Source: an uncultured cyanobacterium (lineage in GTDB: Bacteria; Cyanobacteriota; Cyanobacteriia; Cyanobacteriales; CAWUOF01). From it: DNA of 64,000 nt. The number at the start of each line of letters is the position of its first letter. Within the stretch, counting starts at the first letter, position 1. A model generated the notes under the pieces. That model had not been told where the DNA came from. It ran no database searches and saw nothing but the letters and a program-made list of their open reading frames with translations. The position numbers and the translations under genes were made by a program. Shown piece by piece: positions 1 to 64,000 of the stretch. The stretch covers positions 2,624,001-2,688,000 of the forward strand of contig CAVUSO010000001.1 of assembly GCA_963744145.1 (NCBI GenBank), read 5' to 3'.

Positions 1-587
1 GATGAAAAAGTAGAAGCATTCATAGTATGTTCGGCATGGAGTGTCAGACAAACATCAAATATATGAGCTGCTAACGGATCGGGTTGCTGTTCGTTGAGCA
101 TATAGAGAAAATTGGCAGAATAGTCCAAATCATCTCTTGGTTGGACTGGATCGTTTCCTTTTCTAATCAATTGGAAAGCTGCTACCATGGTCGGAATTTT
201 GGCCAATAACCGCACTACTGCCGCCCGAATATAGGCGGGGTTATCTAGAGCCCGTCGGGAATAGAATAAACCCAAAGCCGCAGCACTAGCTTGGAGTGCG
301 TCCATGGGATGGCCACTTTCGGGAAAGCATTTCATCATATCCCGAATTCGATATTTAATCCGTCGATGATAACGGATTTCATGTTCAAAGTCTTTTAGCT
401 CTTGTTCGGTGGGCAGTTCGTTCCAGATCAATAGATAGGAAGTTTCTAAGAAGTTACTTTTTTCGGCTAAATCTTCAATCCGAATTCCTCGATATTCCAG
501 TATGCCCCTTTGCCCATCTACATAGCTGATGCTGGATTGAGCAGCAGGAATATTTTCTAGACCTGGTCTGTATTCGCAAATATACAT
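1..587 (-). CDS. gltA: Citrate synthase (5' part; runs off window start)
   Basis: Manual translation from ATG at 587 gives MYICEYRPGLENIPAAQSSISYVDGQRGILEYRGIRIEDLAEKSNFLETSYLLIW…HPMDAL…LTLHAEHTMNASTFS, the citrate synthase signature; not in the ORF track because it is truncated. Confidence 0.95.
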   Translation of the reverse strand, partial: MYICEYRPGLENIPAAQSSISYVDGQRGILEYRGIRIEDLAEKSNFLETSYLLIWNELPTEQELKDFEHEIRYHRRIKYRIRDMMKCFPESGHPMDALQASAAALGLFYSRRALDNPAYIRAAVVRLLAKIPTMVAAFQLIRKGNDPVQPRDDLDYSANFLYMLNEQQPDPLAAHIFDVCLTLHAEHTMNASTFS

Positions 588-675
588 GGCTCGACCTTGT
601 TTTTATTGCAATATTCTCAGGTTAAGGTAACGCAAAAGTAATCTTAATTGTCTTTTCCCCAGGATAATTTAATCG

Positions 676-1173
676 CTAAACCAGAAATTTTGGTGATGTT
701 AACCAAAATAACAGGCTTCGCCCCACTGGAGCTCCGGTTTTTGGGATTTTTAAGCCAATGATGCCTGATTTCTTTAAGATCAATACTTCTTTAAATTCAC
801 CCCAAACTAAAATTTCTGCCCATTTACCCAGGTCAGGTTGATGGCCAATTAATGCTAATCGGGTGATGTTTTTGCCGATCGCTGGTTCTAACCACTTTAA
901 CCAGGTGTTAATATCTCCATCGGGTGCTAGAGCCGGAAATTCTTCTAACTGGGTACTTAAACCAGCTTTTTTCAGGATGTCAGCGGTTTGACGAGCGCGG
1001 ATTAAAGGGCTGGTTAAGATCACATCAAATTGATTACCGATCTGGTTAAGTCGAGCCGCAACTTTTTTGGCTTGCTCTTCTCCTTTCGGGGTCAGTGGTC
1101 TTTCCTCGTCCTTAGAGTGTTTTTCTGCATCCACAGCGATCGCGTGACGGATTAAGTATAGTTCGATGGTCAT
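676..1173 (-). CDS. sixA: Phosphohistidine phosphatase SixA
   Basis: LYLIRHA, RPLT, TSPLIRARQTA and GHQP motifs of the histidine-phosphatase SixA family; lies next to gltA. Confidence 0.92.
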   Translation of the reverse strand: MTIELYLIRHAIAVDAEKHSKDEERPLTPKGEEQAKKVAARLNQIGNQFDVILTSPLIRARQTADILKKAGLSTQLEEFPALAPDGDINTWLKWLEPAIGKNITRLALIGHQPDLGKWAEILVWGEFKEVLILKKSGIIGLKIPKTGAPVGRSLLFWLTSPKFLV

Positions 1174-1355
1174 GGTTACTCAGGTAGTAGGGTGATTTAA
1201 TCTGTGGAAATAATTTAATTATCAGGGTTAATTAACTTCATTAGCTTTTTTTTTAAATTTGGCAATCAAAAACTTCCTCAAATTTTCACCATAAACTATG
1301 CACCAAACTAGGACTAGCCAGGTTTGGTCTTGAAGATTTGGTCTGAATTAACAGC

Positions 1356-1853
1356 TTATAGACCAATCACATATTTTTGCCATTCCTGGTGCATTCCACT
1401 TTTCAGGTGCTTGCTGACTTCAAAATGAAGACTGCTATAGGGTTTCCGGGGTGGATGATGCAAGGGCATATTTGCTTCTTTCGGGGTGCGGTTCCCTTTT
1501 TTGATGTTGCAACGTACACAAGCCGTCACAATATTTTCCCAAGAGTCTCCACCACCGCGAGAACGGGGGAAAACATGGTCGAGGGTCATATCATCACCCG
1601 TATAACCGCAGTATTGACAACAGTGTCCGTCACGATGCAGGATGTTCCGGCGGGTCAGAGGAATTTCCTGGTAAGGAACTCGGACATAGTGTCGCAATCG
1701 GATCACTGTAGGTAGAGGCCATTCGGCATAGACAACTTTGCCGTTGTGTTCTACCTGTTCTGCTTTACCTTTGAGCAACAACACCACAGCCCGCCGCCAG
1801 TTGGTAATGTTGAGAGGTTCGTAAGATGCGTTCAATACGAGAACCTTGCCCAT
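1356..1853 (-). CDS. HNH endonuclease family protein (conserved McrA-like type)
   Basis: VLVLNASYEPL N-terminus, CQYCG, TLDHVFPRSRGG and CVRCN motifs. Confidence 0.92.
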   Translation of the reverse strand: MGKVLVLNASYEPLNITNWRRAVVLLLKGKAEQVEHNGKVVYAEWPLPTVIRLRHYVRVPYQEIPLTRRNILHRDGHCCQYCGYTGDDMTLDHVFPRSRGGGDSWENIVTACVRCNIKKGNRTPKEANMPLHHPPRKPYSSLHFEVSKHLKSGMHQEWQKYVIGL

Positions 1854-2106
1854 TGATTATTGCTGAGGAGAAGATTTTTCCAGATCCTAGCACAACTTGC
1901 TCAGATTAGATCAGCCGATCGGCATCTAATCTAGCAAATTAGTAGAAAACTCGAAATCCCAAATCACTTTGACAGTAGAATGGAAGGGTACTCCCAGGCG
2001 GCATTACCTGGCCAGACTACCTGGTCAACTCTTTGCTCGTGCCATCCTATGCCCATCAATTCCAGGGTGATCCCCTAAATCGGTGCAAAATCAGACAAAT
2101 TGACGG

Positions 2107-2135
2107 TTGACAATAAAGTTATTGCAAAGTATAAT
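2107..2135 (+). promoter_or_regulatory. Consensus sigma70-type promoter for the folE2/mptA-ribD pair, with overlapping palindrome
   Basis: TTGACA (2107-2112), 17 bp spacer, TATAAT (2130-2135); CAATAA-ag-TTATTG dyad at 2111-2124. Confidence 0.7.
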
Positions 2136-2362
2136 AAACAAAGGTTCTTAAATACATACTATGGTATCTTATCCCCAAAGTATTACAGTGCAAGTCATTG
2201 GCGTGAAAATAAAGCAAGCATTTCAGTCAGATTAAATGCAGATTTGATTTAGAATCCTTTCCAGCTAGCCTGCACAAATTCATGACTAATGGTTTAGCAT
2301 TCTAGATGCTAAAAAGCCTAAAAAGATTTTCAAGACCACTAATTCTAAGTAAAAAAAAGAGA

Positions 2363-3361
2363 ATGAGTAAATATTTGCCTCAATTTAACCGCAATTGGGC
2401 TGGTTTTTCTGATGTTTTTGGTGTTTCAGCTGATCAGGTTATTTCGAGTATGGATGATGCGGGTGATGATATCCCCGAGCAAGAGCCTAAATATAATATT
2501 TCCTTAAATGCAGTTGGTATAAGTCGCCACGATATTCCCGTCCAAATTTTAGATCCCTTTGGTTCAGGAGAAGTTGTACAAGTTCCTTGTTCTGTCATTG
2601 CCGAAACTGCTGTACCTTACTATAAGCGAGGTATACATATGTCTCGGATTGGCAATCTATTCGCTCAGTTGACAGAAAAAGTGTTTGTGAGTTTACAAGA
2701 ATACTCTTTAAATGTCGCCAACTTGTTAACAGATTTAGAATATGATGGCTCATCTAAAGTAGAAGTCAAGGGGAAACTATCCTATTTAGAACAAGTTGAA
2801 GGTTGGAAGACGGAAAAAAATAAAGTATCGTTAGAACATATAGGTTTAACTGCAAGTACTTATACTAAACAGGAAAAAGGTTATATCCAGAATGCTGGAA
2901 TAGAAGTTTCTAACATTACAGCTTGTCCCTGTGTCCAAAGCACTTATCGACATACGCTATTAAAAAGCAATAGCGAACTGGAGAAGCGCTTAATTAATCC
3001 TTTAATTACCCATTCTCAAAGATGTCGGACTAAGGTAGAGATTTTGAATATTGATGGACAGCTGAATATTCCGATTAAAGAGATCCTCCATCAAGTTGAT
3101 CTAGGAATTGTGAGGGTACTAAATACTCTACCCAGAGAATATGAGCTTTTAATGGTTTATCAAGCACATCGGTATCCTCAATTTATTGAAGATGTGGTCA
3201 GAGAAATAGCGGTTAAAGTCTCTCAAGTTACTCAAGAAAATTTCCCAAATAGTTCTATTCGGGTGACTTCCCAGAGCATGGAATCAATCCATGATTTTGA
3301 TATCCAAGCTTTACTGGAAGATTCCATCCAAAATTTTTGCAACGCAGCTCGTTCAATTTAA
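2363..3361 (+). CDS. folE2: GTP cyclohydrolase, FolE2/MptA family
   Basis: RGIHMSR, ITACPC, THSQR, PQFIEDVVR and ESIH motifs; start taken at MSKYL (ORF track starts at 2306). Confidence 0.85.
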   Translation: MSKYLPQFNRNWAGFSDVFGVSADQVISSMDDAGDDIPEQEPKYNISLNAVGISRHDIPVQILDPFGSGEVVQVPCSVIAETAVPYYKRGIHMSRIGNLFAQLTEKVFVSLQEYSLNVANLLTDLEYDGSSKVEVKGKLSYLEQVEGWKTEKNKVSLEHIGLTASTYTKQEKGYIQNAGIEVSNITACPCVQSTYRHTLLKSNSELEKRLINPLITHSQRCRTKVEILNIDGQLNIPIKEILHQVDLGIVRVLNTLPREYELLMVYQAHRYPQFIEDVVREIAVKVSQVTQENFPNSSIRVTSQSMESIHDFDIQALLEDSIQNFCNAARSI

Positions 3362-3375
3362 TCACAACCCCAAAA

Positions 3376-4071
3376 ATGGTTACAGTCACCACTATTAATA
3401 GACCACAAACAACAGTGGTTTTAGCAATGAGTGCTGATGGGAAGATTTCCGATTTTAAGCGATCGCCTCCTAAATTCGGTTCCCCATCTGATCAAGCACA
3501 CTTAGAAAAGCAAATCGCTCAATCTGATGGTGTAATGTTGGGTGCTGGAACTCTCCGTGCTGATGGGATTGCTGCCATTATTACTAACCCTGAACTTCTA
3601 GAACAACGGAAACAGCAAGGGAAATCACCACAACTAGTCCAAATTGTTTGCTCTGGTGGTGGTTTAATCGATCCCCAATTAGACTTTTTTCATCAACCTG
3701 TATCGCGTTGGTTGCTCACGACTAAAATCGGTGCTCAACATTGGCAAGGACGTTCAGAATTTGAGCAGATTTTAATTATGGAAACACCGAAAGGAGAAAT
3801 AGACTGGATTAGTGCTTTTGGGCAATTAACCACCTTAGGAATGAGCCATATTTCAATAATTGGTGGTGGTGAATTAGTATCCTCACTACTATTATTTGAT
3901 TTGATTGATGAAATATGGTTAACAATATGTCCTTTGATTTTTGGTGGTTTAACAGCACCTACCCCAGTAGCAGGTAAAGGTTTTTTATTTTCAGAAGCTC
4001 CTCGGTTAGAATTGTTAGAACTGCATAAAATTGATCAGGAAGTTTTCCTTCACTATCGCCGAAAAAGATGA
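3376..4071 (+). CDS. RibD C-terminal (pyrimidine reductase/DHFR-like) family protein
   Basis: LAMSADGKI, GAGTLR, GGGELV and LIDEIWLTICPLIFGG motifs; ATG at 3376. Confidence 0.88.
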   Translation: MVTVTTINRPQTTVVLAMSADGKISDFKRSPPKFGSPSDQAHLEKQIAQSDGVMLGAGTLRADGIAAIITNPELLEQRKQQGKSPQLVQIVCSGGGLIDPQLDFFHQPVSRWLLTTKIGAQHWQGRSEFEQILIMETPKGEIDWISAFGQLTTLGMSHISIIGGGELVSSLLLFDLIDEIWLTICPLIFGGLTAPTPVAGKGFLFSEAPRLELLELHKIDQEVFLHYRRKR

Positions 4072-4178
4072 TCAAGAAAGTTCTTGGTGAGTAATGATTT
4101 GGCAGTTTGAGATTAATTTTTAACTGCCAATTTGCTTTCTCGGCCAAAATCAAATATGGAGAGACAGATAATTTCCAA

Positions 4179-6431
4179 TTATTGCAGCAGCTCTATAATA
4201 GTATCAAATTGATAATTATTAACTAAATCAAATAGTTCCTTATTTAAAGCAGCATCATCATCAGGGAGTTCAGCAAGTAAGTTAAAAATTAAATCTGCAT
4301 CAGCACAAATAGCTCCGTAATACAACCGTTTTAGCCATTCATTGGGCTTTGTCTGGAGCATTTCCTTAGTTGGTTTTTCGGTAGAGAGTGTTAATTTAGC
4401 CAAAGATGGCTGTTGATTTTCGCTTTCATAAATATAACTAATTTGTAAATGTTCGGCAATTTTTGTTAAAATCACATCTTCTTGAAAAGGTTTACTAAGA
4501 AAGTCGTCACAACCTGCGGCTAAAATTGCGGCTCTTTCTTCATCAAAGGTACTAGCAGTTAAAGCAATAATTACTGGGTTAAACCTAGATTGATTTGTAG
4601 CTTTAATAGATTTAGTAGCTGCATATCCATCCATAATGGGCATCCGCATATCCATTAAAATCAAGTGGGGTTGCCAACTTAAACACAAATCGACAGCTTC
4701 TTGACCATTTTCAGCTTCACACACTTGAAATCCGATTCTTTTTAAGAATTTTATAATAGGGAGTCTATTGATTTTAGCATCATCAACGATCAGAATGCGG
4801 TAAGGTGGTTGTTCTGGTGCTAAACCAATCACCCGGATTTTGGCTTTTTTGGTTTCAATTTTTGGCGATCGAGACAAAGTAACCTGAATATCAAATGTAA
4901 AAATAGTGCCTTGATTAGGAATACTACTAACCCAGATATCTCCTCCCATCATTTGCACAAATTTTCGGCTAATGGGTAAACCTAATCCACTACCCTCTTG
5001 GGATTTACGACCTGTTTCAGTTTGGACAAATGGATCAAACAGAGTAGCGAGTTCTTCTGATGCTATTCCTAACCCCGTATCGGCAACTTTAAATAGCAAA
5101 CGTGCCGAGGTCAATGATCTAATTTCATCAGCTTTACTTACCTGTAATTTCACTTGACCTATGTCCGTAAATTTAATCGAATTTCCCAGTAAATTTAGCA
5201 AAACTTGCCGCAATTTATTTTCATCTGTTTGGACAAATTGAGGCAGATCAATACTACGTTCATGGATTAATTTTAAACCTTTAGATTTCGCTTTAACTTG
5301 CAGCATTTGTTCAACATGATCAAGCAAATTATATAAATTAAAACAATTTTCGTTCAGAGTTAATTTACCAGCTTCAATTTGAGACATCGATAAAATATCA
5401 TTAATTAAAGTCAGTAAATGTTCCCCACTGCGATTAATAATCGTCACATATTCTCTCTGTTCTGGATTCAGTGCTAAATCGCGCTCTAGCAATTGAGAAA
5501 AGCCTAAAATAGCATTTAATGGAGTCCGCAGTTCGTGACTCATATTGGCTAAAAATAAACTTTTAGTAAGATTAGCTTTATCCGCAGTTTCCTTGGCTTG
5601 TTGCAGGGCAGATTCTGCATATTTACGGGCGGTAATATCGACAACAGTTGCCGCAGCTCCGATCGCATTTCCATGTTGATCAATTAAGCTCGTATTATGC
5701 CATTCACAAATAATAATTTTCCCATCTTTGGTGATATTTTCATTAATACTACAAGAGCTACTTTGAGTACGAATCAACTCAAGTAAGCTTAATTTCATTA
5801 GCTCTTGATGATTTTCAGTCATCACCAGTCTAGTAATATTAATACCTAAAATCTGATCTTTTTGATAACCAAAAATTAATTCAGCAGTTGGGTTCCAATC
5901 GACAATTTCTAAGTCAAGATTTATTTCAATTAAAGCTAAAGGAGTTTGTTTAAATAAAAAGGAAAGTCTTGATTGAGAATTGATCAATTCCTCTTCTACA
6001 CTCTTGCGATCGCTAATATCAATGGCTGTACCAATAATTTGTTTTGGTTTACCATCAGCAGTTCTAGTAAACACACTATCACGACTCAAAAACCAGTGCC
6101 ATTCACCGTTTTTATGCCGCAATCGATATTCCGACTCCAGCACTTCACCTTCTTGAAAAGCATAAAATTTTTTCAGCTTTTGCGGAACTTTAGCCAAATC
6201 ATTTGGGTGCATTAATTTAGTAAAAGCTAAATCCCCTAATTCTTGTGCTGCTTCAGGTGAATAACCTAAAACTATACCAATTTCTCGATTAACATACACA
6301 GTCCGTTTTTCTAGTAAGTCGTAAATATAGATAAGATTAGGGTTAATTGCGGCAAAAAAAGCCCGTAGTTTAGATTCGGAAGCTAACCGTGCTAGCTCTG
6401 CTAGATCTGTTTGATTTGGATAGATATTCAT
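4179..6431 (-). CDS. PAS-PAS hybrid histidine kinase / response regulator
   Basis: Two PAS/PAC domains, FLANMSHELRTPLN H-box, NLLGNSIKFT, GSGLGL, REC domain (ILIVDD…LMDMRMP). Confidence 0.93.
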   Translation of the reverse strand: MNIYPNQTDLAELARLASESKLRAFFAAINPNLIYIYDLLEKRTVYVNREIGIVLGYSPEAAQELGDLAFTKLMHPNDLAKVPQKLKKFYAFQEGEVLESEYRLRHKNGEWHWFLSRDSVFTRTADGKPKQIIGTAIDISDRKSVEEELINSQSRLSFLFKQTPLALIEINLDLEIVDWNPTAELIFGYQKDQILGINITRLVMTENHQELMKLSLLELIRTQSSSCSINENITKDGKIIICEWHNTSLIDQHGNAIGAAATVVDITARKYAESALQQAKETADKANLTKSLFLANMSHELRTPLNAILGFSQLLERDLALNPEQREYVTIINRSGEHLLTLINDILSMSQIEAGKLTLNENCFNLYNLLDHVEQMLQVKAKSKGLKLIHERSIDLPQFVQTDENKLRQVLLNLLGNSIKFTDIGQVKLQVSKADEIRSLTSARLLFKVADTGLGIASEELATLFDPFVQTETGRKSQEGSGLGLPISRKFVQMMGGDIWVSSIPNQGTIFTFDIQVTLSRSPKIETKKAKIRVIGLAPEQPPYRILIVDDAKINRLPIIKFLKRIGFQVCEAENGQEAVDLCLSWQPHLILMDMRMPIMDGYAATKSIKATNQSRFNPVIIALTASTFDEERAAILAAGCDDFLSKPFQEDVILTKIAEHLQISYIYESENQQPSLAKLTLSTEKPTKEMLQTKPNEWLKRLYYGAICADADLIFNLLAELPDDDAALNKELFDLVNNYQFDTIIELLQ

Positions 6432-6497
6432 CTGTTTCTCAGGTAATACCAATAACCCATGAAATTGTACTTAATCTGAGTCTGATCTGTTAGCTAT

Positions 6498-6552
6498 GGG
6501 CAGGTTTATGATAGTTATCTGTTAGTGACCAAATTTATTGGTAAACCTGCCC
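6498..6552. repeat. REP-like inverted repeat
   Basis: GGGCAGGTTTA … TAAACCTGCCC arms; related to the hairpin at ~57876-57931. Confidence 0.6.
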
Positions 6553-6602
6553 CCACCCACAGATCAATCGTCATACTTTTATCCCCTAGTATTACACTTT
6601 TT

Positions 6603-8921
6603 TTAGATTTTTTCAGAAAATGGGGTTGAGATTTTACCTGTTAGTAAATAAGTCATCATCTTTCCTTTTCCTTTGACTTCGAGCAGACCCCGCTGTTTAA
6701 ACAGATATTTATCCTTTAATATTTGATAAGTTACATCTGTGACTTGAATGGTGTCTGTAATTCCCTGGGATTCCATCCGACTAGCTGTATTAACGGTATC
6801 ACCCCACAAATCATAGATAAACTTTTTCAGACCAATTACCCCAGCAACTACTGGACCAGTATTAATACCGATCCGAATCCTTAATGATTTTCCCGTTTCT
6901 AGATTAAATTGATTAATATCTGCTTGAATATCAAGAGCCATTTCTGCGATCGCGACCGCATGATCAATTCTGGGTGTAGGTAAACCACCAACTACCATAT
7001 AAGCATCACCAATTGTTTTGATTTTTTCTAATTGATGCTGTTCAGTTAATTGATCAAATCGAGAAAAAATTTCATTGAGTAATCCTACTAGTTCGGTCGG
7101 TGGAATTTGAGCGGAAAGTTGAGTAAAACCAACAATGTCAGCAAATAAGACTGTTACTTCTGCAAAACTATCGGCAATTGTATGTTCTAGTTTTAATCTC
7201 TGGGCGATCGCTGCTGGTAAAATATTCAGTAGTAAACGTTCTGATTGTTCCTGTTCGTAACGTAATGCTGCTTCTGCTCGTTTACGTTCAGTAATATCTC
7301 GAAAACTCCACACACGACCGACAATTGTTTCCCCCATCCGCTCCGGGAGGGAATAATGCTCAAAAATTCTCCCATCCTGAAGTTCAATTAAGTCATTAAC
7401 TTCTAAATCTGGCTGATTATATATTTGTTTGAGCAAATTTAGTGCTGTTTCTGGATCTTTCAATCGTTTGGCAAAAAATCTCAACTGCTCTTGAGGACTA
7501 AATAATAACAGTAAGTCTTTAGAAATATCCCACATTTCCAGAAACTTATTATTTAGATTAATCACCTTACCATTAATATCTACTGCGAGAATCCCATCCG
7601 CAGTAGATTCAAATGTAGCTTGGAGTAATGCTAAAGATTTTTCCAGCGCAATTTCTGCTTGTTTACGACTGGTTATATCTTCTACTGTCCCTTCATAATA
7701 CAGGATTTTGCCATCCGGATCTCGCACAGTGCGAGAGTTTTCTGAAATCCAAACGATACTACCATCTTGACGATAAACCTGAGATTCAAATTGAGATACA
7801 ACATTATGTTTATTTGATTCTGCAATAAACTGATCCCTGCGATGGGGAATCACATAAAGTTGCTGATTGAGATCAGTCAACTTAGTCACCATTTCGGTTA
7901 GGGATCTATATCCAAATAGACGTGCTAGCGTCGGATTAGCGCTGATAAATTCTCCAGTTGGGGTGGTCTGAAAAATACCTTCAGTTGAATTTTCAAAAAT
8001 ACTGCGATATTTTTCTTCTGCTAATTTGGTTGCTGCTAGTGATACTTGTAGTTTTTCTTTCGCTGCACTTACTAATTCAGCGGCTTTTCTTAATCTCATG
8101 ATAATGTAAGCTGCAATACTTACAATTACAATAATATCAAATAAATATAATAATAGGCGATAAAATCCATTATTTTTTAAAGCTTTTTCATAATTATCAT
8201 TGTAAGCTTTATACAGGATTTCATTATGTTCCCATGTGGGGAGTGAAACTAGATTTTCGAGCAGATTATCTACTTGTGGTTTATGAGTAAGAATCACTTT
8301 AATATGAATAATTACTGTATCTAAATCTACTGGATTGATGACTGGTTTATCCTCATATTTATTTTCCGCTAGAGCATTGAGTTCTTCACGTATTTTTGGG
8401 GCTAAATCTTCGCTTGCTGTTAAATTATAAATGAGCACGTCTTGCAATATTTCATTCAAATCATCGGCAAGATTACGGTTTTTTAAGGTAATTTTTTGGG
8501 TCAGATCCGTGATTAAAATTGGTAAGTAGTATAAAGAATTTTTCAGCACAGCATTACGAGATTTAAACTTTTCAATTAAATCATCTTTTCGCTGTTGCAA
8601 TTTGATACAATCTGTCAGCAATTGGTGAATTTCAACTTGTCCATTTGGATCAATAAAGCTGGGGGTATGCTGTAATTTTTGTTCGATGGTCGTTAGTTCA
8701 TTAATCTGATTGACAATTGGATCGTAATAAGTCAATAATCCATATCTTAGTTCAAAGATATTTTGATTAATATTCGCATCTAACTCTTTCATCCGACGCA
8801 AATTTGTATTAAATCGGTCATGTTGTTGAAAATCAATTTCTCCGGTTTTAAGCCATAAAAACAGAAAGATTAACAATCCAATTATGACCACTAAATAATT
8901 GCGTCTATTTTGCATAGTCAT
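6603..8921 (-). CDS. Membrane adenylate cyclase with DAHL-like periplasmic sensor and two PAS domains
   Basis: N-terminal TM, all-helical periplasmic domain (YYDPIV…EKFKSRNAVLKNSLYYLP), second TM, two PAS domains, class III cyclase (LFADIVGFT, EKIKTIGDAY, YDLWGDTVNTASRMES). Confidence 0.88.
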   Translation of the reverse strand: MTMQNRRNYLVVIIGLLIFLFLWLKTGEIDFQQHDRFNTNLRRMKELDANINQNIFELRYGLLTYYDPIVNQINELTTIEQKLQHTPSFIDPNGQVEIHQLLTDCIKLQQRKDDLIEKFKSRNAVLKNSLYYLPILITDLTQKITLKNRNLADDLNEILQDVLIYNLTASEDLAPKIREELNALAENKYEDKPVINPVDLDTVIIHIKVILTHKPQVDNLLENLVSLPTWEHNEILYKAYNDNYEKALKNNGFYRLLLYLFDIIVIVSIAAYIIMRLRKAAELVSAAKEKLQVSLAATKLAEEKYRSIFENSTEGIFQTTPTGEFISANPTLARLFGYRSLTEMVTKLTDLNQQLYVIPHRRDQFIAESNKHNVVSQFESQVYRQDGSIVWISENSRTVRDPDGKILYYEGTVEDITSRKQAEIALEKSLALLQATFESTADGILAVDINGKVINLNNKFLEMWDISKDLLLLFSPQEQLRFFAKRLKDPETALNLLKQIYNQPDLEVNDLIELQDGRIFEHYSLPERMGETIVGRVWSFRDITERKRAEAALRYEQEQSERLLLNILPAAIAQRLKLEHTIADSFAEVTVLFADIVGFTQLSAQIPPTELVGLLNEIFSRFDQLTEQHQLEKIKTIGDAYMVVGGLPTPRIDHAVAIAEMALDIQADINQFNLETGKSLRIRIGINTGPVVAGVIGLKKFIYDLWGDTVNTASRMESQGITDTIQVTDVTYQILKDKYLFKQRGLLEVKGKGKMMTYLLTGKISTPFSEKI

Positions 8922-9958
8922 AAAGGTTTACCTTGATATTCACCAGTTAGGGTTTCCAAAAATTCGCTAATTAAGTAAATTTGTTCAGCTTGAAGTTGAC
9001 GTCCTAATTGATATTTAGCCATCAAAGCGATCGCTGTTTCTAAATCTGAAGCTGACCCATCGTGAAAATAAGGTGCAGTTAAGGTAATATTGCGTAAGCT
9101 CGGCACTTTAAAAACATAACGATCTTCTTCATTTTTAGTAACATTGTATCTCCCCCAATCTTCGGGGATAACCTGACCGCGATCGGCAAAGTAATCTCCT
9201 AATACACCAAATTTTTCAAACAGGTTTCCCCCCACATTAACCCCCTGATGACAGGTAATACAGCCATAGCTTTTAAAAATCATATACCCATCTTTTTGGG
9301 CTTTCGTAATTGCTTTTTTATCACCGCGTAGATATTGGTCAAATGGGGAATTGGGGGTAGTCAGAGAACGTTCAAAAGTCGCGATCGCATCTTCAATATT
9401 ATGAGGATTTATCCCATCAGAATAGACCTGAGCAAATTCTTGAACCAAGCTGCGATTATTTTTTAATTTCCGGACTACGTCCGTCCAGTTTGAATCCAGA
9501 CTGTGAGGATTTTTAACTGATTTTTCAATTTGTTCTTCTAGAGTATCAACATTACCATTCCAATTTTGTTTAAAATTGAAACTACTATTAAATACTGTCG
9601 GTGTATTAAGTGGCCAAATGTTGCCATTTGTGCCGACTGAATAAGTTAATCCATCCATCCCAGCTTGACTTAAGTTATGACAACTAGCACAGGAAGTATT
9701 ATTATTTTTTGAGAGCTGAGTATCTTGAAATAGTTTCTGCCCTAAAGCAACTTTTTGGGGCTGCAAATTAATTTGAAGTGGGATAGGCTGAATTGGTTCT
9801 TTAACAGGTTTTTCCACCAGTTCATTGGGAATTTGATCAGCTTTTTCTAGGATATGTACCTGGGGCAAGATGGCAAATATAAAGAAGAATATTACCACTA
9901 GCAAAAATAGGCAAATCCATTTAACTGATTTAGTAGTTAAGAATTCTCTTTTAATCAT
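8918..9958 (-). CDS. Di-heme cytochrome c peroxidase (CcpA/MauG family)
   Basis: Two CxxCH motifs (CASCH, CITCH), NTPTVFN, FKVPSLRNI..TAPYFHDG; N-terminal membrane anchor; ATGA overlap with the cyclase gene. Confidence 0.93.
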   Translation of the reverse strand: MIKREFLTTKSVKWICLFLLVVIFFFIFAILPQVHILEKADQIPNELVEKPVKEPIQPIPLQINLQPQKVALGQKLFQDTQLSKNNNTSCASCHNLSQAGMDGLTYSVGTNGNIWPLNTPTVFNSSFNFKQNWNGNVDTLEEQIEKSVKNPHSLDSNWTDVVRKLKNNRSLVQEFAQVYSDGINPHNIEDAIATFERSLTTPNSPFDQYLRGDKKAITKAQKDGYMIFKSYGCITCHQGVNVGGNLFEKFGVLGDYFADRGQVIPEDWGRYNVTKNEEDRYVFKVPSLRNITLTAPYFHDGSASDLETAIALMAKYQLGRQLQAEQIYLISEFLETLTGEYQGKPL

Positions 9959-10030
9959 ATAACAGCTATATTCTGATTAAATCCGACCTGATAATTAGAC
10001 AAAATCAGGACATAAAAATTTTCGGGACAC

Positions 10031-10086
10031 GGACAGGCAAGATGCCTGTCCCACCATCTTGTGTGGGACGGGCATCTTGCCCGTCC
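10031..10086. repeat. Paired REP-like palindromes
   Basis: GGACAGGCAAGATGCCTGTCCCA and an inverted copy TGGGACGGGCATCTTGCCCGTCC; a variant recurs at 22108-22130. Confidence 0.7.
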
Positions 10087-10346
10087 TATTTATTTTTGCA
10101 AGAGGTCTAAGGATCAGTCGGTAGTGCTAAAAATGGCCATTATGCTGCTGTTGACATGGCACCCCAGGAATAAAAGTGCTGTTTGTATTTTAAACAGTTG
10201 TAGCTGAAAGCAGGATGCTAGGATAATTCTCTTGCTGCATCTAGTTGAATCGGGAAAAAGAGTTAATTTTTTAAATTTGCCCTGAAAAATTAGTTTTGCC
10301 AAGATGAATTATAGAAATTGGTGTGAAAAGGTAGGAATGACGAATC

Positions 10347-11588
10347 ATGCTAACTGGACAAAAGCCCCGACCAGAGAAACTTGCTTCCGGTTGTCCTCAT
10401 CTAATCTCTATGCAACACGATCGAGCTTGGGTAGAAATTAATTTAGCCGCTTTAGCCCATAATGTACAGCAGTTAAAAAGTCTACTTTCACCACAAACAG
10501 ATTTAATGGCGGTAGTGAAGGCTGATGCTTATGGTCATGGAGCCATTACCGTAGCCCAAACCGCGTTAGCACATGGAGCGAGTTGGTTAGGGGTAGCGAC
10601 AATTCCTGAAGGAATTGAATTACGGATGGCCCGCATCAATGCCCCGATTTTGATTTTAGGTCCGACCTATACTCAGGAGCAAGTTCAAGCTTTGGTACAT
10701 TGGCAATTACAACCAACTTTGTATTGTCCGAAACAAGCTTTATTGTTTTCAGAAACCTTGGCAAATCTGGAGCGATCGCTCCAGGTTCATATTAAGTTAG
10801 ATACAGGAATGTCGAGACTGGGGATCAATTGGCAACAAGCGGGGGAATTTGTCAAATTAGTATCCCAATTACCCAATTTACAAATATTGAGTATATATTC
10901 TCATTTGGCGACGGCGGATAGTCAAGATCAAACCGTAATGTTTCAGCAACAACAAAGGTTTGAAACTTCAATTCAGGATATCTGGTCTAGTGTCCCAGAA
11001 TTAGTTGGGGGAAGGAATGATAGATATTCATCAAATCGGGTTTTTCCCCGTTTACATTTAGCCAATTCCGCAGCGATGCTCACTGATCCATCTTTACATT
11101 ACGATTTAGTTCGCGCTGGATTAGCTATTTATGGACTTTATCCGGCTACCCATTTACAAACCATAGTTAAATTAAAACCCGTGATGCAAGTCAAAGCAAG
11201 GGTAACTCAAGTCAAACCGATCGCGGCCCATACTGGGGTTAGTTATGGTCATAAATTTATCGCCGATCGGGAAATGTTGATCGCTGTAGTGGGAATTGGC
11301 TACGCTGATGGTGTACCTCGTAATCTTTCTGGTCAAATGGAAGTCCTAGTTCGAGGTGAAAAAGTCCCCCAAATTGGCGCAATTACTATGGATCAGATGA
11401 TGCTTGATGTCAGTAAGATTCCAGACTTAGAGCTTGGGGAGGTGGTGACCTTACTAGGCACCCAAGCTGGTAAAATTATTAGTGCCGATGACTGGGCTGC
11501 TACATTAGGGACAATTTCCTGGGAAATTCTCTGTGGGTTTAAACACCGACTGCCACGAGTTGCTGTGGATGTTAAGATTGAAAAGTAA
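10347..11588 (+). CDS. alr: Alanine racemase
   Basis: AVVKADAYGHG PLP-lysine motif, HIKLDTGMSRLG, GYADG, TMDQMM. Confidence 0.97.
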   Translation: MLTGQKPRPEKLASGCPHLISMQHDRAWVEINLAALAHNVQQLKSLLSPQTDLMAVVKADAYGHGAITVAQTALAHGASWLGVATIPEGIELRMARINAPILILGPTYTQEQVQALVHWQLQPTLYCPKQALLFSETLANLERSLQVHIKLDTGMSRLGINWQQAGEFVKLVSQLPNLQILSIYSHLATADSQDQTVMFQQQQRFETSIQDIWSSVPELVGGRNDRYSSNRVFPRLHLANSAAMLTDPSLHYDLVRAGLAIYGLYPATHLQTIVKLKPVMQVKARVTQVKPIAAHTGVSYGHKFIADREMLIAVVGIGYADGVPRNLSGQMEVLVRGEKVPQIGAITMDQMMLDVSKIPDLELGEVVTLLGTQAGKIISADDWAATLGTISWEILCGFKHRLPRVAVDVKIEK

Positions 11589-11630
11589 AAATCTAGTTAT
11601 TTAAGCAAAAATCTGAAAAATATTACCAAT

Positions 11631-11669
11631 ATTTAGGTTGACCATTTAGGTTGACCATTTAGGTTGACC
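11631..11669. repeat. Short tandem repeat, 3 x ATTTAGGTTGACC
   Basis: Three exact 13-bp copies just downstream of alr. Confidence 0.85.
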
Positions 11670-11966
11670 ACTATTTTCAGTCTTTCGCCCGCCAGCAGTG
11701 GGACCAGATATCTGGTCTGTGTGACATCTTACGGTAGATCGGAATATCTACTTGATCACTTGTAGCTGGCATCAGGGCGATGCTTGTAATTTCTGATTTT
11801 TAGGTTAAATTATAAAGTACAGAGGTAATGATATAATCAACCCCATTGCTGTAAAATCAGCTTGACTTTAGTCCGAAATAGTTAATGATAGGACATCTGC
11901 TAGTTCAAATCGCAAAATTACTGATTTTGCTTTCACCATAATTCTGATTGAGGATAAGGTAAAAAC

Positions 11967-12548
11967 ATGGGTGAACTTACTAAAGAGGAAATGCGCGAAA
12001 GACTTGGCAATATTGACCAAATTCGCGATATTATTTTTGGCGCACAACTGCGCGAGTATTCGGCTCGATTTGATAAAATTGAGTCAGATGTATCCATGAT
12101 TCAACAAGAGATGCGCGATCGCATCGATCAAGTCAAAAATGTTCTCTCCACTGAAATTCGCACCGCGATCGATTCAATGGAGAAAAAAACCAAAACCTTG
12201 AGCTTGACGGTAGAAGATGAAAGTACCAATATTCGTCAACAGGTAGAACGACTCAACAAGAAGTTTTCTAGCAGTATTGAAGCTTTAAATGAAGCAGTTG
12301 ATAACCAAAGTACCTCCATTCGGGAAGATGTCTCCCAAACTAGAGAAAAGCTCCAAGAAGATACTCGTAACCTGAGAAATCATGTGTTTGAAGAGTTAGA
12401 CAGACGCTTTTCCCTGCTCCGCGAAATCAAAGTTTCCCGTGATGATATGGCGGAAATTCTGTTTGAACTAGGAATGCGTTTAAAAGGAAGTGAATTTGTT
12501 CCCCAATTGAAAGAAGCGGCTAGTGTCGATAAATCTTTTGGAGAATAA
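11967..12548 (+). CDS. Coiled-coil protein (first gene of small-GTPase operon)
   Basis: Heptad-rich helical sequence; NIDQIRDIIFG N-terminal motif; RBS-like GAGG upstream. Confidence 0.75.
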   Translation: MGELTKEEMRERLGNIDQIRDIIFGAQLREYSARFDKIESDVSMIQQEMRDRIDQVKNVLSTEIRTAIDSMEKKTKTLSLTVEDESTNIRQQVERLNKKFSSSIEALNEAVDNQSTSIREDVSQTREKLQEDTRNLRNHVFEELDRRFSLLREIKVSRDDMAEILFELGMRLKGSEFVPQLKEAASVDKSFGE

Positions 12549-12653
12549 AAACTTTTAACCATGTAGCTCTACCAGTTCAAGTTGCAGATGACAACTAGCC
12601 GGTAGTAGCACATGGAGTTAGCTGAATAAACCTTAAAAAATTATTAGGGTGCT

Positions 12654-14957
12654 ATGAAACAGCAAGAAGATTTTATTTCTGAATCGACTGAGCTGAATGA
12701 GGATTCTGAAGCTATGTTTAATAGCTTGCAGAGTTTGTTGCTTGATCTACTTATAGATGATGATAAAGACAATGTTGCAGTTGTCTCATCCTCCCAGCTC
12801 TCAACCACTAATGGTCACAGTGAAAACCTACCCATTCCTCCTACTGTTGCTAGTCCAACGAATGGTCATGTCATCACTCTCCCACTAACAGATGATACTT
12901 TAGTTTTACATAATTTAGTCACTCTTGATGAAAATTCACCAGAATTATTAGGAGAGGTAATCTCTCCAGAAGAAATTGGAGAAAAATCCGACAAACAAAC
13001 AGAAATAAGCTTAATCCCTTATCAGGTTGAGCATCAAGAACAATTGAGGGCTTCAGAAAAAGAAGAAACTTTAGTACCTGCTGAAAATTTACCGAATGTA
13101 GTTAATCCCCTAGAACGACTCCAAAGTCTATTAGTGGGAAATAATATGAAAGAATTTCAGCAGATAGTTATCCAACTAAAAGAAAAACTTAATCATCTCG
13201 AAAATCAGATTTATACTCCGGAAAATTTACTGAATTTATTGATGCCCTTAATTGCAGAACTTTTGAAAATAGATGTTTCTGAAGCAAGAGCAGCTTTTAT
13301 TAATGAAGCAGCGATCATTATTGGGGAAATGCTTCAGCAAAAAGTTGAACACCATCGGGATCAAGTGGGAGGGTTGTTAGCACCATTAATTTCCGTAGCA
13401 ATTAGAGAACAAATTAAGGAATGTCCAGAAGAAATTGCTGAAGCAATTGGACCAACAATGGGGAAAGCAATTCAAGAGCAAATTAAATTAGAAAAAGATG
13501 CAATGGTAGATGCTCTTTACCCTGTCATTGGTAGCACGATCGCTAAATACATGGCTGAAACAATTCGTTGGATTAATCAACAAATAGAAAATACTTTTAC
13601 CCTCCAGGGGGTTTACCGCAAAATTAGGTCAAAAGTTCAAGGAGTTAGTGAAGCAGAATTAATTCTCAAAGATATACCTTTTCGGGTTCAAGCAATTTTT
13701 CTAATTCACAAAGGCTCAGGTTTAGTAATTGCCGAAGTCCAGCAATCCGGTGATGAACAACTAGAGGCAGAAATGTTAGCAGGGATGTTAACAGCTATTC
13801 GCAGTTTTGTCAACGATTGTATTGCTCAGACTGGGAGTGAATCGGAACTAGATAAAATCGATTATGGGAATTCTAAAATCATTTTAGAAGTAGCCGGTTA
13901 TTGTTATTTAGCAATTGTAGTTAAAGGAGAGCCTTCTCAAAATTTTATCAGAAAAATGCGGGAAGCTATGGGGACAATTGTCCAAAGTTATGGTAACCCA
14001 ATTGAAGCATTTGATGGTGATCCTAGCAGTATTCCCCCGCAAGTAAGTATAATTTTAGAGAATTTAAGAGATCTGGAATTACAGGAGGGAAAAAAGCGCA
14101 ATTTTTTACCAATGATCACAATCACCCTGGTCATCTTAGGGATAATTGGGACTTGGGGATTTTATCAGTATCGCGATCGAACGAAAAGTCTTGTTCAAGC
14201 AGAAATTAGTGATGCACTGATCTCTGTACCTGAGTTATCGGTTTATCGTCTGAATGTGGAGATCAATGGTGATACCCTCAAACTTTCTGGACGAGTCCCC
14301 ACCCAGTATCTCCGTAATCAAGCTGAAAAAACGGTCTTGTTGAATCTACCCCTAGCATTTAAACTAGACAATCAGATTGTCCCAGTTGAAGTACCTCCTG
14401 ATCCGGTGTTAACAGCCAAAGAAGTAAAAAGGTTAACATCTATTTTTAATAATATGACGGGAGTTGCCATTTCCGCTCAGTATACACCACCAGGAAAAGT
14501 TACCATTGAAGGCATATTGAGTGAACGGACAGATGCTAAAAAAATTACTCAAGCATTTGAGAAGATTCCGGGTGTGCATTCGGTGACTAATAGTGCACAT
14601 GTCCAGGAAATCGGGTTGGGAACTCGGATCTATTTTGAGACGGGATCAGTCAAGTTAAAACCAACAGAAATGCAAAAAATTAGTCAGCTCAAAATATTCT
14701 TAAAAAGATATTCAGGCAAATATTTTCGGTTAATTGGATATAGCGATCGCAGTGGCAATTCCACAGAAAACCAAGTGTTAGCATTGGAACGAGCCAAGGT
14801 AGTTCGAGATACTCTAGTTGCTGGTGGGATGGATGCTAAACACTTACAAATTGTGGGCACAAACCAAGCTCCCTTAGATCTAGATGAAGAAGAACCACTA
14901 TGGGTAAGTAGATGTGTTGAAATTGAAGCAATCCCACCAGATGTGAGGGACAAATAA
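12654..14957 (+). CDS. Membrane protein: helical region, roadblock/longin-like domain, TM, BON and OmpA-like peptidoglycan-binding domain
   Basis: AIFLIHKGSGLVIA…MLAGMLTAIRSFV (roadblock-like), TM ITITLVILGIIGTWGF, BON (LKLSGRVPT), OmpA (IYFETGS…GYSD…NQVLALERAKVV…RCVEI). Confidence 0.8.
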   Translation: MKQQEDFISESTELNEDSEAMFNSLQSLLLDLLIDDDKDNVAVVSSSQLSTTNGHSENLPIPPTVASPTNGHVITLPLTDDTLVLHNLVTLDENSPELLGEVISPEEIGEKSDKQTEISLIPYQVEHQEQLRASEKEETLVPAENLPNVVNPLERLQSLLVGNNMKEFQQIVIQLKEKLNHLENQIYTPENLLNLLMPLIAELLKIDVSEARAAFINEAAIIIGEMLQQKVEHHRDQVGGLLAPLISVAIREQIKECPEEIAEAIGPTMGKAIQEQIKLEKDAMVDALYPVIGSTIAKYMAETIRWINQQIENTFTLQGVYRKIRSKVQGVSEAELILKDIPFRVQAIFLIHKGSGLVIAEVQQSGDEQLEAEMLAGMLTAIRSFVNDCIAQTGSESELDKIDYGNSKIILEVAGYCYLAIVVKGEPSQNFIRKMREAMGTIVQSYGNPIEAFDGDPSSIPPQVSIILENLRDLELQEGKKRNFLPMITITLVILGIIGTWGFYQYRDRTKSLVQAEISDALISVPELSVYRLNVEINGDTLKLSGRVPTQYLRNQAEKTVLLNLPLAFKLDNQIVPVEVPPDPVLTAKEVKRLTSIFNNMTGVAISAQYTPPGKVTIEGILSERTDAKKITQAFEKIPGVHSVTNSAHVQEIGLGTRIYFETGSVKLKPTEMQKISQLKIFLKRYSGKYFRLIGYSDRSGNSTENQVLALERAKVVRDTLVAGGMDAKHLQIVGTNQAPLDLDEEEPLWVSRCVEIEAIPPDVRDK

Positions 14958-14959
14958 CT

Positions 14960-15481
14960 ATGGCAACTATATCCAAGAAAATTTGTTTAGTTGGAGATTT
15001 TTGTGTTGGTAAAACTAGTCTGATTCGCAGGTTTGTGGATGGGCAGTTTAGTGATCAGTATTTGTCTACTGTCGGAGTCAAAATTTCTAAGAAAATTTTA
15101 GCCCTGCAAAATATCGCTCAATCAGACAAATTAAACGTCCAATTGTTAGTCTGGGACTTAGAAGGTCACACCAAATTTAAAGCGATCGCTCCCACCTATT
15201 TACAAGGATCTAGTGCGGCGGTGGTGGTTGCAGATGTCACCCGACCGGAAACGATTGAAAGGATTCCGGAACATATTAAACTATTTTTCTCAATTAATCC
15301 GAAAGGATTTGTGATTGTGGCTTTAAATAAGTCTGATCTGCTGAATGAGGAAAATTTGGCCAAATTAAATCGGTTTGAAGATGGAGATAAAATATTAGCA
15401 ACTTATCATACTTCGGCTAAAACAGGTAATTTCGTTGATGAAATTTTTGAAAAGTTAGCATACCGCATAATTCAGCCATAA
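14960..15481 (+). CDS. Ras/Rab-like small GTPase
   Basis: G1 GDFCVGKTS, G2 STVG, G3 WDLEG, G4 NKSD, G5 TSAK in a stand-alone 173-aa protein. Confidence 0.92.
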   Translation: MATISKKICLVGDFCVGKTSLIRRFVDGQFSDQYLSTVGVKISKKILALQNIAQSDKLNVQLLVWDLEGHTKFKAIAPTYLQGSSAAVVVADVTRPETIERIPEHIKLFFSINPKGFVIVALNKSDLLNEENLAKLNRFEDGDKILATYHTSAKTGNFVDEIFEKLAYRIIQP

Positions 15482-18255
15482 TGAATTCTCTTTATCAAAA
15501 ATTCTTAGCTCCACAACGATTGCAATATTTAGCAGTCGATCAGGATTTTGTTATTCAAGAAATATCCTTGGATAGTGATAAGTTTGCCGATTGTCCAGAA
15601 GAAATTGTTGAAGGTAATGATGTTCGACTAGGATTTCCAGAATTATTTGGGTTAGAAGATAATCTGATGGCTGTTTTACAAGGAGAAGAAAGTAGTTTTG
15701 AGTTAAAAGGTGTCGCGAGGTTTTCTGATCAGGATTTTCCTCTTTATATTGATATTTATGTAATTAATCCCAATGATAAAAAAGCTACCGATAGGTTAAT
15801 GCTTTTTTTTGAAGATGTCACCGAAAAAATGCTGTTGGAACAAACTTTATCCCAGCGATCAAATGAAGCTAGTTTATTATTAAGTGCTTTAGCTAATTCC
15901 AAAGATTATATAGAAAAAATTATTACTTCGATCGCCGATGCGCTATTAGTAACTACGAAAGCGGGAATTATTAAAACTGTCAATCCCTCAGCTAAAAAAA
16001 TATTTAATTATACAGATACGGAAATAATTGGTCAACATATCGGGATCATTATTGAAGATGAGATTTTTATTAACCAAACCATGCAACATGATTCAGTTCT
16101 AACTGGTGAGATATTAAAGGATGTGGAATTAATCTGTAAAACTAAAAATGGTGAAAAAATTTATGTAGAATTTTCCTGTTCAGTGATTCAAACCAATGTA
16201 GATCAAAATAATGAAATCTCTAACGATACCCAAGATTTTATCTATATTGGGAGAGATATTACTGAACGCAAACGTTCCCAACAAAATCTCGTTGCTAAAC
16301 ACGCCGCAACTCGGATTCTGTCTGAGTCAGCTACTATTCATGAAGCCATTCCGCAAATTCTATTAGCAATCTGTGAAAGTTTGGGATGGACGGTGGGAGA
16401 ATTATGGATGCCCGTTGCACTTCCTCGGGATAGAAAATTTAGGGAAAATCTTACCTCTAATCATGTTCATCCTCAACTTCAATGTGTGGAAATTTGGTCG
16501 AAACCAGGAGCGAATACTCAAGAATTTATTGAATTTGCCCAACAGATTACCTTTAGTCCAGGTGAGAACTTAGTAGGTCAAGTTTGGTCTAGTAGTTTAC
16601 CTATATGGATTAGCAATTTTGCCGATAATCAGCAATTTTTGCGTTCAACTTATGCTGCTCAAGCAGGACTTCAGACTGTATTTGCTTTTCCCATTCAAAG
16701 CAGTGGTCAAGGATTAGGAGTGATCACGTTCTTTAGTGAGGAAGTATATCCTTATGATGAAGAAGTCTGCCAAACAATTACGGATATTTGTAATCAATTA
16801 AGTCATTTTATTGAACGTAAAAGAGCCGAAGCAGCCTTACAAGAAAGTGAAGAAAGATATCGAGATTTATTTGAAAATGCTAGTGATTTAATTCAAAGTG
16901 TTGGGGTTGATGGTCAATTTTTATATGTGAATAGAGCCTGGAAAGAAACTTTGGGATATAGCGAATCAGAAATTGATAATATGTTGGTATTTGATATTAT
17001 TGATCCTGACTGTAAAACCGATTATTTAGAAATGTTTCAGCGAGTGCTATCCGGCGATAAGATTGATCGAATTAAAACTACATTTATTACGAAAGAGCAA
17101 AAAAAAATTTCCTTAGAAGGAAGTGTTAATTGTAAATTAATCGATGGCAAACCTGTGGCAACTCGGGGAATTTTTCAAAATATCACCGAACGCAAATTAG
17201 CGATGGAAGCTTTGAAACTAAGTGAAGCAAATTTAGCCGAAGCTCAAAAAATTGCCCATCTGGGTAGTTGGGAATTGGATCTGGTTACCCAAAATGTAGT
17301 TTGGTCTGAGGAAATGTTCCGCATTTTTGCCCTCGATCCAGAACAACAAGAATTCACCTATTCCGAATATGTGCAAATGATTCATCCAGAGGATCGGGAA
17401 TTCTGGCAGGTCATGATTGCCGATGCGATCGCTAAAGTAAAGTTTTATGAATTTGATTTTCGGATTGTCCGACCCGATCATTCGATTCGATATATTAATG
17501 GTAGGGGTAAACCTGCTCTCGATGATACTGGTAAAGTTGTGCGGTTATTAGGGACTGCGATGGATATTACAGAACGGAAATTAGCAACTGTAGAATTGCG
17601 GTATCAAAAAGAACAATCGGAACGATTGTTGTTAAATGTTTTGCCGACAAAAATTGCGGAACGTCTGAAACAAGAAGAACAAACGATTGCTGATAAGTTT
17701 GCCGAAGTTACAGTGATGTTTGCTGATATTGTTGGGTTTACTGAATTGGCTTCGTCCATGAACGCGATCGAATTAGTTAGCTTGCTCAATCAAATTTTTT
17801 CCGATTTTGATCGTTTGTCAGAACGACATAGTTTAGAGAAAATTAAAACTATTGGTGATGCTTATATGGTAGTGGGAGGGTTACCCGAACAACGAGATGA
17901 TCATGCCGAAGCGATCGCCGATATGGCCATGGATATGATGATGGCGATCGCTAACTTTAATACAGAAAATCAGAAAAATTTTAGTATTCGGATCGGTATT
18001 CATAGCGGTCCAGTCGTAGCTGGGGTGATTGGGATTAAAAAGTTTATTTACGATCTCTGGGGTGATACGGTTAATACCGCGAGTCGGATGGAGTCTCACG
18101 GTTTAGCAGGACAGATTCAGGTATCAGCAGCCAGCTACGAAAAATTATATCATAAATATTTATTTGAAGAACGGGGACATATCCCGATTAAAGGTAAAGG
18201 TAAGATGCTTACTTATCTTCTGATTGGTAGAAAAGTTCATAGTTTATCAGCCTAG
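15481..18255 (+). CDS. Cytoplasmic multi-PAS/GAF adenylate cyclase
   Basis: PAS, GAF (ESLGWTVGELW), PAS, PAS, class III cyclase (MFADIVGFT, EKIKTIGDAY, YDLWGDTVN); TAATG overlap with the GTPase gene. Confidence 0.92.
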   Translation: MNSLYQKFLAPQRLQYLAVDQDFVIQEISLDSDKFADCPEEIVEGNDVRLGFPELFGLEDNLMAVLQGEESSFELKGVARFSDQDFPLYIDIYVINPNDKKATDRLMLFFEDVTEKMLLEQTLSQRSNEASLLLSALANSKDYIEKIITSIADALLVTTKAGIIKTVNPSAKKIFNYTDTEIIGQHIGIIIEDEIFINQTMQHDSVLTGEILKDVELICKTKNGEKIYVEFSCSVIQTNVDQNNEISNDTQDFIYIGRDITERKRSQQNLVAKHAATRILSESATIHEAIPQILLAICESLGWTVGELWMPVALPRDRKFRENLTSNHVHPQLQCVEIWSKPGANTQEFIEFAQQITFSPGENLVGQVWSSSLPIWISNFADNQQFLRSTYAAQAGLQTVFAFPIQSSGQGLGVITFFSEEVYPYDEEVCQTITDICNQLSHFIERKRAEAALQESEERYRDLFENASDLIQSVGVDGQFLYVNRAWKETLGYSESEIDNMLVFDIIDPDCKTDYLEMFQRVLSGDKIDRIKTTFITKEQKKISLEGSVNCKLIDGKPVATRGIFQNITERKLAMEALKLSEANLAEAQKIAHLGSWELDLVTQNVVWSEEMFRIFALDPEQQEFTYSEYVQMIHPEDREFWQVMIADAIAKVKFYEFDFRIVRPDHSIRYINGRGKPALDDTGKVVRLLGTAMDITERKLATVELRYQKEQSERLLLNVLPTKIAERLKQEEQTIADKFAEVTVMFADIVGFTELASSMNAIELVSLLNQIFSDFDRLSERHSLEKIKTIGDAYMVVGGLPEQRDDHAEAIADMAMDMMMAIANFNTENQKNFSIRIGIHSGPVVAGVIGIKKFIYDLWGDTVNTASRMESHGLAGQIQVSAASYEKLYHKYLFEERGHIPIKGKGKMLTYLLIGRKVHSLSA

Positions 18256-18366
18256 TTTTGGCAGGAGGTGATTTTCTAGCTACTTCTATAACCAGGGTTT
18301 ATCTGTTGAGTCTTTTACCATTTTATTCAAAAGAAATGTACCCCATATTTGATTTAATTAAAAACA

Positions 18367-19902
18367 ATGAACTCGCTGCTCAAAAAATTATTAGCTGCTT
18401 GTCAGATGGAATACTTAACCCTTGATCAAGATTTGATGATCCAAGAGATTTCCTCTGGTGTGCAACGGTTTGCGGATAGTCCTGATGATATTAGTCTGGA
18501 AAACGATGTCCGGATCGGCTTTCCTGAATTAATCGGGATGGAAGATATTTTAATGGCAATTATCCAAGGAGAGCAACCTAGTTTTGAATTAAAAGCGGTG
18601 AGCCGTTATCTGGAAAATAATCAGCTTTTATATATGGATATTTGTATTATTAGTAATACAGTAGAAACATTGTTAGAAAAAAAATTAGTGGTAGTTTTTG
18701 CTGATGTAACTGAAAAAATGATGATGGAACAAACTTTAGTGCAAAGAAGCAATGAAGCCACTTTATTATTAAATGCTTTAGCCGCCTCGAAAGATTATAT
18801 TGAAAAAATTATTACTTCCATGGCTGATGCTTTATTAGTAACTACCAGAGCCGGAAATATTAAAAAAATTAATCAAGCTGCTCAGAAATTATTTGGTTAT
18901 GACGAAGTAGAGTTAATGGGACAATCCGTGTCCATGATTTTTGCTGAAGATGAGATTTTAGAACAAATATTTGCCCAAGAATTTAAGTTGATTCAAGGGG
19001 AAATTTTGCCAGATATGGAAGTAATTTGTCAAACTAAAACTGGAGAAAAAATCCCGGTAGCATTTTCTTGTTCATCGATCCAAACAACTACAAAAGATGC
19101 TCAGGATTTAGTCTATATTGGTCGTGATATGACCGAACGGAGAAATGCTCAGGAGAAAATAAAAAAATTAAATAAAGATTTGGAAATTAGAGCGATCGCG
19201 CTGGAAGCTGCTAATCAAGAATTAGAGGCTTTTTCCCACTCAGTTGCCCATGATTTGCGGAACCCACTTAACAAAATTATTGGTTATAATCAAATTGTGA
19301 TTGAAGAATATAATCAACAATTAGATGCTGATGGTAAATCCTATTTAGAAGTAGTCAAAGAATCTAGTTTACGAATGAATGAATTAATTACCGATTTACT
19401 CAGGTTATCTCAGGTAACCCGAGGAGAAATATGTTATGAAACAGTGGATTTGAGTGCTTTAGCAACAGCAATTGCGATCGATCTTCAACAAAGAGACCCG
19501 AAACGACAAGTAGAATTCCAGATTTTAAATGGTGCAATTACCACTGGAGATGCTGCACTCTTAAAAATTGTCTTGGAAAATTTACTTGGTAATGCTTGGA
19601 AATTTACAGGTAAACAACCTCAAGCTCAAATAGAGTTTGGGATTTCTCCCCAGAAAAATGCTAAACAGACTGCCATTATACCAGCTTTTTTTGTCCGGGA
19701 CAATGGTGCTGGTTTTGATATGAAAAAAGCCAGTAAATTATTTACTGCTTTCGAGCGTCTGCACAAAAATAGTGACTTTGAAGGGACGGGGATCGGTCTA
19801 GCTACTGTACAACGGATTATTCATCGTCATGGGGGACGGATTTGGGCAGAAAGTAGCCTTGGTAAAGGTGCGATATTTTATTTTACTCTAGAAGTACACT
19901 AG
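18367..19902 (+). CDS. PAS sensor histidine kinase
   Basis: FSHSVAHDLRNPL H-box, NLLGNAWKFT, DNGAGFD, GTGIGL; N-terminal ~260 aa paralogous to the upstream cyclase. Confidence 0.92.
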   Translation: MNSLLKKLLAACQMEYLTLDQDLMIQEISSGVQRFADSPDDISLENDVRIGFPELIGMEDILMAIIQGEQPSFELKAVSRYLENNQLLYMDICIISNTVETLLEKKLVVVFADVTEKMMMEQTLVQRSNEATLLLNALAASKDYIEKIITSMADALLVTTRAGNIKKINQAAQKLFGYDEVELMGQSVSMIFAEDEILEQIFAQEFKLIQGEILPDMEVICQTKTGEKIPVAFSCSSIQTTTKDAQDLVYIGRDMTERRNAQEKIKKLNKDLEIRAIALEAANQELEAFSHSVAHDLRNPLNKIIGYNQIVIEEYNQQLDADGKSYLEVVKESSLRMNELITDLLRLSQVTRGEICYETVDLSALATAIAIDLQQRDPKRQVEFQILNGAITTGDAALLKIVLENLLGNAWKFTGKQPQAQIEFGISPQKNAKQTAIIPAFFVRDNGAGFDMKKASKLFTAFERLHKNSDFEGTGIGLATVQRIIHRHGGRIWAESSLGKGAIFYFTLEVH

Positions 19903-19914
19903 CATCAATGTTTT

Positions 19915-20718
19915 ATGACTATTTTTGCGATCGATTTACCAAAATTAGCGCTATCACCGTTTTGGCAACACCTAATTGGACTTGGTTTTCAGATTGTCCC
20001 GAAACTGCTGTGGGTAATCGCGATTTTAATCCTGACAAGAATAGCTATTCGTTTAGTTGGTAATCTGACTCGTCAAGCTTTAAGTCACATCGAACTAACG
20101 ATTCGGAAATTTCTGATCCAAGTCGCAGAAATTTCCACTCTGTTAACGGGATTGATTTCAGCTTTAAATATGATCGGGATTCAAACTAATACGATTATTG
20201 CGGTCATTGGTGCTGCGGGTTTAGCCATAAGTCTAGCTTGGCAAAATACTTTATCTCATTTTGCTGCTGGGGTAATGTTAATTAGTTTGCGCCCCTTTGA
20301 AGTCGGAGATTTTATTGAAGGTGCAGGTGTAGCAGGTATTGTTGATGCAATTGGGATATTTTCCACTACTCTGATTACTCCTGATCACGTCAAAATTATG
20401 GTGCCTAATGCTCAATTATTTAATGGTACTCTGAAAAATACTACAGCTTTAGGAACTCGTCGGATTGATTTAGAGATTGATATTGGCGATCGGCCCATTG
20501 AACCTACCATTACCATGCTATTAGGCATAGTTCAGCCCCATCCTCTGGTTTTAAATCACCCCAAACCTACCTGTCATGTAGCGACGATTTCCGCTACTAA
20601 TACCATTTTATATTTGCGTCCTTGGTGTGCAGCTACTGTCTATGAACAAGTGCGCTCAGAGGTACAGCTTTTAATTAAAGAAACTCTGCAAATCACACCT
20701 ACTCTTGAGGAGCATTAA
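19915..20718 (+). CDS. Small-conductance mechanosensitive channel (MscS family)
   Basis: GAAGLAISLAWQNTLSHFAAG, RPFEVGDFI, VPNAQL. Confidence 0.9.
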   Translation: MTIFAIDLPKLALSPFWQHLIGLGFQIVPKLLWVIAILILTRIAIRLVGNLTRQALSHIELTIRKFLIQVAEISTLLTGLISALNMIGIQTNTIIAVIGAAGLAISLAWQNTLSHFAAGVMLISLRPFEVGDFIEGAGVAGIVDAIGIFSTTLITPDHVKIMVPNAQLFNGTLKNTTALGTRRIDLEIDIGDRPIEPTITMLLGIVQPHPLVLNHPKPTCHVATISATNTILYLRPWCAATVYEQVRSEVQLLIKETLQITPTLEEH

Positions 20719-20857
20719 GCCAGCTCCCCAGCGGTCATCGGTCTATCAATGGGACAAAAGAAAATGCCTCTCGGGAGAAATAGACATTGTAATTTTTTTT
20801 TGGCAATTTCCTTGACTAATCCCGAATAGGGATGCTATGATTAATAATCGTGACCCT

Positions 20858-20949
20858 GGAGAGGTGGCTGAGCGGTCGAAAGCGGCAGATTGCTAATCTG
20901 TTGTACGGTTGGTAACTCCGTACCGAGGGTTCGAATCCCTCCCTCTCCG
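20858..20949 (+). tRNA. tRNA-Ser (GCT)
   Basis: GGAGAGG/CCTCTCC acceptor stem, anticodon arm GCAGA-TT-GCT-AA-TCTGT, long variable arm, GGTTCGAATCC T-loop; TTGACT-18-TATGAT promoter at 20812-20841. Confidence 0.97.
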
Positions 20950-21197
20950 TTTTTTAGGAGTTTTTTATATGTTCCTGGCAGGTTATGGACTCTGTTGGCA
21001 AATTGACTTGCGGAATGTGGGATGACCACTGGTTTCAGCCATCAATTCATACCTTGAATCAGCGACACCCCGAAAATTCATACTCAAAAAATATACTTTT
21101 CCGTACACACAATTATGTTTTTTTCTGCTAAGGAAATAAGCGCACTGTGGTTTGAGAAGGTAGCTGAATTGGATTCAATATTGATTACTTGATTGGG

Positions 21198-21503
21198 TCA
21201 TGCTACACCCAAGTTTTCGTTTTCAAGAAGACTAAGTAGTGGTGGATAAATCTTTGATTTATCGGTCGAAACCAGCACAAATATTACATTGTTCACTTCA
21301 GAGTTACGAATGTATTCGTGTAAAATAGCAAACGCTCTTGTAGTTAAGTAATGGGCGCTGCGAAGCAGAACTACACACTTTCTCGCTCTGTTTTCTGCGA
21401 GAATTTGTTGTATTTCAATGAGCAACCGCTCCACGTCAAGAGCTTCGTAGCCGTCGTTGATAGCGTCAAAGTCTATTACTTGGTCGCATAAAAAAGATGT
21501 CAT
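21198..21503 (-). CDS. Small protein resembling a degenerate clamp-loader (DnaX/HolB) AAA+ fragment
   Basis: KCVVLLRSAHYLTTRAFAIL…VIFVLVSTDKSKIYPPLLS aligns by eye with the DnaX KVYxIDExHML..AFNAL…VVFVLATT.P.K...TI.SR segment. Confidence 0.5.
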   Translation of the reverse strand: MTSFLCDQVIDFDAINDGYEALDVERLLIEIQQILAENRARKCVVLLRSAHYLTTRAFAILHEYIRNSEVNNVIFVLVSTDKSKIYPPLLSLLENENLGVA

Positions 21504-21691
21504 TCTTCCTCCCGGTTATTTGGTTCACTTTCGTTAACTTTTTCAAAAGTTCCGTCTGCCCGCCGCCGCCAACCGTCTACGATTACGTCATCTTCGGGAT
21601 TACGAGGCTTTGATGGGTCGCGCCAGTCATAATTATTTTTTCCCTTGGATGGAGCTGGTTTTTGGATGGGGTTTTCTTTTTCACTGTTCAA
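21500..21691 (-). CDS. Small hypothetical protein
   Basis: 63-aa hydrophilic ORF with GAGGAG RBS, ATGA-coupled to the 101-aa ORF. Confidence 0.45.
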   Translation of the reverse strand: MNSEKENPIQKPAPSKGKNNYDWRDPSKPRNPEDDVIVDGWRRRADGTFEKVNESEPNNREEE

Positions 21692-21842
21692 TGCGATTAC
21701 TCCTCATGCGGCTCCTTCTTTTTGTTTACTATCGGAGGAGACAATATACAAACAGCAATGTTTCAGCTTGCAGGAGACTCGATAGCTTTTTTATCTTCGA
21801 TACTATACAGTATAAACTTTTTCAAGCAATACTTCCGACACT

Positions 21843-22052
21843 TTATTCTAGAAATTGACTGTCAATTAGAAAGGTTCCCTGACTAAAGCGAACGCTCCAG
21901 TAACCACCGGGACGTTGATCGATGACAATCCCTTCTTCCCCGAGATGGATCACCGTTGGGGGACGTAACATGGGCATAGAATCGGCAGTTTTGACATACT
22001 GGGGTAAAGCAATTACTCGTACTTTCTTACCCACAGCAAATTCTTTAGACAT
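21843..22052 (-). CDS. sipA: Regulatory protein SipA (NblS-interacting, DUF3148)
   Basis: LPQYVKTADSMPMLRPP…GEEGIV…RPGGYWSVRF SH3-like signature; start at MSKEF. Confidence 0.9.
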   Translation of the reverse strand: MSKEFAVGKKVRVIALPQYVKTADSMPMLRPPTVIHLGEEGIVIDQRPGGYWSVRFSQGTFLIDSQFLE

Positions 22053-22107
22053 ATATAGTCGATCGGTAATAGTTTTGAATAGGATAGTGAAGATGTCTTT
22101 TTGTTGT

Positions 22108-22130
22108 GGGACAGACAAGATGTCTGTCCC
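22108..22130. repeat. REP-like palindrome
   Basis: GGGACAGACAAGATGTCTGTCCC; compensatory variant of the 10031 element. Confidence 0.65.
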
Positions 22131-22159
22131 CTAAATTGCTCAGACAATTGATGATCTGG

Positions 22160-23188
22160 TTAAGGTGTTTGCCAAATTCGCTGATGGTATTCGTCTAAAT
22201 TGGCATAAGGATCTTCAGCCGGATGGGAATGATCATGGTGATGGTGATGACCATTGACCTGCTCATGGTGGTGATGATGATGTCCCCGATCGCTGATCTG
22301 TTCAAGAGCAGTTAAGCGGAATTTACACATTTCACAGTTCATCTGAACTTGTCCTAGTTGGGTCTCAATTTCTCGATCGCGCACGAGAGCAAGGAGCTGG
22401 GGTTGAATTCCCATTTCTGGTAAACAAATAGAGGAAATTTCTGGGTATTGTTCTTGCTGTTGGGCTGTAATATCAAAGATTTTTTTCACCAGTAATCCGG
22501 TAAACAGAAAATATGGTAAAACAATGATGCGTTTAGGTTGGTAAAGACGGGCACGTCGAAATCCTTCTTCTAAACGAGGATGGGTAATCCCAATAAAGCA
22601 AGTTTCTACAGTCAAGTAACCACTACCTTCCCACAACACTCGCGCTAGTTTGTACACATCCCCATTAGCATCAGGATCACTAGCACCTCGTCCGACAAAT
22701 AATAAGACAGTTTCCGAACGAGCGATCGCTTGAGGATTGGATTGGGGTTGATCTAATTCTGCTAAACGAGCTTTCCACAAATCGAGAATAGCTGGAGTAA
22801 TCCCAAAATGTCTACCATAATGAAACTTAATCTGAGGATGACGTTGTTTGGCTCGATCGAGTTCATTGGTCACATCAAATTTATTATGTCTTGCCGCAAA
22901 TAGCAACACTGGAAGCGCAGAAATTTCTGTATATCCTGCTTCTACACATTGATCTATTCCTGTCTGAATACTCGGATCGGTTAGTTCCAGAAAACAGGGA
23001 ATTACGGGACGAGATGAATCTAAAGCTTGGTAGGTAGCGACAAAATCTAGGAAAGTTTGTCTTCCATCCCGATCGCGAGTCCCATGACCAATCATTAATA
23101 ACGGACGCAGGAGCGGTAAAGCTGGTAATCGGAGGGATGGGTTAACTGGGACTAAGGTAGATAAATCGACGGAATTTACAATGGACAT
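22160..23188 (-). CDS. cbiX: Sirohydrochlorin cobaltochelatase CbiX
   Basis: [26 protein letters not shown] Fe-S motif and His-rich C-terminal tail. Confidence 0.93.
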
Positions 23189-23237
23189 CTATGAAAAATC
23201 CTTTCCTGTGCGACGCAGGAAGTATATTTTGGTAGCA

Positions 23238-23340
23238 ACAGGTAGGTATTCTGGCTGACGAGCCTATTATACATAGACTGCGTTTACAGCTGCGGCACAG
23301 CCTCGGAATTACACCGATGTTTCCCTACCTTTTAGTGATC
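23238..23340 (-). ncRNA. Cobalamin (B12) riboswitch
   Basis: Minus strand reads AGGGAAacatcGGTGtAATTCCgaggCTGtgCCGCAgCTGTAA…AGCCAGAatACCT (B12 box) directly upstream of cbiX; hairpin TTCCTG..CAGGAA overlaps the RBS region. Confidence 0.85.
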
Positions 23341-23638
23341 TTAACTTATTTAAGATTTAATTAATATAGTGGACTGGGTGATAATTGTCAGTTTGTAGTA
23401 AAAATTATTTCCTGATCATGGTGCGATCGTATTAGTTGGTGGTAAAAATTAGATCTTAATTATGGTGCGATAAATTTTTTAATTCAATCCTTTTTTTTGA
23501 ATTTTACTATAATTTCTCTACCAATAACTAAAATTAAATTAACCTTAGTAGGATCTTAACTAATGGATTGAAAGTTCCTAACAAAGACTGTCCTAAACTA
23601 GATAGGTGGAATCAAATCTAGAAAAGTAGTAGTGAATT

Positions 23639-26003
23639 ATGCTCGATATCAAAGATTTATTTGATGTTAACTATTATTTGGCTCATAATCCAGATGTAGC
23701 AGCCAAAATCAAACCCGGGGATTTTAATGCTGCATTAAAACACTTTGAACAATATGGTCAATATGAAGGTCGTGACCCTGGTGAGTTCTTTAACACCAGT
23801 TTTTATTTACAAAACAACTCTGATGTAGCTGCTGCGGTTAAAGCTCATAAAACTACAGCAATTGAACAGTTTATCCAAAATGGTCAATTTGAAGGTCGCG
23901 ATCCGATTACTGAATTTAACACCAACTATTATTTGCAAAAAAAATCCTGATGTAGCTCTTGCACTGAGCAAAAATAACAGCACCACCAAAGATCCAATTA
24001 CGGGAATAGAACACTTTATAGAATTTGGTCAATACGAGAATCGTCAGATTAGCGCGAAGTTTAATGCTACTCTATATTTGCAAAAAAATCCTGATGTAGC
24101 TAAAGCAGTTTCCTTTGGAGGATTAAGCGCTATTAAACATTACCTAGAATTTGGTAAACAAGAAGGTCGTTCCCCAGTAGGACACAATGTACTGATTTTT
24201 GTTGCTGACGGTTTACGAGAAGGTTCGGTTAATCCTGTAGACTCCCCAACTCTCTGGTCAATTAGACAAAATGGAGTTAATTACGTCAATAGTCATGCTC
24301 TGTTCCCAACCTTTACTACTCCTAATGCTTCCGCGATCGCAACCGGACATTATTTAGGAGATACGGGAGATTTCAGTAATACTGTTTATGCTGGTTCTCC
24401 GGTTCCTAATGCTGGTGGTAGTGTCACACCTTTCATTGAAAGTGATCCAGTTTTGTCAGATATCGATGAAAAATTTCCTGGTCTAAACTTCCTGGATGAA
24501 CAAACTTTACTAGCAACAGCACGTCAAGATGGATATAGTACAGCTGCGGTTGGTAAACTCGGTCCGACTTTAATTCAAGATGTTACTCAAGGAAATCAAG
24601 TGAATGGGGTAGCTCCACCACCACAAACTATCATTATTGATGATAATACAGGAACGGCAGGTGGAGTACCATTAAATTCAGATATTACAGCCAGGTTAAA
24701 TGCCGCGGGGTTACCTCTAGTCACCACACCACGTAACCAACCTTCAGGAACTAATACCACACCAGGAACTCTGAGTGCTAATATTGGTCAGCAACAATAT
24801 TTTGCTGATGCAACGACGAAAGCAGTTCTCCCCCTATTTAAAGATCAGGGAAATCCATTTGTCATGGTGTATTGGTCTCGTGATCCAGATGGAACTCAGC
24901 ATAATAATGGAGATAGTTTAAATACTTTGACTCCAGGTATTAATGGTCCGACTTCTAAAGCTGCAATTAAAAATGCAGATAATAATCTGAAGCAGATTAT
25001 GGATACTTTAAATGCTGAAGGGTTACTAGCTACTACAGATATATTTGTAACTTCAGATCACGGATTTTCAACCATTAGTAAACAACCTGTAAATGCTCAA
25101 GGTACTTCAACAACTAGCTATGCAGCATCTCTTTCCTATTCTGGTGTGAATAAGGGATTTCTACCCAATGGTTTTGTCGCAATTGATCTAGCTAAAGGAT
25201 TAAATCAACCATTATTTGATCCCGATAAAGCGATTACTCCTCTAGCAAATGGTGGAATACAGTATGCTAGTGTTGATCCAACTAAAGGACAAAAACCTGT
25301 AGCTGGAGATGGTTTAATTGGTGGTACTGGAAAAGTAGCCAATAGTAAAACCGATGCTCAAGTTGTAGTTGCAGCTAATGGTGGTTCGGATCTAATTTAT
25401 ATCCCTAGTGGAGATAAAAATATTGCTACACAAGTAGTGAATCTTTTATCTCAACAGGATTATGTGAGTGGAATTTTTGCTGATGATGCTTTCGGACCTA
25501 TTGCTGGTTCATTACCTTTGAGTAGTGTAGGATTGAAAGGATCAGCAATTACTCCGATTCCAGCCATTGTAGTCAACTTCAGAACGTTTTCCGTTGATCC
25601 CAATAATCCGATTCAAACTACGGTTGAAGTAGCTGATTCTGGACTACAACAAGGACAAGGTATGCACGGTTCCTTCGCACGTTCCGATACTTACAATAAT
25701 ATGGCAGCGATCGGTCCTGACTTTAAGCAAGCTTATACCGATACAGCCCCAGTTAGCAACGCGGATATCGCGGTTACCCTGGACAATATTCTTGGTTTAC
25801 CACTTTCTAAGAATGGAAATTTAATTGGTCGAGTTGCGACTGAGTCCGTTGTCGGTGGACCAAATAGTACAGTTTCCACTTCGGGTACTTTACAATCTAC
25901 TCCTGCGGCTAATGGTTTAGCAACTGTTCTCAAATATCAAACCGTTGGTAATAATCAATATTTTGATGCAGCAGGTTTCCCTGGTAGAACTGTTGGACTC
26001 TAA
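23639..26003 (+). CDS. Alkaline phosphatase / nucleotide pyrophosphatase superfamily protein with N-terminal YL..NPDVA repeats; frameshifted at A8 tract 23937-23944
   Basis: ORFs 23639-23950 and 23862-26003 join if one A is removed; FVADGLR, PTFTTPN, DPDGTQH, TSDHG and GMHGS motifs. Confidence 0.82.
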
Positions 26004-26030
26004 ATATTTGTGACTTAATTAAAAACCAAA

Positions 26031-26057
26031 AACCAGGTAGCTAAAAACTACCTGGTT
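26031..26057. terminator. Bidirectional hairpin between convergent genes
   Basis: AACCAGGTAG-7 nt-CTACCTGGTT with A/T-rich flanks. Confidence 0.7.
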
Positions 26058-26084
26058 GATTTAATTAACTACTTCTCAAGGGAA

Positions 26085-27164
26085 CTATACAGCTACAGCT
26101 TTCTTAGCAGTAGAACTTAGTTCACCTTTAGCATACTTAACCGCAAACTCATCTAGAGATACTTGCTTAATCTTAGTCCCATAACCAGCAGCACCAAAAG
26201 ATTGATAGCGATCGGCACAAACCTTCTGCATATATTTAATGGAAGGTTTCAAGAAATGACGCGGATCAAATTCTTCTGGTTTAGCAAATAAAGCTTCACG
26301 GACAGCAGCAGTAATCGCGAGACGGTTATCGGTGTCGATATTTACCTTCCGAACACCACTCTTAATCCCTTTTTGGATTTCTTCTACAGGTACACCGTAG
26401 GTTTCACGGATTTTACCACCATTCTTGTTAATAATCGCTAGTAACTCTTCTGGTACAGAAGAAGAACCGTGCATAACTAAGTGAGTATTTGGTAAGCGAC
26501 GGTGAATTTCTTCAATCCGACTAATTGCCAAAATTTCACCAGTAGGTTTGCGAGTAAACTTATAAGCACCATGACTGGTCCCGATCGCTACTGCTAAAGC
26601 ATCTACTTGAGTTTGTTCAACAAAATCCACAGCTTGGTCAGGATCAGTTAGTAGTTGATCATGGGATAATACACCTTCAGCACCATGACCATCTTCCTTG
26701 TCACCCATTCCGGTTTCCAGAGAACCCAAACAACCTAGTTCACCTTCTACGCTTGCACCAACTGCATGGGCAACTTCTACTACTTCACGAGTAACGCGAA
26801 CATTATACTCATAGCTAGCAGGAGTTTTTGCATCTGCTTCCAGAGAACCATCCATCATCACACTGGTGAATCCTTGACGAATTGCTGAATAGCAAGTGCT
26901 AGGAGCATTACCATGATCTTGGTGCATAGCAATGGGGAGATGAGGATAGGTTTCCACCGCAGCCAAAATTAGATGACGCAGGAAGTTTTCTCCCGCGTAG
27001 TTCCGCGCACCACGGGAAGCTTGGATAATCACCGGGCTGTTCGTCTCATTGGCCGCTTGCATGATCGATTGGATCTGCTCCATGTTATTCACATTGTAAG
27101 CGGGAAGTCCGTAACCGTTTTCAGCAGCGTGATCAAGCAGCAAGCGCATGGGTACGATCGCCAT
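26085..27164 (-). CDS. fbaA: Fructose-bisphosphate aldolase class II
   Basis: [37 protein letters not shown]. Confidence 0.98.
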
Positions 27165-27359
27165 ATATATTTCTCCTAAGTTTTTGGTCTTGGTCAGTCA
27201 GTTGCTTTGAGGCAATGTCTAATAATTAGAATAATCTTAAGATATTTTGCCTCCAATTCAGATCTGACATTTTGGCAATAATATATTTCCGGTCATTTCA
27301 CCTGAAATTATTTTGGCGTTGCTTAATCAGGATATGAAAATAGATAATGGGGAAATCCC

Positions 27360-27403
27360 GTAGGGGCGTATTGCAATAGGGGCGTATTGCAATACGCCCC
27401 TAC
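27360..27403. repeat. GTAG-type REP palindrome with internal 16-bp tandem duplication
   Basis: GTAGGGGCGTATTGCAA-TAGGGGCGTATTGCAA-TACGCCCCTAC immediately 3' of tRNA-Lys. Confidence 0.75.
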
Positions 27404-27406
27404 GAA

Positions 27407-27478
27407 TGGGTCGCCCGGGATTCGAACCCGGAACTAATCGGTTAAAAGCCGAGTACTCTACCTTTGAGTTAGCGACCC
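27407..27478 (-). tRNA. tRNA-Lys (TTT)
   Basis: Minus strand GGGTCGC…CTCGG-CT-TTT-AA-CCGAT…GGTTCGAATCC…GCGACCCA. Confidence 0.97.
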
Positions 27479-27621
27479 AAAATCCAGTAAATTGCGTTTT
27501 TTCAAACCTTTGTAATCTTATCACATATTTTTAAAAAAACGCAACCTTTTTAGCAAAATTTCTGGCAAGGTTTTTGGTGAGCCCCAGGGGAGGCATGGCC
27601 ATCTGCCCCGATCGGGGTGAG

Positions 27622-28779
27622 TTATTCTTTCAGGAGTAAGTAATATAGTTGACCTGGACCACCAGTTACTCCCGCTCGATCGCCAGCTAATTCCCCTGTG
27701 CCCATATAATAATCTACTCTCCCTGGTCCTTTAATGGCACTACCTGTATCTTGGTCAAGCACATAACGACTGACGAGACGATAATTCATCTTCCCTGATT
27801 TATTCGGAAAGGGAATTTCAGTTTGCATCACAGCCAAAGCACCTGGGGGCATTAAGGATTTATCTGTGGCTATAGATCTTTCCGCTGTCACAGGAACACC
27901 GAGACTACCTGTGGGTGATGCACTATGAGTTTCTTGAAAAAAGATAAAGCGCTCATCCCGGGGAATGTAGTTGTTCAGTTCCGTCGGATGTTCCTGAAAA
28001 TACTTGGTCATGACGGGAATGGTCAATCCACTTAAGGGCAATTTGCCATCTTTGGCTAATTCTCGCCCAATACTGGTATAGGGATAATCGGTGGCACCAC
28101 CGAAACCCACAGCCATAGTGGTGCCATCTGTCAACTGCAATTTAGCTGAACCCTGCACTTGCACTAGAAAAGCTTCCAGGCGATCGCGCAACCAGACTAT
28201 TTCCAATCCGCGTAATCGATCGTTATGTAAACCATCGTACCCTTCTAATTCTACTCTCGACTGGGATTGCCAATTTTCAAAGCCCGGTGTTCGATAGAGG
28301 GGATAGCGATATTGAGCCGTAGGGACCCGACTAGCGCTATGTACTGGTTGATAGTAAGCTGTGAACAAAACATTGCCTGAGCTATCCTGACCCACCGAGC
28401 GATAAAATGTAAAATCCCGTTTGACCGCAGCTTGGAGCGCCCCTGGTGAGGTTGAAGTAAGAACTAATTGACGAAAGTGTTGTAAACTGCGGAGAACGCG
28501 ATCGCGAGTGATATCACCAATGGGATAGTAATCTGCGGCGCTAGGAGTTTGCAAATAACGCAAACTATTATCTATAGAAGTCAACAGAGCTTGTCGATCG
28601 CCTGGCTCACCAGCTTGTCCCCAGATCCGGTCATCTAGTCCCAGTTGCTGGACCTTCTTGGATAGGTCAGATTGATCTACAGCTACAGGTTCAAGCGGAT
28701 AATCGGCTTGAGCGGGCAATTGGGGCACTATAGATAATATGCTCAGATTGAAAACAAGGAAAGCAAGGGTTTTTTTCAT
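27622..28779 (-). CDS. mltA: Membrane-bound lytic murein transglycosylase A
   Basis: FTAYYQP, FLVQVQGS, SIATD, DQDTGSAIKGPGRVDYYMG (3D domain); signal peptide. Confidence 0.93.
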   Translation of the reverse strand: MKKTLAFLVFNLSILSIVPQLPAQADYPLEPVAVDQSDLSKKVQQLGLDDRIWGQAGEPGDRQALLTSIDNSLRYLQTPSAADYYPIGDITRDRVLRSLQHFRQLVLTSTSPGALQAAVKRDFTFYRSVGQDSSGNVLFTAYYQPVHSASRVPTAQYRYPLYRTPGFENWQSQSRVELEGYDGLHNDRLRGLEIVWLRDRLEAFLVQVQGSAKLQLTDGTTMAVGFGGATDYPYTSIGRELAKDGKLPLSGLTIPVMTKYFQEHPTELNNYIPRDERFIFFQETHSASPTGSLGVPVTAERSIATDKSLMPPGALAVMQTEIPFPNKSGKMNYRLVSRYVLDQDTGSAIKGPGRVDYYMGTGELAGDRAGVTGGPGQLYYLLLKE

Positions 28780-29033
28780 TCAGCGTAGTCTCGCTCAACA
28801 CTAGAGGTATAAACTGGTTCCACCCTGATGGCAAGTATAGAAGCAGGACGAACGACCATATACTCACCTTGAACATTTTTGATGGGTACACTGATAAAGT
28901 CGTTGGAACCGCTTTTTGGTACTAATTCTGCGCTGTACCATTTCTGAAAATCTTGGATGGTGAGAAAACTAACTTTTTCCCGATGACCACCTTGGATCAT
29001 GATATGTACAGCAAATTCAGTCGGTTTAGGCAT
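28776..29033 (-). CDS. Small hypothetical protein
   Basis: 85-aa ORF, ATGA-coupled to mltA, globular composition. Confidence 0.75.
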   Translation of the reverse strand: MPKPTEFAVHIMIQGGHREKVSFLTIQDFQKWYSAELVPKSGSNDFISVPIKNVQGEYMVVRPASILAIRVEPVYTSSVERDYAE

Positions 29034-29174
29034 AATGGAAAATTATTTTAACTACTTCGACACTATTGTCAACTACCCGGAACATTAAGGGAATGGGTTG
29101 ACCCAAAAAAATTTTGTTGATCGCTGTTCTGAAGAATTTATTCTGAACCTACCAGATTGGTCGCGACCAGTCCG

Positions 29175-30956
29175 TTAATTTTTTAAATAAAATTCATCAA
29201 ACTTGATCACTTTACCTCCCACCACTTGGGTATCAAAACGATAGCTGCTGACTGTACCTGTGGCTGTTTCCAAAATACTAAACGCTGTAATATCATTACT
29301 GGCAATATAGGGCAGGGGATTGCCATTTTCATCCAGTAGTGGTGCAATACTAGGCATAATCGGTAATAACCCATTGCCATCACCAACTGCTACATATTCT
29401 TCTTGATAATCAGTGGGAACTCTCCGTTGATTATTACCGACATGAGCCCCGTAGGAATTACCCACATTGGAACTTTCTAAAAAGTGCATCCCCTGGTCAC
29501 TGACAAACCGATTCCACAAATGAGAATGACCATAGAATACTAATTGAACTCCTGCTGATTCTAATAAAGGTATTATATCACGAATAATATAATCATCAGC
29601 TCGCGGATATTCATAACGAATTGCTACAATTGCACCTGATTGATCGCGATCGATGACTTGAATTGGATCGGTATAAGCAGGAACAATGTTTTCTCCTAAA
29701 GAATGGGGAGGATGGTGAAACATGACAATTTTATATTTAGCTTGTTGAAATTCTGGACTATTTAACTCTCCTACTAACCAGTTATATTGTTTGCTACCTG
29801 CTTGAATTGGTTCAAAAATATGCTGTCCATAACCTAATTCACTCGGATGCTGAAAATTTTCGATCGGATCGGTATATTTTCCTCTAGTATGGGGACTGAT
29901 TTCTGGCGATCGCCAAATATTAGTAATATATAAGACTACTAATCGGATATCGCCAAAAGTGACCGCATAATAATTGTTTTCCTCTTGCTCGGTTTGGGGA
30001 AGATGAAAAATTTCGTTACAAGTAATACTATTAAAAGAATTATCTCTAATCCAATTTTTCTTTTCTTCAGGAGTGAGATTTAATTGGGAAGCTTGTTGTG
30101 CATATAATTCTTCTGCAACTCTGATCGGAATAGCTTGATACTGTTTATCTATTTCCTGTTCATCGGAAAATCGTCCCATCACTTCATGATTACCAACCGC
30201 AATAAATAAAGGTGCAGATTGAATGATGGCACTACCAGTATAAATGGTTTTAACTCCATTCTTTTCTAATTCATAATGAGCATGACCTTGGAGATTGGGA
30301 AAAAAAGCATTACCGCGCTGATCATCAAACCATTCCGAAGCGCGATCGGGAGCATTAACTAAATCAGCAGCAAAGAAAACAGCATCAATCTTACCGACTG
30401 TTTCCGTGACTTTCTGGAGATTAGCACTAGTCATCGGTTTTAATTGATGATCAGAAGTTAGTAAGATTTTCAGTGCTGTACCTGGTGTGGGTGCGGGTGC
30501 TAAATTAAATATATCACTCTTGACAATTTGATTATTGTCTGATATACTAACTACTTGATAAGGAAGATTTGAGCCAGGTACAAGTCCCGTCACCTCCCCT
30601 TCATGACGCCAAATATTTCTTAATGTGGGTTTTTGGTAAATTTGTCCATTGGTAATTTGTTCACCCACAAAGGATTTTTGATCTTCACGGACACGACTTA
30701 ACTTGGTAGTAGTCGCGATCGCAGTTTTTGCTAGTTCTGGACCATAAACAATCTGATGATTTTGACCAGCAAATTCCGTAAACCAAACTACCTTAACTGA
30801 GGTTGAGGTGGGAAATTGCAGAAAGGGATCGGTAAGCAGATGGATGGTCGATTCCATAGAAATTACTTTCCTTGTTAGTCTATTGTCTAAGGATGTGAAG
30901 CATAAGATCACAACTAATAATGTAGCCAAAATTGGTAGGAAAGACTTATGCACCAT
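29175..30956 (-). CDS. Metallophosphoesterase (purple-acid-phosphatase-like, FN3-type N-terminus)
   Basis: TSDHQ, AADLV, GNHE, FHHP and GHSH calcineurin-like motifs; N-terminal hydrophobic segment. Confidence 0.87.
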   Translation of the reverse strand: MVHKSFLPILATLLVVILCFTSLDNRLTRKVISMESTIHLLTDPFLQFPTSTSVKVVWFTEFAGQNHQIVYGPELAKTAIATTTKLSRVREDQKSFVGEQITNGQIYQKPTLRNIWRHEGEVTGLVPGSNLPYQVVSISDNNQIVKSDIFNLAPAPTPGTALKILLTSDHQLKPMTSANLQKVTETVGKIDAVFFAADLVNAPDRASEWFDDQRGNAFFPNLQGHAHYELEKNGVKTIYTGSAIIQSAPLFIAVGNHEVMGRFSDEQEIDKQYQAIPIRVAEELYAQQASQLNLTPEEKKNWIRDNSFNSITCNEIFHLPQTEQEENNYYAVTFGDIRLVVLYITNIWRSPEISPHTRGKYTDPIENFQHPSELGYGQHIFEPIQAGSKQYNWLVGELNSPEFQQAKYKIVMFHHPPHSLGENIVPAYTDPIQVIDRDQSGAIVAIRYEYPRADDYIIRDIIPLLESAGVQLVFYGHSHLWNRFVSDQGMHFLESSNVGNSYGAHVGNNQRRVPTDYQEEYVAVGDGNGLLPIMPSIAPLLDENGNPLPYIASNDITAFSILETATGTVSSYRFDTQVVGGKVIKFDEFYLKN

Positions 30957-30959
30957 GAT

Positions 30960-32531
30960 TTAAGATAGAATCTTTGGTAAGCCTACTTGTTTGGGTTGGA
31001 CAAATTTACCATTAAATCCCACTGCTTTACCTTCAATGGTTCTTGCTTCAGCTACTTTTAAGCGCAATTCGGCAATTTCCACATCATTCTTCATTCCACC
31101 CAAGAGATAAACAATTAACTCGCTAGCTAATTCCTGTCCAGAAACTAAGATCCGCTTTTTATTAGGATCAAAAAATATCCCATACCAGAGAGATTTGGGA
31201 GAATCTATTCCACTAAATCCGTCATCAGCATCGTATTTGCTGAGTTTATTAAAAACATCGGCGATCGGCAATCGTTTTTTAAATACTAAAATTCCTAACG
31301 CTTGAGCTAAAGCAACTTGTCCAACTGGACGAAACAGAATATTTCCTTCCCCACCTTTTTTTTCAAAACTAAAACGTCGCATATCTGGGGTTTCTGTGCC
31401 AAATCTTAAGCGATAATAGCTGGGTAAATCAGCTAAATGATCAAACAACTCAGAGAACTTCTCTAATCCTTCTTCCAGTTGCTTATTACTCGGACGGATG
31501 GGAATTAAATTTTTATCTGCTGGTTTCCAAGTTGGATATTTATGAATTAAATATCGCTCTGACATTTCTTTGAGAGCTTGAAGTGTAGTTAAAACAGTTG
31601 AATTATTCGCAACCGTAGGACTATCCCAATCAATCCGGGGATGACGACCATTTATACTTTTTAATAGGGGATGGGTAACCGCAACTTTTCTCGCAATAAT
31701 GGAAAATCCATCATCTTCATTGAGGAGGGTTAACTGTCCCTGACTTAATTTGACAGCACTAAGATTAACATGAACAAAAATAGATCTAATTCTTTTTCTT
31801 GCTTCAGCACGAGTTTCCCCTTTAACGACCGCTGGAATAAATTCAATCCCGATGCTTTCATTAACTAGTTTATAGAGTTCTTCGCTTTCTATTTCCGATT
31901 TTTCCATGATCTCTTCAATAGTGATCGCTGGACCGACATTTTTCTTCATTTTATTGACCGGTTGGAATTGACCGGTTTTTAGTAAGGTCATTAAACCTTG
32001 GATTCCCATGAGTCGGTGTTGACCATCTAGCGCAAAAATTGAGACATCCTTCAGTTTTAAAAAACCGACTGTCTCTTGACTATCTAAGCTAGTAAAATCT
32101 ATAGCATTTTTCCGCGATCGACCTCTTTTATCCCATTCTGGTGCTTCTGGATCATCTACCCAATCCGGACTAATTACCACTAACACCGCTGGAAATTTAT
32201 GGGTTTTTCGCGTGACTAAATACTGAGTTAAAGGTGCTTGACGCGACCAATCGAGAGGACGTTGCTGAATTTCCTCGATCGTTTCGATATCTCTGATTGT
32301 GTTTTTAGTTTGTGGATCTAATTTTTCGCGAAACAGTGGTAAATCGGAAGCAAATTTTACCCAACGATCTAACCATTCCAGTGTCACTGACCCAATAAAA
32401 GCTTCTGTACTTCCCATTTGGGTTTTCTGAACCAAAAGCAAATCATCTTTTGCTAAATATCGATCTAATAATCCTGTCAGCGCTTGTTTTTCTCTGTTTT
32501 TTGGTTCTAGTAGGTCGGTAGGGCTATTCAT
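30960..32531 (-). CDS. DGQHR-domain protein (DndB-like, ParB/Srx superfamily)
   Basis: QQRPLDWSR, ALDGQHR and IFVHVN motifs; start taken at MNSPT. Confidence 0.88.
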   Translation of the reverse strand: MNSPTDLLEPKNREKQALTGLLDRYLAKDDLLLVQKTQMGSTEAFIGSVTLEWLDRWVKFASDLPLFREKLDPQTKNTIRDIETIEEIQQRPLDWSRQAPLTQYLVTRKTHKFPAVLVVISPDWVDDPEAPEWDKRGRSRKNAIDFTSLDSQETVGFLKLKDVSIFALDGQHRLMGIQGLMTLLKTGQFQPVNKMKKNVGPAITIEEIMEKSEIESEELYKLVNESIGIEFIPAVVKGETRAEARKRIRSIFVHVNLSAVKLSQGQLTLLNEDDGFSIIARKVAVTHPLLKSINGRHPRIDWDSPTVANNSTVLTTLQALKEMSERYLIHKYPTWKPADKNLIPIRPSNKQLEEGLEKFSELFDHLADLPSYYRLRFGTETPDMRRFSFEKKGGEGNILFRPVGQVALAQALGILVFKKRLPIADVFNKLSKYDADDGFSGIDSPKSLWYGIFFDPNKKRILVSGQELASELIVYLLGGMKNDVEIAELRLKVAEARTIEGKAVGFNGKFVQPKQVGLPKILS

Positions 32532-32762
32532 GGACAAAGGTTTTAATAAACAATAAATGTTTATTAAATTACCATTTGAAAGTCCTGATGTCAATTTCTA
32601 GTAAGCGGTCAAGCAGAAAAATTTTTGGTTAAGATCCAGAAACCGGAAAGCAGATGTCCAAATCTTTATATTCAGGTAGGTTTTGTGAAGTATGTTCTCA
32701 TTTTTCTTAGTGTTACCAGTGGTTGGTGTTCAGGATTGAGTTAAAACCAAATCTCGAGAAAT

Positions 32763-34520
32763 CTACATTTTTTCCAACAAGGGAATTCCCAGTAAAGATA
32801 ATCCTAACTTCAAAGTCTGAGCAGTTAAATCACAAAGTAATAATCGGGAAATTCGCTCCTGTGCTTCAGCTTGTAACACTGGACAGCGATCGTAAAACTG
32901 ATTAAATTTCTGACTGAGTTCAAACAAATACTGACATAGACGATTTGGAAATAAATCATGAGCGACTTGATGAATAATTTCTGGTAATTGCACCAAATGT
33001 TTAGCTAATGCTAATTCTGTTTCTGCTTCCAGTTTAATTTTTGCATCTGCTCCTAAATGAGCAAAATCAATTTCACCTTTGCGACCAATTCCTTTAATTC
33101 GGACATAAGCATAAAGCAGATAAGGTGCGGTATTACCTTGTAATGCTAGCATTTTATCAAAGTTAAATATATAACTGCTAGTGCGATTTTGACTGAGATC
33201 AGCATATTTAACAGCACTCAATCCTACTACCTGAGCTACATGAGCAATAAATTCTTCAGATTCAGAACGATTTTCACTTTGAAGTCGATTTTCTAAATCA
33301 GTTCGAGCGCGAATAATAGCTTCATCTAATAATTCCTTTAATTTGACTGTTTCCCCCGAACGAGTTTTTAATTTTTTGCCATCTTCTCCTAATACTAATC
33401 CAAACGGAACATGAATAATATCAACTCCTTCAGGAATCCATCCTGCTCGTTGAGCTACTTGGAAAACTTGACTAAAATGATTAGATTGTCCCGCATCTGT
33501 TACATAGATAATTCGCTGGGCACCATCTTGTCCAATGCGATAACGCAATGCGGCTAAATCGGTAGTAGCATAATTATATCCACCATCAGTTTTTTGAATA
33601 ATTAAGGGTAAAGGTTGTCCTTCTTTATTAGTAAATCCTTCTACAAATACACATTTAGCACCATCATCTTCAACCAGCAAACCTTGGTGATTTAGGTCTT
33701 CCACAATACCTGGTAATAAATTATTATAGAAAGATTCCCCTCTTTCCACTAAACTAATATTTAGCAAATCATAAATAACTTGAAATTCCCGTCTGGATTG
33801 GTTACATAATAATTGCCAAGCATGACGAGAATCTGCTGCTCCAGCTTGGAGTTTTACTACTTCTTGTCTAGCTGTTTCTTTAAAAGTTGCGTCTTGATCA
33901 AAACGTTGTTTAGCTTGACGGTAAAAACTAACTAAATCTCCTAAATCTAGAGCATCAGCTGTAGTTAAAGCATCTGGGTATACTTCTCTAAGATAAGCGA
34001 TTAACATCCCAAATTGAGTACCCCAGTCACCCACATGGTTAAGTCTGACTAGATCATGATGTTGAAATTCTAAAATCCGAGCGATACAATCACCAATAAT
34101 GGTAGAACGCAAATGACCAACGTGCATTTCCTTAGCGATGTTAGGACTGGAAAAATCCACCACTATTTTTTGGGGAGTTTTGACGATCGGGACACCAAGA
34201 CGCTCATCTTGGTGGATGTTAATTAGCAGTGTTTCCAGGTATGATGGTTTGAGGGTAAGGTTGATAAAACCTGGTCCAGCAATCTCGATCGGTTCACAGA
34301 TGTCAGTAATGTTTAGCTGTTCGACTAGCTGTTGTGCGATCGCTCGTGGTTTTTGTCCCAGTTTTTTCGCCAGAGACATCGCTATATTAGACTGATAATC
34401 ACCAAATTTCGGATTATTGGTGGGAACTAATAGGGGGTCAGTCCCAGCAACACCCGGACCAAAAGCAGTCACTAAAGCTTGTTCAAATTGAATTTTGAGC
34501 TGTTCTAAGGGAGAATTCAT
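32763..34520 (-). CDS. argS: Arginine--tRNA ligase
   Basis: [49 protein letters not shown]-terminal EKM. Confidence 0.98.
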
Positions 34521-34597
34521 AAATAATCTGTCATGCACCAAGAATAAGGGCGCTTGTTTACTATAACAATCTATGGATATAAGTTGACAAAGAAATT

Positions 34598-35626
34598 ATG
34601 AAGCTCCAAGATTTTATCGGCAAAAATTTTAAGTATGACCAAAAAGCGATCGCAGCTAATGATGAGCTTTCACGTCAAATTCAACAAAGACTGATTGACT
34701 TAAATTTGCTAGCACCTCCGGTTGATGGGGTTTTTGGTCCAGTTTCAGCTTTTGCGCTCCAGCAGTTTCAAATTTTGTTAAAGTGTGGAGAAACTGATTA
34801 TTTAGGTGCGCTGACTGCGAAAAAGCTGATCGAAGCTAAACGTAGTGATGTTCCCGCGTTACCAGCGATTGTGAAAACCCTCAGAAATACCTTTTTTAAA
34901 ACCAGACCCCTTGATTCTACCGAACTAACTAATGCTGAAAAACAAGCGATCCCAGGTAATTCCCAGTTTGAACTGATTGCTTATCAGCTCGAACGACAAC
35001 ATATCAGGATTATTCTGCTTAAAGATGCTTTTAATGGGATCAAGGTTTGGTATGCTTATGGTCCCCATGTCACGATTACCCAAAACGGAATTCAGGTTTA
35101 TCCGAAAATTAGACCAAAAACCGTTAAGTTACAAGTTCCCTATCTATCTCAATTGGATAATTATTATAGTCCCACAGGTACTTGTAATGTGACTTCTCTG
35201 GCTATGTGTTTCCTCTATTTAGGAATTCCCCAGAAAGATGATCAAAATGATTTTCCTGATGAGCTTTATCTCTATGCTTTGGATCATAACTTAAGCAGAC
35301 ATGAACCTTTAGATTTAGCTAAGATTGTCACAGCTTATGGTGCTCGTGATAATTTTACTAAAATTGCTACCATTGAAGATGTCCAAAATTGGTTAGCTGG
35401 TGGTAATCCTGCTGTTGTCCACGGCTATTTTACCGCTTATGGTCATGTGATTGTTCTGATTGGTTACGATGAAGATGGCTTTTTTGTTAATGATCCCTAT
35501 GGAGAATGGTTTGCTGATGGATATGATAACAGTTCTAGTGGTGCTGGTCTTCATTATTCCTACAATTTAATTCGTCGTGTTTGTATCCCTGATGGCAATT
35601 TCTGGGTACATTTTATTTCTAAATAG
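34598..35626 (+). CDS. Peptidoglycan-binding + C39-like peptidase family protein
   Basis: VDGVFGP PG-binding domain; VPYLSQ, TCNVTSLAM (Cys), GHVIVLIGYD (His), VNDPYG. Confidence 0.88.
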   Translation: MKLQDFIGKNFKYDQKAIAANDELSRQIQQRLIDLNLLAPPVDGVFGPVSAFALQQFQILLKCGETDYLGALTAKKLIEAKRSDVPALPAIVKTLRNTFFKTRPLDSTELTNAEKQAIPGNSQFELIAYQLERQHIRIILLKDAFNGIKVWYAYGPHVTITQNGIQVYPKIRPKTVKLQVPYLSQLDNYYSPTGTCNVTSLAMCFLYLGIPQKDDQNDFPDELYLYALDHNLSRHEPLDLAKIVTAYGARDNFTKIATIEDVQNWLAGGNPAVVHGYFTAYGHVIVLIGYDEDGFFVNDPYGEWFADGYDNSSSGAGLHYSYNLIRRVCIPDGNFWVHFISK

Positions 35627-35692
35627 TGGTCGGGGTAGATGACAATCCTGATGGAGTGTAAAATCCCACTATAATTAGGTAGTTTCTCGAAA

Positions 35693-37531
35693 ATGAGCGT
35701 TTTTCTGATTTTGAAAATCAAAATTTCAGCAATGGTTAACAAATGGCTTTTGGAAATTTGGACAAGCAAGTTTTTGCCAAATCATCAGGATTCTATCCCG
35801 CAAGTTTATGATGTGGAAGCGCGATCGCTTTTTTCCCAACCCACCAGGTCGATCGCTAAATCAATCTGGGGGAAAATGAGTAGCGCGATCGCTCTGATTA
35901 TTATTGCTGCTACGGGAATTACCTATGGGCAAATTAGAGATTTTTTTACCTCGATTACTCTAGCACAATTGCGCCAAACTGTCAATGAACGTGCCCAGCA
36001 AGAACAATCAATATTGTTGTTAGTAGAAGAACACCATGCTCTCCTGAAAAAAGAATTACTCCAACGACTAAAAGAACACCCCGATCGCAATGCTCAAAAA
36101 GAACTCCAACAAGAATTTGACCGTTTATTGGTGAAGGAGCGAGATGGGACAATTCGGACGCGCAAAGTAGGATTTGATCTGCAACAACAAGCAGGTGTAT
36201 ATATTAGTAATCGGGTGAAATTAACTGCTGAAATAGTCCAGCGAGTGTTAATATTTAATGATTTAGCTAGTCATCATGGTTCAGCTTGGAGTCAGAATTT
36301 TCAGAATCTATATTTTACTGCTCCAGAAAATATTATGGTTAGTTATTGGTCAGCATTTCCCTGGACTGAAAATATCAGCAATAGTACAAATATCTTTAAT
36401 CAAGAATATGTTCATTTTGGTGAAAAAAAGAATAATTCCCAGCGTCAAACAGTTTGGACGAGACCCTATGACAATGAGTTAGTCAAGGAATTAATGATTT
36501 CTTGTGTGACTCCAGTTGATTTTAATGGTAAGCATATTGCTAATATTACGACGGACTTATTTTTAGATGATCTGCTGAAGCGATCGCTAAAAAAGAATCT
36601 ACCCAAAACCTATAATATAATCTTTCGCAGTGATGGTGATTTAATCATTCACCCAGATTTTATGAATCAGCTCCAGAAGAAAAAAGGGAAATTAAATATT
36701 AATCAAATCCATGATCCTCAAATCCAGCGGATTTTTCAACTTGTCAAAAATCACCCGACAGGAGAGGTAGTATTAGATAATAAACTAGATGATCAATATC
36801 TAGCTGTCACTAAGATTAACGGTCCAGATTGGTATTTAGTTACAGTCTACCCCAAATCAGTATTGATGCAACCAGTTTGGGAAATATCAAGGTTGGTTTT
36901 GCTATTAGGACTGCTGTCATTGTGTCTAGAAATAATTATCTTATATTGGTTACTTCGTCAACAAATATCTACACCTTTAAATAAATTAATTAAAGTAGCT
37001 GAAATAGTTGCTCTGGGAAAAGATCAGAACAAATTAACACTACCGATCCATCAACATCAAGATGAAATTGGCTGTTTGATATCTTTATTTAAAGCGATCG
37101 CAACACAAGTTCGCGATCGACAGGAGCAGGAAAAAGTAGCAACTTCTTTGAGTGGGATTTCTCCCGAAGTACATGATTATCTCCATCTAATTATCGATAA
37201 TTTAGTCGATGGATTTATGGTAGCGGATATCGATAATAAAATTAAAATGTTTAATCCAGCGATCACCAATTTATTTAAGTTGGATAGTAAAGATTTATTA
37301 GGACAAGATATTGAGAAAGTTTTTGGAAGTCAAGTGGCAAATTTAGTCACTCAAACTAGAACTAATTTAGGACAGTTATTTAAGACCGAGATTCTCTTAG
37401 AGGGAGATCGTATTGGTCAGGTATTAGCCACATCGATGAAAATAAATATTGTTCCTGAAGATCATAATACCATAAAAACCAACTGGATTGCTTCAGTAGT
37501 AATGATCCAAAATAGTAACGGACACTTATGA
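35693..37531 (+). CDS. Membrane sensor (dCache-HAMP-PAS) without an output domain
   Basis: TM, Cache motif WTRPY…MISCVTPV, second TM, HAMP (PL..L…DEIG.L), PAS (IIDNLVDGFMVAD…FNPA); stops right after PAS; true start probably ~35876. Confidence 0.75.
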   Translation: MSVFLILKIKISAMVNKWLLEIWTSKFLPNHQDSIPQVYDVEARSLFSQPTRSIAKSIWGKMSSAIALIIIAATGITYGQIRDFFTSITLAQLRQTVNERAQQEQSILLLVEEHHALLKKELLQRLKEHPDRNAQKELQQEFDRLLVKERDGTIRTRKVGFDLQQQAGVYISNRVKLTAEIVQRVLIFNDLASHHGSAWSQNFQNLYFTAPENIMVSYWSAFPWTENISNSTNIFNQEYVHFGEKKNNSQRQTVWTRPYDNELVKELMISCVTPVDFNGKHIANITTDLFLDDLLKRSLKKNLPKTYNIIFRSDGDLIIHPDFMNQLQKKKGKLNINQIHDPQIQRIFQLVKNHPTGEVVLDNKLDDQYLAVTKINGPDWYLVTVYPKSVLMQPVWEISRLVLLLGLLSLCLEIIILYWLLRQQISTPLNKLIKVAEIVALGKDQNKLTLPIHQHQDEIGCLISLFKAIATQVRDRQEQEKVATSLSGISPEVHDYLHLIIDNLVDGFMVADIDNKIKMFNPAITNLFKLDSKDLLGQDIEKVFGSQVANLVTQTRTNLGQLFKTEILLEGDRIGQVLATSMKINIVPEDHNTIKTNWIASVVMIQNSNGHL

Positions 37532-37926
37532 ATATGATTTTAGGATTTGATCCAGGACGAGATAAATGTGGTTTAGCGGTAATGGGAAGCGATCGTCAAA
37601 TTTATGATCACCAAGTTGTCCCAGCGATCGCAGCTTTGACGGTAATTACATCTTTATGTGCAAAATTTCCTATTTCCTTAATAGTTATGGGTGATCAAAC
37701 TACTGGGAAAGAGTGGAAACAAAAGGTGATGGAAATTTTGCCGACTTTACCGATCGTGATGATTGATGAACGTTATTCCAGTTTAGAAGCTCGCGATCGT
37801 TATTGGCAAATGTATCCTCCAACTGGTTGGTCTGCTTTGATTCCCCAAGAAATGAGGTTACCACCAGGTCCCATTGATGATATCGTAGCAATTGTTTTGA
37901 TTGAAAGATATTTGCAGAAGAGTTAA
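37528..37926 (+). CDS. YqgF/RuvX-family RNase H-fold nuclease
   Basis: ILGFDPGRDKCGLA, IDERYSSLEAR, IDDIVA. Confidence 0.88.
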   Translation: MNMILGFDPGRDKCGLAVMGSDRQIYDHQVVPAIAALTVITSLCAKFPISLIVMGDQTTGKEWKQKVMEILPTLPIVMIDERYSSLEARDRYWQMYPPTGWSALIPQEMRLPPGPIDDIVAIVLIERYLQKS

Positions 37927-37963
37927 AATCTTCTAATTAGTGATCTAAGCTAGAGGAATTTTT

Positions 37964-39193
37964 ATGTCTTTGTCTAATCCCAATCAACCTCGTCTCTTAT
38001 CTTTTGCTCTCGACGATTCTCCTGTTCTCGGTAGACGAGTTTCCTTGTCATTGACCAACGGATTTGGAGTATTGGTTGGTCGAAATGGAGCTGGAAAATC
38101 AGCTATTATCGAAGGGTTGGAAGCTATATCATTAAGTGCTACTGGTAGAACTAACCAGAGAAATCTACCAAAGGATAGCGATAGCATTCCCAAAAAATTA
38201 GATATCGAAATTTTGACACCGACTGGTCGTCAGTTACAATACCATTATGAGCTGATAACTACAACTATATCTGCTGACGATCCAGACATAGATGACTCCA
38301 CAAATGATAGATCAGAAGAGAGCCAATTTTCCTGGAATGACTACTGTCAATACATTGATGGACAGAAAGAAGTTCTATGGACTACTAACACTGGAGTAAC
38401 GACCTTCAATCAGGAAGATGATCCAATTATTCTTGGTCGTATTAGCTCACTTGTACTTGAACGATTGTATCTACCAAAAAACTTACAACAAATAAAGTCA
38501 ACTAATGAAATGCAGTGGGTTTACGCTGTTTTGAAAGGAATTCGTATTCTGGGAAAGGTTCCTGTTCGTAGAACTTCTAGACGTAGACCATCTCAGATCA
38601 GAGTATTCCATAAACGTACTATTATTGGTGTTGATGATATAATAGATAGACTGACTCATAAAATAATTCGTCTAGATCTGGAAGAACTTGATGAACTTAA
38701 AGCAGTTTGTCAACGAATTGGACTTGGAAACGAGATCACTATACAGAAGTTTGTTTTAAGTGGGACATCTGGAGAGAAACTTGAAAGTGAAGATGAAGAA
38801 CATTTCATTTCAGTATTATTAGATGGGGTCAATATCGGGTTGCTCTCTGACGGAACACTTCGGATTTTATCGATTCTGTTAGAAATAATTCCATCATCTT
38901 CTAGTACAACGACAATAATTGAAGAACCTGAAACACAAATTCATCCAGGTCTGCTCTCAAAATTACTAAATGAGATTGAGAGCTATACTTTTGGAGAAAA
39001 TTTAGTTATCTCTACTCATTCGCCACAAGTAGTCTCATGGACTAGTCCAGACAAAATTAATTTAGTTTATCGAAATCATGGACAGATATTTGTGCGGAAA
39101 CTAGGTAAAAACGAAATCCAAAGGGTTGTCGAATATCTTTCAGAAGATGGCAACTTAGGTGAATGGATTTACGGTGGTATAATCGATGAGTAA
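37964..39193 (+). CDS. ABC/AAA_21-type ATPase (AbiEii/OLD-type defence-associated)
   Basis: Walker A GRNGAGKS, signature LSDGT, Walker B IIEEPETQIHP, H-loop STHSP. Confidence 0.88.
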   Translation: MSLSNPNQPRLLSFALDDSPVLGRRVSLSLTNGFGVLVGRNGAGKSAIIEGLEAISLSATGRTNQRNLPKDSDSIPKKLDIEILTPTGRQLQYHYELITTTISADDPDIDDSTNDRSEESQFSWNDYCQYIDGQKEVLWTTNTGVTTFNQEDDPIILGRISSLVLERLYLPKNLQQIKSTNEMQWVYAVLKGIRILGKVPVRRTSRRRPSQIRVFHKRTIIGVDDIIDRLTHKIIRLDLEELDELKAVCQRIGLGNEITIQKFVLSGTSGEKLESEDEEHFISVLLDGVNIGLLSDGTLRILSILLEIIPSSSSTTTIIEEPETQIHPGLLSKLLNEIESYTFGENLVISTHSPQVVSWTSPDKINLVYRNHGQIFVRKLGKNEIQRVVEYLSEDGNLGEWIYGGIIDE

Positions 39194-39582
39194 TTGCGTG
39201 ATTGGCTTGATTGCTGAAGATGATACAGATTGTGATACAACCGAAAGAAAAATTAATAGATTTGTCGATTGGTGCAAATAGGAAACCACGTTATAGCACA
39301 ATCCGGTTCAGTTAAGATTTTACTATATATAGTTGATCTGTTTGTTGCATAAATGGTGGGCAAAGCATTTCGGTAATATTCTTCTTCCCTTCGACTTCGC
39401 TCAGGGCAAGCGTTTTAACCATCATTTATGCGCCGAAATGCTTTGCCCCTACAGTGAACTGAACCCTATTGCGTTATAGTACAAATATGAATGTTGAACT
39501 AGCGGAAAAACTAAATATAGAAATTTGCTCCGATCGCTGTCCTTCATTTAAAAAACTGCGTGATTTTCTTCTATCATTATAG
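39186..39582 (+). pseudogene. Disrupted DUF4276/TOPRIM-like partner of the ATPase
   Basis: N-terminal piece MSNCVIGLIAEDDTDCDT (39186-39239) is joined out of frame to PKEKLIDLSIGANRKPRYS (from 39241); MITE insertion; then RYSTNMNVELAEKLNIEICSDRCPSFKKLRDFLLSL* (39472-39582). Confidence 0.7.
39299..39471. mobile_element. MITE with terminal inverted repeats and ~10-bp target-site duplication
   Basis: CAATCCGGTTCAGTT … AACTGAACCCTATTG ends; flanks CGTTATAGCA / CGTTATAGTA; internal GGGCAAAGCATTTCGG…CCGAAATGCTTTGCCC hairpin. Confidence 0.8.
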
Positions 39583-39838
39583 AGATATTGATAATTTGTT
39601 TTATTGATAAAATGGCAGAATAAAATTATGTTATTTAAGCTAACTAAAAGGTTTACTGAAAAAGTAATACCAATTTCATAGATTACAATACTTCGGGCAG
39701 TTTTTGGTTGCCAACGGTAGAATAAGGGTTTCATCAACCTATTACTTTTGCTGTGTCAATGAAAAATCAAGGGTTTCAGGCTATGACCTAAAAACGGTTT
39801 GGACTATTGATATCTGACATTCTTTTCAGAAAAGATTA

Positions 39839-39867
39839 TTGACATTCCTCAAAAGGAATATTATCAT
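39839..39867 (+). promoter_or_regulatory. Sigma70 promoter with internal palindromic operator for the TA-CHAT operon
   Basis: TTGACA-17-TATCAT; ATTCCT-caaa-AGGAAT dyad (39844-39859) in the spacer; AGAGGT RBS follows. Confidence 0.75.
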
Positions 39868-39882
39868 TAGAGGTAAGATGTA

Positions 39883-40284
39883 ATGTGGACTTGGGAGTTA
39901 TACCAAAACATCAACGGAGAAGTCCCCAAAGAGCTACTGGCTTTCTTTATTAGAATGATCCCAGAGGATGAACTGCCAATTGCCCCACCGTCACCAGTGC
40001 TGACCCCAGCAGAAACTAAGAGGCTCCAAGTCAATCTCGGATACCTCTGTTCTAAAGGTTTAGCGTCTCTGATGAGCGACATTTTCGAGAAACTGGAGGA
40101 TGACCTGTACGAGTTACGCATGACCAAAAGCGAACATAACCCTAGATTTATCCTAACTCCTGTGACTCCCCAGCGATTTGTAGTGCTGCACGCTTTTATG
40201 AAGAAATACAACGGTGCTATTAAAGATAAAGATAAAGAACCAGCAAGACAAAGACTACGCGAACTTAAGACGCGAGAAAATTAA
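39883..40284 (+). CDS. RelE/HigB (Gp49-like) family toxin
   Basis: KLEDDLYELR…RFI…VVLHAFMKK…ARQRL; toxin-first arrangement with TAATG coupling to an HTH gene. Confidence 0.82.
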   Translation: MWTWELYQNINGEVPKELLAFFIRMIPEDELPIAPPSPVLTPAETKRLQVNLGYLCSKGLASLMSDIFEKLEDDLYELRMTKSEHNPRFILTPVTPQRFVVLHAFMKKYNGAIKDKDKEPARQRLRELKTREN

Positions 40285-41030
40285 TGAGCAAGCAGTACAA
40301 CTTTCAAAATTGGCTCCAAACCAAAATAAGTGATGACCCAGAGGTGGTTTTGGCTGAAAAATTAGAGTATCTGCGGCTTTACCTGACTGATACAATGCGG
40401 GAGTTACGGATTAAAGCGGGATTGACTCAAGCACAGTTAGCTGAAAAATTAGAAGTACAACAAGCAGCAGTATCTAAGCTGGAGTCAGCACTTAAAGATC
40501 ATGAGTTAGAGTCGGTCCTAAACTATTTGCATAAATTAGATGCAGATTTACTGGTAGCTGTCAAACAGGGAGATGAACTTTATCAAGTAAGTGACAATTC
40601 TGGGACGGTGCTAGTAGACATACCAATTGAAGTCCAAGAACTAGCAATCTCAAAAGGGATGAGTCTGCGCGATTATGTTCAGACAGCAATCAAGCACTTT
40701 TCACCCAAGAGTAGAACAGTTAGAGAATCAGTGACAGCTTTTTTGGAGAGTAATGACCCAGTTGCTGTACAGGTAAGGGAGAGATTGAAAGCTAAATCCT
40801 CAGAAGAAATTGCGATCGAGTTGGAAAAATGTCTGAGCATTTCCGATGAAGAAGACCGGATTTTCGCTGTTAAAAATGCTTTAGCTGGAGGGATTAGAAT
40901 TCGTGATAATAACCGCGATATTAGTGATAAAAATGATGAAATTGAATTGCTGGATTTAGCTGAGAGTCTGTTGGAAAAATTGACAGATATTTGGGATTAT
41001 ACTGTTGAGTATTTGGGGAATAGCGAGTAA
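40284..41030 (+). CDS. XRE-HTH (HigA-like) antitoxin with extra C-terminal module
   Basis: LRIKAGLTQAQLAEKLEVQQAAVSKLES HTH, RHH-like middle (ELAISKGMSLRDYV), then an ~85-aa module shared with 41476-42060. Confidence 0.82.
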   Translation: MSKQYNFQNWLQTKISDDPEVVLAEKLEYLRLYLTDTMRELRIKAGLTQAQLAEKLEVQQAAVSKLESALKDHELESVLNYLHKLDADLLVAVKQGDELYQVSDNSGTVLVDIPIEVQELAISKGMSLRDYVQTAIKHFSPKSRTVRESVTAFLESNDPVAVQVRERLKAKSSEEIAIELEKCLSISDEEDRIFAVKNALAGGIRIRDNNRDISDKNDEIELLDLAESLLEKLTDIWDYTVEYLGNSE

Positions 41031-41095
41031 TTTTGAATCTAGGAAACAATCCATAAAAACCTATAAATAAGCAGATTAGGACAGGTAAAATTAAA

Positions 41096-41479
41096 TTGAT
41101 TTTTGATGAAGTTAAGCGAATAGCTGTTGTGCAAGCAATTAGGAGAGTTAGAGAGCAAATTATTTGGAAACAGGGAAAAGCTAATCCTCATCTGGTCAAA
41201 AGAATTCGCTTAGGTCATTTGCCAGAAGATGCTACTATTGAACAATATAATGCCATCATCACTTTTGTAGTTAATAACAATGATTCCAATGTTTATGTAT
41301 ATGTTTTTGGAGAAATGATTTATCCCACAATAGTAGCTAATATGGAAAATAGAATTTGGCTAGTAATGATAGGATTAGATGGGGTTTTAGAAACTTCCTT
41401 TCCTCCCGATGACCCCGAAGGTTATCTAGCTAAATCAGAGTTTATTTATCTAGGTTCAGTTAAGGAGTTAGAAATATGA
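41096..41479 (+). CDS. Hypothetical protein, putative toxin of a second TA-like pair
   Basis: 127 aa; WKQGKA..HLVKRIRLGHLP…WLVMIGLDGVLETSFPPD; ATGA-coupled to the next gene. Confidence 0.6.
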   Translation: MIFDEVKRIAVVQAIRRVREQIIWKQGKANPHLVKRIRLGHLPEDATIEQYNAIITFVVNNNDSNVYVYVFGEMIYPTIVANMENRIWLVMIGLDGVLETSFPPDDPEGYLAKSEFIYLGSVKELEI

Positions 41480-42060
41480 ATCCTCTCTTAAAAAACTATT
41501 GTGTGAGTGTCGAGTTTCCTGATGTCAGTGGTGCGGAGCATTTAGAAATGCTGCTAATTCGCGATCGCTTAACAAAGATTGAGTCTCAATTCACTGATGA
41601 AGAAAAAAACTTACTGACAAAAGCAGATCGTCTATTAGTTGAGAAAGCCAATGATTTTTATCAGGAATTATCGCGCTTTGTCAATTTAGCAGAGAGACGA
41701 AAAGCTCAAATGATCCCTCCTCAACGTTGGTGGTGGTATTTAGATGCAATCCAGGTTGTAAAAGGATTTTTAGCAAGCGATTATCCAGCAGCCGTTTGGG
41801 TGCGAGAAAGTCATAGTTCTCTAGCTGTTAGAGTACAACAGCGACTAGAAAATGAGGGATTGCCTCAAATTGTTGCATACTTAGAACAATGCTTAAGTAT
41901 TACCGATGAATTTGACAGACTTGGTGCTGCACAAAAGATTTTGGCTGGGAACTTGCTTAATGCCGATAATAATCGCAATTTAAGTGATAATAATGATTCA
42001 ATTGAGTTACTAGATTTAGCTGAAAGCTTGTTAGAGAAATTAGAAAAATTTCATCAATAA
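41476..42060 (+). CDS. Hypothetical protein, putative antitoxin/immunity domain plus shared C-terminal module
   Basis: Helical N-domain ending PPQRWWWYLD, followed by a module paralogous to the C-terminus of 40284-41030. Confidence 0.65.
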   Translation: MNPLLKNYCVSVEFPDVSGAEHLEMLLIRDRLTKIESQFTDEEKNLLTKADRLLVEKANDFYQELSRFVNLAERRKAQMIPPQRWWWYLDAIQVVKGFLASDYPAAVWVRESHSSLAVRVQQRLENEGLPQIVAYLEQCLSITDEFDRLGAAQKILAGNLLNADNNRNLSDNNDSIELLDLAESLLEKLEKFHQ

Positions 42061-42074
42061 AAAATACACTTTAT

Positions 42075-45000
42075 ATGGGAAAGAGATCGGATTATACTAG
42101 CAAAAAAACACAGAATTTACAGTCCCAAGAAGTATATCGCAAGTTAATTAAAGCGTTACTAAACTGTTCTGATGAGCAAAGACCTAAGATTTTTGATGCT
42201 CACCTAGAAATAATTGATACTGGATTTATCCAAACAATGGAACAGGTGGCATTTGAAATGGCTAAAGAAGGTGATGAAAGTGCTTCGTACTTTTTGAGAA
42301 ACTTTGCCGCACAGTTAGCTGCACAAACTGTTTGGATGGAGCTATTAAAAGCTACCTATAACAATAGTAATCGACAGCAAGTAGTCTATTCTATTTTGGA
42401 TGCTCACCAAGGTAAACTTAATAATAGTTTTGCTGAAGTAATAGAAAATTGGGCAATAGATACCTGGCCTATAATCTCGTTAGAGCAGGCAGTTGTTGTT
42501 GCGGGAACAATGATCATTTTCAGTGACTTGATTATGAAGTTTCCTAGAGGTAGCAAATCTGGCAATTTGGAAATTGCACTCACTTGCTGTCAAAGTGCCT
42601 TGCAAATTCTTACTAAAGAGGCTTTCCCTGAACTTTGGGCTATGGCTCAACAAAATTTAGGCAATGCTTACTGTAATCGCATCCGTGGAGACAGAGCAGA
42701 AAATATAGAACAAGCAATTAACTGCCATCAAAATGCTTTGCTAGTTCACAATTATGAAGCTTTTGTCTATGACTGGGCTAGTATTAAAATTGATCTGGGA
42801 AATGCCTATTATTTTAGAGTACGAGGTAAGCAAGCAGAAAACATTGAATTAAGTATTCACTCCTTCAATGATGCCTTACAAGTTTTGAATCAAAAAAAAT
42901 CCCCAGAACTATGGGCTATGGCTCAAAATAATTTGGCAAATAGTTACGGCTATCGTATCTTTGGAGATGTTGCAGAAAATATCGAACAATCGATCATTTG
43001 CTATGAAAATGCTTTGCAGGTCTACACTTTTAAAGCTTTTCCTGAATTATGGGCTATGGCTCAACAAAATTTAGCAGGTGCTTATGGGAAACGTCGCCGA
43101 GGCAACAAAGCAGATAATCAGGAACAGGCAATTTCTTGTTATGAAAATGCTCTACAAGTTTACACCCGCGAAGTTTTTCCAGAAATGTGGGCTTTGGTAC
43201 ATCGTAACTTAGTATGTACTTACTGCGAACGTATCTATGGAATACGAGCAGAAAATATAGAACGAGCTATAATCCACTGTAAAAATTCCTTACAGGTTCG
43301 TACTCGTGAAGCTTTTCCCCAAGATTGGGCTATGGCTCAAAATAGTTTAGCGAATGCTTACCTAGCTCGTATTTATGGAGAACGAATTGCTAACCTAGAA
43401 CAAGCATTTGCCTGTTACAATTATGCCTTACAGATCTATATTCGTGAAACTTTTCCAAATGATTGGGCTTTAATCCAGAGTAATTTAACAGTTGTATATA
43501 AAGAATTACAACAAATTTCAAAAGCCATTCAATCCGCCCAATTAGCTTTAGAAATTTATACCCCTACTTCAAATCCTTTGGAGTGCTTCAGAACTGGATG
43601 CAATCTTGGTATAATTGCCTTCACCGATAAAAGATGGTCTGAAGCTATTATGGGATTTAGTGTAGCTATTGAAGCAGTCGAAACTAATCGTAGTTGGACA
43701 ACTTCTGAATCTCGCCGTCAACAAATTTTGGAAGAAGCTAATATTATCTATATGCGGATGGTGCAAGCTTGTATTAATGCTAGTCAACTAGATAAAGCAA
43801 TTGAAACTGTCGAACGTTCCCGGTCTAAAAGTCTTGTAGACTTAATGGCAAGTAATGACCTTTACTCTGGGGGCAATATACCTTCGGAAGTGCAAGAATT
43901 ATTGCGGCACTATGAAGACTTACAAAAGCAAATTGACTCTGAACTTTTTTCCAATAATTCTGATATTAACCGAGAATTTAGGGAAGTAGAAAGTAGCATT
44001 CAGAAACGTGCTGCTTTTCAAGCTTACAATGAAGCGATCGCCACCCTAGAGATCCAAAAAACTAAAGTCTTTGAACAAATCAGAAAATTAGACCCTGTGC
44101 TTGCAGGTGGAATTCAAGTTAGCGTTATCAGATTTGACCAGATGCAGAGACTCATTGATCAACCAAATACTGCTATTCTGAGTTTCTATACCACTACCGA
44201 AAACACTTATATCTTTGTTCTACGGCAAAATCAGTCAACTCCCTATCTGCATACTTGTATAGGACAAGGAATAGAAACATTACAAAATAAGATTTCTCTC
44301 AATTGGTCGCAGCCATATCTTAAAGATAAAAGCACTTGGCAGTCTCAGCTAAATGATTTCTTGGCTGAACTAGCTCAACGTCTGCAAATCGATAACCTGA
44401 TTGACCACTATCTCCAAGGTATTGAAGAACTAATTTTAGTACCTCATCTTTTATTGCACCAAATTCCTCTTGCAGCTTTACCGATTCAGGATACTGAACA
44501 TTCCTATCTGGGTGACAAATTCCAAATTCGCTATGTCCCCAGTTGCCAAGTTCTAGAATTCTGTCAAGAACGAGAACACCAACACCCAATTGGAGATTCT
44601 CTTCAGTATGGTGTCATTGCAAATGCTACGGAAGACCTGCCCTGTGCCAGTTTTGAAGCGGAGAAAATTGCTAATCTATTCAACATCCCTAAAAGCCAAA
44701 TTTTGCAAGGTCGCAGTGAAGCCACAAAAAATAACTATCGTCAGTTAGCTTCAAAAGTTCAGGTGCTACACTCCTGTCACCATGCCGAATCTCGTCTTGA
44801 TAAACCATTAGAATCAATACTAAAACTGGCAGATGAGACTCTGACACTGGGAGAACTGCTGACTCCAGGTTGGCGATTCCCGAACCTATCAGATGTATGT
44901 CTTTCCTGCTGTGAAACAGGTTTGGGAATACCCAAATCTCTATCCGATGAAATTATGACGCTCTCAACAGGTTTTTTATGTGCTGGGGCAAGAAGTGTTA

Positions 45001-45353
45001 TCAGTACCCTATGGTCAGTAGATGACTTGGCTACAGCCCTGTTTTTTATTTTCTACTATCAGAATCGACAACAAGGTAAAACCAGACCACAAGCTTTGCA
45101 GTATGCACAGAAGGAATTGCGATCGCTTACCCAAGAATATATCAACAAACTATATTTAGAAATAAAAGAAAAGTGTCAAAATGCTAGAAAAAACCGCAAT
45201 CAATATCCAGATGACTATTTAAAATGGAATACTGAATATCGCAAGTATGCCGCAGTGAGACTTGCCATTAACAAAGTGCTTGAAACTCGCGACAATAAAC
45301 CTTTCTCACATCCTAGATACTGGGCAGCATTCACCTGTTCCGGTTTGCGCTAA
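42075..45353 (+). CDS. TPR-repeat CHAT-domain (caspase/separase-like) protease
   Basis: ~40-aa repeats FPELWAMAQxNL..AY..RI.G..AENIEQAI; CHAT motifs LILVPHLLLHQIPL, VLHSCHH (His), LSCCETG (Cys), AGARSVISTLWSVDD, HPRYWAAF. Confidence 0.93.
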   Translation: MGKRSDYTSKKTQNLQSQEVYRKLIKALLNCSDEQRPKIFDAHLEIIDTGFIQTMEQVAFEMAKEGDESASYFLRNFAAQLAAQTVWMELLKATYNNSNRQQVVYSILDAHQGKLNNSFAEVIENWAIDTWPIISLEQAVVVAGTMIIFSDLIMKFPRGSKSGNLEIALTCCQSALQILTKEAFPELWAMAQQNLGNAYCNRIRGDRAENIEQAINCHQNALLVHNYEAFVYDWASIKIDLGNAYYFRVRGKQAENIELSIHSFNDALQVLNQKKSPELWAMAQNNLANSYGYRIFGDVAENIEQSIICYENALQVYTFKAFPELWAMAQQNLAGAYGKRRRGNKADNQEQAISCYENALQVYTREVFPEMWALVHRNLVCTYCERIYGIRAENIERAIIHCKNSLQVRTREAFPQDWAMAQNSLANAYLARIYGERIANLEQAFACYNYALQIYIRETFPNDWALIQSNLTVVYKELQQISKAIQSAQLALEIYTPTSNPLECFRTGCNLGIIAFTDKRWSEAIMGFSVAIEAVETNRSWTTSESRRQQILEEANIIYMRMVQACINASQLDKAIETVERSRSKSLVDLMASNDLYSGGNIPSEVQELLRHYEDLQKQIDSELFSNNSDINREFREVESSIQKRAAFQAYNEAIATLEIQKTKVFEQIRKLDPVLAGGIQVSVIRFDQMQRLIDQPNTAILSFYTTTENTYIFVLRQNQSTPYLHTCIGQGIETLQNKISLNWSQPYLKDKSTWQSQLNDFLAELAQRLQIDNLIDHYLQGIEELILVPHLLLHQIPLAALPIQDTEHSYLGDKFQIRYVPSCQVLEFCQEREHQHPIGDSLQYGVIANATEDLPCASFEAEKIANLFNIPKSQILQGRSEATKNNYRQLASKVQVLHSCHHAESRLDKPLESILKLADETLTLGELLTPGWRFPNLSDVCLSCCETGLGIPKSLSDEIMTLSTGFLCAGARSVISTLWSVDDLATALFFIFYYQNRQQGKTRPQALQYAQKELRSLTQEYINKLYLEIKEKCQNARKNRNQYPDDYLKWNTEYRKYAAVRLAINKVLETRDNKPFSHPRYWAAFTCSGLR

Positions 45354-45366
45354 AAGCAATATTTGT

Positions 45367-46155
45367 TTAAGTTAATTCTCCCCGAAAAACTGTCACTGCT
45401 TGTCCACCTAAATATATCCGATCGCTAACATTACGAACTCTTACTATCCCTCCCCGTGAGGATGCTTGATAAGCTAAAAATTCATTTTTATTTAATCGCT
45501 CACTCCAGAACGGACCTAAACAACAATGAGCTGAACCGGTCACAGGATCTTCATTAACACCTGCGATCGGAGCAAAAAACCGTGAGACAAAATCATACTC
45601 AGATGAACTGGCTAAACTCGTAACAATTATACCGCGTACTGGTAGAGTTTTTAGTAACCCAAAATCTGGCTGAATTTGGCGAACTATTTCTTCTGACTCA
45701 ACTTCAACTAAATAGTCAAATTGGTTCTTCCCGACGGTGTTGATTTTTACTCCTAAAGCTGTCGCTAATTGCTCTGGTGCAGTACAAATTATTGGTGGTT
45801 TAGCGGGAAAATTCATTTCGATCCAATCACCTTGTTTTGTCGCACTAAGTAAACCACTCCGAGTATAAAATCTGGCTACTGTTTCTGGGTTTAAATAGGA
45901 TAATTCCCATAAAACATGAGCGCTAGCTAGAGTAGCATGACCACAGAGATCCACTTCTACAGTCGGAGTAAACCAGCGGAGATTAAACCCATCATCTTGC
46001 GGAACTAAAAACGCTGTTTCTGATAGGTTCATTTCCTGTGCTACATTCTGCATCCATTCTGGAGTTGCGGGTTCCTTTAAAATGCAAACTGCGGCTGGAT
46101 TACCGCTAAAAACTTGATTGGTAAAAGCATCTACTTGAATTAATATTGTACCCAT
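45367..46155 (-). CDS. PhzF-family isomerase
   Basis: QVDAFT, GNPAAV, NLSETAF, EVDLCGHATLA, EDPVTGSAH. Confidence 0.93.
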   Translation of the reverse strand: MGTILIQVDAFTNQVFSGNPAAVCILKEPATPEWMQNVAQEMNLSETAFLVPQDDGFNLRWFTPTVEVDLCGHATLASAHVLWELSYLNPETVARFYTRSGLLSATKQGDWIEMNFPAKPPIICTAPEQLATALGVKINTVGKNQFDYLVEVESEEIVRQIQPDFGLLKTLPVRGIIVTSLASSSEYDFVSRFFAPIAGVNEDPVTGSAHCCLGPFWSERLNKNEFLAYQASSRGGIVRVRNVSDRIYLGGQAVTVFRGELT

Positions 46156-46172
46156 AACTGAATATTTGTGGA

Positions 46173-46721
46173 TTATCTTTTTAAAATTAACTCTGATAAA
46201 ATTAAGGCAATATTCCAAGCATCATCTGATCCGCGATGGTGAATACCTTCGGGAACTAACCCTAATAACTCCATTGCTTCTAACATTCCTACTTCCTGGG
46301 GCCAAGCATGAATAACTGCAAACAAGTTTTTCACATTAATATGACTATAGCCAAAAGGATAACTAATATTTCGGCTGTGACATTGTTTTTCAAATTGCTG
46401 TCGATCGTAGTCTCCATAACTAGCCCAAACTCGATCTTTAGAAAAATATTTATTTCGCAAAATTGAACAAGCATTAGCAAAACTAAGACCTTGATCAACA
46501 TCTTTCTGGGTTAATGTGGTCAGTTCCGTACAAAAATTACTGACCTTTGAACGTTCTGGTTTGACTAAAATACTTCTTTTTTCCAGCCGCTTTCCTGACG
46601 CAATATCTACTGGACAAATCCCAATCTCAATAATCTCACTTTCCTGCCCCATCGGAGGATTGCCTTGCCAGCAAGTTGATTCTACATCAATGACAATAAT
46701 CTGATCTAGTTTTTTAGCCAT
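46173..46721 (-). CDS. DEDDh 3'-5' exonuclease
   Basis: IDVESTC, EIIEIG, YGDYD, HHRGSDDA. Confidence 0.9.
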   Translation of the reverse strand: MAKKLDQIIVIDVESTCWQGNPPMGQESEIIEIGICPVDIASGKRLEKRSILVKPERSKVSNFCTELTTLTQKDVDQGLSFANACSILRNKYFSKDRVWASYGDYDRQQFEKQCHSRNISYPFGYSHINVKNLFAVIHAWPQEVGMLEAMELLGLVPEGIHHRGSDDAWNIALILSELILKR

Positions 46722-46817
46722 GCTTACCTCAATAATGAAATCATGCCACATCGATTTTCTTTGGCTCCAAAACTAACAAATTTATCTTGTGAGCAAATTC
46801 AGCGATCGGATTTTTTT

Positions 46818-48218
46818 CTAATGGTTGGGAGAATCGCAATCAGGAAGTCCGGAAACAAGTTCAGCCCGAAGTTGTTCCACAACTTGGTCTAGTTCGACTG
46901 CGTGGGAAGCTTTGAATAAAAGGCGATCGCCCGGTTGGACAAACTCTTTTAAGCGCTGCACTAATGATGGACGAACATGATCAACATCTAGCTCATAGAT
47001 TTCGATCAAGGGTAATCCTGTAGCACCAGTGGCCATAGCTTGAGCTTCAGCCCGATCGGCTATAATAAATAAAGCATCAAGTTGGAGCTGTTGAGCATAA
47101 GTTCCCACCTGTTGATGAAACTCGCTAGATCGCTCACCTAATTCCTTCATCGTCCCCAAGATCGCCAGATGACGTTTACCTGGAGCTTGGACTAACAGGT
47201 CTAAGGCTGCTAACATTGATTCTCGGCCAGCATTATAGGTTTCATCCAGAATCACAATATCATTAGCTAATTCATAACGCTGCGATCGCCCTGGTGGCAT
47301 TGGCACCGTAATACCCTGACTTAATGGTTCCCAGCTTACTTGCAGAACTTGCGCTACAGCTAAAGCGGCTAAGTAATTGAGAGCATTATGACGACCTGGT
47401 AGCGGTAAGGGCAACTCTACCCCATCTACTTGTAAAATATTTTGATCAATCAAAGTCCCTTGGAGATCACCACCTGCTAAACCATAAGTTACGGTTTTTC
47501 CTGACCAAACCCTAGCCGCAGTATCAATTAATCTTTGGTTATCCTGATTGAGAATCGCGGTTTGACTAGAAGACATTTCCGCTAATAATTCACATTTAGC
47601 TTCAGCGATCGCTGCTTCTGAACCCAGTAATTCAATATGTGCTGTCCCGACATTCGTAATTAAGCCGATGGTCGGTTCAGCAATTTGGGTCAGGATCGCT
47701 ATTTGACCCCGACCTCGCATGGCCATCTCAATCACGGCATAATCATGTTCTGGTGTTAGTTCCAGCAGAGTTTTGGGCACTCCTATTTCATTATTGTAAT
47801 TAGCGTAAGTCTTCAGAACAGCACCTTTTGTGCCCAAAACTGCGGCAATTAGTTCTTTAGTCGTAGTTTTACCAACCGAACCAGTTACAGCGATCACCGG
47901 AATCGAGAATTGACGACGCCACCAATTAGCGATATTTTGATAAGCCGCTAGGGTATCTTTGACAATGAATTGTGGAACTTTAATTGATAGGAGATGGTCA
48001 GTAATGACAGCGATCGCCCCTTGATCAATGGCGGTGCTCACAAATTTATGGCCATCAAACCGTTCTCCTCGAAGTGCCACAAATACTTCACCAGGTTGAA
48101 GACTACGACTATCAGTAGCAACTCCAGTAGCGACCAGCTGCATCTGATCATCAGAACAATTCACTGGGGTAGTTTTCAGGATTTGGATGAGTTGAGCTAG
48201 AAGTAAATGACAGGACAT
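46818..48218 (-). CDS. murF: UDP-N-acetylmuramoyl-tripeptide--D-Ala-D-Ala ligase
   Basis: TDSR, GERFDGH, TGSVGKTTTKE, NNEIGVP, DETYNA, GTMKELG, KASH. Confidence 0.97.
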   Translation of the reverse strand: MSCHLLLAQLIQILKTTPVNCSDDQMQLVATGVATDSRSLQPGEVFVALRGERFDGHKFVSTAIDQGAIAVITDHLLSIKVPQFIVKDTLAAYQNIANWWRRQFSIPVIAVTGSVGKTTTKELIAAVLGTKGAVLKTYANYNNEIGVPKTLLELTPEHDYAVIEMAMRGRGQIAILTQIAEPTIGLITNVGTAHIELLGSEAAIAEAKCELLAEMSSSQTAILNQDNQRLIDTAARVWSGKTVTYGLAGGDLQGTLIDQNILQVDGVELPLPLPGRHNALNYLAALAVAQVLQVSWEPLSQGITVPMPPGRSQRYELANDIVILDETYNAGRESMLAALDLLVQAPGKRHLAILGTMKELGERSSEFHQQVGTYAQQLQLDALFIIADRAEAQAMATGATGLPLIEIYELDVDHVRPSLVQRLKEFVQPGDRLLFKASHAVELDQVVEQLRAELVSGLPDCDSPNH

Positions 48219-48854
48219 GCTGAAAGATTCTATTTAATAAGGCCATCTAAGGTTATTATCCCAAGTAGGGAACTTTTGGATTACTTATTTTCCTCGTCTT
48301 CAGCAAATTTCTTTTGATCACAGTCCTGATTGGGTCTAGATGAGTTATTCATCTCCGGGATCACGATCTTGCTATCATCAGTATAAACACTGATATCTTT
48401 ATGAAAAGTTTAAAAATCCGATGGAAGTCTTTGGCTATTCTTTAAACAAGGAGATTGCTAATGTTGTAACCTTAAAAGTGTAGACCAAAGGGAATTTTTT
48501 GCTATTATTGATTAAGTCAGCAATGGCCACAAGCAGCTAACCTAAGGGGACGGGTAAAAATGAGCAAAAAAGACTAGAACTAAGTAGTCAAATTGTTTTT
48601 TCCCAGTTTAAGTGTTATAAAACACTGGTGTTAGATGATAAAAATCACATAGCAAGTTGATTAAAACAGTTAGACTTCAGTGAAATACGTTATGTAGAGG
48701 ACAAGAAAGAGGAAAATTTAAAACCTATGAAAATTGGTATGTTGATTAGCGGATCTCAGAATAATTAGCAGCAGCTAAAAAAAAGTTGGTTAGGAGTTTA
48801 AGTAAACAGGAGTAGCCTCACTTGGCTCTAAAAAGTGAGCAGGGGGTACAAAAA

Positions 48855-50154
48855 ATGAAACCTTTAACAGAACGTTACCATCGCCATACAATTGGCCCGG
48901 AAGAACAACTAATTTATGACCACTTCCTCGGTTTAGTGGAAGCAGAAGCACCCTCTCAAGTTCTAGAGCGGTTCCATAACTTATTTATCGAAGGTACAGG
49001 CTATCAAGACCAAAAGATTGTAGCAGCTTTAGAGAAGATTACCGCATCAACTCAAGCTGAACAAGAGTTTAGGTTTTTCGTTAATCGTTGCTGTCATATT
49101 TTAATTAACCGTTGGCAAATGCACCCACAAATGGCTGGGTCACTTGTTGATTTAGTAAATTTATTTGAAAAATCGGGTAACAGATTAGGAGGAGCAACTT
49201 GGACGTCCTCGTACTGCGAGACGTTTGCACGAACTAGTTCAAGGTTTTGTCCAAAGTGAGCAGTATCTAACGATTAAACGTTTGGCCACAGTAATCAATC
49301 AAGGGGTAGAAGCAGCTAATAATCCCACTAACAAACCATTGGGTACATTAATTCGCCGCTATCCCTATTTATACGCCCATTGTTTACTGAATGAAGATAG
49401 TGCCTACGAACATCAACAAACCGTGCGGCAGATTCAAGCCCAAGTCCAGCGGCAATATGAAATCAATTTGTCGCAATATGTAACATATCAAGTCAGACGA
49501 TCAGCGCGAGTGAATCGCAACAGTGTCAACCCACCACCAGGGCAAATTATCCAAACTATCAACAATCCTACCCTGTTGAGCGATCGGGAGTTATTCTCAG
49601 CGATTAAGCAATTTGTCGGCAAAGCAGAAGGTCCCTATAGTTACCGAGACTTAGCCCAACGCTTCATCACCCATTCCAGTCAAACCAACTCATTTGGAGC
49701 ATTTAAAGACGATCTATATGAATATTTAACATCTTCTGTCGATCCAGCCTATGGCAAAAGACAGTTTAACGATCGCTTATATAAACAATTACAAACCACC
49801 TTACCTCAGAGCGACTCACAAAAGTTAAGTGACTTCCTGATTGTGAGGACTTGTAGTCAGCTTTTAAACTTTGTAGTTGTCGATAATCCCCAAAAGCCAA
49901 ATCACTTTGTCTTCATTGACTTAATGACAAATTTAGGTGCAACTCTCACCACTGGTTTATTAATCAAAATTGTCCTAATTTGTCGGAAAGTCAAACCATA
50001 TCTAGAAAAGAGATTCTCGATTTTGTTTGATCATTATGAAACTCATACAGGAGATTCAATCAATTGGCTAGTTAAAGGACTAGAAAACTTAAATATAGCC
50101 CTGAGTATTCATTTTGGCTCTTTAGATTTGTCTTTTATGAGTAAAGTTGCTTAG
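48855..50154 (+). CDS. Conserved cyanobacterial hypothetical protein, frameshifted near 49180-49225
   Basis: ORFs 48822-49259 and 49225-50154 read as one protein (EEQLIYDH…NRCCHILINRW…RRLHELV…LIRRYPYLY…LEKRFSILF). Confidence 0.7.
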
Positions 50155-50293
50155 GACTTCTCAGTAATCTTACTTAATTTTCCGAGGTGGCCAAATTTTC
50201 AATTCTTAATCTATTCCTGTTCCCAACTAAAATCAAAACAGCACCTGGTGAGGTGAATCGTCAAGATCAAAGCGGTTAACAGGAGATCCACCA

Positions 50294-51785
50294 TTGACAG
50301 AGCCGTTACCTGACCCTAACCCAAGACCAAACAATTTACCTACCCTACCTTCCAATGTCACCGTTGGAGAAACAGGATGGGAAAATTTAGTTTTGAGTTT
50401 TGAAGATATTCAGGCAGAATTAAATTATAAACAAGCCAAAGATTCCCTGCGTGAAATCGTGGGTAATTTGGACTTAACTCCCCAAGAACGAACTGGGTTA
50501 GAACCTGTAATTGGGAGTTTAGCAATTATGCTCGACAAACTAGAACGTTCTGTCGTGCAAATTGCTGTATTTGGTATGGTAGGACGGGGGAAATCCTCAA
50601 TTCTGAATGCTTTACTTGGTCAACCAATCTTTGAGACTGGACCATTGCATGGTGTGACCCGTACAGCTCAGGTGGGAGAGTGGGCTGTAAATACCCTGAG
50701 CGAATCTGCAACTAACTCCCAGTCAGCAATTTCCTATCGATTATCCCAAATCGAACTAATTGATACTCCAGGAATTGATGAAGTAGATGGTCAAAGTCGG
50801 GAAGAATTAGCCCGTCAGGTAGCTAAACAGGTAGATTTAATTTTGTTTGTTGTGGCTGGGGATATTACTAAGGTAGAGTATGATGCTCTTTCCCTGATGC
50901 GGAATGCAGGTAAGCCAATTTTACTGGTATTTAATAAAATTGACCAATATCCAGATGCCGATCGACAGGCAATTTATGAAAAAATTCGGGATGAGCGAGT
51001 CCGAGAACTACTTTCTCCCGATGAAATTGTGATGGCTGCTGCTTCTCCGGTCGTAGCGAGAGCTACTCGTAGAGCAGATGGGACGATGGGGGTACAGTTA
51101 AGTCGAGGAAAACCCCAAATTGAAGATTTAAAGCTGAAGATTTTGGAAATTTTAGACCGAGAAGGAAAATCTTTAGTAGCTCTCAATAGTATGCTTTATG
51201 CGGGTGATGTGAATGAGCAATTAGTCCAACGCAAAATGCTGATTCGTTCTAGTAGTGCTAATCAGGTGATTTGGAATGCGGTGATGACTAAAGCTGTCGC
51301 GATCGCTCTTAATCCGATTACTGCGCTTGATCTGCTCAGTGGTGCGGTGATTGATGTTGCCATGATCTTGACATTATCAAAGCTTTATGGTATATCGATG
51401 ACCGAACAGGGAGCATTAGCACTGTTGCAAAAAATCGCGATCGGGATGGGTGGGATTAGTGCTAGTGAACTACTCGCAACTCTGGGATTAAGTTCTTTGA
51501 AGGGAATTTTGGGGTTAGCAACACCTGTAACTGGTGGTTTATCTTTAGGTGCTTATATTTCAGTAGCTTTAACTCAAGCTGGTGTAGCAGGAGTTTCTTG
51601 TTATGGAATTGGTCAAGTGACTAAAGCTTATTTAGCTAATGGTGCATCCTGGGGACCGGATTGGACCGAAAGCTGTCGTTAGTCAAATTCTCGCTACTCT
51701 AGATGAAACATCAATTCTGAGTCGGATTAAGGATGAACTGTGGGAAAAATTAGATGTCAATGCGGTTAGAAGGAAATCTTCGTAA
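50294..51785 (+). CDS. Era-like GTP-binding protein with DUF697 C-terminus; frameshift at ~51661
   Basis: GMVGRGKSS, DTPG, NKID; removing one T in GAT-T-GGA restores DGPKAVVSQILATLDETSILSRIK…* ending at 51785. Confidence 0.85.
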
Positions 51786-51789
51786 AGAA

Positions 51790-52737
51790 TTACAGTGATT
51801 GTTGCTCACTAAAGGTTCTCACGGTTTTTTCTAGACCTAAATCAGCTGCGATTAAATCAATTCCATCAATAATTTTAACGCGATCGCTAATTCCCAAAGC
51901 CGAAAAACATTTATCGCGATAATTGGGATGATTTTGAAAAAAAGATAGGGCTTTTTTTAATGGTTCAATTACCGGATAAGCTGTTTCTGCTTTCTCAATA
52001 GCTGCTTGAGGAATAATTGATTTAAGTCTTTGGATCGCTAAATCCATTAAATCTCGTGACTCTACTGAGGAGTCATTCCATCGATCGGAATTAGCTAAAA
52101 GTTTTTCAGCAAAACTATCGATTTCATTCAAACATGGTACGGGAGACCAATCTGGATAATCTGGTTTTCCTAATTCAATCCTTCCCTCCCTAACAATTTC
52201 AAATTTAATCAGAGTTTCATCAACTCTAATGGCAAATCTTACACCATATTGGTCAGCTTTAATTTCTCCAGATAATTCAAGATCATCTTGAGTATTAAAG
52301 AGCGCATTATATTGATTTTCAAATATTTTTTTTCGGAGCAAACGATACCCAGCACTACTAGCACAGAGAAAAGCTAGATCTTTGCTTAATCTATATTCTC
52401 CATGATTTAAGCTAATCATACTACCACCACCAAAATAGATCTCACACTCTAGGAACAAGTCAGCTTTTAATTGATGGAGAATCTTGAAAATATTTTGCCG
52501 AAATTTCTGCTCCAACATTTCTGTTTCTAACCATGAATTATAGAATTGAGCCAAATGTTTAATAAATAATGATTCGACTGGGTTTAAATCCGCTAAAACT
52601 CCTTGGTATCGCCAACCTCTTTCATATATTCTCAGCATTTCTAACCGGGTTAGATTTTCAATATTCAGTCTTTGCCAACATAATTTTTCTAAAAATGGCA
52701 ATTGATCAGGAATGTCAATTTCTGGTTCAATAAACAT
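51790..52737 (-). CDS. AbiEii/AbiGii-family nucleotidyltransferase toxin with fused N-terminal antitoxin-like domain
   Basis: YFGGGS..SL, YRLSKDLAF, ADQYGVR, IKFEIVRE, EKLLANSDR, RDLMDL; N-terminal ~70 aa with LCWQ…YERGWRY. Confidence 0.82.
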   Translation of the reverse strand: MFIEPEIDIPDQLPFLEKLCWQRLNIENLTRLEMLRIYERGWRYQGVLADLNPVESLFIKHLAQFYNSWLETEMLEQKFRQNIFKILHQLKADLFLECEIYFGGGSMISLNHGEYRLSKDLAFLCASSAGYRLLRKKIFENQYNALFNTQDDLELSGEIKADQYGVRFAIRVDETLIKFEIVREGRIELGKPDYPDWSPVPCLNEIDSFAEKLLANSDRWNDSSVESRDLMDLAIQRLKSIIPQAAIEKAETAYPVIEPLKKALSFFQNHPNYRDKCFSALGISDRVKIIDGIDLIAADLGLEKTVRTFSEQQSL

Positions 52738-52747
52738 TGGCTTTGCT

Positions 52748-52978
52748 CTAATAGTTTTGGTTCAGATATTTAATGATTAACCTCCACTTTTCATTAATCC
52801 GATCGCTGAGTTGATTAAAAGTCTCTTCGTCCCCATCTTTAATCACATAACCAAAACCAGCTAGTCTAATTAATTGTTCTAGACGGTGACGAGAGATTAA
52901 ATATCTCCCACCTCTTTCACGGAAAGTATTATAGATATAAGTAACAACATCTTGAGCAACAAGATCCAAATCAATCAT
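52748..52978 (-). CDS. Small hypothetical protein
   Basis: 76-aa ORF with GGAGG RBS, 10 bp upstream of the AbiEii-like gene. Confidence 0.55.
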   Translation of the reverse strand: MIDLDLVAQDVVTYIYNTFRERGGRYLISRHRLEQLIRLAGFGYVIKDGDEETFNQLSDRINEKWRLIIKYLNQNY

Positions 52979-53143
52979 CGGAATTTCCTCCTTTTGTACC
53001 CAATGATATTATCCATCTCTTGAGCGAAAATTTATCTGATTAGCGATCAATATTTTTTAGCGATCGCTTGCGTTTATTTAAAAAATTTTCCTAAAAATAC
53101 AGCATCTAGTTTTATTTGTCAAGGGTCTACTCAATTTAGATTA

Positions 53144-55377
53144 CTATTTGTGATTAGTGACTAAATCAGCTAAGATTGAGGTTAGCTCAGGTGGAATTAG
53201 GGTAAACCGGATGTAAAAACCTTTATTACTATCTGCTAATTTTCCAGAAACTTTGGCATATATATCTCCGAATTTCTGATTCATTTCTGGTTTGATTAAT
53301 AGTTGAATTTTAATATTACTAAATGGCTCAACTGCATATTCTGAATGGATTTCAGCACTATTGATTGAGAGTTTGACTAAATTTCCTGGGGAAAATTTTT
53401 CATCGATATGCTTACCCTGAATAATCGCAAAATTGAGGGGAATCTCGGTTTTTAGATGCACCAGAATATCTTCTTCTTTAGGCAAAAATAGCTGATATTT
53501 ACCAGCAATACCACCAACGTCATAGATAGTAATATGCTCATCAAAACCTTTGGGTTGTACGGACATTAATTTATGAATTTTGATCACATCTTTAATCTCT
53601 TGGAGCGTCCACTCAGAAATGAATATTTCTCCACCTGCTGTATAAGATTCAATCCGAGAAGTTAGATTAATTGGACTCCCAATTACATCATATTTAGCGC
53701 GTTTTTTTGAACCAATATTCCCGACAATTACCTCACCCGTATTCAGTCCAATTCCCATCTGGAGTTTGGGTAAACCTAATCCTTCTAATTGCTCATTAAG
53801 TGGAAACATTGCTTGTTGCATAGCGATCGCACAAGCAACACCTCGTTCCGGATCATCTTTTCTTTGGGTTGGAGCACCAAATAGGACTAAAATTGCATCA
53901 CCAATAAAATCACCTATCGTCCCCTGGTATTCGGTAATCACATCCGTCATTTTTTCCAGATAGATGTTTAACATTTCTACCACTTTTTCTGGTGATAATC
54001 TTTCCGATATTGCCGAAAAACCCCTTAAATCAGACATGAGAATTGTAATTTTTCGTCGCTCACCTCCTAATTTTAATCCTGTAGGTGTTTCTAATAAACT
54101 CTCCACTACTTCATCGGTGAGATAACGACTAAAAATATTGCGGATATTGTCAGCAGTACGCGCAATATAAGCATTGATGGTGATTGCTGATCCTAATAAA
54201 GCTAAAGTTGGTGGGATTAAGGGAATCCACCATCCTGATAAGAAAGCTAAATAACAAATTCCCAATAAACTTCCGAAAGGTAATAAAACTCCTACTACAA
54301 ACTGGAATAAAAACTTAGTAAATCCCCCCGTATATCTCCATTTCCAACTGAGCGTAGCACCGACCACAGACCAAGCAAAAATCCACCAAAATTCTAGGGA
54401 TTTAGTCCAGGTTTGAATTAGCGATCGCCCGGAAAGTACACTACTCAATATTTGACTAATTAAGTTGGCATGAATTTCTACCCCGGAAGTTTCATCAGGT
54501 ATGCCGATCGGTGTGCTACTATAGGGAGTCAGGAAGAAATCTTTTTGACTTTGGGTAATGGAACCAATTAAAACAATGCGATCGCGTAGAAAATTAGCAG
54601 GAATTCGATCTTCTAAAACATCTGTCACTGAAATCATCGAAAAACTGTTAGCTGGTCCTCGATAGTTCAATAAGATCTGATATCCTTGAGCATTAGCATG
54701 AACATAACCCCCATCATTTTCTTTAAACGGAACAAACACAGTTTGACCGAATTGCAAATAATCCGCATTGATTGCTGATGGTTTCGCCAAAATCCCTAAC
54801 TTATTTAGATAAATTTCTGCTAATCTAAGCCCAAAACTAGGTACAATTTCTCCAGTTTTACTTGCTAAATAAAGAAAATATCGCCGAATCTTCGTATCCG
54901 CATCCAGGAGGACGTCATTTGCACCAATTTGTCCGAGCTTACTTAATTCTGGTGGAGGATTAATTGGTGAGTCTTTATTATTACCAACAACTTTCCTAAT
55001 TCCAATTAAATTAGGAGTAGATTGAAACACATGGGCTAACTTTTCAGCTCCTGTTCCTTCTGGTAAATCCCGAAACAATTTAGACCAATAGCGATGGGTT
55101 GTTGTTGTTTTAACTTTTCCAGTAGTTGGGCTAATATTTCATCGGGCATCACAGCCCGACCTAGTTTTTGAATATCAGATTCAGCAATCCCTACAATGAC
55201 AATACGTGAATCAATCGGCTCTCGTGGACGTAGACAAAATAATTGGTCAAATGCTGCTAATTCAAATATATGCAATAGCCCAATCATCCGCAACCCCATC
55301 ACCAATCCTGTGATGGTTGGAGCTGTGATTAATGGGCCACGCCATTCCCACAACAGCTTATTCAGCTTTGCCCACAT
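53144..55377 (-). CDS. CHASE2-domain class III nucleotide cyclase (Cya2-like); frameshifted at ~55079
   Basis: 55036-55377 (TM plus CHASE2 start DSRIVIVGI.E.DI) joins 53144-55078 (GVEIHA, TMs, SDLRGF, GDAILVLFGAP); one base is missing at IGL(N/D)LFRD. Confidence 0.85.
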
Positions 55378-55384
55378 AAAATGT

Positions 55385-56251
55385 TTAGGGTGTGATTGGT
55401 TTGGATTGAGTGGTTTGAGTTTCGAGTTGACAACAATTAACTAAAGGCTCTTTAATAAAAGGTTGCAAGTTAACCGAGGTTAACAAATTGTCCCAATCAT
55501 TCAACAACTTTGAGTTATTAGGATCATTACGACGCAACTCAGCTAGACTAGCTAAAGCTTCATACCAGATCCCATCGTTTGCGTAAAAATTGGGAATATC
55601 AAGTGGTTTTGCTGTTTTTAGCTGACCTACCAGGTTGTCACTAGGATTGCCGATTTGGACCCAACCAGGGTTACTTACTTCATCACCACTGCGATCTGTA
55701 GGATTACATATTAATACCAAATACCATTCATAAGTTTTGCCACTTTCTAAAGACTTGTCAGAGGGTAAATTAATGCTCGCAATACCAGACGTACTAGGAA
55801 CAGCGAAGCTATTTCTGTAAATTAACTGATTGTTTTCATCAATGAGGATAAATTCCCCAGTGGTAGCTGTTGATTGCGGAATATAGGCCAAAAATGTTGG
55901 AGATTGAGATACTGTTAATCCGATTTTATCGGTTAGTGCTAAAGCGGTCAAACTCTTGTCATTTGATGAAATACAGGAACCACCTCTTCGCGATCCAGCA
56001 CTTTCTGTGGTCGGAGGTGCCCCAATATCAGATCTAGGTACAAATTGAGCAATTTCCCAACCATTGGTTATTCTTTGGTTAAAGATTGTCTGATCTGACA
56101 ATTCTTGTCTTTGTGCTGCAAATCCAGGACTAATAAATATCTCTAGAGATAGAGTTACGGAAAGAGTCACAATCGGGAATGGGGATTTTCTCAAAACCAT
56201 AACAAAGTTTGGGATAAATTTAGGTTTTATGTTTATTATAAATCTCATCAA
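55385..56251 (-). CDS. DUF928 domain protein
   Basis: AGSRRGG.C, LTVSQSPTFLAYIP, YEWYLVLIC, GIWYEAL, WDNLL.SV.L. Confidence 0.88.
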   Translation of the reverse strand: MMRFIINIKPKFIPNFVMVLRKSPFPIVTLSVTLSLEIFISPGFAAQRQELSDQTIFNQRITNGWEIAQFVPRSDIGAPPTTESAGSRRGGSCISSNDKSLTALALTDKIGLTVSQSPTFLAYIPQSTATTGEFILIDENNQLIYRNSFAVPSTSGIASINLPSDKSLESGKTYEWYLVLICNPTDRSGDEVSNPGWVQIGNPSDNLVGQLKTAKPLDIPNFYANDGIWYEALASLAELRRNDPNNSKLLNDWDNLLTSVNLQPFIKEPLVNCCQLETQTTQSKPITP

Positions 56252-56331
56252 TAGTTGATCGCCTTAATTTTTAGCCTTTTTTTCAATTTTTTTGATAAAA
56301 TTTAACAACCGGAAAATGTAAGTGTTATTTA

Positions 56332-57579
56332 GTGATGAAAAAGTTACAGCCGATCTTAATGCCCACTAATTGTGCAGATGCTAAAATTTTTGTGAAAATG
56401 AATCGGAGATGGTTTTTAGCTAGTATGGGGGCTTTGGCTTTTAGCCCAATTATTTCTGGATGTAATAGTCAGGAACAGAAAAATCTCCTCATTCGACTAC
56501 TCAAAAATGCTGTTCCTCCTCAATTTGTCAATGAATTTAGTAAAAGAATAAATTCAGCACCGAATTTAGATTTTACTTCAGTTGCCCAATTAAAAGATTT
56601 ATTTGATCAACTCCAACAAGGTCAACAAGAATCAGCTCTGGGAGGAAAACCAAAATCTAAACTACCCTTTCCCATTCCTTTAATTAGTTCTCCGATCGTA
56701 ACGATTCCTGATTTAGTCATGTTAGGTGATTATTGGTTGAGTCTAGCGATTAAACAAGGTTTGATTCAACCTTTAGATGTGAAACAGTTATCTTTGTGGT
56801 CTACATTACCAAGTCGTTGGCAAAATTTTGTTAAACGTAATGAACAAGGTGAATTAGATCCACATGGACAAATTTGGGCTGCACCTTATCGTTGGGGAAC
56901 TACTGCGATCGCTTATCATCGAGAGAAGTTTAAATCCTTAGGATGGACTCCTACCGATTGGTCTGATTTATGGAGAAGCGAATTGCGCGATCGCATTTCT
57001 TTATTAGACAGTCCCAGAGAAGTAATTGGGTTAACTTTAAAAAAACTTGGTTATTCTTACAATACACAGGAATTAGGGAAAATTCCGCATTTAAAACAGG
57101 AATTAAGCCAACTACATAAACAAGTTAAACTTTATAGTTCCACTGCTTATTTAGAACCTTTAATTTTGGGAGATACTTGGTTAGCAGTAGGTTGGTCTAC
57201 TGATATATTACATCAGATGGAAACTATGTCTGATGCGATCGGTGCAATCATTCCTCAATCTGGAACTGCTTTATGGTCAGAGTTATGGGTACAACCAACT
57301 AATATTAATCCAGATCATAGTAGTAAATTAAATTCTTTTGCTCAAGCATGGATTGATTTTTGTTGGCAACCTGATATTGCGGCTAAGATTTCGCTCCTAA
57401 CTCAGGGAACTTCTCCAGTTTTAACAGATATTACCCAAGCTGATTTACCAACAGAAATAAAGCAAAATAAATTGTTATTTCCCAGTCCTGAAATTTTCCA
57501 ACATAGCGAGTTTCTTGAACCTTTATCTACTCCAGCTATTAATCAGTATCGCTCCTTATGGGAGGAGATTCGGAGTTAG
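56332..57579 (+). CDS. PotD/PotF-like extracellular solute-binding lipoprotein
   Basis: NRRWFL…ISGC signal/lipobox, PYRWGTTAIAY, DWSDLW, LLDSPREVIG, LAVGWSTD. Confidence 0.85.
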   Translation: MMKKLQPILMPTNCADAKIFVKMNRRWFLASMGALAFSPIISGCNSQEQKNLLIRLLKNAVPPQFVNEFSKRINSAPNLDFTSVAQLKDLFDQLQQGQQESALGGKPKSKLPFPIPLISSPIVTIPDLVMLGDYWLSLAIKQGLIQPLDVKQLSLWSTLPSRWQNFVKRNEQGELDPHGQIWAAPYRWGTTAIAYHREKFKSLGWTPTDWSDLWRSELRDRISLLDSPREVIGLTLKKLGYSYNTQELGKIPHLKQELSQLHKQVKLYSSTAYLEPLILGDTWLAVGWSTDILHQMETMSDAIGAIIPQSGTALWSELWVQPTNINPDHSSKLNSFAQAWIDFCWQPDIAAKISLLTQGTSPVLTDITQADLPTEIKQNKLLFPSPEIFQHSEFLEPLSTPAINQYRSLWEEIRS

Positions 57580-57619
57580 TTGATTTTGGTGAGGGCGATC
57601 GTATTATTCCCATAAAAAT

Positions 57620-57999
57620 CAATACGGTTCAGTTAAGCGTAGGGGTGAAGCATTCGGGCGACAATAGAACAATCAAGCCAGAATATTATACCCGAATGCT
57701 TCACCCTTCTTCTGTGCCGAGGTCTCAAAAATATCCTTATACCAATTCACCATGAAGATACATTGATAAGATTGATCTGTGGGTGAGGGTGGGTTTTGAT
57801 GATTAGTAGGTAAATGTCAAACATCTCGGTGAACCCACCCCTACAGAAATCCGCAAATTGAGGATAAAATTGGTAGGGGCAGGTTCACCAGTCAATTTTG
57901 CCACCAACAGATCACCATTATAAACCTGCCCTGGCCTAACAGATCAACCTCAGATTAAGTGCAATTTCATAGTTAATTGGTATTAACTGAACCGTATTC
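57620..57999. mobile_element. Composite MITE (same family as 39299-39471) containing a nested second MITE and REP hairpins
   Basis: CAATACGGTTCAGTTAA … TTAACTGAACCGTATTC ends; flanks CCATAAAAAT / CCATAAAAAC; nested ATACCAATTcaccATGAA … TTCATagttAATTGGTAT (57739-57983); three internal hairpins. Confidence 0.8.
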
Positions 58000-58010
58000 C
58001 CATAAAAACA

Positions 58011-58050
58011 TAATAATCGCCTCAATTTAACCTGGTTGAGGCGATTATTA
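58011..58050. terminator. Bidirectional hairpin terminator
   Basis: TAATAATCGCCTCAA…TTGAGGCGATTATTA between convergent genes. Confidence 0.75.
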
Positions 58051-58098
58051 TTTCTATGCTTAAGCTAGATCATTTTTGGTTTTAATGAGTCTCCCTGA

Positions 58099-61062
58099 TT
58101 AAGGAGTTGTAGTAGCTGGAGTTGTGGTTGAACTGCTAGGAGTGTTTGAACTGCTAGGAGTGGTTGAACTGCTAGGAGTGGTTGAACTGCTAGGAGTGGT
58201 TGAACTGCTAGGAGTTGTGGTTGAACTGCTAGGAGTGGTTGAACTGCTAGGAGTGGTTGAACTGCTAGGAGTGGTTGAACTGCTAGGAGTTGTGGTTGAA
58301 CTGCTAGGAGTTGTGGTTGAACTGCTAGGAGTTGTGGTTGAACTGCTAGGAGCGCTTGTATCGCTAGGAGTTGTAGTGGTAGGAGTTGTAGTGGCAGGAG
58401 TTGTAGTGGTAGGAGTTGTGCTACCAGAAGGAATTTGCTGGATACCAGTAGTTCCTGTGGGGGCTGGGGTAGAAGGAGATGAACTAGGGGTGCTAGGGGC
58501 TGGAATTTCTTGTAAACCTACTAAACCAGGGAATACACGACTAGGAGCACCAACTACAACATAAGTATGGCTATGACCGAAAGCTAGATGATGATGATGT
58601 TCTACACGGAAGTGCATTTTACCTTCACCTTCATCGTTATCAGCTCCATATACCTTGTATGAAGAATCAGGGTCAGAAAGATTAGACATTGCGAAAACGT
58701 TGATTGCAGATGCGGTGGAAGTAGTCTCCTGTGAGTTTGTGTTAGGACTGAGAACACTAGCTAAGGTGAGTGTATTATTAGCTGCTGGTTGATTAGATAG
58801 TGAAGAACCTAACAGTATTTGCAATGTAACTTGACCAGAAATATTTCCAGTGCTAGCTGTTGTTGTACCGTTTGTACCTGTACTACCAGTGGTTGTGCCT
58901 GTTGTACCGTTTGTACCTGTGCTGCCAGTGGTTGTGCCTGTTGTACCGTTTGTACCTGTGCTACCAGTGGTTGTGCCTGTTGTACCGTTTGTACCTGTGC
59001 TACCAGTGGTTGTGCCTGTTGTGCCGTTTGTACCTGCACTACCAGTGGTTGTGCCTGTTGTGCCGTTTGTACCTGTGCTACCAGTGGTTGTGCCTGTTGT
59101 ACCGTTTGTACCTGTACTACCAGTGGTTGTGCCTGTTGTACCGTTTGTACCTGTGCTACCAGTGGTTGTGCCTGTTGTACCGTTTGTACCTGTACTACCA
59201 GTGGTTGTGCCTGTTGTACCGTTTGTACCTGTGCTACCAGTGGTTGTGCCTGTTGTACCGTTTGTACCTGTGCTACCAGTGGTTGTGCCTGTTGTGCCGT
59301 TTGTACCTGTGCTACCAGTGGTTGTGCCTGTTGTGCCGTTTGTACCTGTGCTACCAGTGGTTGTGCCTGTTGTACCGTTTGTACCTGTACTACCAGTGGT
59401 TGTGCCTGTTGTACCGTTTGTACCTGTGCTACCAGTGGTTGTGCCTGTTGTACCGTTTGTACCTGTGCTACCAGTGGTTGTGCCTGTTGCACCGTTTGTA
59501 CCTGTGCTACCAGTGGTTGTGCCTGTTGTGCCGTTTGTACCTGTGCTACCAGTAACTCCAGCTCCACCTGTCGGACCACTATTAGTAGTAGTGCTAACAG
59601 GAGGGGTCACAGTACCACTGATACTAGAAGTAAATTGAGTTGATGTACCAGGGTTGCTAGAATTGCTGCTAGAACTGCTACTAGAATTGCTGCTATTTAA
59701 AGCACTAGAGCTGCTAGAACCAGTGTTATTGTTTTGGATGCTGCTACCGCTTAAACCTACAGCAGCTCCTATATTAAAGGATGTTGCGCCATTTCCTTGG
59801 GCACTAACCCCCCAGCCAAGACCTGTAACCAGTACACTAGAATGGCTTTTATCGCTATTAAAGCTGATTCCAGATTTGGCAGAGTCAAATACAGTAGTAC
59901 CGTTACCATTACCTTGGAGTTGATAGCTCGCTGGTGCATTAATATTAGCTTGAACACCATTGGTATTGACACCGCTAACATCAAAGTTTACTGGTCCGTT
60001 AATCGTTCCTTGAATCCGGAATTGGCTACCAACACCTGCAAGCTCGGTTTGAGCATTATTGCTATTGTTTTGATTATCGGTACTGGATATAGTAGTATTA
60101 TTAGTGCTACTGCTACCAGTGCTACTGCTACCAGTGCTACTGCTACCGCTGCTGCTGCTACCAGTGCTACCAGTGCTACCAGTGCTGCTGCTACCAGTGC
60201 TACCAGTGCTGCTGCTACCAGTGCTACCAGTGCTGTTGCTACCAGTGCTGTTGCTACTACTATTTTGAGAGTTATTAACTGTACCTTGAATCTGGAATCT
60301 GGTTACACCTGCATTGGTGTTAAAGCTGACTTTACCACCACCAGAATTGTCAGAGCTAATACTGGTAGTACCTCCTGCACTACCAGTTGTATATCCATAT
60401 AGTGAGAATTGAGTATCAGCTTTAGCTGTTAGACTATTACCGTCATATTGGATGAAATCGTTGGCAGCGGTAAATTTAGCATCAGGTGGAAGAGCGATAT
60501 TACCACCAGGTAAGTTCGCAGCAAAGGAACCTACATATAATCCACCTGGCTGAGATTGGTAGCTGTTACCTGATACACTAACGTTAGATACAGGTAAGAA
60601 AACTATTGGAGCTGAACCTGTTTGTTGTGGACTAAATAGGGTGCCGCCAAAAACTTGGCTATAGTTAAATGATGTTAGTTGAAAGTTCAGTGTGGTGGCA
60701 ATATTTTGGAAGAAGAAAGGCTGACCACTAGCCGAAAAAGCCCGACCTGCTAGACTTCCTTGTAAAATACCAGTTTCTCCACCTTTGGGAACTCCTGTGG
60801 TAGGATCTAAACGAGCAGCGCTGGGAGTAAAAATAGAATTAACTGTAACTCCGTTTGGGGTTTCCAGTCTGAGTGTATTAGTATTGACATCGAAAATAAC
60901 TGTATTGCCTTGTTGGGGTACGAAGAATGCTGCATTACCGCTAGTCCGACCACCTGTAACAGGGATATCTGCGTAACTTGCTGGCGCAATCGCGATCGCT
61001 AAACTTCCTGCTAAACTTAGACAAACTGCATATTTCATTGATTGGCTAGTCATGATTATCAT
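58099..61062 (-). CDS. Large secreted Ser/Thr/Gly-rich repeat protein
   Basis: Signal peptide (…AIAPASYA-D), beta-rich N-domain, S/T/G tracts, 13-aa tandem repeats, TTPSSS C-terminal repeats. Confidence 0.85.
58121..58420 (-). repeat. 18/21-bp tandem repeats encoding (T)TTPSSS
   Basis: GTGGTTGAACTGCTAGGA(GTT) units in tandem. Confidence 0.9.
58859..59555 (-). repeat. 39-bp tandem repeat, ~18 copies, encoding [13 protein letters not shown]
   Basis: GTTGTACCGTTTGTACCTGTGCTACCAGTGGTTGTGCCT near-identical units (17 full plus one partial). Confidence 0.95.
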
Positions 61063-61215
61063 CCTCAGTAAATAAAATCTTGATTAGGTAAAAAGCTATT
61101 TGCAGTAGCTTTTTTCGTTAAAAGTGTCCTGATTATGACCAGTTGAGCGCGTATTTAGATTTGACAATCGTTACTTGCAACTGGTTTAATCTTTTTTTTC
61201 ATCAGTTACCTACCC

Positions 61216-61242
61216 TGACGCAGGTGTTTTACTAAAGGTTCC
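61216..61242 (-). promoter_or_regulatory. Putative ECF-sigma promoter upstream of the large secreted protein
   Basis: Minus strand GGAAC-17 nt-CGTCA, the RpoE/SigG-type arrangement. Confidence 0.4.
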
Positions 61243-61279
61243 CACCAGGTTAAAAAATTTTGGTCAGTTAATCATCCCA

Positions 61280-61327
61280 AAATAGATATAGGCAACTAAC
61301 TACTAAGTTAATTGCCTATATCTATTT
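61280..61327. terminator. Long hairpin (21-bp arms, 1 mismatch)
   Basis: AAATAGATATAGGCAACTAAC-6 nt-GTTAATTGCCTATATCTATTT downstream of 61402-61821. Confidence 0.6.
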
Positions 61328-61401
61328 ATAGATCCACTGATTTAAAAAAAAACTTGACTAGTTGATATTTTCTGGTATAATAGCGCCAAACTTAAACTCT
61401 C

Positions 61402-61821
61402 TTACTCTGAAAACTTCTTAAATTCAGAAAAAGAAAAATTTGTCGAATTCCTAACTTTTTGTAACCCGGTCAATCCTGGAAATATCCGACTAGGTACTCC
61501 CACGGGAAGGTAGAGGGAGTCAGTAGCTAAATGATTCTCTTGAATGAGGTTAAGTGTAGGATTAAATTGAAAGAGAAAGCTCGGATCGTTAATAAACTGA
61601 TTGTGGGGTGTTTCTAGTTGAGTTAACCCAGATAATTGTCCAGTTTGGGTTGAGGTGAAATCTACATTTAACCTTGGCAATGTGGTGTTAAAGCGACTGG
61701 AATTGGTGGCAGTATTATTGATAACTTGAGCTAGGGTTGGGTGAGGTAGTAGGATAAGTTCTAAAAAACAGCTTATAACTAAACCCAATCCTACACAAAA
61801 GCTGGTAGATGGACTAAGCAT
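61402..61821 (-). CDS. Small secreted hypothetical protein
   Basis: Signal peptide ending PTLA-Q; C-terminal VGVPSRIFPGLTGLQ motif shared with the large repeat protein. Confidence 0.7.
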   Translation of the reverse strand: MLSPSTSFCVGLGLVISCFLELILLPHPTLAQVINNTATNSSRFNTTLPRLNVDFTSTQTGQLSGLTQLETPHNQFINDPSFLFQFNPTLNLIQENHLATDSLYLPVGVPSRIFPGLTGLQKVRNSTNFSFSEFKKFSE

Positions 61822-62121
61822 AAATCACACCATGTATATTTTTATGGGAATCTGTAAAAAATAAACGGGTCTACCCGGGTGCTAGAATTAGCGCAGCGGT
61901 ATTTAGTTTCTTATATTCACTATGACTCCGATTTAAAAGAAAAAACCAGCTAGAAAATATCTTTTTATTAAGAAAAGAATATATAAAGACCTAGAGCAAA
62001 GTAAAAGTCGGGATGGGATAGATAAAAAACCGATCGCTCAAAGGGTCAAGCGATCGGATTCCAATGAAGAGCTGACACTGGTTAGAGCTACTGAAAATAT
62101 CACAGTAGAGTAACTCAATTA

Positions 62122-63981
62122 TTAGAAGGTGAAAGTAGTGCGGAGAGCTCCGATGGTAATAGTATCACTAGCAGGGGTATGACCTGGATTGAAAATAACT
62201 AACACCCCAGGAGTAATACTAATATTATCGGTCACGCGGAACCGATAAAAAGCCTCTACATGAGTAGTAGTTCCTGGTTCACCACCGGATTTTCCGGGTC
62301 CACCTGCGAGGAGATTAGGAATATTTTTTCCCAAGGGAAGATCACTATCAATAATCTTAGGAGGTTGACCGACATAAATTCCCCCTAAATTACCACGTCC
62401 AAACAAATCTGGGAAATTAGCAAACACCATCCAATTAGTAGTTTCTACACTCCCAGAGCTTTTGGGGATAGAAGAAGTAGTATAACCTCCCCAAGTACCC
62501 AGAGTAAACTTAGGTGAAACACGCCATTCTAAAGTACCACCAAAAGCATGAGTTTTAAGTGGGGTATTGACCGTGGTCAACTGGTCATCACCGAGTCCCG
62601 TACCCAAAACACCTGGGGGAGAATAGGAATGAATGTAATCTAAAGCCAGGTCAACCGTATCTGTAGGGGCGAAATTAAACTGGACACCCTCAGTAGTTTG
62701 CCCAGATGGACCACCAGATATCCCACCATTAGTAGGATCTTGCGGGGTACTAGCCGAGTATACAGCCTGCATACTGATCCGAGGGATAATTTGCCAGTCA
62801 AGACCGATCCCACCACGTCCATTACCAATATTCAAGATCGCGTTACGTTGAGCTAAAGCAGAAATGGGACCTTGACCAGCACTTTCCACCCGATTAGCAC
62901 CCCGGAAAACGTTAACTGGACTAACACCTGCTGGACCAACAATCAGCGCTAACTTATTACCGATGAGTTGACGATAGTTTAAATCGCTGATGACGAGTTG
63001 GTTTTGAGTATCTCCTTCATAAGCTAGTCTGCTATCATTACTCAACCGAGGAGCCGTGCTACCGCTACCCATTTGGATACCAGTAAGTAACAAACTACGA
63101 GGACTGAGCTGGGTAAATAAGCTCAACTGGACATTGCTGATCATGTTAGTATTAGTACCAGGATCTTTAGTGTCTTTGTGTCCATCTACCGGAAAAAAAT
63201 CAGCACGGTTGGGATTACGAGTTTGAATCCCAAAAATTGCTTGTCCAAATAGTTTCGTCGTTGGTGAAAACTGATGAGCTTTAAGTTCAGCATTCCGAGC
63301 TTCTAAACTGTCTACCCGTCCCCGTAAACTCGCAAGTTCAGCAGCAAATTCTTCTTGCAATCTTTGTAAAGATACTAGATCATCTTTTTTGAGCCGATTA
63401 GCACTAGATGATTGAATTAACTGGTTGACTTTATCCATACAAGCATTTAATCCTGCGGCAAATTCATACCGACTCATCGGTTTATTACCACGGAAAGAGC
63501 CATCTGGATAACCTGCTATACAACCATAGCGTTCCACTAAGGATTGGAGCGCTTGAAAAGCCCAGTCGGTCGGCTGCACATCTCGCAGTTGAGAGACAGA
63601 AGTGATTTGTTCCATCGAATCATCCTCTGTACCTGGGAGTGCTTGATCCGAATCGGTCGTTTCTGATGGTAAAGTCCCATCATCGGTAGAAATATTTTTT
63701 GCTGGTATCTTAGTTGTAGTTGATTGCGCTAAACTGTCTATACTAGCCTGTTTATTTTCACTGGATGCGAAAAAATATACAGGATTTGGATCTGCTGGTT
63801 TTAAGCTTGGTAATAAATCTGTTTTTTTTATGACATTCAGAGAGGATTTAATCAGGTAATCTGAAGGGACGATCGGCGGATTTTCAGCCCGAGCTGAGGC
63901 AAAATTGGCCATCAACCACCCAAATGTGGCCAAAAATAAAACGGAAGTAGCTGATTGATCTAAACTTAGTTGGGGTCTCAT
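62122..63981 (-). CDS. SLH-domain outer-membrane porin (cyanobacterial OprB/'iron uptake porin' family)
   Basis: ITSVSQLRDVQPTDWAFQALQSLVERYGCIAGYPDG SLH, FSPTTKL, EAFYRF..TDNISITPG, C-terminal LRTTFTF. Confidence 0.95.
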   Translation of the reverse strand: MRPQLSLDQSATSVLFLATFGWLMANFASARAENPPIVPSDYLIKSSLNVIKKTDLLPSLKPADPNPVYFFASSENKQASIDSLAQSTTTKIPAKNISTDDGTLPSETTDSDQALPGTEDDSMEQITSVSQLRDVQPTDWAFQALQSLVERYGCIAGYPDGSFRGNKPMSRYEFAAGLNACMDKVNQLIQSSSANRLKKDDLVSLQRLQEEFAAELASLRGRVDSLEARNAELKAHQFSPTTKLFGQAIFGIQTRNPNRADFFPVDGHKDTKDPGTNTNMISNVQLSLFTQLSPRSLLLTGIQMGSGSTAPRLSNDSRLAYEGDTQNQLVISDLNYRQLIGNKLALIVGPAGVSPVNVFRGANRVESAGQGPISALAQRNAILNIGNGRGGIGLDWQIIPRISMQAVYSASTPQDPTNGGISGGPSGQTTEGVQFNFAPTDTVDLALDYIHSYSPPGVLGTGLGDDQLTTVNTPLKTHAFGGTLEWRVSPKFTLGTWGGYTTSSIPKSSGSVETTNWMVFANFPDLFGRGNLGGIYVGQPPKIIDSDLPLGKNIPNLLAGGPGKSGGEPGTTTHVEAFYRFRVTDNISITPGVLVIFNPGHTPASDTITIGALRTTFTF

Positions 63982-64000
63982 ATTTCCAAAACTCCTACAA

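Follow-up and report, generated by a model that had tools for sequence, protein, structure and literature searches.

Gene organization of the locus

The 64,000-nt cyanobacterial window analysed here contains six co-directional genes followed by a tRNA-Ser(GCT) gene, where the gene block ends (Table 1). The six genes had all been proposed in an initial annotation of this DNA, and each ORF was found where it had been placed. The genes for the membrane protein and the GTPase are separated by a 2-bp gap (TAA-ct-ATG), those for the GTPase and the cyclase overlap by 1 nt (TAATG), and 12 bp lie between the kinase and MscS genes. A promoter scan returned 28 promoter-like sites, compared with 30.7 expected.

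Table 1. Features of the locus, with positions counted from the first nucleotide of the window
Feature	Position	Strand	Basis or remark
Putative helical/coiled-coil protein, 193 aa	11967..12548	+	ORF; first gene of the conserved cassette
Inner-membrane protein, 767 aa	12654..14957	+	ORF, Pfam, AlphaFold2, hydropathy
Variable N-terminus of the membrane protein, aa 1-160			
Helical region of the membrane protein, aa 161-335			
Predicted longin/roadblock-like domain of the membrane protein, aa 344-451	13683..14006	+	AlphaFold2 and Foldseek
TM helix of the membrane protein, aa 484-506	14103..14171	+	Hydropathy
Periplasmic BON domains and OmpA-like peptidoglycan-binding domain, aa 513-736	14190..14861	+	Pfam
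Rab-like small GTPase, Group 1 Rup type, 173 aa	14960..15481	+	ORF, Pfam Roc and Ras
Class III adenylate cyclase, 924 aa	15481..18255	+	ORF, Pfam
N-terminal module of the cyclase, aa 1-140, predicted GTPase-docking site	15481..15900	+	AlphaFold2, complex prediction
Histidine kinase, 511 aa	18367..19902	+	ORF, Pfam
N-terminal module of the kinase, aa 1-140	18367..18786	+	Identity to the cyclase copy
MscS-type channel, 267 aa	19915..20718	+	Pfam MS_channel_2nd (60 bits) and NCBIfam; outside the conserved cassette
tRNA-Ser(GCT)	20857..20950	+	Downstream end of the gene block

The membrane protein and its predicted longin/roadblock-like domain

The Pfam matches of the first gene product, to helical and coiled-coil families, all stayed below threshold, and its counterparts in Atlas were solely clusters of cyanobacterial hypothetical proteins. 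In the membrane protein, a variable N-terminus and a helical region precede the predicted longin/roadblock-like domain; a single TM helix then leads to two BON domains and an OmpA-like domain. The first 160 residues of the protein had no blastp match in any of the 80 related loci described below. The TM helix corresponds to the sole hydropathy peak of the protein, and is preceded by KKRN and followed by RDRTK. The periplasmic BON and OmpA domains reported earlier were recovered by Pfam, BON with 40 bits over two stretches (the best being aa 513-561) and OmpA with 45 bits (cutoff 27.2) at aa 660-736; these aside, Pfam recognised no domain that would bind a ligand. The OmpA-like region, in which a GYSD...LERA motif begins at aa 695, also matched the YiaD, YfiB and Pal-like models of NCBIfam, every one of them under its cutoff.

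For aa 344-451, AlphaFold2 predicted the order strand-strand-helix-strand-strand-strand-helix with a pLDDT of 75-92, in a model whose overall confidence was only moderate (mean pLDDT 68.5, pTM 0.46). A Foldseek search of the PDB with this domain retrieved AP2 sigma, TRAPP Bet5 and Trs23, LAMTOR, MglB and Mon1-Ccz1; the superposition on MglB 6izw_C covered 103 columns, with a target-normalised TM-score of 0.64 and an rmsd of 2.7 Å. The domain matched no Pfam family, and its best match among PDB profiles was TolR (E 0.15), so that support at the sequence level was absent. The roadblock/longin-like cytoplasmic domain of the initial annotation was thus reproduced by the predicted structure and its fold matches, but not by sequence detection. 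The cytoplasmic part of the membrane protein is predicted to end in a longin/roadblock fold.

A Rup-type small GTPase

In Pfam, the third gene product matched Roc with 92 bits and Ras with 89. Its five G motifs, and the gap and overlap that border its gene, agree with the earlier description: G1 is GDFCVGKT (aa 12), switch I contains T37, G3 is DLEG (aa 66), G4 is NKSD (aa 123) and G5 is SAK (aa 152). The nearest solved structures are those of Rab22A, Rab21 and Rab5 (E 1.6e-22). Alignment to Rab22A showed the position of the catalytic Gln of Ras and Rab proteins to be occupied by His70, a near-invariant residue. Orthologs with 62-72% identity are found in filamentous cyanobacteria, where the source annotation reads 'Rab family GTPase'. 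The protein is soluble; its C-terminus (RIIQP) lacks a lipidation motif. No closely related fused form was found among longer GTPase relatives. The earlier view of this protein as a non-MglA, Rup-type GTPase was upheld.

The cyclase and the kinase begin with a common module

The cyclase consists of an N-terminal PAS-like module followed by PAS-GAF-PAS-PAS-Guanylate_cyc (Guanylate_cyc, 231 bits in Pfam). Its catalytic domain can be aligned with mycobacterial cyclases as well as with each half, C1 and C2, of the mammalian adenylate cyclases, and includes the motifs FADIVGFT (aa 747), KTIGDAYM (aa 789) and YDLWGDTVNTASRME (aa 857). In the kinase, the N-terminal module precedes PAS-HisKA-HATPase_c (Pfam), with the H-box starting at aa 290. 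Both enzymes had been correctly recognised in the initial annotation, which overlooked the module that they have in common: aa 1-265 of the kinase are 54% identical to aa 1-270 of the cyclase (E 5e-85).

The module was modelled as a divergent PAS fold with a long helix after it (AlphaFold2 pLDDT 88.6), and its best fold matches were short LOV and PAS proteins. Pfam PAS models did not match module residues 1-125 at E values up to 0.01. Conserved features include an FPELxGxE motif, Y89, D91, Q121 and Q125, the two Gln residues being at least 90% conserved among 32 modules and also among 80 diverse modules. The module was found in kinases, cyclases, GGDEF proteins, hybrid kinases as long as 2405 aa, and stand-alone proteins of 240-295 aa. 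Among the best 80 of 867 library matches to it, 29 contained HATPase_c, eight Guanylate_cyc and seven GGDEF, while the best 150 included no GTPase-module fusion.

Predicted docking of the GTPase on the module

A contact between the GTPase and the N-terminal domain of the cyclase, suggested earlier, gained support from complex prediction. The GTPase, GTP, Mg and the module, supplied with unpaired alignments of our own making, gave a complex score of 0.82 (individual runs 0.82, 0.83 and 0.82), compared with 0.01 for the best control. This score is the model's own confidence; in calibration, 116 of 157 solved complexes and 2 of 215 mismatched pairs attained the same mark, counts that are only approximate for the present complex because it was run with our own alignments and with ligands, and the calibration set without ligands. 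At least 94% of contacts were common to the runs, and partner pLDDT was at least 79.

In the predicted complex, the module sits on the P-loop and switch I/II of the GTPase. The contact would involve GTPase residues 14-15, 34-42, 68 and 71-74, and module residues 53-54, 56-58, 74-79, 89 and 117-135, with the module strand at aa 74-79 lying along GTPase residues 38-41. The interface columns of the module were more conserved than the remainder (0.74 versus 0.55; Mann-Whitney p 3e-4). On the GTPase side, invariant residues made up 20 of the 28 positions at the predicted interface and 41 of the 145 elsewhere. The kinase copy is identical to the cyclase copy at 19 of the 27 predicted module interface residues.

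Conservation in related cyanobacteria

Searches with the GTPase identified 80 related cyanobacterial loci from many genera, the neighbours of which were matched by blastp. These loci include many near relatives and form 32 clusters at 85% GTPase identity, the largest with 36 members. Of the 70 loci in which 3 kb or more of upstream sequence is available, 66 have an ortholog of the membrane protein immediately upstream of the GTPase (50 of them after a 2-bp gap). With the limit set at 4.5 kb, 62 of 65 loci have an ortholog of the first gene product upstream. Downstream of the GTPase, a protein starting with the module was encoded in 77 of 78 loci; in 52 of 79 there is a 4-bp overlap of its gene with the GTPase stop codon. 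By our reading, 28 of the 32 clusters retain the membrane protein and 31 the module. The three core genes of the initial annotation, encoding the OmpA protein with its roadblock/longin-like domain, the GTPase and the signalling enzymes, form a conserved set, and since this core is syntenic in related genomes the arrangement is far above chance. The membrane protein is nevertheless not obligatory, as four of the 70 informative loci lack it.

The module was carried by kinases in 56 loci, by cyclases in 53 and by both in 39 of the 80, and in three loci only the GTPase and a stand-alone module remain. It thus accompanies the GTPase gene irrespective of the output domain. MscS, formerly counted as a member of the system, gave no blastp match in any of the 80 loci; in 54 of them the downstream sequence is 5.3 kb or longer. 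The conserved unit is smaller than six genes: the coiled-coil protein, the membrane protein and the small GTPase are joined in it by one to three output enzymes. Because MscS is absent from these loci, the BON and OmpA-like domains are what is left to suggest that the system might sense a mechanical state.

Relationship to known systems

The Group 1 Rup neighbourhood was described computationally by Wuichet and Søgaard-Andersen (Genome Biol Evol 2014/15; PMC4316618), who independently took its four genes as one signalling system, proposed a similar hypothesis and listed cyanobacteria among the carriers. The neighbourhood in their main text matches the present one in its coiled-coil protein, its protein with an unknown domain, a TM helix and OmpA, its GTPase without the G3 Gln, and its output enzyme with a conserved N-terminal Gln, which the authors speculate may replace the missing G3 residue. 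In their count, no Rup gene is coupled to an MglB homolog. The present locus differs in having two effectors in tandem, and in that one of them is a class III adenylate cyclase, while the outputs named in that main text are GGDEF/EAL proteins or histidine kinases. What is added here to the main text of PMC4316618 is an adenylate cyclase as output, a predicted longin/roadblock fold for the 'domain of unknown function', and the prediction that the N-terminal region of the output enzymes is a PAS fold plus helix bearing a GTPase interface. A literature search found no experimental study of any Group 1 Rup system, in line with the statement in PMC4316618.

The Streptomyces conservon CvnA-D, proposed to be a G-protein-like system, likewise brings together a histidine kinase and a membrane protein with a small Ras-like GTPase and a roadblock-type protein (PMC13343842, PMC4316618). 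As described there, however, its GTPase is of the MglA family (Group 2) rather than a Rup protein, its roadblock protein is separate, MglB-type and recognisable by sequence rather than embedded in the membrane protein, and its membrane component is itself the kinase. The conservon of these accounts also lacks the OmpA and BON domains, the common PAS-like module and the cyclase, all of which are present in the cassette described here.

The MglA-MglB polarity switch of Myxococcus xanthus also pairs a small GTPase with a roadblock-fold regulator. According to PMC4316618, MglA is without the G3 Asp, a residue that the GTPase studied here retains (DLEG). The predicted longin/roadblock-like domain superposes on MglB 6izw_C, 6h5b_B and 6hjm_L, although it lies inside a 767-aa membrane protein and has no sequence similarity to MglB. 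The other best fold matches (Ragulator-Rag, TRAPP, Mon1-Ccz1 and AP sigma) are partners of Rab- or Rag-type GTPases; the likeness to these eukaryotic platforms is one of predicted fold, at 8-18% identity, and unlike them the present domain is anchored through a periplasmic part that binds peptidoglycan.

Effector binding through switch I is known in eukaryotes from Ras with the Raf RBD and from yeast Ras with adenylate cyclase. The predicted switch I docking and the adenylate cyclase effector are alike here, but the analogy is formal, since the module predicted to dock combines a PAS fold with a helix, and Ras effectors use a ubiquitin-like RBD or an RA domain. The module itself resembles short LOV proteins and LOV/PAS histidine kinases (7r5n, 8a36, 2pr5, 4gcz and the Rv1364c PAS domain 3k3c), in which a PAS core is likewise followed by a long helix towards the output, the C-terminal J-alpha helix. 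It differs from them in that its conserved FPELxGxE surface is predicted to bind a protein and not a ligand.

Proposed mechanism and alternatives

On balance, we lean towards the locus being a cyanobacterial Group 1 Rup cassette in which the GTPase docks on the module and tunes the cyclase and the kinase, with the membrane protein as its platform or regulator. The GTP-bound GTPase would use switches I and II and the edge of its P-loop to dock on the domain and helix of the module, and docking would alter the signalling helix running into the downstream PAS and catalytic domains, thereby setting cAMP synthesis and kinase output in parallel. Longin/roadblock domains serve MglA, Rag and Rab GTPases as platforms or regulators; by analogy, the one predicted here might be a GAP, a GEF or an anchor. 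The membrane protein would couple the GTPase switch to the cell envelope, so that an input sensed there could reach the enzymes through the nucleotide state of the GTPase.

It is unlikely, if still worth weighing, that the module is mainly the GAP of the GTPase, its helix (Q121, Q125, N128/E129) giving the missing catalytic residue in trans; in that case the GTPase would be switched off by the enzymes, which might also be under its control. Such donation has precedents in Rap1GAP, which gives an Asn, and in TBC RabGAPs, which give a Gln. The speculation in PMC4316618 about the invariant Gln agrees with this, as does the conservation of Q121 and Q125 reported above. In the predicted complex, module residues 121, 124, 125 and 128 make contact with switch I at aa 34-38 and with the P-loop at aa 14-15, the latter being the positions of Ras G12/G13, where GAP fingers enter. 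However, the near-invariant His70 could itself be catalytic, as His is in translation GTPases, and the Ras G12 position is occupied by the bulky Phe14; a bulky residue there blocks finger insertion in Ras.

Rather less probable still is a spatial role, MglA- or Rab-like, in which the GTPase brings both enzymes to the membrane protein at envelope sites such as septa or filament poles and leaves their intrinsic activity unchanged. A soluble GTPase ending in RIIQP with no lipidation motif, a partner fixed to peptidoglycan via OmpA and BON, and the typical function of longin and roadblock domains in localising GTPases would all fit, and enzymes with PAS and GAF sensors of their own may not need GTPase input. 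Against this, the predicted contact takes in the helix leading to the next PAS domain, which in LOV/PAS enzymes is the usual allosteric signalling route.

We give little credence to a reversed flow, with the PAS/GAF enzymes sensing the cytoplasm and controlling the GTPase, which would act on the OmpA protein as an output (altering the envelope or peptidoglycan attachment) and not as a receptor. The enzymes do have up to four additional PAS or GAF sensor domains, the membrane protein shows only BON and OmpA and no recognised ligand-binding domain, and stand-alone modules free of any enzyme would suit pure GTPase regulators. Varied outputs on one constant module are, however, the usual sign of a common input, and loci without the membrane protein retain the GTPase-module pair. 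That the genes are merely co-transcribed neighbours whose products have no common pathway is hardly credible, given that their order, 2-bp gaps and 4-bp overlaps are kept across 32 sequence clusters and many genera, that the module stays with the GTPase while output domains vary, and that the predicted complex scores high with clean controls.

Probable assignment of the locus to the Group 1 Rup GTPases

The six co-directional ORFs listed in the initial annotation were present exactly where it had placed them, and Pfam returned BON and OmpA in the membrane protein (767 aa), PAS-GAF-PAS-PAS-Guanylate_cyc in the cyclase (924 aa), PAS-HisKA-HATPase_c in the histidine kinase (511 aa) and MscS domains in the last protein (267 aa). 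An NCBIfam search gave only generic names beyond these matches. Both reported junctions of the GTPase gene, a 2-bp gap upstream and a 1-nt overlap downstream (TAATG), were read in the sequence. Promoter and terminator scans of the block scored no better than shuffles, so the operon structure is deduced from gaps and overlaps alone. An Rfam scan found no RNA elements inside the block, which is limited downstream by a tRNA-Ser gene.

The GTPase (173 aa) carries all the G1-G5 motifs attributed to it: GDFCVGKT, T37, DLEG, NKSD and SAK. It is a single-domain protein of the Ras superfamily, shorter than 240 aa, with eukaryote-like motifs that include the G3 Asp (D66, in DLEG); unlike the MglA family it retains this residue, in agreement with the earlier description of a non-MglA enzyme. 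Pfam matched it to Ras and Roc, and its closest solved relatives were Rab22A, Rab21 and Rab5 (E 1.6e-22). The P-loop reads GDFCVGKT versus GDTGVGKS in Rab, and the catalytic Gln of G3 is missing: His70 aligned with the Gln of Rab22A (WDLEGH versus WDTAGQ). Among 21 aligned family sequences, Phe14 was invariant and His70 nearly so. Cys15, at the second variable P-loop position (the position of Ras G13), is peculiar to the GTPase of the window; the 20 aligned relatives have Gly (18) or Ser (2).

According to the survey by Wuichet and Søgaard-Andersen, the Rup family, which these authors defined, is closer than any other bacterial group to the Ras, Rab and Rho proteins of eukaryotes, and its members were then all uncharacterised (PMC4316618). 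For Group 1 the survey describes a four-gene neighbourhood that encodes a coiled-coil protein, a protein combining a conserved unknown domain with a membrane helix and OmpA, the GTPase, from which the G3 Gln is missing, and an output protein (PMC4316618). The output is typically a GGDEF/EAL protein or a histidine kinase, and its N-terminal region contains an invariant Gln (PMC4316618). It was speculated there that this Gln acts in trans; Group 1 was likened to the conservon, and the count of Rup genes coupled to MglB was zero (PMC4316618). The locus in the window has every neighbourhood feature of Group 1: a coiled-coil protein and a protein with an unknown domain, a transmembrane segment and a C-terminal OmpA domain stand beside the GTPase, the G3 Gln is absent as the group requires, and the N-terminal region of the output proteins offers two candidates for the invariant Gln, Q121 and Q125. 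The cassette differs from the MglA family, in which G3 lacks the Asp and the MglB partner is recognisable by sequence, since D66 is kept and the neighbouring protein gave no Robl_LC7/MglB match. The Streptomyces conservon is described in the survey as a membrane kinase (CvnA), an MglB-type protein (CvnB), CvnC and an MglA-family GTPase (CvnD) (PMC4316618); in contrast, the GTPase of the cassette is not of the MglA type, a separate roadblock protein is absent, and the kinase has no predicted transmembrane segment. A literature search, with most subscription journals outside its coverage, found no later characterisation of a Group 1 Rup, and the Arthrospira genome paper does not mention GTPase, GTP-binding, small G or Ras (PMC2853384).

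Conservation of the cassette among 80 related loci

An alignment of GTPase orthologs, used to scan species-representative genomes, picked out 80 loci (62-72% identity), all with titles that were cyanobacterial or denoted a MAG, and the domains of the window were compared by blastp with every ORF in them. Among the 70 loci that offered 3 kb or more on the upstream side, a BON/OmpA protein with the conserved cytoplasmic domain was the immediate upstream neighbour of the GTPase in 66, and in 50 of those 66 the two genes were separated by 2 bp. The coiled-coil gene was found upstream in 62 of the 65 loci with at least 4.5 kb on that side. Downstream, a protein starting with the N-terminal module common to the cyclase and the kinase was present in 77 of the 78 loci with at least 400 bp of sequence, and in 52/79 loci its gene had a 4-bp overlap with the stop codon of the GTPase. 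Module proteins occurred singly (33 loci) or as tandems of two (42) or three (4). The collection is redundant, forming 32 clusters at 85% GTPase identity, the largest of 36 loci; read manually by cluster, the membrane protein was kept in 28/32 and the module in 31/32. The synteny survey proposed in the initial annotation for its three core genes finds membrane protein, GTPase and module-bearing enzymes kept together. The outputs bearing the module were kinases in 56/80 loci and class III cyclases in 53/80, with both in 39/80; others were GGDEF proteins, hybrid kinases of up to 2405 aa and stand-alone module-plus-PAS proteins of 240-295 aa.

The mechanosensitive channel fared differently. The initial annotation had counted MscS as part of the system. 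None of the 80 loci held a counterpart, and in 54 of them the sequence reaches 5.3 kb or more downstream; MscS was rejected as a component. The upstream alanine racemase was likewise rejected (0/80).

Three variant loci (L018, L028 and L075) consist of a TetR gene, an unknown protein of 253-302 aa, a pentapeptide-repeat protein, the GTPase and a stand-alone 257-aa module-plus-PAS protein, and the OmpA protein is absent from this context. As the GTPase and a stand-alone module are still kept there, the GTPase-module pair is the tightest unit. L028 comes from the same MAG as L057, a locus with the full cassette, so some genomes hold both types. Three loci carry additional paralogs of the GTPase, which share 51-60% identity with the one in the window and stand between the genes for the membrane protein and for the main GTPase. 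In L006, one of these three, no module-bearing protein follows the GTPase and the next gene is MutL-like.

A divergent PAS module predicted at the N-terminus of the cyclase and the kinase

At their N-termini, over 265-270 residues, cyclase and kinase share 54% identity (E 5e-85), a link absent from the initial annotation. About 115 residues of this shared front end are unmatched in Pfam, and the rest consists of a linker helix and a PAS domain that is recognisable; the Pfam PAS match starts at about residue 145 in these enzymes, and residues 1-125 were uncovered at E values up to 0.01. A model of residues 1-140, made from an alignment of 32 sequences (pLDDT 88.6), showed a PAS fold with a five-stranded antiparallel sheet and flanking helices, followed by a 26-residue helix. 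It had 164 PDB fold matches at E ≤0.001, led by short LOV proteins, LOV kinases and the PAS domain of Rv1364c. The module is thus predicted to be a divergent PAS domain with a C-terminal helix. S29, F52, P53, E54, G57, Y89 and D91 are invariant; for Q121, Q125 and E129 the conservation is 90% or higher.

A profile of the module, run against 1.84 billion proteins, retrieved 867 representatives at E ≤0.001 (443 at 1e-10 and 169 at 1e-30), in which the module began almost always at residue 1. The best 80 of the 867 contained HATPase_c (29), HisKA (27), Guanylate_cyc (8), GGDEF (7) or EAL (1), and a following PAS_9 in 68. Inspection by eye of the best 150 showed ten in which the module lies away from the N-terminus; they carry other extensions and no GTPase. 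In such library proteins (P0214, P0215, P0228, P0233, P0246, P0254, P0256, P0258 and P0260) the preceding segments looked receiver-, winged-helix- or protein-kinase-like. The converse search found no close fused form of the GTPase and none joined to the PAS-like module. The fused relatives found were all distant (30-43% identity), with TPR, NACHT-like or, in Asgard archaea, Pfam Roadblock partners. These longer relatives (library proteins P0275 and P0321-P0367) include a 387-aa protein with HisKA in its precomputed Pfam list (43% identity) and Asgard-archaeal proteins of about 306-327 aa combining the GTPase with Pfam Roadblock (PF03259; 36-41% identity). The latter are natural fusions of the two partner types discussed for the cassette.

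The catalytic domain of the cyclase (Pfam Guanylate_cyc, 231 bits) aligned with mycobacterial cyclases and with each half of the mammalian adenylate cyclases. Against AC8 and AC5, FADIVGFT and KTIGDAYM aligned with the C1 metal motifs, and KTIG and YDLWGDTVNTASRM with the C2 motifs. In class III cyclases two Asp residues bind metal, a Lys/Asp pair specifies ATP, and an Asn/Arg pair serves the transition state. The metal-binding Asp motifs, the Lys (KTIGD), the Asp (YDLWG) and the Asn/Arg pair are all kept.

Predicted contact between the GTPase and the module

The initial annotation had suggested a structure prediction of the GTPase with the N-domain of the cyclase. With the GTPase (21-row alignment), GTP, Mg and the module (32-row alignment), a high-scoring interface was obtained: ipSAE was 0.82, 0.83 and 0.82 in three runs and at most 0.01 in the controls, a score that expresses the model's own confidence and is not a measurement. 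The runs agreed in at least 94% of contacts, with a partner pLDDT of at least 79. In the calibration of the tool, 116 of 157 solved complexes and 2 of 215 mismatched pairs reached that mark, counts that are only roughly valid here because own alignments were used and ligands were included.

In the predicted complex, the GTPase contributes residues 5-7, P-loop residues 14-15, switch I (34-42), E68 and switch II (71-79); the module contributes FPELxG (53-58), strand 74-79, which is placed against GTPase residues 38-41, Y89, and helix 117-135 with Q121, Q125 and N128/E129. Conservation in the module was higher at interface columns than in the remainder (0.74 versus 0.55, p 3e-4). The cyclase and kinase modules were identical at 19/27 interface residues versus 57/112 elsewhere, and 20/28 interface residues of the GTPase were invariant versus 41/145 elsewhere. 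The PDB fold matches of the module included no GTPase-bound PAS complex, and we know of no structure in which a PAS domain is bound to a small GTPase.

A predicted longin/roadblock fold in the membrane protein

The membrane protein has a single hydrophobic segment (aa 484-506), as expected if its N-terminal part is cytoplasmic and its BON/OmpA part periplasmic. Modelling of aa 161-500 with AlphaFold2 (alignment of 23 orthologs, mean pLDDT 68.5) gave low-confidence long helices followed by a compact domain, aa 344-451 of the protein (pLDDT 75-92), with the strand-strand-helix-strand-strand-strand-helix order of the longin/roadblock core. When this domain was compared with the PDB by Foldseek, all 26 listed matches at E ≤0.001 were longin/roadblock proteins or complexes holding them, among them AP2 sigma, TRAPP Bet5 and Trs23, LAMTOR subunits, MglB, Rag C-terminal domains and Mon1-Ccz1; with MglB (6izw_C) the TM score was 0.64 and the rmsd 2.7 Å over 103 columns. 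Sequence comparison gave no such match: Pfam at E values up to 10 matched Robl_LC7 in 0/23 orthologs, and a profile search of PDB sequences returned no roadblock, MglB or LAMTOR protein, the best hit being TolR (E 0.15). The roadblock/longin-like domain of the initial annotation is accordingly borne out as a predicted fold and finds no match at the sequence level. Its invisibility to sequence methods would explain why the 2014 survey found no coupling to MglB. An ESM Atlas search with the roadblock-like part gave a best score of 0.77, a lead only, and one with the coiled-coil protein gave only cyanobacterial hypothetical clusters. The conserved helical region that precedes the compact domain, modelled as long helices of low confidence, shows to the eye about five loose repeats of the form x-P-x-I-x3-I-x2-Q-I, e.g. 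LAPLISVAIREQI and IGPTMGKAIQEQI.

A reading of the cassette

In the best-supported reading, the GTP-bound GTPase would dock onto the N-terminal PAS-like domain and helix of both the cyclase and the kinase and would modulate the two enzymes through the helix leading into the next PAS domain. The longin/roadblock-like domain of the membrane protein would be the platform or regulator of the GTPase, tying it to the peptidoglycan-bound envelope, and signals may pass from there to the enzymes. Gene order and its conservation are observed and the folds and the interface are predicted, whereas binding, its dependence on the nucleotide state, the direction of signalling and the stimulus are inferred. 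The receptor-GTPase-effector cascade proposed in the initial annotation is thus supported in part: its core is sound and matches a published hypothesis, without MscS, and an envelope or mechanical input is a conjecture.

Alternatively, the module could be a GAP supplying a Gln or Asn in trans, as speculated in 2014, and the predicted position of its helix over the P-loop and switch I is compatible with this. The GTPase might instead recruit the enzymes spatially, with no allosteric control, or the signal might run in reverse, from the enzymes to the envelope protein. That the genes are co-located with no common pathway is the least persuasive option beside their retention in most clusters.

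The locus belongs to an already known kind of system, one described purely by computation. To that description the analysis adds a predicted longin/roadblock fold hidden from sequence comparison, the identification of the module as a PAS fold with a predicted docking surface, and an adenylate-cyclase output; together these make the system directly testable. We tentatively propose, at somewhat less than even confidence, that the divergent PAS domain with its C-terminal helix is an unrecognised small-GTPase effector domain through which one Rab-like switch drives bacterial cAMP, c-di-GMP and phosphorelay enzymes, and that the membrane partner hides a longin/roadblock domain missed by sequence methods. 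The pairing of a Rab-lineage GTPase with a longin/roadblock platform is a hallmark of eukaryotic membrane traffic; if the proposal is true, it existed already in the bacterial Rup lineage and not in the MglA lineage alone. Should the predictions hold, there would be a new GTPase-effector domain, a bacterial Rab-like protein controlling second-messenger synthesis, and a GTPase-longin/roadblock partnership reaching the bacterial lineage nearest the eukaryotic small GTPases; should they fail, the locus is one more neighbourhood of the kind catalogued in 2014. The two pieces predicted to bind, the 173-aa GTPase and the 140-aa module, are soluble, their interface residues are named, and cAMP production provides an easy enzymatic read-out.

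Other features in and around the gene block

Positions of the features discussed in the text
Feature	Numbering	Position	Strand
Six-gene block	window	11967-20718	+
13-bp unit, three copies	window	11630-11680	
Hairpin	window	12559-12615	
Region folded for the hairpin	window	12540-12660	
Helical region of the membrane protein (aa 161-335)	window	13134-13658	
Second class III cyclase	window	6603-8921	-
Adjoining hybrid histidine kinase	window	4179-6452	-
Cobalamin riboswitch	window	23224-23347	-
CbiX gene	window	22160-23188	
Module strands	module model	15-20, 24-28, 72-81, 87-95, 105-112	
Elements of the longin/roadblock-like domain (E, strand; H, helix)	membrane-protein model	E184-192, E198-203, H212-229, E241-244, E247-254, E257-264, H269-291	
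Extra GTPase paralog	locus L006	4239-4823	
Extra GTPase paralogs	locus L007	6378-6728, 9238-9774	
Extra GTPase paralog	locus L057	3771-4550	

The 378-bp spacer between the alanine racemase and coiled-coil genes contains a 13-bp unit (ATTTAGGTTGACC) repeated three times head-to-tail. It was also scored as overlapping hairpins in the terminator/promoter scan, and it may be a site bound by a regulator. Between the coiled-coil and membrane-protein genes, the 105-bp spacer contains a stable hairpin (-31.5 kcal/mol, z -3.33, 0/200 shuffles equally good); it is not a conserved feature, since many related loci have just 7-16 bp between the two genes.

The window contains a second class III cyclase (DAHL-PAS-PAS-cyclase) with an adjoining hybrid histidine kinase. 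Its catalytic domain is 67% identical to that of the cassette cyclase, and the shared N-terminal module is absent from both of these proteins. A cobalamin riboswitch (43 bits versus a gathering score of 31.5) lies upstream of a CbiX gene.

Follow-up and report, generated by a model that had tools for sequence, protein, structure and literature searches.

A candidate protease-wired toxin–antitoxin operon of a filamentous cyanobacterium: one C-terminal module shared by two putative antitoxins upstream of a TPR-CHAT protease

Two described systems come closest to the locus reported here. In Craspase, the protein Csx30 is reported to bind the effector with its N-terminal part; its C-terminal part is recognised by the CHAT protease Csx29, which cuts it within a small flexible loop, and the effector is then released. 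C-terminal residues of Csx30 are needed for cutting, and the cut N-terminal fragment is unstable (PMC10028731). In Microcystis aeruginosa PCC 7806, the orthocaspase MaOC1 is described as cutting a ParD-like antitoxin encoded next to it, at the C-terminus; co-expression stops the growth of E. coli. The free antitoxin was cut, and the antitoxin complexed with toxin hardly at all (PMC7935541). Two protein families also bear on the comparison. Gp49/HigB is given as an mRNase family of the RelE superfamily (PMC11980606), and in Kaur et al. (2021) the genes encoding DUF1822 (PF08852) are neighbours of ECF sigma and caspase-domain genes.

The window, i.e. the whole stretch of DNA that was analysed, comprises 64,000 nt. 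At 39883-45353, reading of the ORFs gave five co-directional genes of a filamentous cyanobacterium, with one promoter and palindromic operators upstream. The features are as follows:

39821..39835, + strand: operator-like palindrome TCTTTTC-A-GAAAAGA upstream of the promoter (sequence reading)
39839..39867, + strand: sigma-70-type promoter TTGACA-17-TATCAT, 11/12 consensus positions
39844-39859, + strand: palindrome ATTCCT-CAAA-AGGAAT between the hexamers (sequence reading)
39883..40284, + strand: Gp49/HigB-like toxin gene (133 aa), candidate toxin by family
40284..41030, + strand: XRE-HTH antitoxin gene with C-terminal module (248 aa; HTH at residues ~18-93, module at 150-248, i.e. 40731-41030)
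40914-40916, + strand: codon of the loop Arg R211 of the 248-aa protein
41096..41479, + strand: candidate RNase toxin gene of the second pair (127 aa, TTG start)
41476..42060, + strand: partner of the 127-aa protein, carrying the module (194 aa)
41974-41976, + strand: codon of the loop Arg R167 of the 194-aa protein
42075..45353, + strand: TPR-CHAT protease gene (1092 aa; variable N-terminal region and TPR array ~1-560, conserved middle ~560-765, CHAT 766-1090)

The initial annotation had described a single co-directional run of five genes behind one sigma70 promoter, with translational coupling within each pair, and this description held. The five ORFs lie in the given order on the plus strand. 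The genes of the first pair overlap by TAATG (40282-40286) and those of the second by ATGA (41476-41479), and a gap of 14 nt separates the stop codon of the 194-aa gene (TAA, 42058-42060) from the ATG of the protease at 42075. The promoter was the best among 22 promoter-like sites found by a scan that was overall no better than shuffles (22 sites vs a shuffle mean of 19.5). It is credible because its layout is conserved, and not from the scan score: TTGACA, 16–18 nt and TAnnnT, with a palindrome of the ATTCC...GGAAT type between the hexamers, were present in 51 of 53 related loci with a toxin gene. In the related loci, a second ATTCC/GGAAT-type palindrome occupied the corresponding position upstream of the -35 hexamer. 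The palindrome at 39844-39859 is likely the binding site of the HTH antitoxin.

The window is no dense defence island. PADLOC-DB 2.0 returned no system-level match, only generic HTH matches and a weak BovA match of the protease (4.1e-5); the 127-aa and 194-aa proteins had no match there at all. When the 44 window ORFs of at least 110 aa were scanned with Pfam, no cas family was found, Cas7-11 included.

The first pair has the features of a HigB/Gp49-HigA type II toxin–antitoxin pair: a toxin model, an overlapping co-directional HTH gene downstream and a palindromic promoter. The 133-aa protein matched the Pfam family Gp49 (PF05973) with 34.4 bits, above the curated cut-off of 23.9, and its orthologues (74–89% identical) occurred in 53 loci. 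The 248-aa protein matched HTH_3, HTH_31 and HTH_37 in Pfam. It is ~2.5 times as long as the usual antitoxin of HigB/Gp49-HigA pairs, with an extra middle region and the module.

The second pair is less well characterised. Neither the 127-aa nor the 194-aa protein had a Pfam match at E≤0.1, and the former had none in NCBIfam. The 127-aa protein had homologues in 47 clusters, all unnamed, and the family alignment contained the conserved motifs W-K-x-G-K...H-L-x-K-R-I-x-x-G-H and E-T-x-F-P-P. Its AF2 model had a pLDDT of 94.5, and no Foldseek match reached E≤1e-3. The best of the non-significant matches, by probability, were CdiA-CT (8ey4_A, 0.82) and colicin D (1tfk_A, 0.77), followed by further colicin D structures (1tfo_A and 5znm_B) and, more weakly, colicin E5 (3ao9_B, 0.44). 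The top colicin D/CdiA-CT matches had probabilities of 0.63–0.82 and TM scores of 0.17–0.66, none of them significant. The Atlas gave a weak lead to Colicin_D (0.79). By these non-significant fold matches, the protein is a candidate RNase toxin of the BECR-fold type (colicin D/E5, CdiA-CT, RelE). The 127-aa+194-aa pair was also present in the Floridaenema loci L001 and L002. A third type of pair begins with a 231-aa protein, for which the lead consists of language-model look-alikes among restriction endonucleases. The opening gene of each pair thus resembles a nuclease gene, with unequal leads: Gp49 is above its cut-off, and the leads for the 127-aa and 231-aa proteins are weaker. Of the two putative toxins of the initial annotation, the 133-aa protein has its family match, and the lead for the 127-aa protein consists of non-significant fold matches and language-model look-alikes.

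The second genes of both pairs end in the same module. Aligned by BLASTP, the 248-aa and 194-aa proteins had 49 identities in 95 positions (52%, E 2e-24; residues 150-233 vs 95-189), and their N-terminal parts had no significant match to each other; this confirmed the shared C-terminal module. In the 194-aa protein, a unique N-terminal domain (1-94) is followed by the module (95-194, i.e. 41758-42060). The module was found in 141 cyanobacterial protein clusters, with XRE-HTH N-termini in 92, short-helical ones in 38 and N-termini of the 194-aa type in 11. Fusion to diverse antitoxins, which had been suggested as a check, was thus borne out by at least three unrelated N-termini. A profile of the module had 103 matches at E≤1e-3 among 1.84 billion representatives. 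Of these, 28 longer or odd matches were checked: 20 were DUF1822 proteins with the module at ~165-260, one was a TPR protein and one was an HTH protein with a TRADD-N domain (P0227).

The AF2 model of the module combines a small four-helix bundle, a loop of low confidence and, at the end, a long helix that is both acidic and amphipathic (consensus D-E-I-E-L-L-D-L-A-E-x-L-L-E-K-L). Module residues 58-64, around R62, were the only internal stretch with a pLDDT below 50. The Arg of this loop was nearly invariant (81 of 84 distinct modules). It commonly stands in E-x-N-R-G (consensus E-x-N-R-G/D): of the 84 modules, 54 have E at P4, 63 have N at P2 and 52 have G at P1'. It was absent from three modules, and the Hormoscilla modules had a different loop. 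On the basis of the model and of sequence conservation, the loop is a candidate cut site, at R211 in the 248-aa and R167 in the 194-aa protein. No significant structural match of the module was found in the PDB, which includes Csx30 complexes.

Cyanobacteria very commonly encode stand-alone TPR-CHAT proteases. The 1092-aa protein matched CHAT (2.1e-44), TPR_10 and TPR_12; Pfam listed CHAT and TPR families only, with no Peptidase_C14 match at E≤0.1. The intact His/Cys motifs of the initial annotation could be substantiated, as H899, H902, H903, C945 and C946 were invariant in an alignment of 31 orthologues. Every long orthologue that was inspected had the C-C-E-T core. By sequence, the nearest relatives of solved structure were Csx29 CHAT proteins (8d9f_A, 6.8e-9), and the NCBIfam model of Csx29 scored 82 bits, below its cut-off of 300. 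As far as the literature was searched, no substrate of this TPR-CHAT clade was found.

A copy of the module that could be detected by sequence in the protease was contradicted: hhalign of the module alignment against the full TPR-CHAT alignment gave a probability of 0.2 and one aligned column. This speaks against the module being a homotypic adaptor of the effector-associated type, which would pair with its own copy on the protease. Short helical adaptors common to neighbouring genes of conflict systems are a theme described in PMC8195603, and the combination of module and TRADD-N domain in P0227 would suit such a role; we nevertheless regard it as highly improbable.

We checked the linkage of module and protease in 76 loci from ~75 species-representative genomes, all of which were found through the module and not through the protease. 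In 55 of them, an orthologous TPR-CHAT gene lay directly downstream on the same strand, with CHAT domains mostly 50–78% identical, and the proposed neighbourhood of module homologues and CHAT genes was thereby supported. Cassettes of two genes carried the module, without exception on the second one. They consisted of Gp49 with HTH-module, the 231-aa protein with a short module protein, or 127-aa with 194-aa, and each protease had one or two of them. Of the 54 loci with a CHAT ORF, 52 had an upstream neighbour, from 15 different families; the other two started at a contig end. Many loci are syntenic (31 CHAT-positive loci are Nostocales orthologues at one lysS-like site), so the 55 loci represent far fewer independent events.

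The DUF1822 proteins allowed a second view of the linkage, since the module is homologous to a central segment of a subset of them (e.g. P0231, 4.5e-13 against 1.84 billion proteins). All four DUF1822 plasmid loci that were inspected had a CHAT-domain gene downstream. The module was present in only one of these four DUF1822 proteins (hmmsearch 9e-22), the one adjoining an orthologous TPR-CHAT (54% identical). This module-bearing relative, on plasmid pn3, follows a 231-aa gene without assignment, and sigma-70-like genes precede the other DUF1822 genes, which lack the module. Where the CHAT relative was 33–37% identical, six-frame scans of the locus revealed no module. The linkage of the module is tight and specific for this TPR-CHAT clade.

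These data are also relevant to the idea that the module serves the antitoxins as an ordinary domain for oligomerisation or regulation, e.g. an operator-binding coiled-coil, and that the TPR-CHAT protease is merely co-transcribed and has other substrates. The linkage would then reflect a shared island or shared regulation and no direct contact. The long amphipathic terminal helix and the clustering of 31 CHAT-positive loci at one syntenic site agree with this, as do the tagged pairs without protease: in 17 of the 76 loci, the sequence continued downstream for at least 3.7 kb without a CHAT domain gene, and the module mostly looked intact. However, the module also occurs on proteins without a DNA-binding domain (the short type, the 194-aa type and the DUF1822 N-termini), and its adjacency to the protease is kept across 15 upstream neighbour families. 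Moreover, DUF1822 carries it only beside this CHAT clade (one of four inspected), and the loop Arg is kept while the flanking residues vary. We consider an ordinary domain quite unlikely.

The 17 loci mean that a tagged pair can persist without an adjacent protease. They could result from recent loss, or a copy of the protease could be elsewhere in the genome. In another explanation, the protease is the real effector and the module is a pseudosubstrate or anchor keeping it inactive, much as securin holds separase inactive. The tagged antitoxins would be labile inhibitors, and their depletion, by host shut-off or toxin-driven translation arrest, would free nucleases and protease together. Linkage, clade specificity and the shape of loop and helix are equally compatible with an inhibitor and a substrate. 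Several unrelated cassettes per protease would provide redundant control, and the protease is last in the operon, behind its putative inhibitors. It speaks against this that tagged pairs without protease are common (the same 17 of 76 module-found loci) and that the neighbouring protein is the substrate in both precedents, Csx30 and the MaOC1 antitoxin. We think an inhibitor unlikely, though worth keeping in mind.

The reading we put forward is a protease-wired toxin–antitoxin operon, in which the TPR-CHAT protease would recognise and cut the common module and so free the nuclease toxins. We judge it evenly balanced between right and wrong. One autoregulated promoter would drive two nuclease-toxin/antitoxin pairs and the TPR-CHAT cysteine protease. 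Each antitoxin would consist of an N-terminal part specific for its own toxin and the common module of ~95 residues, which this protease clade may recognise via the bundle, the terminal helix or both. A signal sensed through the variable N-terminal/TPR region would switch the protease on, and it would cut in the loop, at the conserved Arg. The clipped antitoxins would lose function or stability, and nucleases and promoter would be released together. Growth arrest or cell death would follow, as abortive infection or regulated death in the filament. In favour of this mechanism are the shared and portable module, its clade-specific linkage to the protease, the loop with its Arg, the invariant catalytic residues and, as precedents, the cutting of Csx30 by Csx29 and of the ParD-like antitoxin by MaOC1. 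A point against it is that the helix to be removed is C-terminal, whereas the proposed toxin-binding part of the antitoxin is N-terminal. The 17 loci without an adjacent protease, the weak leads for the 127-aa and 231-aa proteins and the window being no dense defence island also count against it. The Arg cut site rests on conservation and on orthocaspases and separase as analogues for cleavage at Arg, because Csx29 does not cut after Arg.

If the protease-wired operon is real, an antitoxin could combine a head specific for its toxin with an interchangeable protease tag, and regulated cleavage by the caspase clan, described for a single orthocaspase and for CRISPR type III-E, would extend to the family in the 76 loci, with DUF1822 tied to the same logic. 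The locus offers concrete candidate substrates, the candidate cut sites R211 and R167 and a simple read-out in the form of toxin release. As a tool, a short tag of such specificity for a single protease could also be useful. More tentatively, the module may be a portable wiring standard, such that any inhibitor acquiring it comes under the stand-alone TPR-CHAT sensor protease clade; we would sooner bet against this generalisation than on it. Antitoxins of RNase or DNase toxins would be among these inhibitors, as would the DUF1822 relative after the 231-aa gene; DUF1822 would then have a first function. A protease hub of this kind would free several unrelated effectors at once by cutting the common tag at E-x-N-R. 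It would be a CRISPR-independent counterpart of Craspase with a role in immunity or regulated cell death of multicellular cyanobacteria.

No published description of a shared tag combined with a TPR-CHAT protease was found in the literature. The initial annotation had called the architecture undescribed; the literature searches agree with this for the shared tag and the TPR-CHAT version, and the proposed underlying logic is shared with MaOC1 and Csx29/Csx30.

Like HigB/Gp49-HigA pairs, the locus has a Gp49-family toxin gene followed by an overlapping XRE-HTH gene, behind a promoter with palindromes. It differs in the extra middle region and module of its antitoxin, and in that the operon runs on into a second pair and a protease. 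With the DUF1822 systems, it has in common the module of the DUF1822 subset and, on plasmids, the position of the gene ahead of a CHAT-domain gene. Unlike them, its 248-aa and 194-aa proteins have no PF08852 match at E≤0.1 and no sigma-like neighbour. As in the MaOC1 locus, a cyanobacterial cysteine protease of the caspase clan is encoded beside a type II toxin–antitoxin pair, but the protease is a TPR-CHAT protein here and an orthocaspase there. Moreover, the MaOC1 locus, as far as its description covers this, has one ParE/ParD-like pair of another toxin family, preceded by the protease gene, and no shared portable tag. Craspase (Csx29, Csx30 and CASP-sigma/RpoE; type III-E) is similar in its TPR-CHAT protease with a catalytic His/Cys site. 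The likeness may extend to Csx30 as reported, with a proposed effector-holding N-terminal part and a protease-recognised C-terminal part, the low-confidence loop here being that of a model. In contrast to Craspase, there is no cas gene among the 44 ORFs scanned, the Csx29 score is 82 vs 300, and the effectors held are putative nuclease toxins.

The initial annotation described a run of five co-directional genes, and ORF calling returned all five on the + strand at the same positions:

39883–40284, + strand: Gp49-family putative toxin gene, 133 aa (ORF call; PF05973, 34.4 bits, cut-off 23.9)
40284–41030, + strand: XRE-type HTH protein with module, 248 aa (ORF call; Pfam HTH families)
41096–41479, + strand: 127-aa protein (ORF call)
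41476–42060, + strand: 194-aa protein with module (ORF call)
42075–45353, + strand: TPR-CHAT protease, 1092 aa (ORF call; Pfam CHAT 2.1e-44, plus TPR)

The coupling within both pairs was read as TAATG and ATGA junctions, with a 14-nt spacer ahead of the protease gene. The proposed RelE/HigB-like toxin scored above the cut-off of the Gp49 family, and the 248-aa protein is an XRE-type HTH protein. The 127-aa and 194-aa proteins had no Pfam match at E ≤0.1, and NCBIfam and PADLOC were likewise empty. The C-terminal module said to be common to both second genes was found with 49 of 95 identities (BLASTP, E 2e-24). This similarity is far beyond chance. Outside the module, BLASTP gave no further significant match between the 248-aa and 194-aa proteins, and a six-frame scan of the whole window found only the two known module copies.

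Two region-restricted searches of a 5.8-billion-cluster collection yielded 23 and 132 module proteins (141 distinct). All named records among them were cyanobacterial. After removal of the module, the N-terminal remainders clustered into three unrelated classes, so the expected fusion to diverse antitoxin-like N-termini was observed.

N-terminal classes of the 141 module proteins
Class 1, XRE-HTH, about 214–248 aa: 92 proteins
Class 2, short, helical N-terminus, about 153–211 aa: 38 proteins
Class 3, like the 194-aa protein of the window: 11 proteins

A module-only alignment of 40 sequences from the window and related loci (A2) was profile-searched against 1.84 billion representatives and matched 103 proteins at E ≤1e-3, 58 of them at E ≤1e-10. 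Pfam was run on 28 longer or unusual matches. Twenty belonged to DUF1822 (PF08852) and carry the module around residues 165–260: short forms (253–272 aa) end with the module, and full-length forms hold it between the DUF1822 halves. The rest comprised one HTH+TRADD-N+module protein, one TPR+module protein, three XRE-HTH proteins, two proteins with no Pfam match and one with a weak DUF6307 match only. An alignment of 26 DUF1822 matches showed the same build as the module: first a bundle with F-L-x-S-D-D..V-A-x-x-V-R, then a variable loop, often with D/N-R-E, and then E-L-x-D-L-A-E-E-L-L-x-K-L.

The linkage of module and protease was assessed in one genome per species (185,579 species), scanned with the module alignment. 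This gave 76 loci, all picked by the module and not by the protease, so that linkage was counted from the module side. Window protein parts were mapped onto the loci by tblastn. A check proposed at the outset was whether module homologues sit beside CHAT genes, and in 55 of the 76 loci the CHAT domain was matched downstream of the module on the same strand, mostly at 50–78% identity. The protease middle region (residues 560–765) was 49–79% identical, and the TPR part was far more variable. The median distance from the module to the first protease match was 461 nt.

Gene orders in the loci (ORF calling and clustering)
Toxin, HTH-module, protease: 22 loci
Toxin, HTH-module, 231-aa protein, short module protein, protease: 9 loci
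231-aa protein and short module protein, without protease: 9 loci
The window's two pairs and protease (Floridaenema L001, L002): 2 loci

Other orders, including a 231-aa/module pair after the protease, occurred in fewer loci. The rule was that the second gene of a two-gene cassette bears the module and that one or two cassettes adjoin one protease.

In four of the 21 CHAT-less loci (L020, L025, L054, L072), the sequence stops no more than 2 kb after the module, and in L020 the beginning of the TPR part is already visible. In the other 17, at least 3.7 kb of sequence follows the module and contains no CHAT domain gene; L022 retains a 175-aa TPR remnant. A tagged gene kept without an adjacent protease in 17 of 76 loci is a weak point of the reading of the tag as a protease substrate. 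Several protease-less loci had exactly the outer flanks of protease-bearing ones, which points to a variable site where the protease was lost or is absent. L020 and L054 are on contigs labelled as an uncultured Acetobacteraceae bin. Their toxin, HTH-module and TPR genes are 60–80% identical to the Nostoc counterparts, and the contigs are probably of cyanobacterial origin and misbinned.

The linkage could also mean that module and protease are only passive neighbours. The loci are not independent events, as many share one syntenic site: of the 54 CHAT-ORF loci, 31 represent a single Nostocales site that follows a gene for a class II aminoacyl-tRNA synthetase, with eight more at a second site. 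The upstream neighbours of the CHAT-ORF loci nevertheless belonged to 15 different families (two more loci begin at a contig end), and the adjacency has therefore outlived many rearrangements. We regard passive neighbourhood as quite improbable. At the Nostocales site (e.g. L035, 9177–11780), the synthetase gene forming one border carries a KTSC domain. Three conserved genes form the other border: one of 200 aa on the − strand, one of 209 aa that weakly matches sigma-70 region 4, and one for a TPR protein of 360 aa. A DUF29 gene is often found in between.

Plasmids allowed the module to be separated from its carrier domain. In a plasmid collection, the short DUF1822+module protein P0233 had a full-length match on three plasmids. 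Those three plasmids also carry, a few kb downstream, the three closest plasmid relatives of the window protease (53.5–54.2% over 552 aa). On pn3 of Nostoc sp. UHCC 0926, the order is a 231-aa hypothetical protein, a DUF1822 family protein matching the module profile at 9e-22 and a CHAT domain-containing tetratricopeptide repeat protein. CHAT genes of different kinds (CHAT+nSTAND1, CHAT+periplasmic-binding domain and CHAT+CHASE2) come after three further plasmid DUF1822 genes, which themselves follow sigma-70-like genes or genes without assignment. These three DUF1822 proteins had no module-profile match, and six-frame scans of their loci did not find the module. Nor was it found in six-frame scans of two loci with protease relatives 33–37% identical. 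As the module occurred, among these loci, only beside the orthologous protease, it tracks the TPR-CHAT clade and not its carrier N-terminal domain. On plasmid pAQ6 of Picosynechococcus sp. PCC 7002 (L081), a more distant CHAT protein with 37% identity is encoded after genes for a DisA-N-like and an ATP-binding protein; about 3.6 kb upstream of the CHAT gene, the other strand carries a sigma-70 and DUF1822 pair, and the module was not detected in this locus.

The His/Cys motifs of the CHAT domain, called intact in the initial annotation, were invariant in an alignment of 31 orthologues (H899, H902, H903, C945 and C946), and the C-C-E-T core was present in every long orthologue examined. Residues 536–1016 were densely conserved. 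The N-terminal region and the TPR array varied in sequence and length, with orthologue ORFs of about 800–1600 aa, and this variable region would be the natural place for a sensor. The protease gene was in pieces in L037, L045, L051, L057, L060 and L069. The nearest solved sequence relatives were the Csx29 CHAT proteins of type III-E CRISPR systems (6.8e-9). The curated Csx29 model scored 82 bits against a cut-off of 300, and Pfam found no cas family gene among the window's 44 larger ORFs. A homotypic adaptor, with a copy of the module on the protease, was rejected, as hhalign detected no such copy.

AlphaFold2 on A2 gave a moderate model of the module (mean pLDDT 75.5) with helices at 2–6, 10–18, 24–35 and 40–53, then a loop and then a long helix at 66–95. 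Foldseek of this model against the PDB gave nothing at E ≤1e-3, with generic helical matches only. The sole internal stretch with pLDDT below 50 was residues 58–64, and it holds the nearly invariant R62 of A2 (R211 of the 248-aa and R167 of the 194-aa protein). This loop Arg was present in 81 of 84 distinct modules from the loci and was retained in all three N-terminal classes, from Nostocales to Oscillatoriales-type genomes. Around it, P4 was E in 54 modules, D in 8 and G in 8, P2 was N in 63, and P1′ was G in 52 and D in 15, with the remaining loop positions variable; these counts exaggerate independent support because many module sequences are closely related. Csx29 does not cleave after Arg. 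Orthocaspases prefer Arg/Lys, and separase sites are E-x-x-R. Based on these two preferences and on its conservation, the loop Arg is the candidate cut site. The main rival is that the tag is a pseudosubstrate or anchor keeping the protease quiet, with the protease itself as the effector. We consider this rival unlikely.

The first genes of the cassettes are candidate toxins. Gp49-family proteins are described as ribosome-dependent mRNases in a passage of PMC11980606. The 127-aa protein had 47 homologue clusters, none of them named, with conserved Lys/His/Arg/Glu/Tyr positions. Its model was confident (pLDDT 94.5), and Foldseek gave nothing at E ≤1e-3. The top non-significant fold matches, ranked by probability and TM, were of high probability for CdiA-CT (8ey4_A), fairly high for the colicin D tRNase (1tfk_A/1tfo_A/5znm_B) and weaker for colicin E5. 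A language-model search independently pointed to a Colicin_D cluster with a fairly high score, below that tool's reliable level. Judging from these matches, the protein is a probable candidate for a BECR-fold RNase toxin. The 231-aa partner of the short module proteins had no Pfam match. Its language-model look-alikes were restriction-endonuclease clusters, with high scores, and it has a conserved D...D-I-I-V...Q-L-T...K; as a lead only, it is a candidate PD-(D/E)xK-type nuclease. Its family profile gave one meaningless match among PDB sequences, to a designed protein. A relationship to the 231-aa protein encoded ahead of DUF1822 on the plasmid was rejected (BLASTP, E 0.42). Past the protease gene, at about 11.2–13.2 kb in each locus, L009, L010, L032, L044 and L058 have a second 231-aa/module cassette. 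The module of this cassette has clearly diverged, with an altered terminal helix and, in L044, L058 and probably L032, no loop Arg. In L005 (8373–9099) and L018 (5862–6588), the final module gene is separated from the TPR-CHAT gene by a DUF433+PemK/MazF pair, a further TA pair of the operon whose antitoxin is without the module.

The sigma70 promoter assigned to the run (TTGACA-17-TATCAT, 39839–39867) was the top site of a promoter scan that overall was no better than shuffled sequence (22 sites versus a mean of 19.5). Weak as a scan result, it gains credibility from the layout of related loci: 51 of 53 toxin-bearing loci had an identical −35 hexamer, like spacing (16–18 nt) and an ATTCC...GGAAT-type palindrome between the hexamers. 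Most also had a second, similar palindrome just upstream. Both were read from the window sequence:

39844–39859: palindrome ATTCCT-CAAA-AGGAAT
39821–39835: palindrome TCTTTTC-A-GAAAAGA

Palindromes at the promoter are the usual appearance of a TA promoter repressed by its own HTH antitoxin. The HTH antitoxin may therefore be expected to bind here.

An AAA_21/AAA_15 ATPase gene (409 aa, 37964–39193, + strand) lies directly upstream of the operon. It had strong PADLOC matches to AriA, HEC-01A, AbiLi and GajA-type ATPases (7e-21 and weaker) and no obvious nuclease partner gene after it. None of the 76 loci had a relative, so it was rejected as a system part and treated as a neighbour only. The 690-nt gap before the operon contains a perfect 16-nt inverted repeat at 39347–39448 (GGGCAAAGCATTTCGG / CCGAAATGCTTTGCCC, separated by 59 nt); it is nested with an imperfect repeat of 18 nt and does not recur elsewhere in the window. 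On the − strand, a CHASE2-adenylate/guanylate cyclase gene (53147–56251) is apparently split into a 113-aa CHASE2 start (55039–55377) and a 644-aa remainder (53147–55078). It adjoins a DUF928 gene, and a Nostoc plasmid (L080) shows the same DUF928/CHASE2 pairing next to a DUF1822 gene. A DndB-like protein (1.3e-12) by a metallophosphoesterase (30963–32594, − strand) and an AbiEii-family nucleotidyltransferase (9.4e-15; 51793–52737, − strand) were also found. The window remainder consists of housekeeping and signalling genes, with defence-like genes scattered.

The architecture had been put forward as undescribed. This holds in part: full-text searches turned up no account of a shared tag on antitoxins beside a TPR-CHAT gene, and a Trichodesmium preprint mentions CHAT domains and antitoxins, but separately. 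For DUF1822, no function was found there beyond an association with ECF sigma and caspase genes, noted in a passage of PMC8195603. The principle of a caspase-clan protease freeing an effector by cutting its inhibitor is already known (MaOC1, Craspase). New are the portable tag, the multi-cassette wiring, the CRISPR-free TPR-CHAT version and the DUF1822 link.

By analogy, we give about an even chance to the module being the element that proteases of the TPR-CHAT clade recognise and cut. With the tagged antitoxins clipped and so disabled or destabilised, the nucleases would be set free and repression of the operon lifted. Such a system could serve abortive infection or the regulated death of cells in a filament, or it could stabilise a variable island. 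The module is taken as a recognition and cleavage element because of two parallels. In the relevant passages of PMC10028731, the N-terminal part of Csx30 holds an effector and its C-terminal part is bound by the Csx29 CHAT domain; the cut falls in a small, flexible loop and needs the extreme C-terminus, and the N-terminal fragment that it yields is unstable. The tagged proteins here have matching anatomy, with a putatively effector-holding N-terminal part and a C-terminal part with a predicted loop. This anatomy also fits MaOC1, the only caspase homologue shown experimentally to act on the TA pair next to it.

Follow-up and report, generated by a model that had tools for sequence, protein, structure and literature searches.

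A portable helical module on antitoxin-like proteins encoded beside a TPR-CHAT protease in cyanobacteria

The window, a 64,000-nucleotide stretch of DNA from an uncultured cyanobacterium, carries an operon-like array of five plus-strand genes separated by gaps of −1 (an ATGA overlap), 65, −4, and 14 nt. These are (i) a 133-aa Gp49/HigB-like toxin candidate at 39883..40284 (PF05973, E 2.4e-8, 34.4 bits with a cut-off of 23.9), whose stop codon overlaps the start of the HTH gene; (ii) a 248-aa HTH-XRE (HigA/HipB-like) antitoxin candidate with a C-terminal module at 40284..41030 (HTH_3, 31.3 bits with a cut-off of 23); (iii) p127, a 127-aa protein at 41096..41479 whose last 4 nt also belong to the next gene; (iv) a 194-aa protein at 41476..42060 made up of a ~92-aa N-domain (p194N) and a second copy of the module; and (v) a 1092-aa TPR-CHAT protease at 42075..45353 (PF12770, E 2.1e-44, 152.5 bits, with TPR_10 and TPR_12 matches). 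Neither p127 nor the 194-aa protein has a family match, with nothing above noise in Pfam, NCBIfam, and PADLOC. For p127, the Atlas offers Colicin D as a weak match (0.79, a lead only). The ORFs read at 34–50 kb encode ArgS, a kinase-like protein, RuvX, an AAA ATPase, a PhzF-like protein, an exonuclease, and MurF, and no Cas-like gene is found among them. The AAA_21 ATPase at 37964-39193 was rejected as a component of the system, having no homologue in any of 80 related loci.

The two copies of the module, both on the plus strand, lie at 40731..41027 in the 248-aa protein (bounded by AlphaFold2 models and the module profile) and at 41758..42057 in the 194-aa protein. BLASTP of the whole proteins returns a single alignment, the module region, in which residues 150–233 of the former and 95–189 of the latter share 49 of 95 positions (52%, E 2e-24). 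The claim of the first-pass annotation that one module sits on unrelated proteins is borne out, one carrier being HTH_3/XRE and the other lacking a family match, and the peptide strings that it quoted are exact translations of the DNA. Its module of ~85 aa exists, with a true size of about 100 aa, copy 1 running to about 41027 and copy 2 starting at 41758. The final helix, IELLDLAESLLEKL, is identical between the copies at 14/14 residues despite synonymous changes in 9 of its 14 codons (9/42 nt), which upholds the purifying selection that had been claimed for it; of the last 29 codons, 22 encode the same residue in both copies, by different codons at 10 of those 22 positions. These synonymous differences in the final helix argue against recent copying or gene conversion. 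Copy 2 does repeat its own first segment, as had been noticed, by way of an 11-residue insertion that duplicates the first-helix motif xAVxVRE (AAVWVRE / LAVRVQQ) and that recurs in orthologues of the 194-aa protein.

AlphaFold2 models predict five helices for copy 1 (protein residues 146–154, 159–167, 173–184, 189–201, and 215–247). A module-only model (pLDDT 78.3) has no Foldseek match at E ≤ 0.001. The top VIA-align entries for the same model are 9mn4 (Z 6.3, below the level that VIA-align calls meaningful for helical proteins), the NAB2 N-domain (6.1), 1u84 (6.1), and a helical region of separase (6.0), all of them generic helical matches. Together these searches assign no known fold to the module and exclude none. 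The death fold has six helices, and no death-fold entry appears among the 50 structural matches listed. Fold matches of the full 248-aa model arise through its HTH domain alone (XRE protein 2o38, Z 9.0; HigA2 7ewc, Foldseek E 0.012).

The module is portable. Its profile matches 139 clusters at 50% identity, in which at least five unrelated N-terminal domains precede it; the N-terminal parts seen include DUF1822-N, HTH-XRE, the p194 N-domain, a ~60-aa “EDVDGDWLE” domain, TPR, and the domain of protein P0386. Tandem modules occur in P0015 and P0363, and the p194-subtype module, 11-aa duplication included, also occurs on the “EDVDGDWLE” domain. The module mostly occupies the extreme C-terminus of its carriers. 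Fusion of HTH and module defines a widespread cyanobacterial family; the 248-aa protein has 265 homologues, those listed being 189–321 aa long.

By profile comparison, the module is homologous to the segment that, in one DUF1822 sub-branch, comes after the N-terminal domain. A profile of six modules retrieves 424 proteins, with PF08852 present in 118 of the 120 listed. Four module carriers of the window's own genome (L010–L013) match PF08852 with 113–233 bits, and in L010 the Pfam match (residues 12–216, model positions 2–209) reaches into the module-aligned region. The 248-aa and 194-aa proteins have no PF08852 match even at E ≤ 0.1 (gathering score 25 bits). None of the 30 top-scoring DUF1822 loci outside the window's genome is matched by the module HMM, which limits the recognisable module to one DUF1822 sub-branch. 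In 1.5-kb flanks, phmmer, an insensitive test here, detects CHAT-like ORFs beside 16 of these 30 loci and sigma-like ones beside 11. Of 151 cyanobacterial genomes sampled, 50 contain DUF1822.

Both carriers in the window are second genes of toxin-antitoxin-like pairs, and the same holds for every carrier examined. In all 80 related loci, a homologue of the Gp49-like gene immediately precedes the HTH gene, and the window has the HigB(Gp49)/HigA gene order, with the Gp49-family gene first and overlapping the HTH-XRE gene; toxin before antitoxin is the rule for PF_gp49 in a table within the available part of PMC11980606. The word “Chat” in that source is the name of an author. In other genomes, p127 adjoins a p194N homologue at 8 of 11 loci, a ~231-aa ORF accompanies a small module protein in 21 of 27 loci, and a sigma-like gene pairs with DUF1822 in the 4/4 own-genome loci inspected (Atlas lead “sigma-70 family”, 0.98). 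In Pfam, nothing rises above noise for either the ~231-aa partner or the small module proteins. The first genes of the toxin-antitoxin-like cassettes are putative toxins. The p194 N-domain occurs elsewhere as a free-standing protein of ~110 aa: among the 120 homologues listed, 12 are full-length (that of the window included) and most others are 106–133-aa stand-alone proteins, some of them from Chloroflexi. The commonness of these stand-alone forms indicates that the module is dispensable for the p127/p194N pair itself.

Many type II antitoxins bind their toxins via C-terminal regions, and the C-terminal placement of the module would suit a toxin-neutralising part of each antitoxin that binds the product of the upstream gene. 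Such a role is highly improbable given that the upstream partners are mutually unrelated (Gp49-like, p127, ~231-aa, and sigma-like) whereas the module is conserved, that p127 pairs with a module-less p194N in seven loci, and that one module subtype is found on different N-domains.

The TPR-CHAT protein comprises an N-terminal helical domain of ~180 aa, TPRs, and the CHAT domain. The latter contains the motifs HSCHHA (44769-44786, +) and LSCCET (44901-44918, +), whose His residues are invariant and whose Cys residues are nearly invariant across 38 homologues. The two motifs are read as holding the catalytic dyad by analogy to the Csx29 mutants C615A/H658A rather than by alignment, and with both conserved, the enzyme looks catalytically intact. 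The neighbour that had been named as a CHAT protease is accordingly confirmed, 14 nt downstream of the second carrier and with intact His/Cys motifs.

Module and protease are tightly syntenic. A same-strand CHAT-domain ORF follows in 62 of the 70 HTH-module loci for which at least 4 kb of downstream sequence is available; of the other eight, one has a match to the CHAT N-terminal part only and seven have none. The 65 loci with any same-strand CHAT match have gaps of 3–2484 nt. Among the CHAT-less loci, one (L029) has a TPR protein that starts at a greater distance downstream and is cut short by the end of the locus; another (L060) retains a TPR remnant. The seven loci without an adjacent CHAT indicate that a module-bearing pair can persist alone or use a CHAT protein encoded elsewhere. 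They also fit a CHAT-independent role, in which the module would be a general oligomerisation or stabilising tail and its proximity to CHAT a matter of defence-island crowding; the genome is indeed very rich in CHAT matches (84 in 7.7 Mb), and fold and family matches assign the module no function. This explanation is nonetheless quite improbable. All seven full module copies in the window's genome are followed within 4.4 kb by a same-strand CHAT match, a situation that by our own estimate about 2.7% of positions would show by chance, and the arrangement is kept in the 62 loci across many genera. The CHAT proteins linked to modules form one subfamily with a common N-terminal domain.

Against CHAT independence there is also joint loss, the module being missing exactly where CHAT is missing. 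Two of 80 loci (L055 and L085) encode a module-less HTH protein, with N-parts 83–85% identical, and neither has CHAT; the p194N homologue of L055 is module-less too. Seven p127/p194N pairs without a module have no CHAT match in flanks of about 1.1–1.5 kb, and the sole such pair with a module (L096) has one.

The loop between the fourth and last helices is the sole low-confidence stretch of the module (pLDDT <50 at residues 204–214 in two AlphaFold2 models, and 82–89 for the rest), in line with its supposed flexibility. It contains Arg211 in copy 1 (codon CGC, 40914..40916, +), a candidate P1 residue, and Arg167 in copy 2 (41974-41976, +). Conservation of this Arg had been posed as a check on its importance, and it is invariant in aligned HTH-module proteins (28/28 in alignment A3 and 38/38 in A6) and present in 78 of 79 informative HTH-family rows. 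Across 50%-identity cluster representatives, the position holds R in 73 and K in 13 of 122 (70% basic); a non-basic residue takes it in the other 36, and the Arg is missing from 5 of 27 “small”-family modules. Of the conserved NNR loop described in the first-pass annotation, the Arg stands, as does the Asn before it in most HTH-family members; NNR itself is limited to this clade. The Arg is the best-conserved position of the loop, with neighbours that vary in the HTH family, and its spacing to a conserved Leu of helix 4 is constant. An invariant Arg in a flexible loop at fixed spacing is the pattern of a protease site. Csx29, the one solved CHAT case considered here, cuts Csx30 after Met rather than Arg (M427|K428, in the available text of bioRxiv 10.1101/2022.08.17.504292), so the P1 preference of CHAT proteases is not fixed. 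In protein P0394, the loop accommodates a ~600-aa S8-peptidase insertion.

The same conservation can be viewed in terms of binding. The best-conserved part of the module is the last helix and not the loop (L86, A87, E88, L90, K93, and L94, about 90% or more), and a module that serves docking or regulation without loop cleavage could tether toxin-antitoxin or sigma-antisigma complexes to TPR-CHAT or act on the protease as a securin-like pseudosubstrate inhibitor or sensor input, the conserved Arg being a binding contact and not a scissile bond. TPR ligands typically lie at C-terminal ends, much as the module is usually extreme C-terminal. Synteny, portability, and joint absence fit docking and cleavage equally well, and some modules lack the Arg. 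We consider docking without cleavage rather unlikely in view of the invariance of the Arg in the HTH family amid varying neighbours, its place in a flexible loop at fixed spacing from the helix 4 Leu, and the conservation of a catalytically intact protease next door. A complex prediction for a full-length, 876-aa TPR-CHAT protein (L080) and the module (residues 140–236) of the cognate HTH protein, both given as alignments, scored 0.01, a value that counts neither for nor against binding. Homotypic pairing of the EAD type was not found between the module and the 38 TPR-CHAT proteins (hhalign probability 0.12% over 2 columns).

Cleavage of a docked module is the preferred reading. The module would be a portable five-helix domain of ~100 residues that couples otherwise free-standing inhibitors to the neighbouring TPR-CHAT protease, a proposal for which we regard the chances as about even. 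It probably marks inhibitor-type carriers as TPR-CHAT clients and is probably cut in the loop, freeing a toxin or sigma factor. In the proposed sequence of events, the acidic, amphipathic, conserved last helix and the four-helix body would bind TPR-CHAT physically and dock the inhibitor onto it, and the flexible loop would bring a conserved (N)R-(G/D/E) motif within reach of the CHAT active site. Once activated by some signal, the protease would cut the loop, presumably after the Arg; the inhibitor would then be inactivated or released and its partner freed, be it the HigB-like mRNase, p127, or the sigma-like protein of the DUF1822 cassettes. Several outputs could in this way be gated by one protease. 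Counting against this reading are the seven loci that keep a module-bearing pair with no CHAT adjacent, the modules that lack the Arg, the cut of Csx29 after Met, the lack of module HMM matches at the 30 DUF1822 loci, the small excess of similarity between modules of one locus, and the finding that most of the 84 CHAT matches in the genome have no neighbour with a module. The bolder proposal that cyanobacterial TPR-CHAT proteins are hubs that simultaneously fire several unrelated outputs (a HigB-like mRNase, other toxins, and a sigma factor) by a post-Arg cut in one portable “cleavage cassette” grafted onto the inhibitors of these outputs is tentative and falls somewhat short of an even chance. 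The protease-linked reading offered initially was right about the unrelated carriers, the selection, the conservation of the loop Arg, and the nearby CHAT, and missed the DUF1822 kinship, the HTH-module family, and the toxin-antitoxin-like pairing.

The proposed CHAT-coupled module system would be a new form of protease-gated switches such as Craspase, in which the TPR-CHAT protein Csx29 cleaves Csx30, a protein that binds both Csx31 and the sigma factor RpoE (bioRxiv 10.1101/2022.08.17.504292, available text). In both, a TPR-CHAT protein is encoded beside an inhibitor-like protein, its substrate there and its candidate substrate here; a single cut alters partner activity there, according to the same text, and would do so here. 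The nearest NCBIfam neighbour of the window's CHAT is Csx29 itself (NF041237, E 4.5e-23), at 82 bits and below the equivalog cut-off of 300. Unlike in Craspase, no Cas7-11 or crRNA activator is seen, and one portable tag is common to several unrelated candidate substrates. The site differs as well, Csx30 being cut after Met in a β-hairpin (same preprint text) and the candidate Arg here lying in the loop of a helical domain.

A second precedent concerns DUF1822. Kaur, Iyer, Burroughs, and Aravind (eLife 2021, PMC8195603) predicted ECF-sigma/DUF1822/EACC2-caspase neighbourhoods, in which, as far as the available text goes, DUF1822 occurs alongside a sigma factor and a protease of the caspase fold; the window's genome has such triads. 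In contrast, DUF1822 is named a “TPR protein” in that text, which draws no attention to the module, the loop, or the transfer onto HTH antitoxins and other small proteins; the carriers in the window fall outside the DUF1822 model, and the protease here is a TPR-CHAT and not an EACC2-caspase.

Two further systems share elements of the arrangement. CalpL-CalpT-CalpS consists of a CRISPR-Lon protease, an anti-sigma factor, and a sigma factor with a cyclic-oligoadenylate trigger; it resembles the proposed scheme in that a protease cleaves an inhibitor and releases an effector or sigma factor, and differs in its Lon-type rather than CHAT protease, its trigger, and its lack of a common portable tag. 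Antitoxins of TAC (toxin-antitoxin-chaperone) systems carry a C-terminal “chaperone addiction” extension. The window likewise combines a HigB/Gp49-type toxin with an HTH antitoxin whose C-terminal extra segment ties the pair to a third operon gene, with the differences that this gene encodes a protease and not a chaperone and that the extension is a folded domain of ~100 aa also present on proteins outside toxin-antitoxin pairs. The HigA-type antitoxin of TAC systems depends on a third, dedicated SecB-like partner (PMC9098466, available part). Among the titles and abstracts listed for CHAT, toxin-antitoxin systems, sigma factors, and DUF1822, there is no description of a CHAT-linked antitoxin tag.

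How type II antitoxins are removed is a long-standing question, the usual answer to which is bulk degradation by Lon or Clp. If the cleavage reading is correct, a dedicated caspase-like protease from the same operon that reads a transferable antitoxin tag would provide a specific route of toxin activation and would tie the mechanism of toxin-antitoxin pairs to that of immune switches gated by a protease, as in Craspase and CalpL. Part of DUF1822 would likewise gain a function, and some of the numerous CHAT proteases found in filamentous cyanobacteria would have a first set of candidate substrates. As a protein-engineering part, a tag that is short and portable and has a defined cut site might also be of use. 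Should the hub proposal hold, it would amount to a natural, modular protease-substrate tagging system with caspase-like toxin-antitoxin activation.

Where two modules occur in one locus, their similarity is modestly above that across loci (tail 0.657 vs 0.595). Co-variation within loci was dropped as evidence, since relatedness confounds this modest excess. Striking within-locus similarity is found just in Okeania (0.95 and 0.88) and in the clade of the window.

Both module carriers belong, as the second and fourth genes, to a compact array of five genes on the + strand: (i) a Gp49/HigB-like gene (PF05973; 39883-40284), whose stop overlaps the next start (ATGA), (ii) a 248-aa protein with the module as its C-terminal tail (40284-41030), followed after 65 nt by (iii) p127, a 127-aa protein of no family (41096-41479), which overlaps by 4 nt (iv) the 194-aa module protein p194 (41476-42060), and, 14 nt further on, (v) a 1092-aa TPR-CHAT protease (42075-45353; PF12770, E 2e-44). 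In its N-domain, the 248-aa protein is similar to the XRE, HipB, and HigA antitoxins: 2o38 matches with Z 9.0 and an rmsd of 3.5 across 80 residues, and HigA2 is a Foldseek match (E 0.012). The protease carries HSCHHA and LSCCET motifs, which are conserved in 38 homologues; its nearest NCBIfam is Csx29, with a score far under the Csx29 cut-off. Alone 5′ of the array lies a 409-aa AAA_21/AAA_15 ATPase (37964-39193, +) with PADLOC matches to AriA, HEC-01A, and GajA-type models. Its solitary upstream position and its lack of homologues in the related loci (0/80; phmmer with window proteins) make it a probable defence-type gene separate from the array.

The first-pass annotation had described a duplicated module on unrelated proteins, and this description holds. 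The peptides it quoted are exact translations of 40731-40982 and 41800-42042 at the C-termini of both ORFs, the 248-aa protein has an HTH_3/XRE N-domain, and p194 belongs to no family. Whole-protein BLASTP aligns residues 150-233 of the former with residues 95-189 of the latter with E 2e-24 and 49/95 identities; the single gap, of 11 residues, corresponds to an insertion in copy 2. This insertion duplicates the first-helix motif, just as the annotation had read it, and is conserved in orthologues. The last helix is indeed identical in protein and divergent in codons: the final 14 residues are identical with 9/14 codons synonymously different, and over the final 29 codons the two copies share 22 residues, 10 of which have different codons. 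The use of different synonymous codons for identical residues argues for an old similarity kept by selection, with no recent copy.

A profile of six modules retrieves 424 proteins from a 5.8-billion-protein set, with PF08852 (DUF1822) in 118/120 of the matches listed, and an exhaustive search yields 139 clusters at 50% identity. Module architectures comprise (i) DUF1822-N plus module, in some cases followed by another C-terminal domain, (ii) HTH-XRE plus module, (iii) a ~60-aa “EDVDGDWLE” domain plus module (150-175 aa), which also bears the p194-subtype module, (iv) the p194 type, (v) an N-domain of no identified family plus module (P0386), (vi) TPR plus module (P0451), (vii) GAF plus DUF1822 (P0479), and (viii) tandem pairs of modules (P0015, P0363). 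Neither window carrier reaches the Pfam DUF1822 model. The module HMM matches 0/30 of the best-scoring DUF1822 loci from other genomes; the recognisable module is restricted to a sub-branch of DUF1822. The HTH-module fusion is a widespread cyanobacterial family (265 homologues; matches listed 189-321 aa, 62-84% identity) with carriers in Nostoc, Desmonostoc, Scytonema, Calothrix, Okeania, Trichocoleus, and others. Full-length p194 orthologues form 11 clusters among the matches listed (Microcoleus, Floridaenema), which also include ~100 proteins of 106-133 aa that match the N-domain only, Chloroflexi (Ca. Amarolinea) among them. As p194 N-domain homologues mostly stand alone without the module, the latter was added to otherwise free-standing proteins. 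Overall, a single conserved tail recurs in several two-gene cassettes that are unrelated to one another, each time on the second gene. A toxin-binding role for the module is unlikely, because the upstream partners are unrelated to one another.

The genomic context was surveyed in 80 loci with relatives of the HTH-module protein (phmmer, window proteins as queries). A Gp49-like gene lies directly upstream of the HTH gene in 80/80 loci, and the HTH protein bears the module in 78/80. Seventy module loci have at least 4 kb of downstream sequence; a same-strand CHAT-domain ORF follows in 62 of them, one has a CHAT N-terminal match only, and seven have no CHAT match. The gap to the same-strand CHAT match ranges from 3 to 2484 nt (65 loci with any such match). 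Among the seven CHAT-less loci, a TPR protein in L029 begins farther downstream and runs off the locus end, while L060 holds a TPR remnant. Floridaenema loci L015 and L016 share the five-gene layout of the window. A second module-bearing ORF is found in 29/80 loci; it is of the small “EDVDGDWLE” type in 27 and of the p194 type in 2. Of the small module proteins, 21/27 are preceded by a conserved ORF of ~231 aa that belongs to no known family. This ORF (190-243 aa; e.g., 7841-8536 in L054, 5169-5882 in L027, and 19 more loci) always lies directly 5′ of the small protein; it may encode a third type of effector. At five Nostoc and Stigonema loci (L079, L088, L053, L047, L086), the Gp49/HTH-module pair is retained and TPR-CHAT is missing, the flanking genes being those that bracket TPR-CHAT in L080; these look like clean protease loss with the tag kept.

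The two module-less loci, L055 (7001-9218) and L085 (7001-8873), are closely related to the window cassette, with an HTH protein truncated at the point where the module would begin (N-parts 83-85% identical to the window's). In L055, the sequence past the truncation point is still similar to the module start, and the p194 N-domain homologue likewise has no module. No CHAT is found in L055 or L085, with methyltransferase/restriction-modification-like genes on the other strand in its place. The p127/p194 N-domain pair is adjacent in 8/11 loci of other genomes; 7/8 pairs have no module and no CHAT match in flanks of ~1.1-1.5 kb, and the sole module-bearing pair (L096) has a CHAT N-terminal match 3′. 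The pairs themselves can do without the tail, which adjoins one TPR-CHAT subfamily and, in these relatives, is absent along with the protease. Within the genome that contains the window, 7/7 module copies lie 0.9-4.4 kb upstream of a same-strand CHAT match, a proximity expected by chance for ~2.7% of positions on our rough estimate. All five TPR-CHATs adjoining module genes share the ~180-aa N-terminal domain of the window protease, which has only ~9 protein matches genome-wide. The conserved tail, its dispensability, and its protease-linked presence and absence agree best with a tag linking inhibitors to the TPR-CHAT protease, and a CHAT-independent role for the module is less likely.

AlphaFold2 models the 248-aa protein (110-row alignment) with a mean pLDDT of 60, 82-86 in the module, and <50 at residues 204-214; the module alone (67-row alignment) reaches a pLDDT of 78.3 and a pTM of 0.64. 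Five helices are predicted (module residues 2-11, 15-23, 29-40, 45-58, 72-101), with a loop at 61-70 (pLDDT <50) that contains Arg211 (module residue 67). Searches of solved structures with the module model (VIA-align and Foldseek) gave no convincing match. The low pLDDT suggests that the loop is flexible and also, as the annotation had supposed, exposed, although it is no proof of either. In a conservation profile of 141 sequences, the best-conserved positions belong to the hydrophobic core and last helix (L86 A87 E88 L90 K93 L94 W98), and the best-conserved linker position is 72, at which 73 R and 13 K occur in the 122 sequences scored (R/K 86/122 over clusters). In short forms, this position is fixed at eleven positions past a conserved Leu (position 61); the following residue is E in 47, D in 24, G in 19, and S in 11. 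The loop Arg is near-invariant in the HTH family (28/28 and 38/38 in alignments A3 and A6; 78/79 over all informative rows, with a preceding Asn in 67 and a following Gly in 55 or Asp in 16) and is present in 3/3 p194 and 22/27 small-family sequences. In the supposed NNR loop it is the Arg that is conserved, while its neighbours vary, and “NNR” itself is the spelling found in this clade of a more general motif, (N)R(G/D/E).

A flexible loop and a near-invariant Arg, then a strongly conserved acidic amphipathic helix, fit a docked substrate that is cut in the loop; a cut at this site is what the first-pass annotation proposed. We infer that the module would dock the inhibitor on the TPR-CHAT protease and that the loop would be cut. 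The main rival is a docking-only or pseudosubstrate role for the module. Cleavage of an inhibitor-type client would have a precedent in Craspase, in which, according to the preprint, Csx30, a protein that binds a sigma factor, is cut at a single site by the TPR-CHAT protein Csx29 (bioRxiv 10.1101/2022.08.17.504292). As reported there, that cut falls after Met, unlike the Arg proposed for the module loop, and Arg specificity of the window protease is therefore not to be assumed. A protease-gated inhibitor/effector switch is thus of an already known kind; the new element is the portable shared tag, which would let a single protease control several cassettes. Kaur et al. 2021 (PMC8195603) note the sigma/DUF1822/caspase neighbourhood in one passage, and the relevant passages mention neither the module nor its loop and say nothing of its having spread to antitoxins. 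No description of a CHAT-linked tag on antitoxins was found among the papers listed by searches of the open-access literature.

The window's own genome holds seven full module copies and one 21-residue remnant of the last helix, as well as 84 CHAT-domain matches in 7.7 Mb; several of these matches have internal stops, and few adjoin module genes (a small subfamily). The five copies outside the window all sit in DUF1822 proteins. In 4/4 inspected DUF1822 loci, a ~230-276-aa sigma-like gene lies 5′ and a CHAT gene 3′ of the DUF1822 gene; relatives of the 230-aa partner carry the Atlas label “sigma-70 family”, a lead and no more. At the fifth locus, L014, the first two genes are the same, but the nearest CHAT match is 4.4 kb downstream, in a gene that looks fragmented. 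L014 and L013 (4007-5293) are near-identical sigma/DUF1822 (453 aa)/small-CHAT loci and yet differ, since the 400-aa CHAT of L013 is intact and includes a zinc ribbon, and a transposase-like ORF lies close by. The last-helix remnant (L011, ~11262-11324; G000:C1:4757261-4757323) lies between two tandem TPR-CHAT genes and looks like a decayed cassette ahead of the second protease. In the metagenomic DUF1822 protein P0394 (873 aa), a ~600-aa S8-peptidase (subtilisin)-like insertion lies inside the module loop, and the module's last helix stays at the extreme C-terminus.
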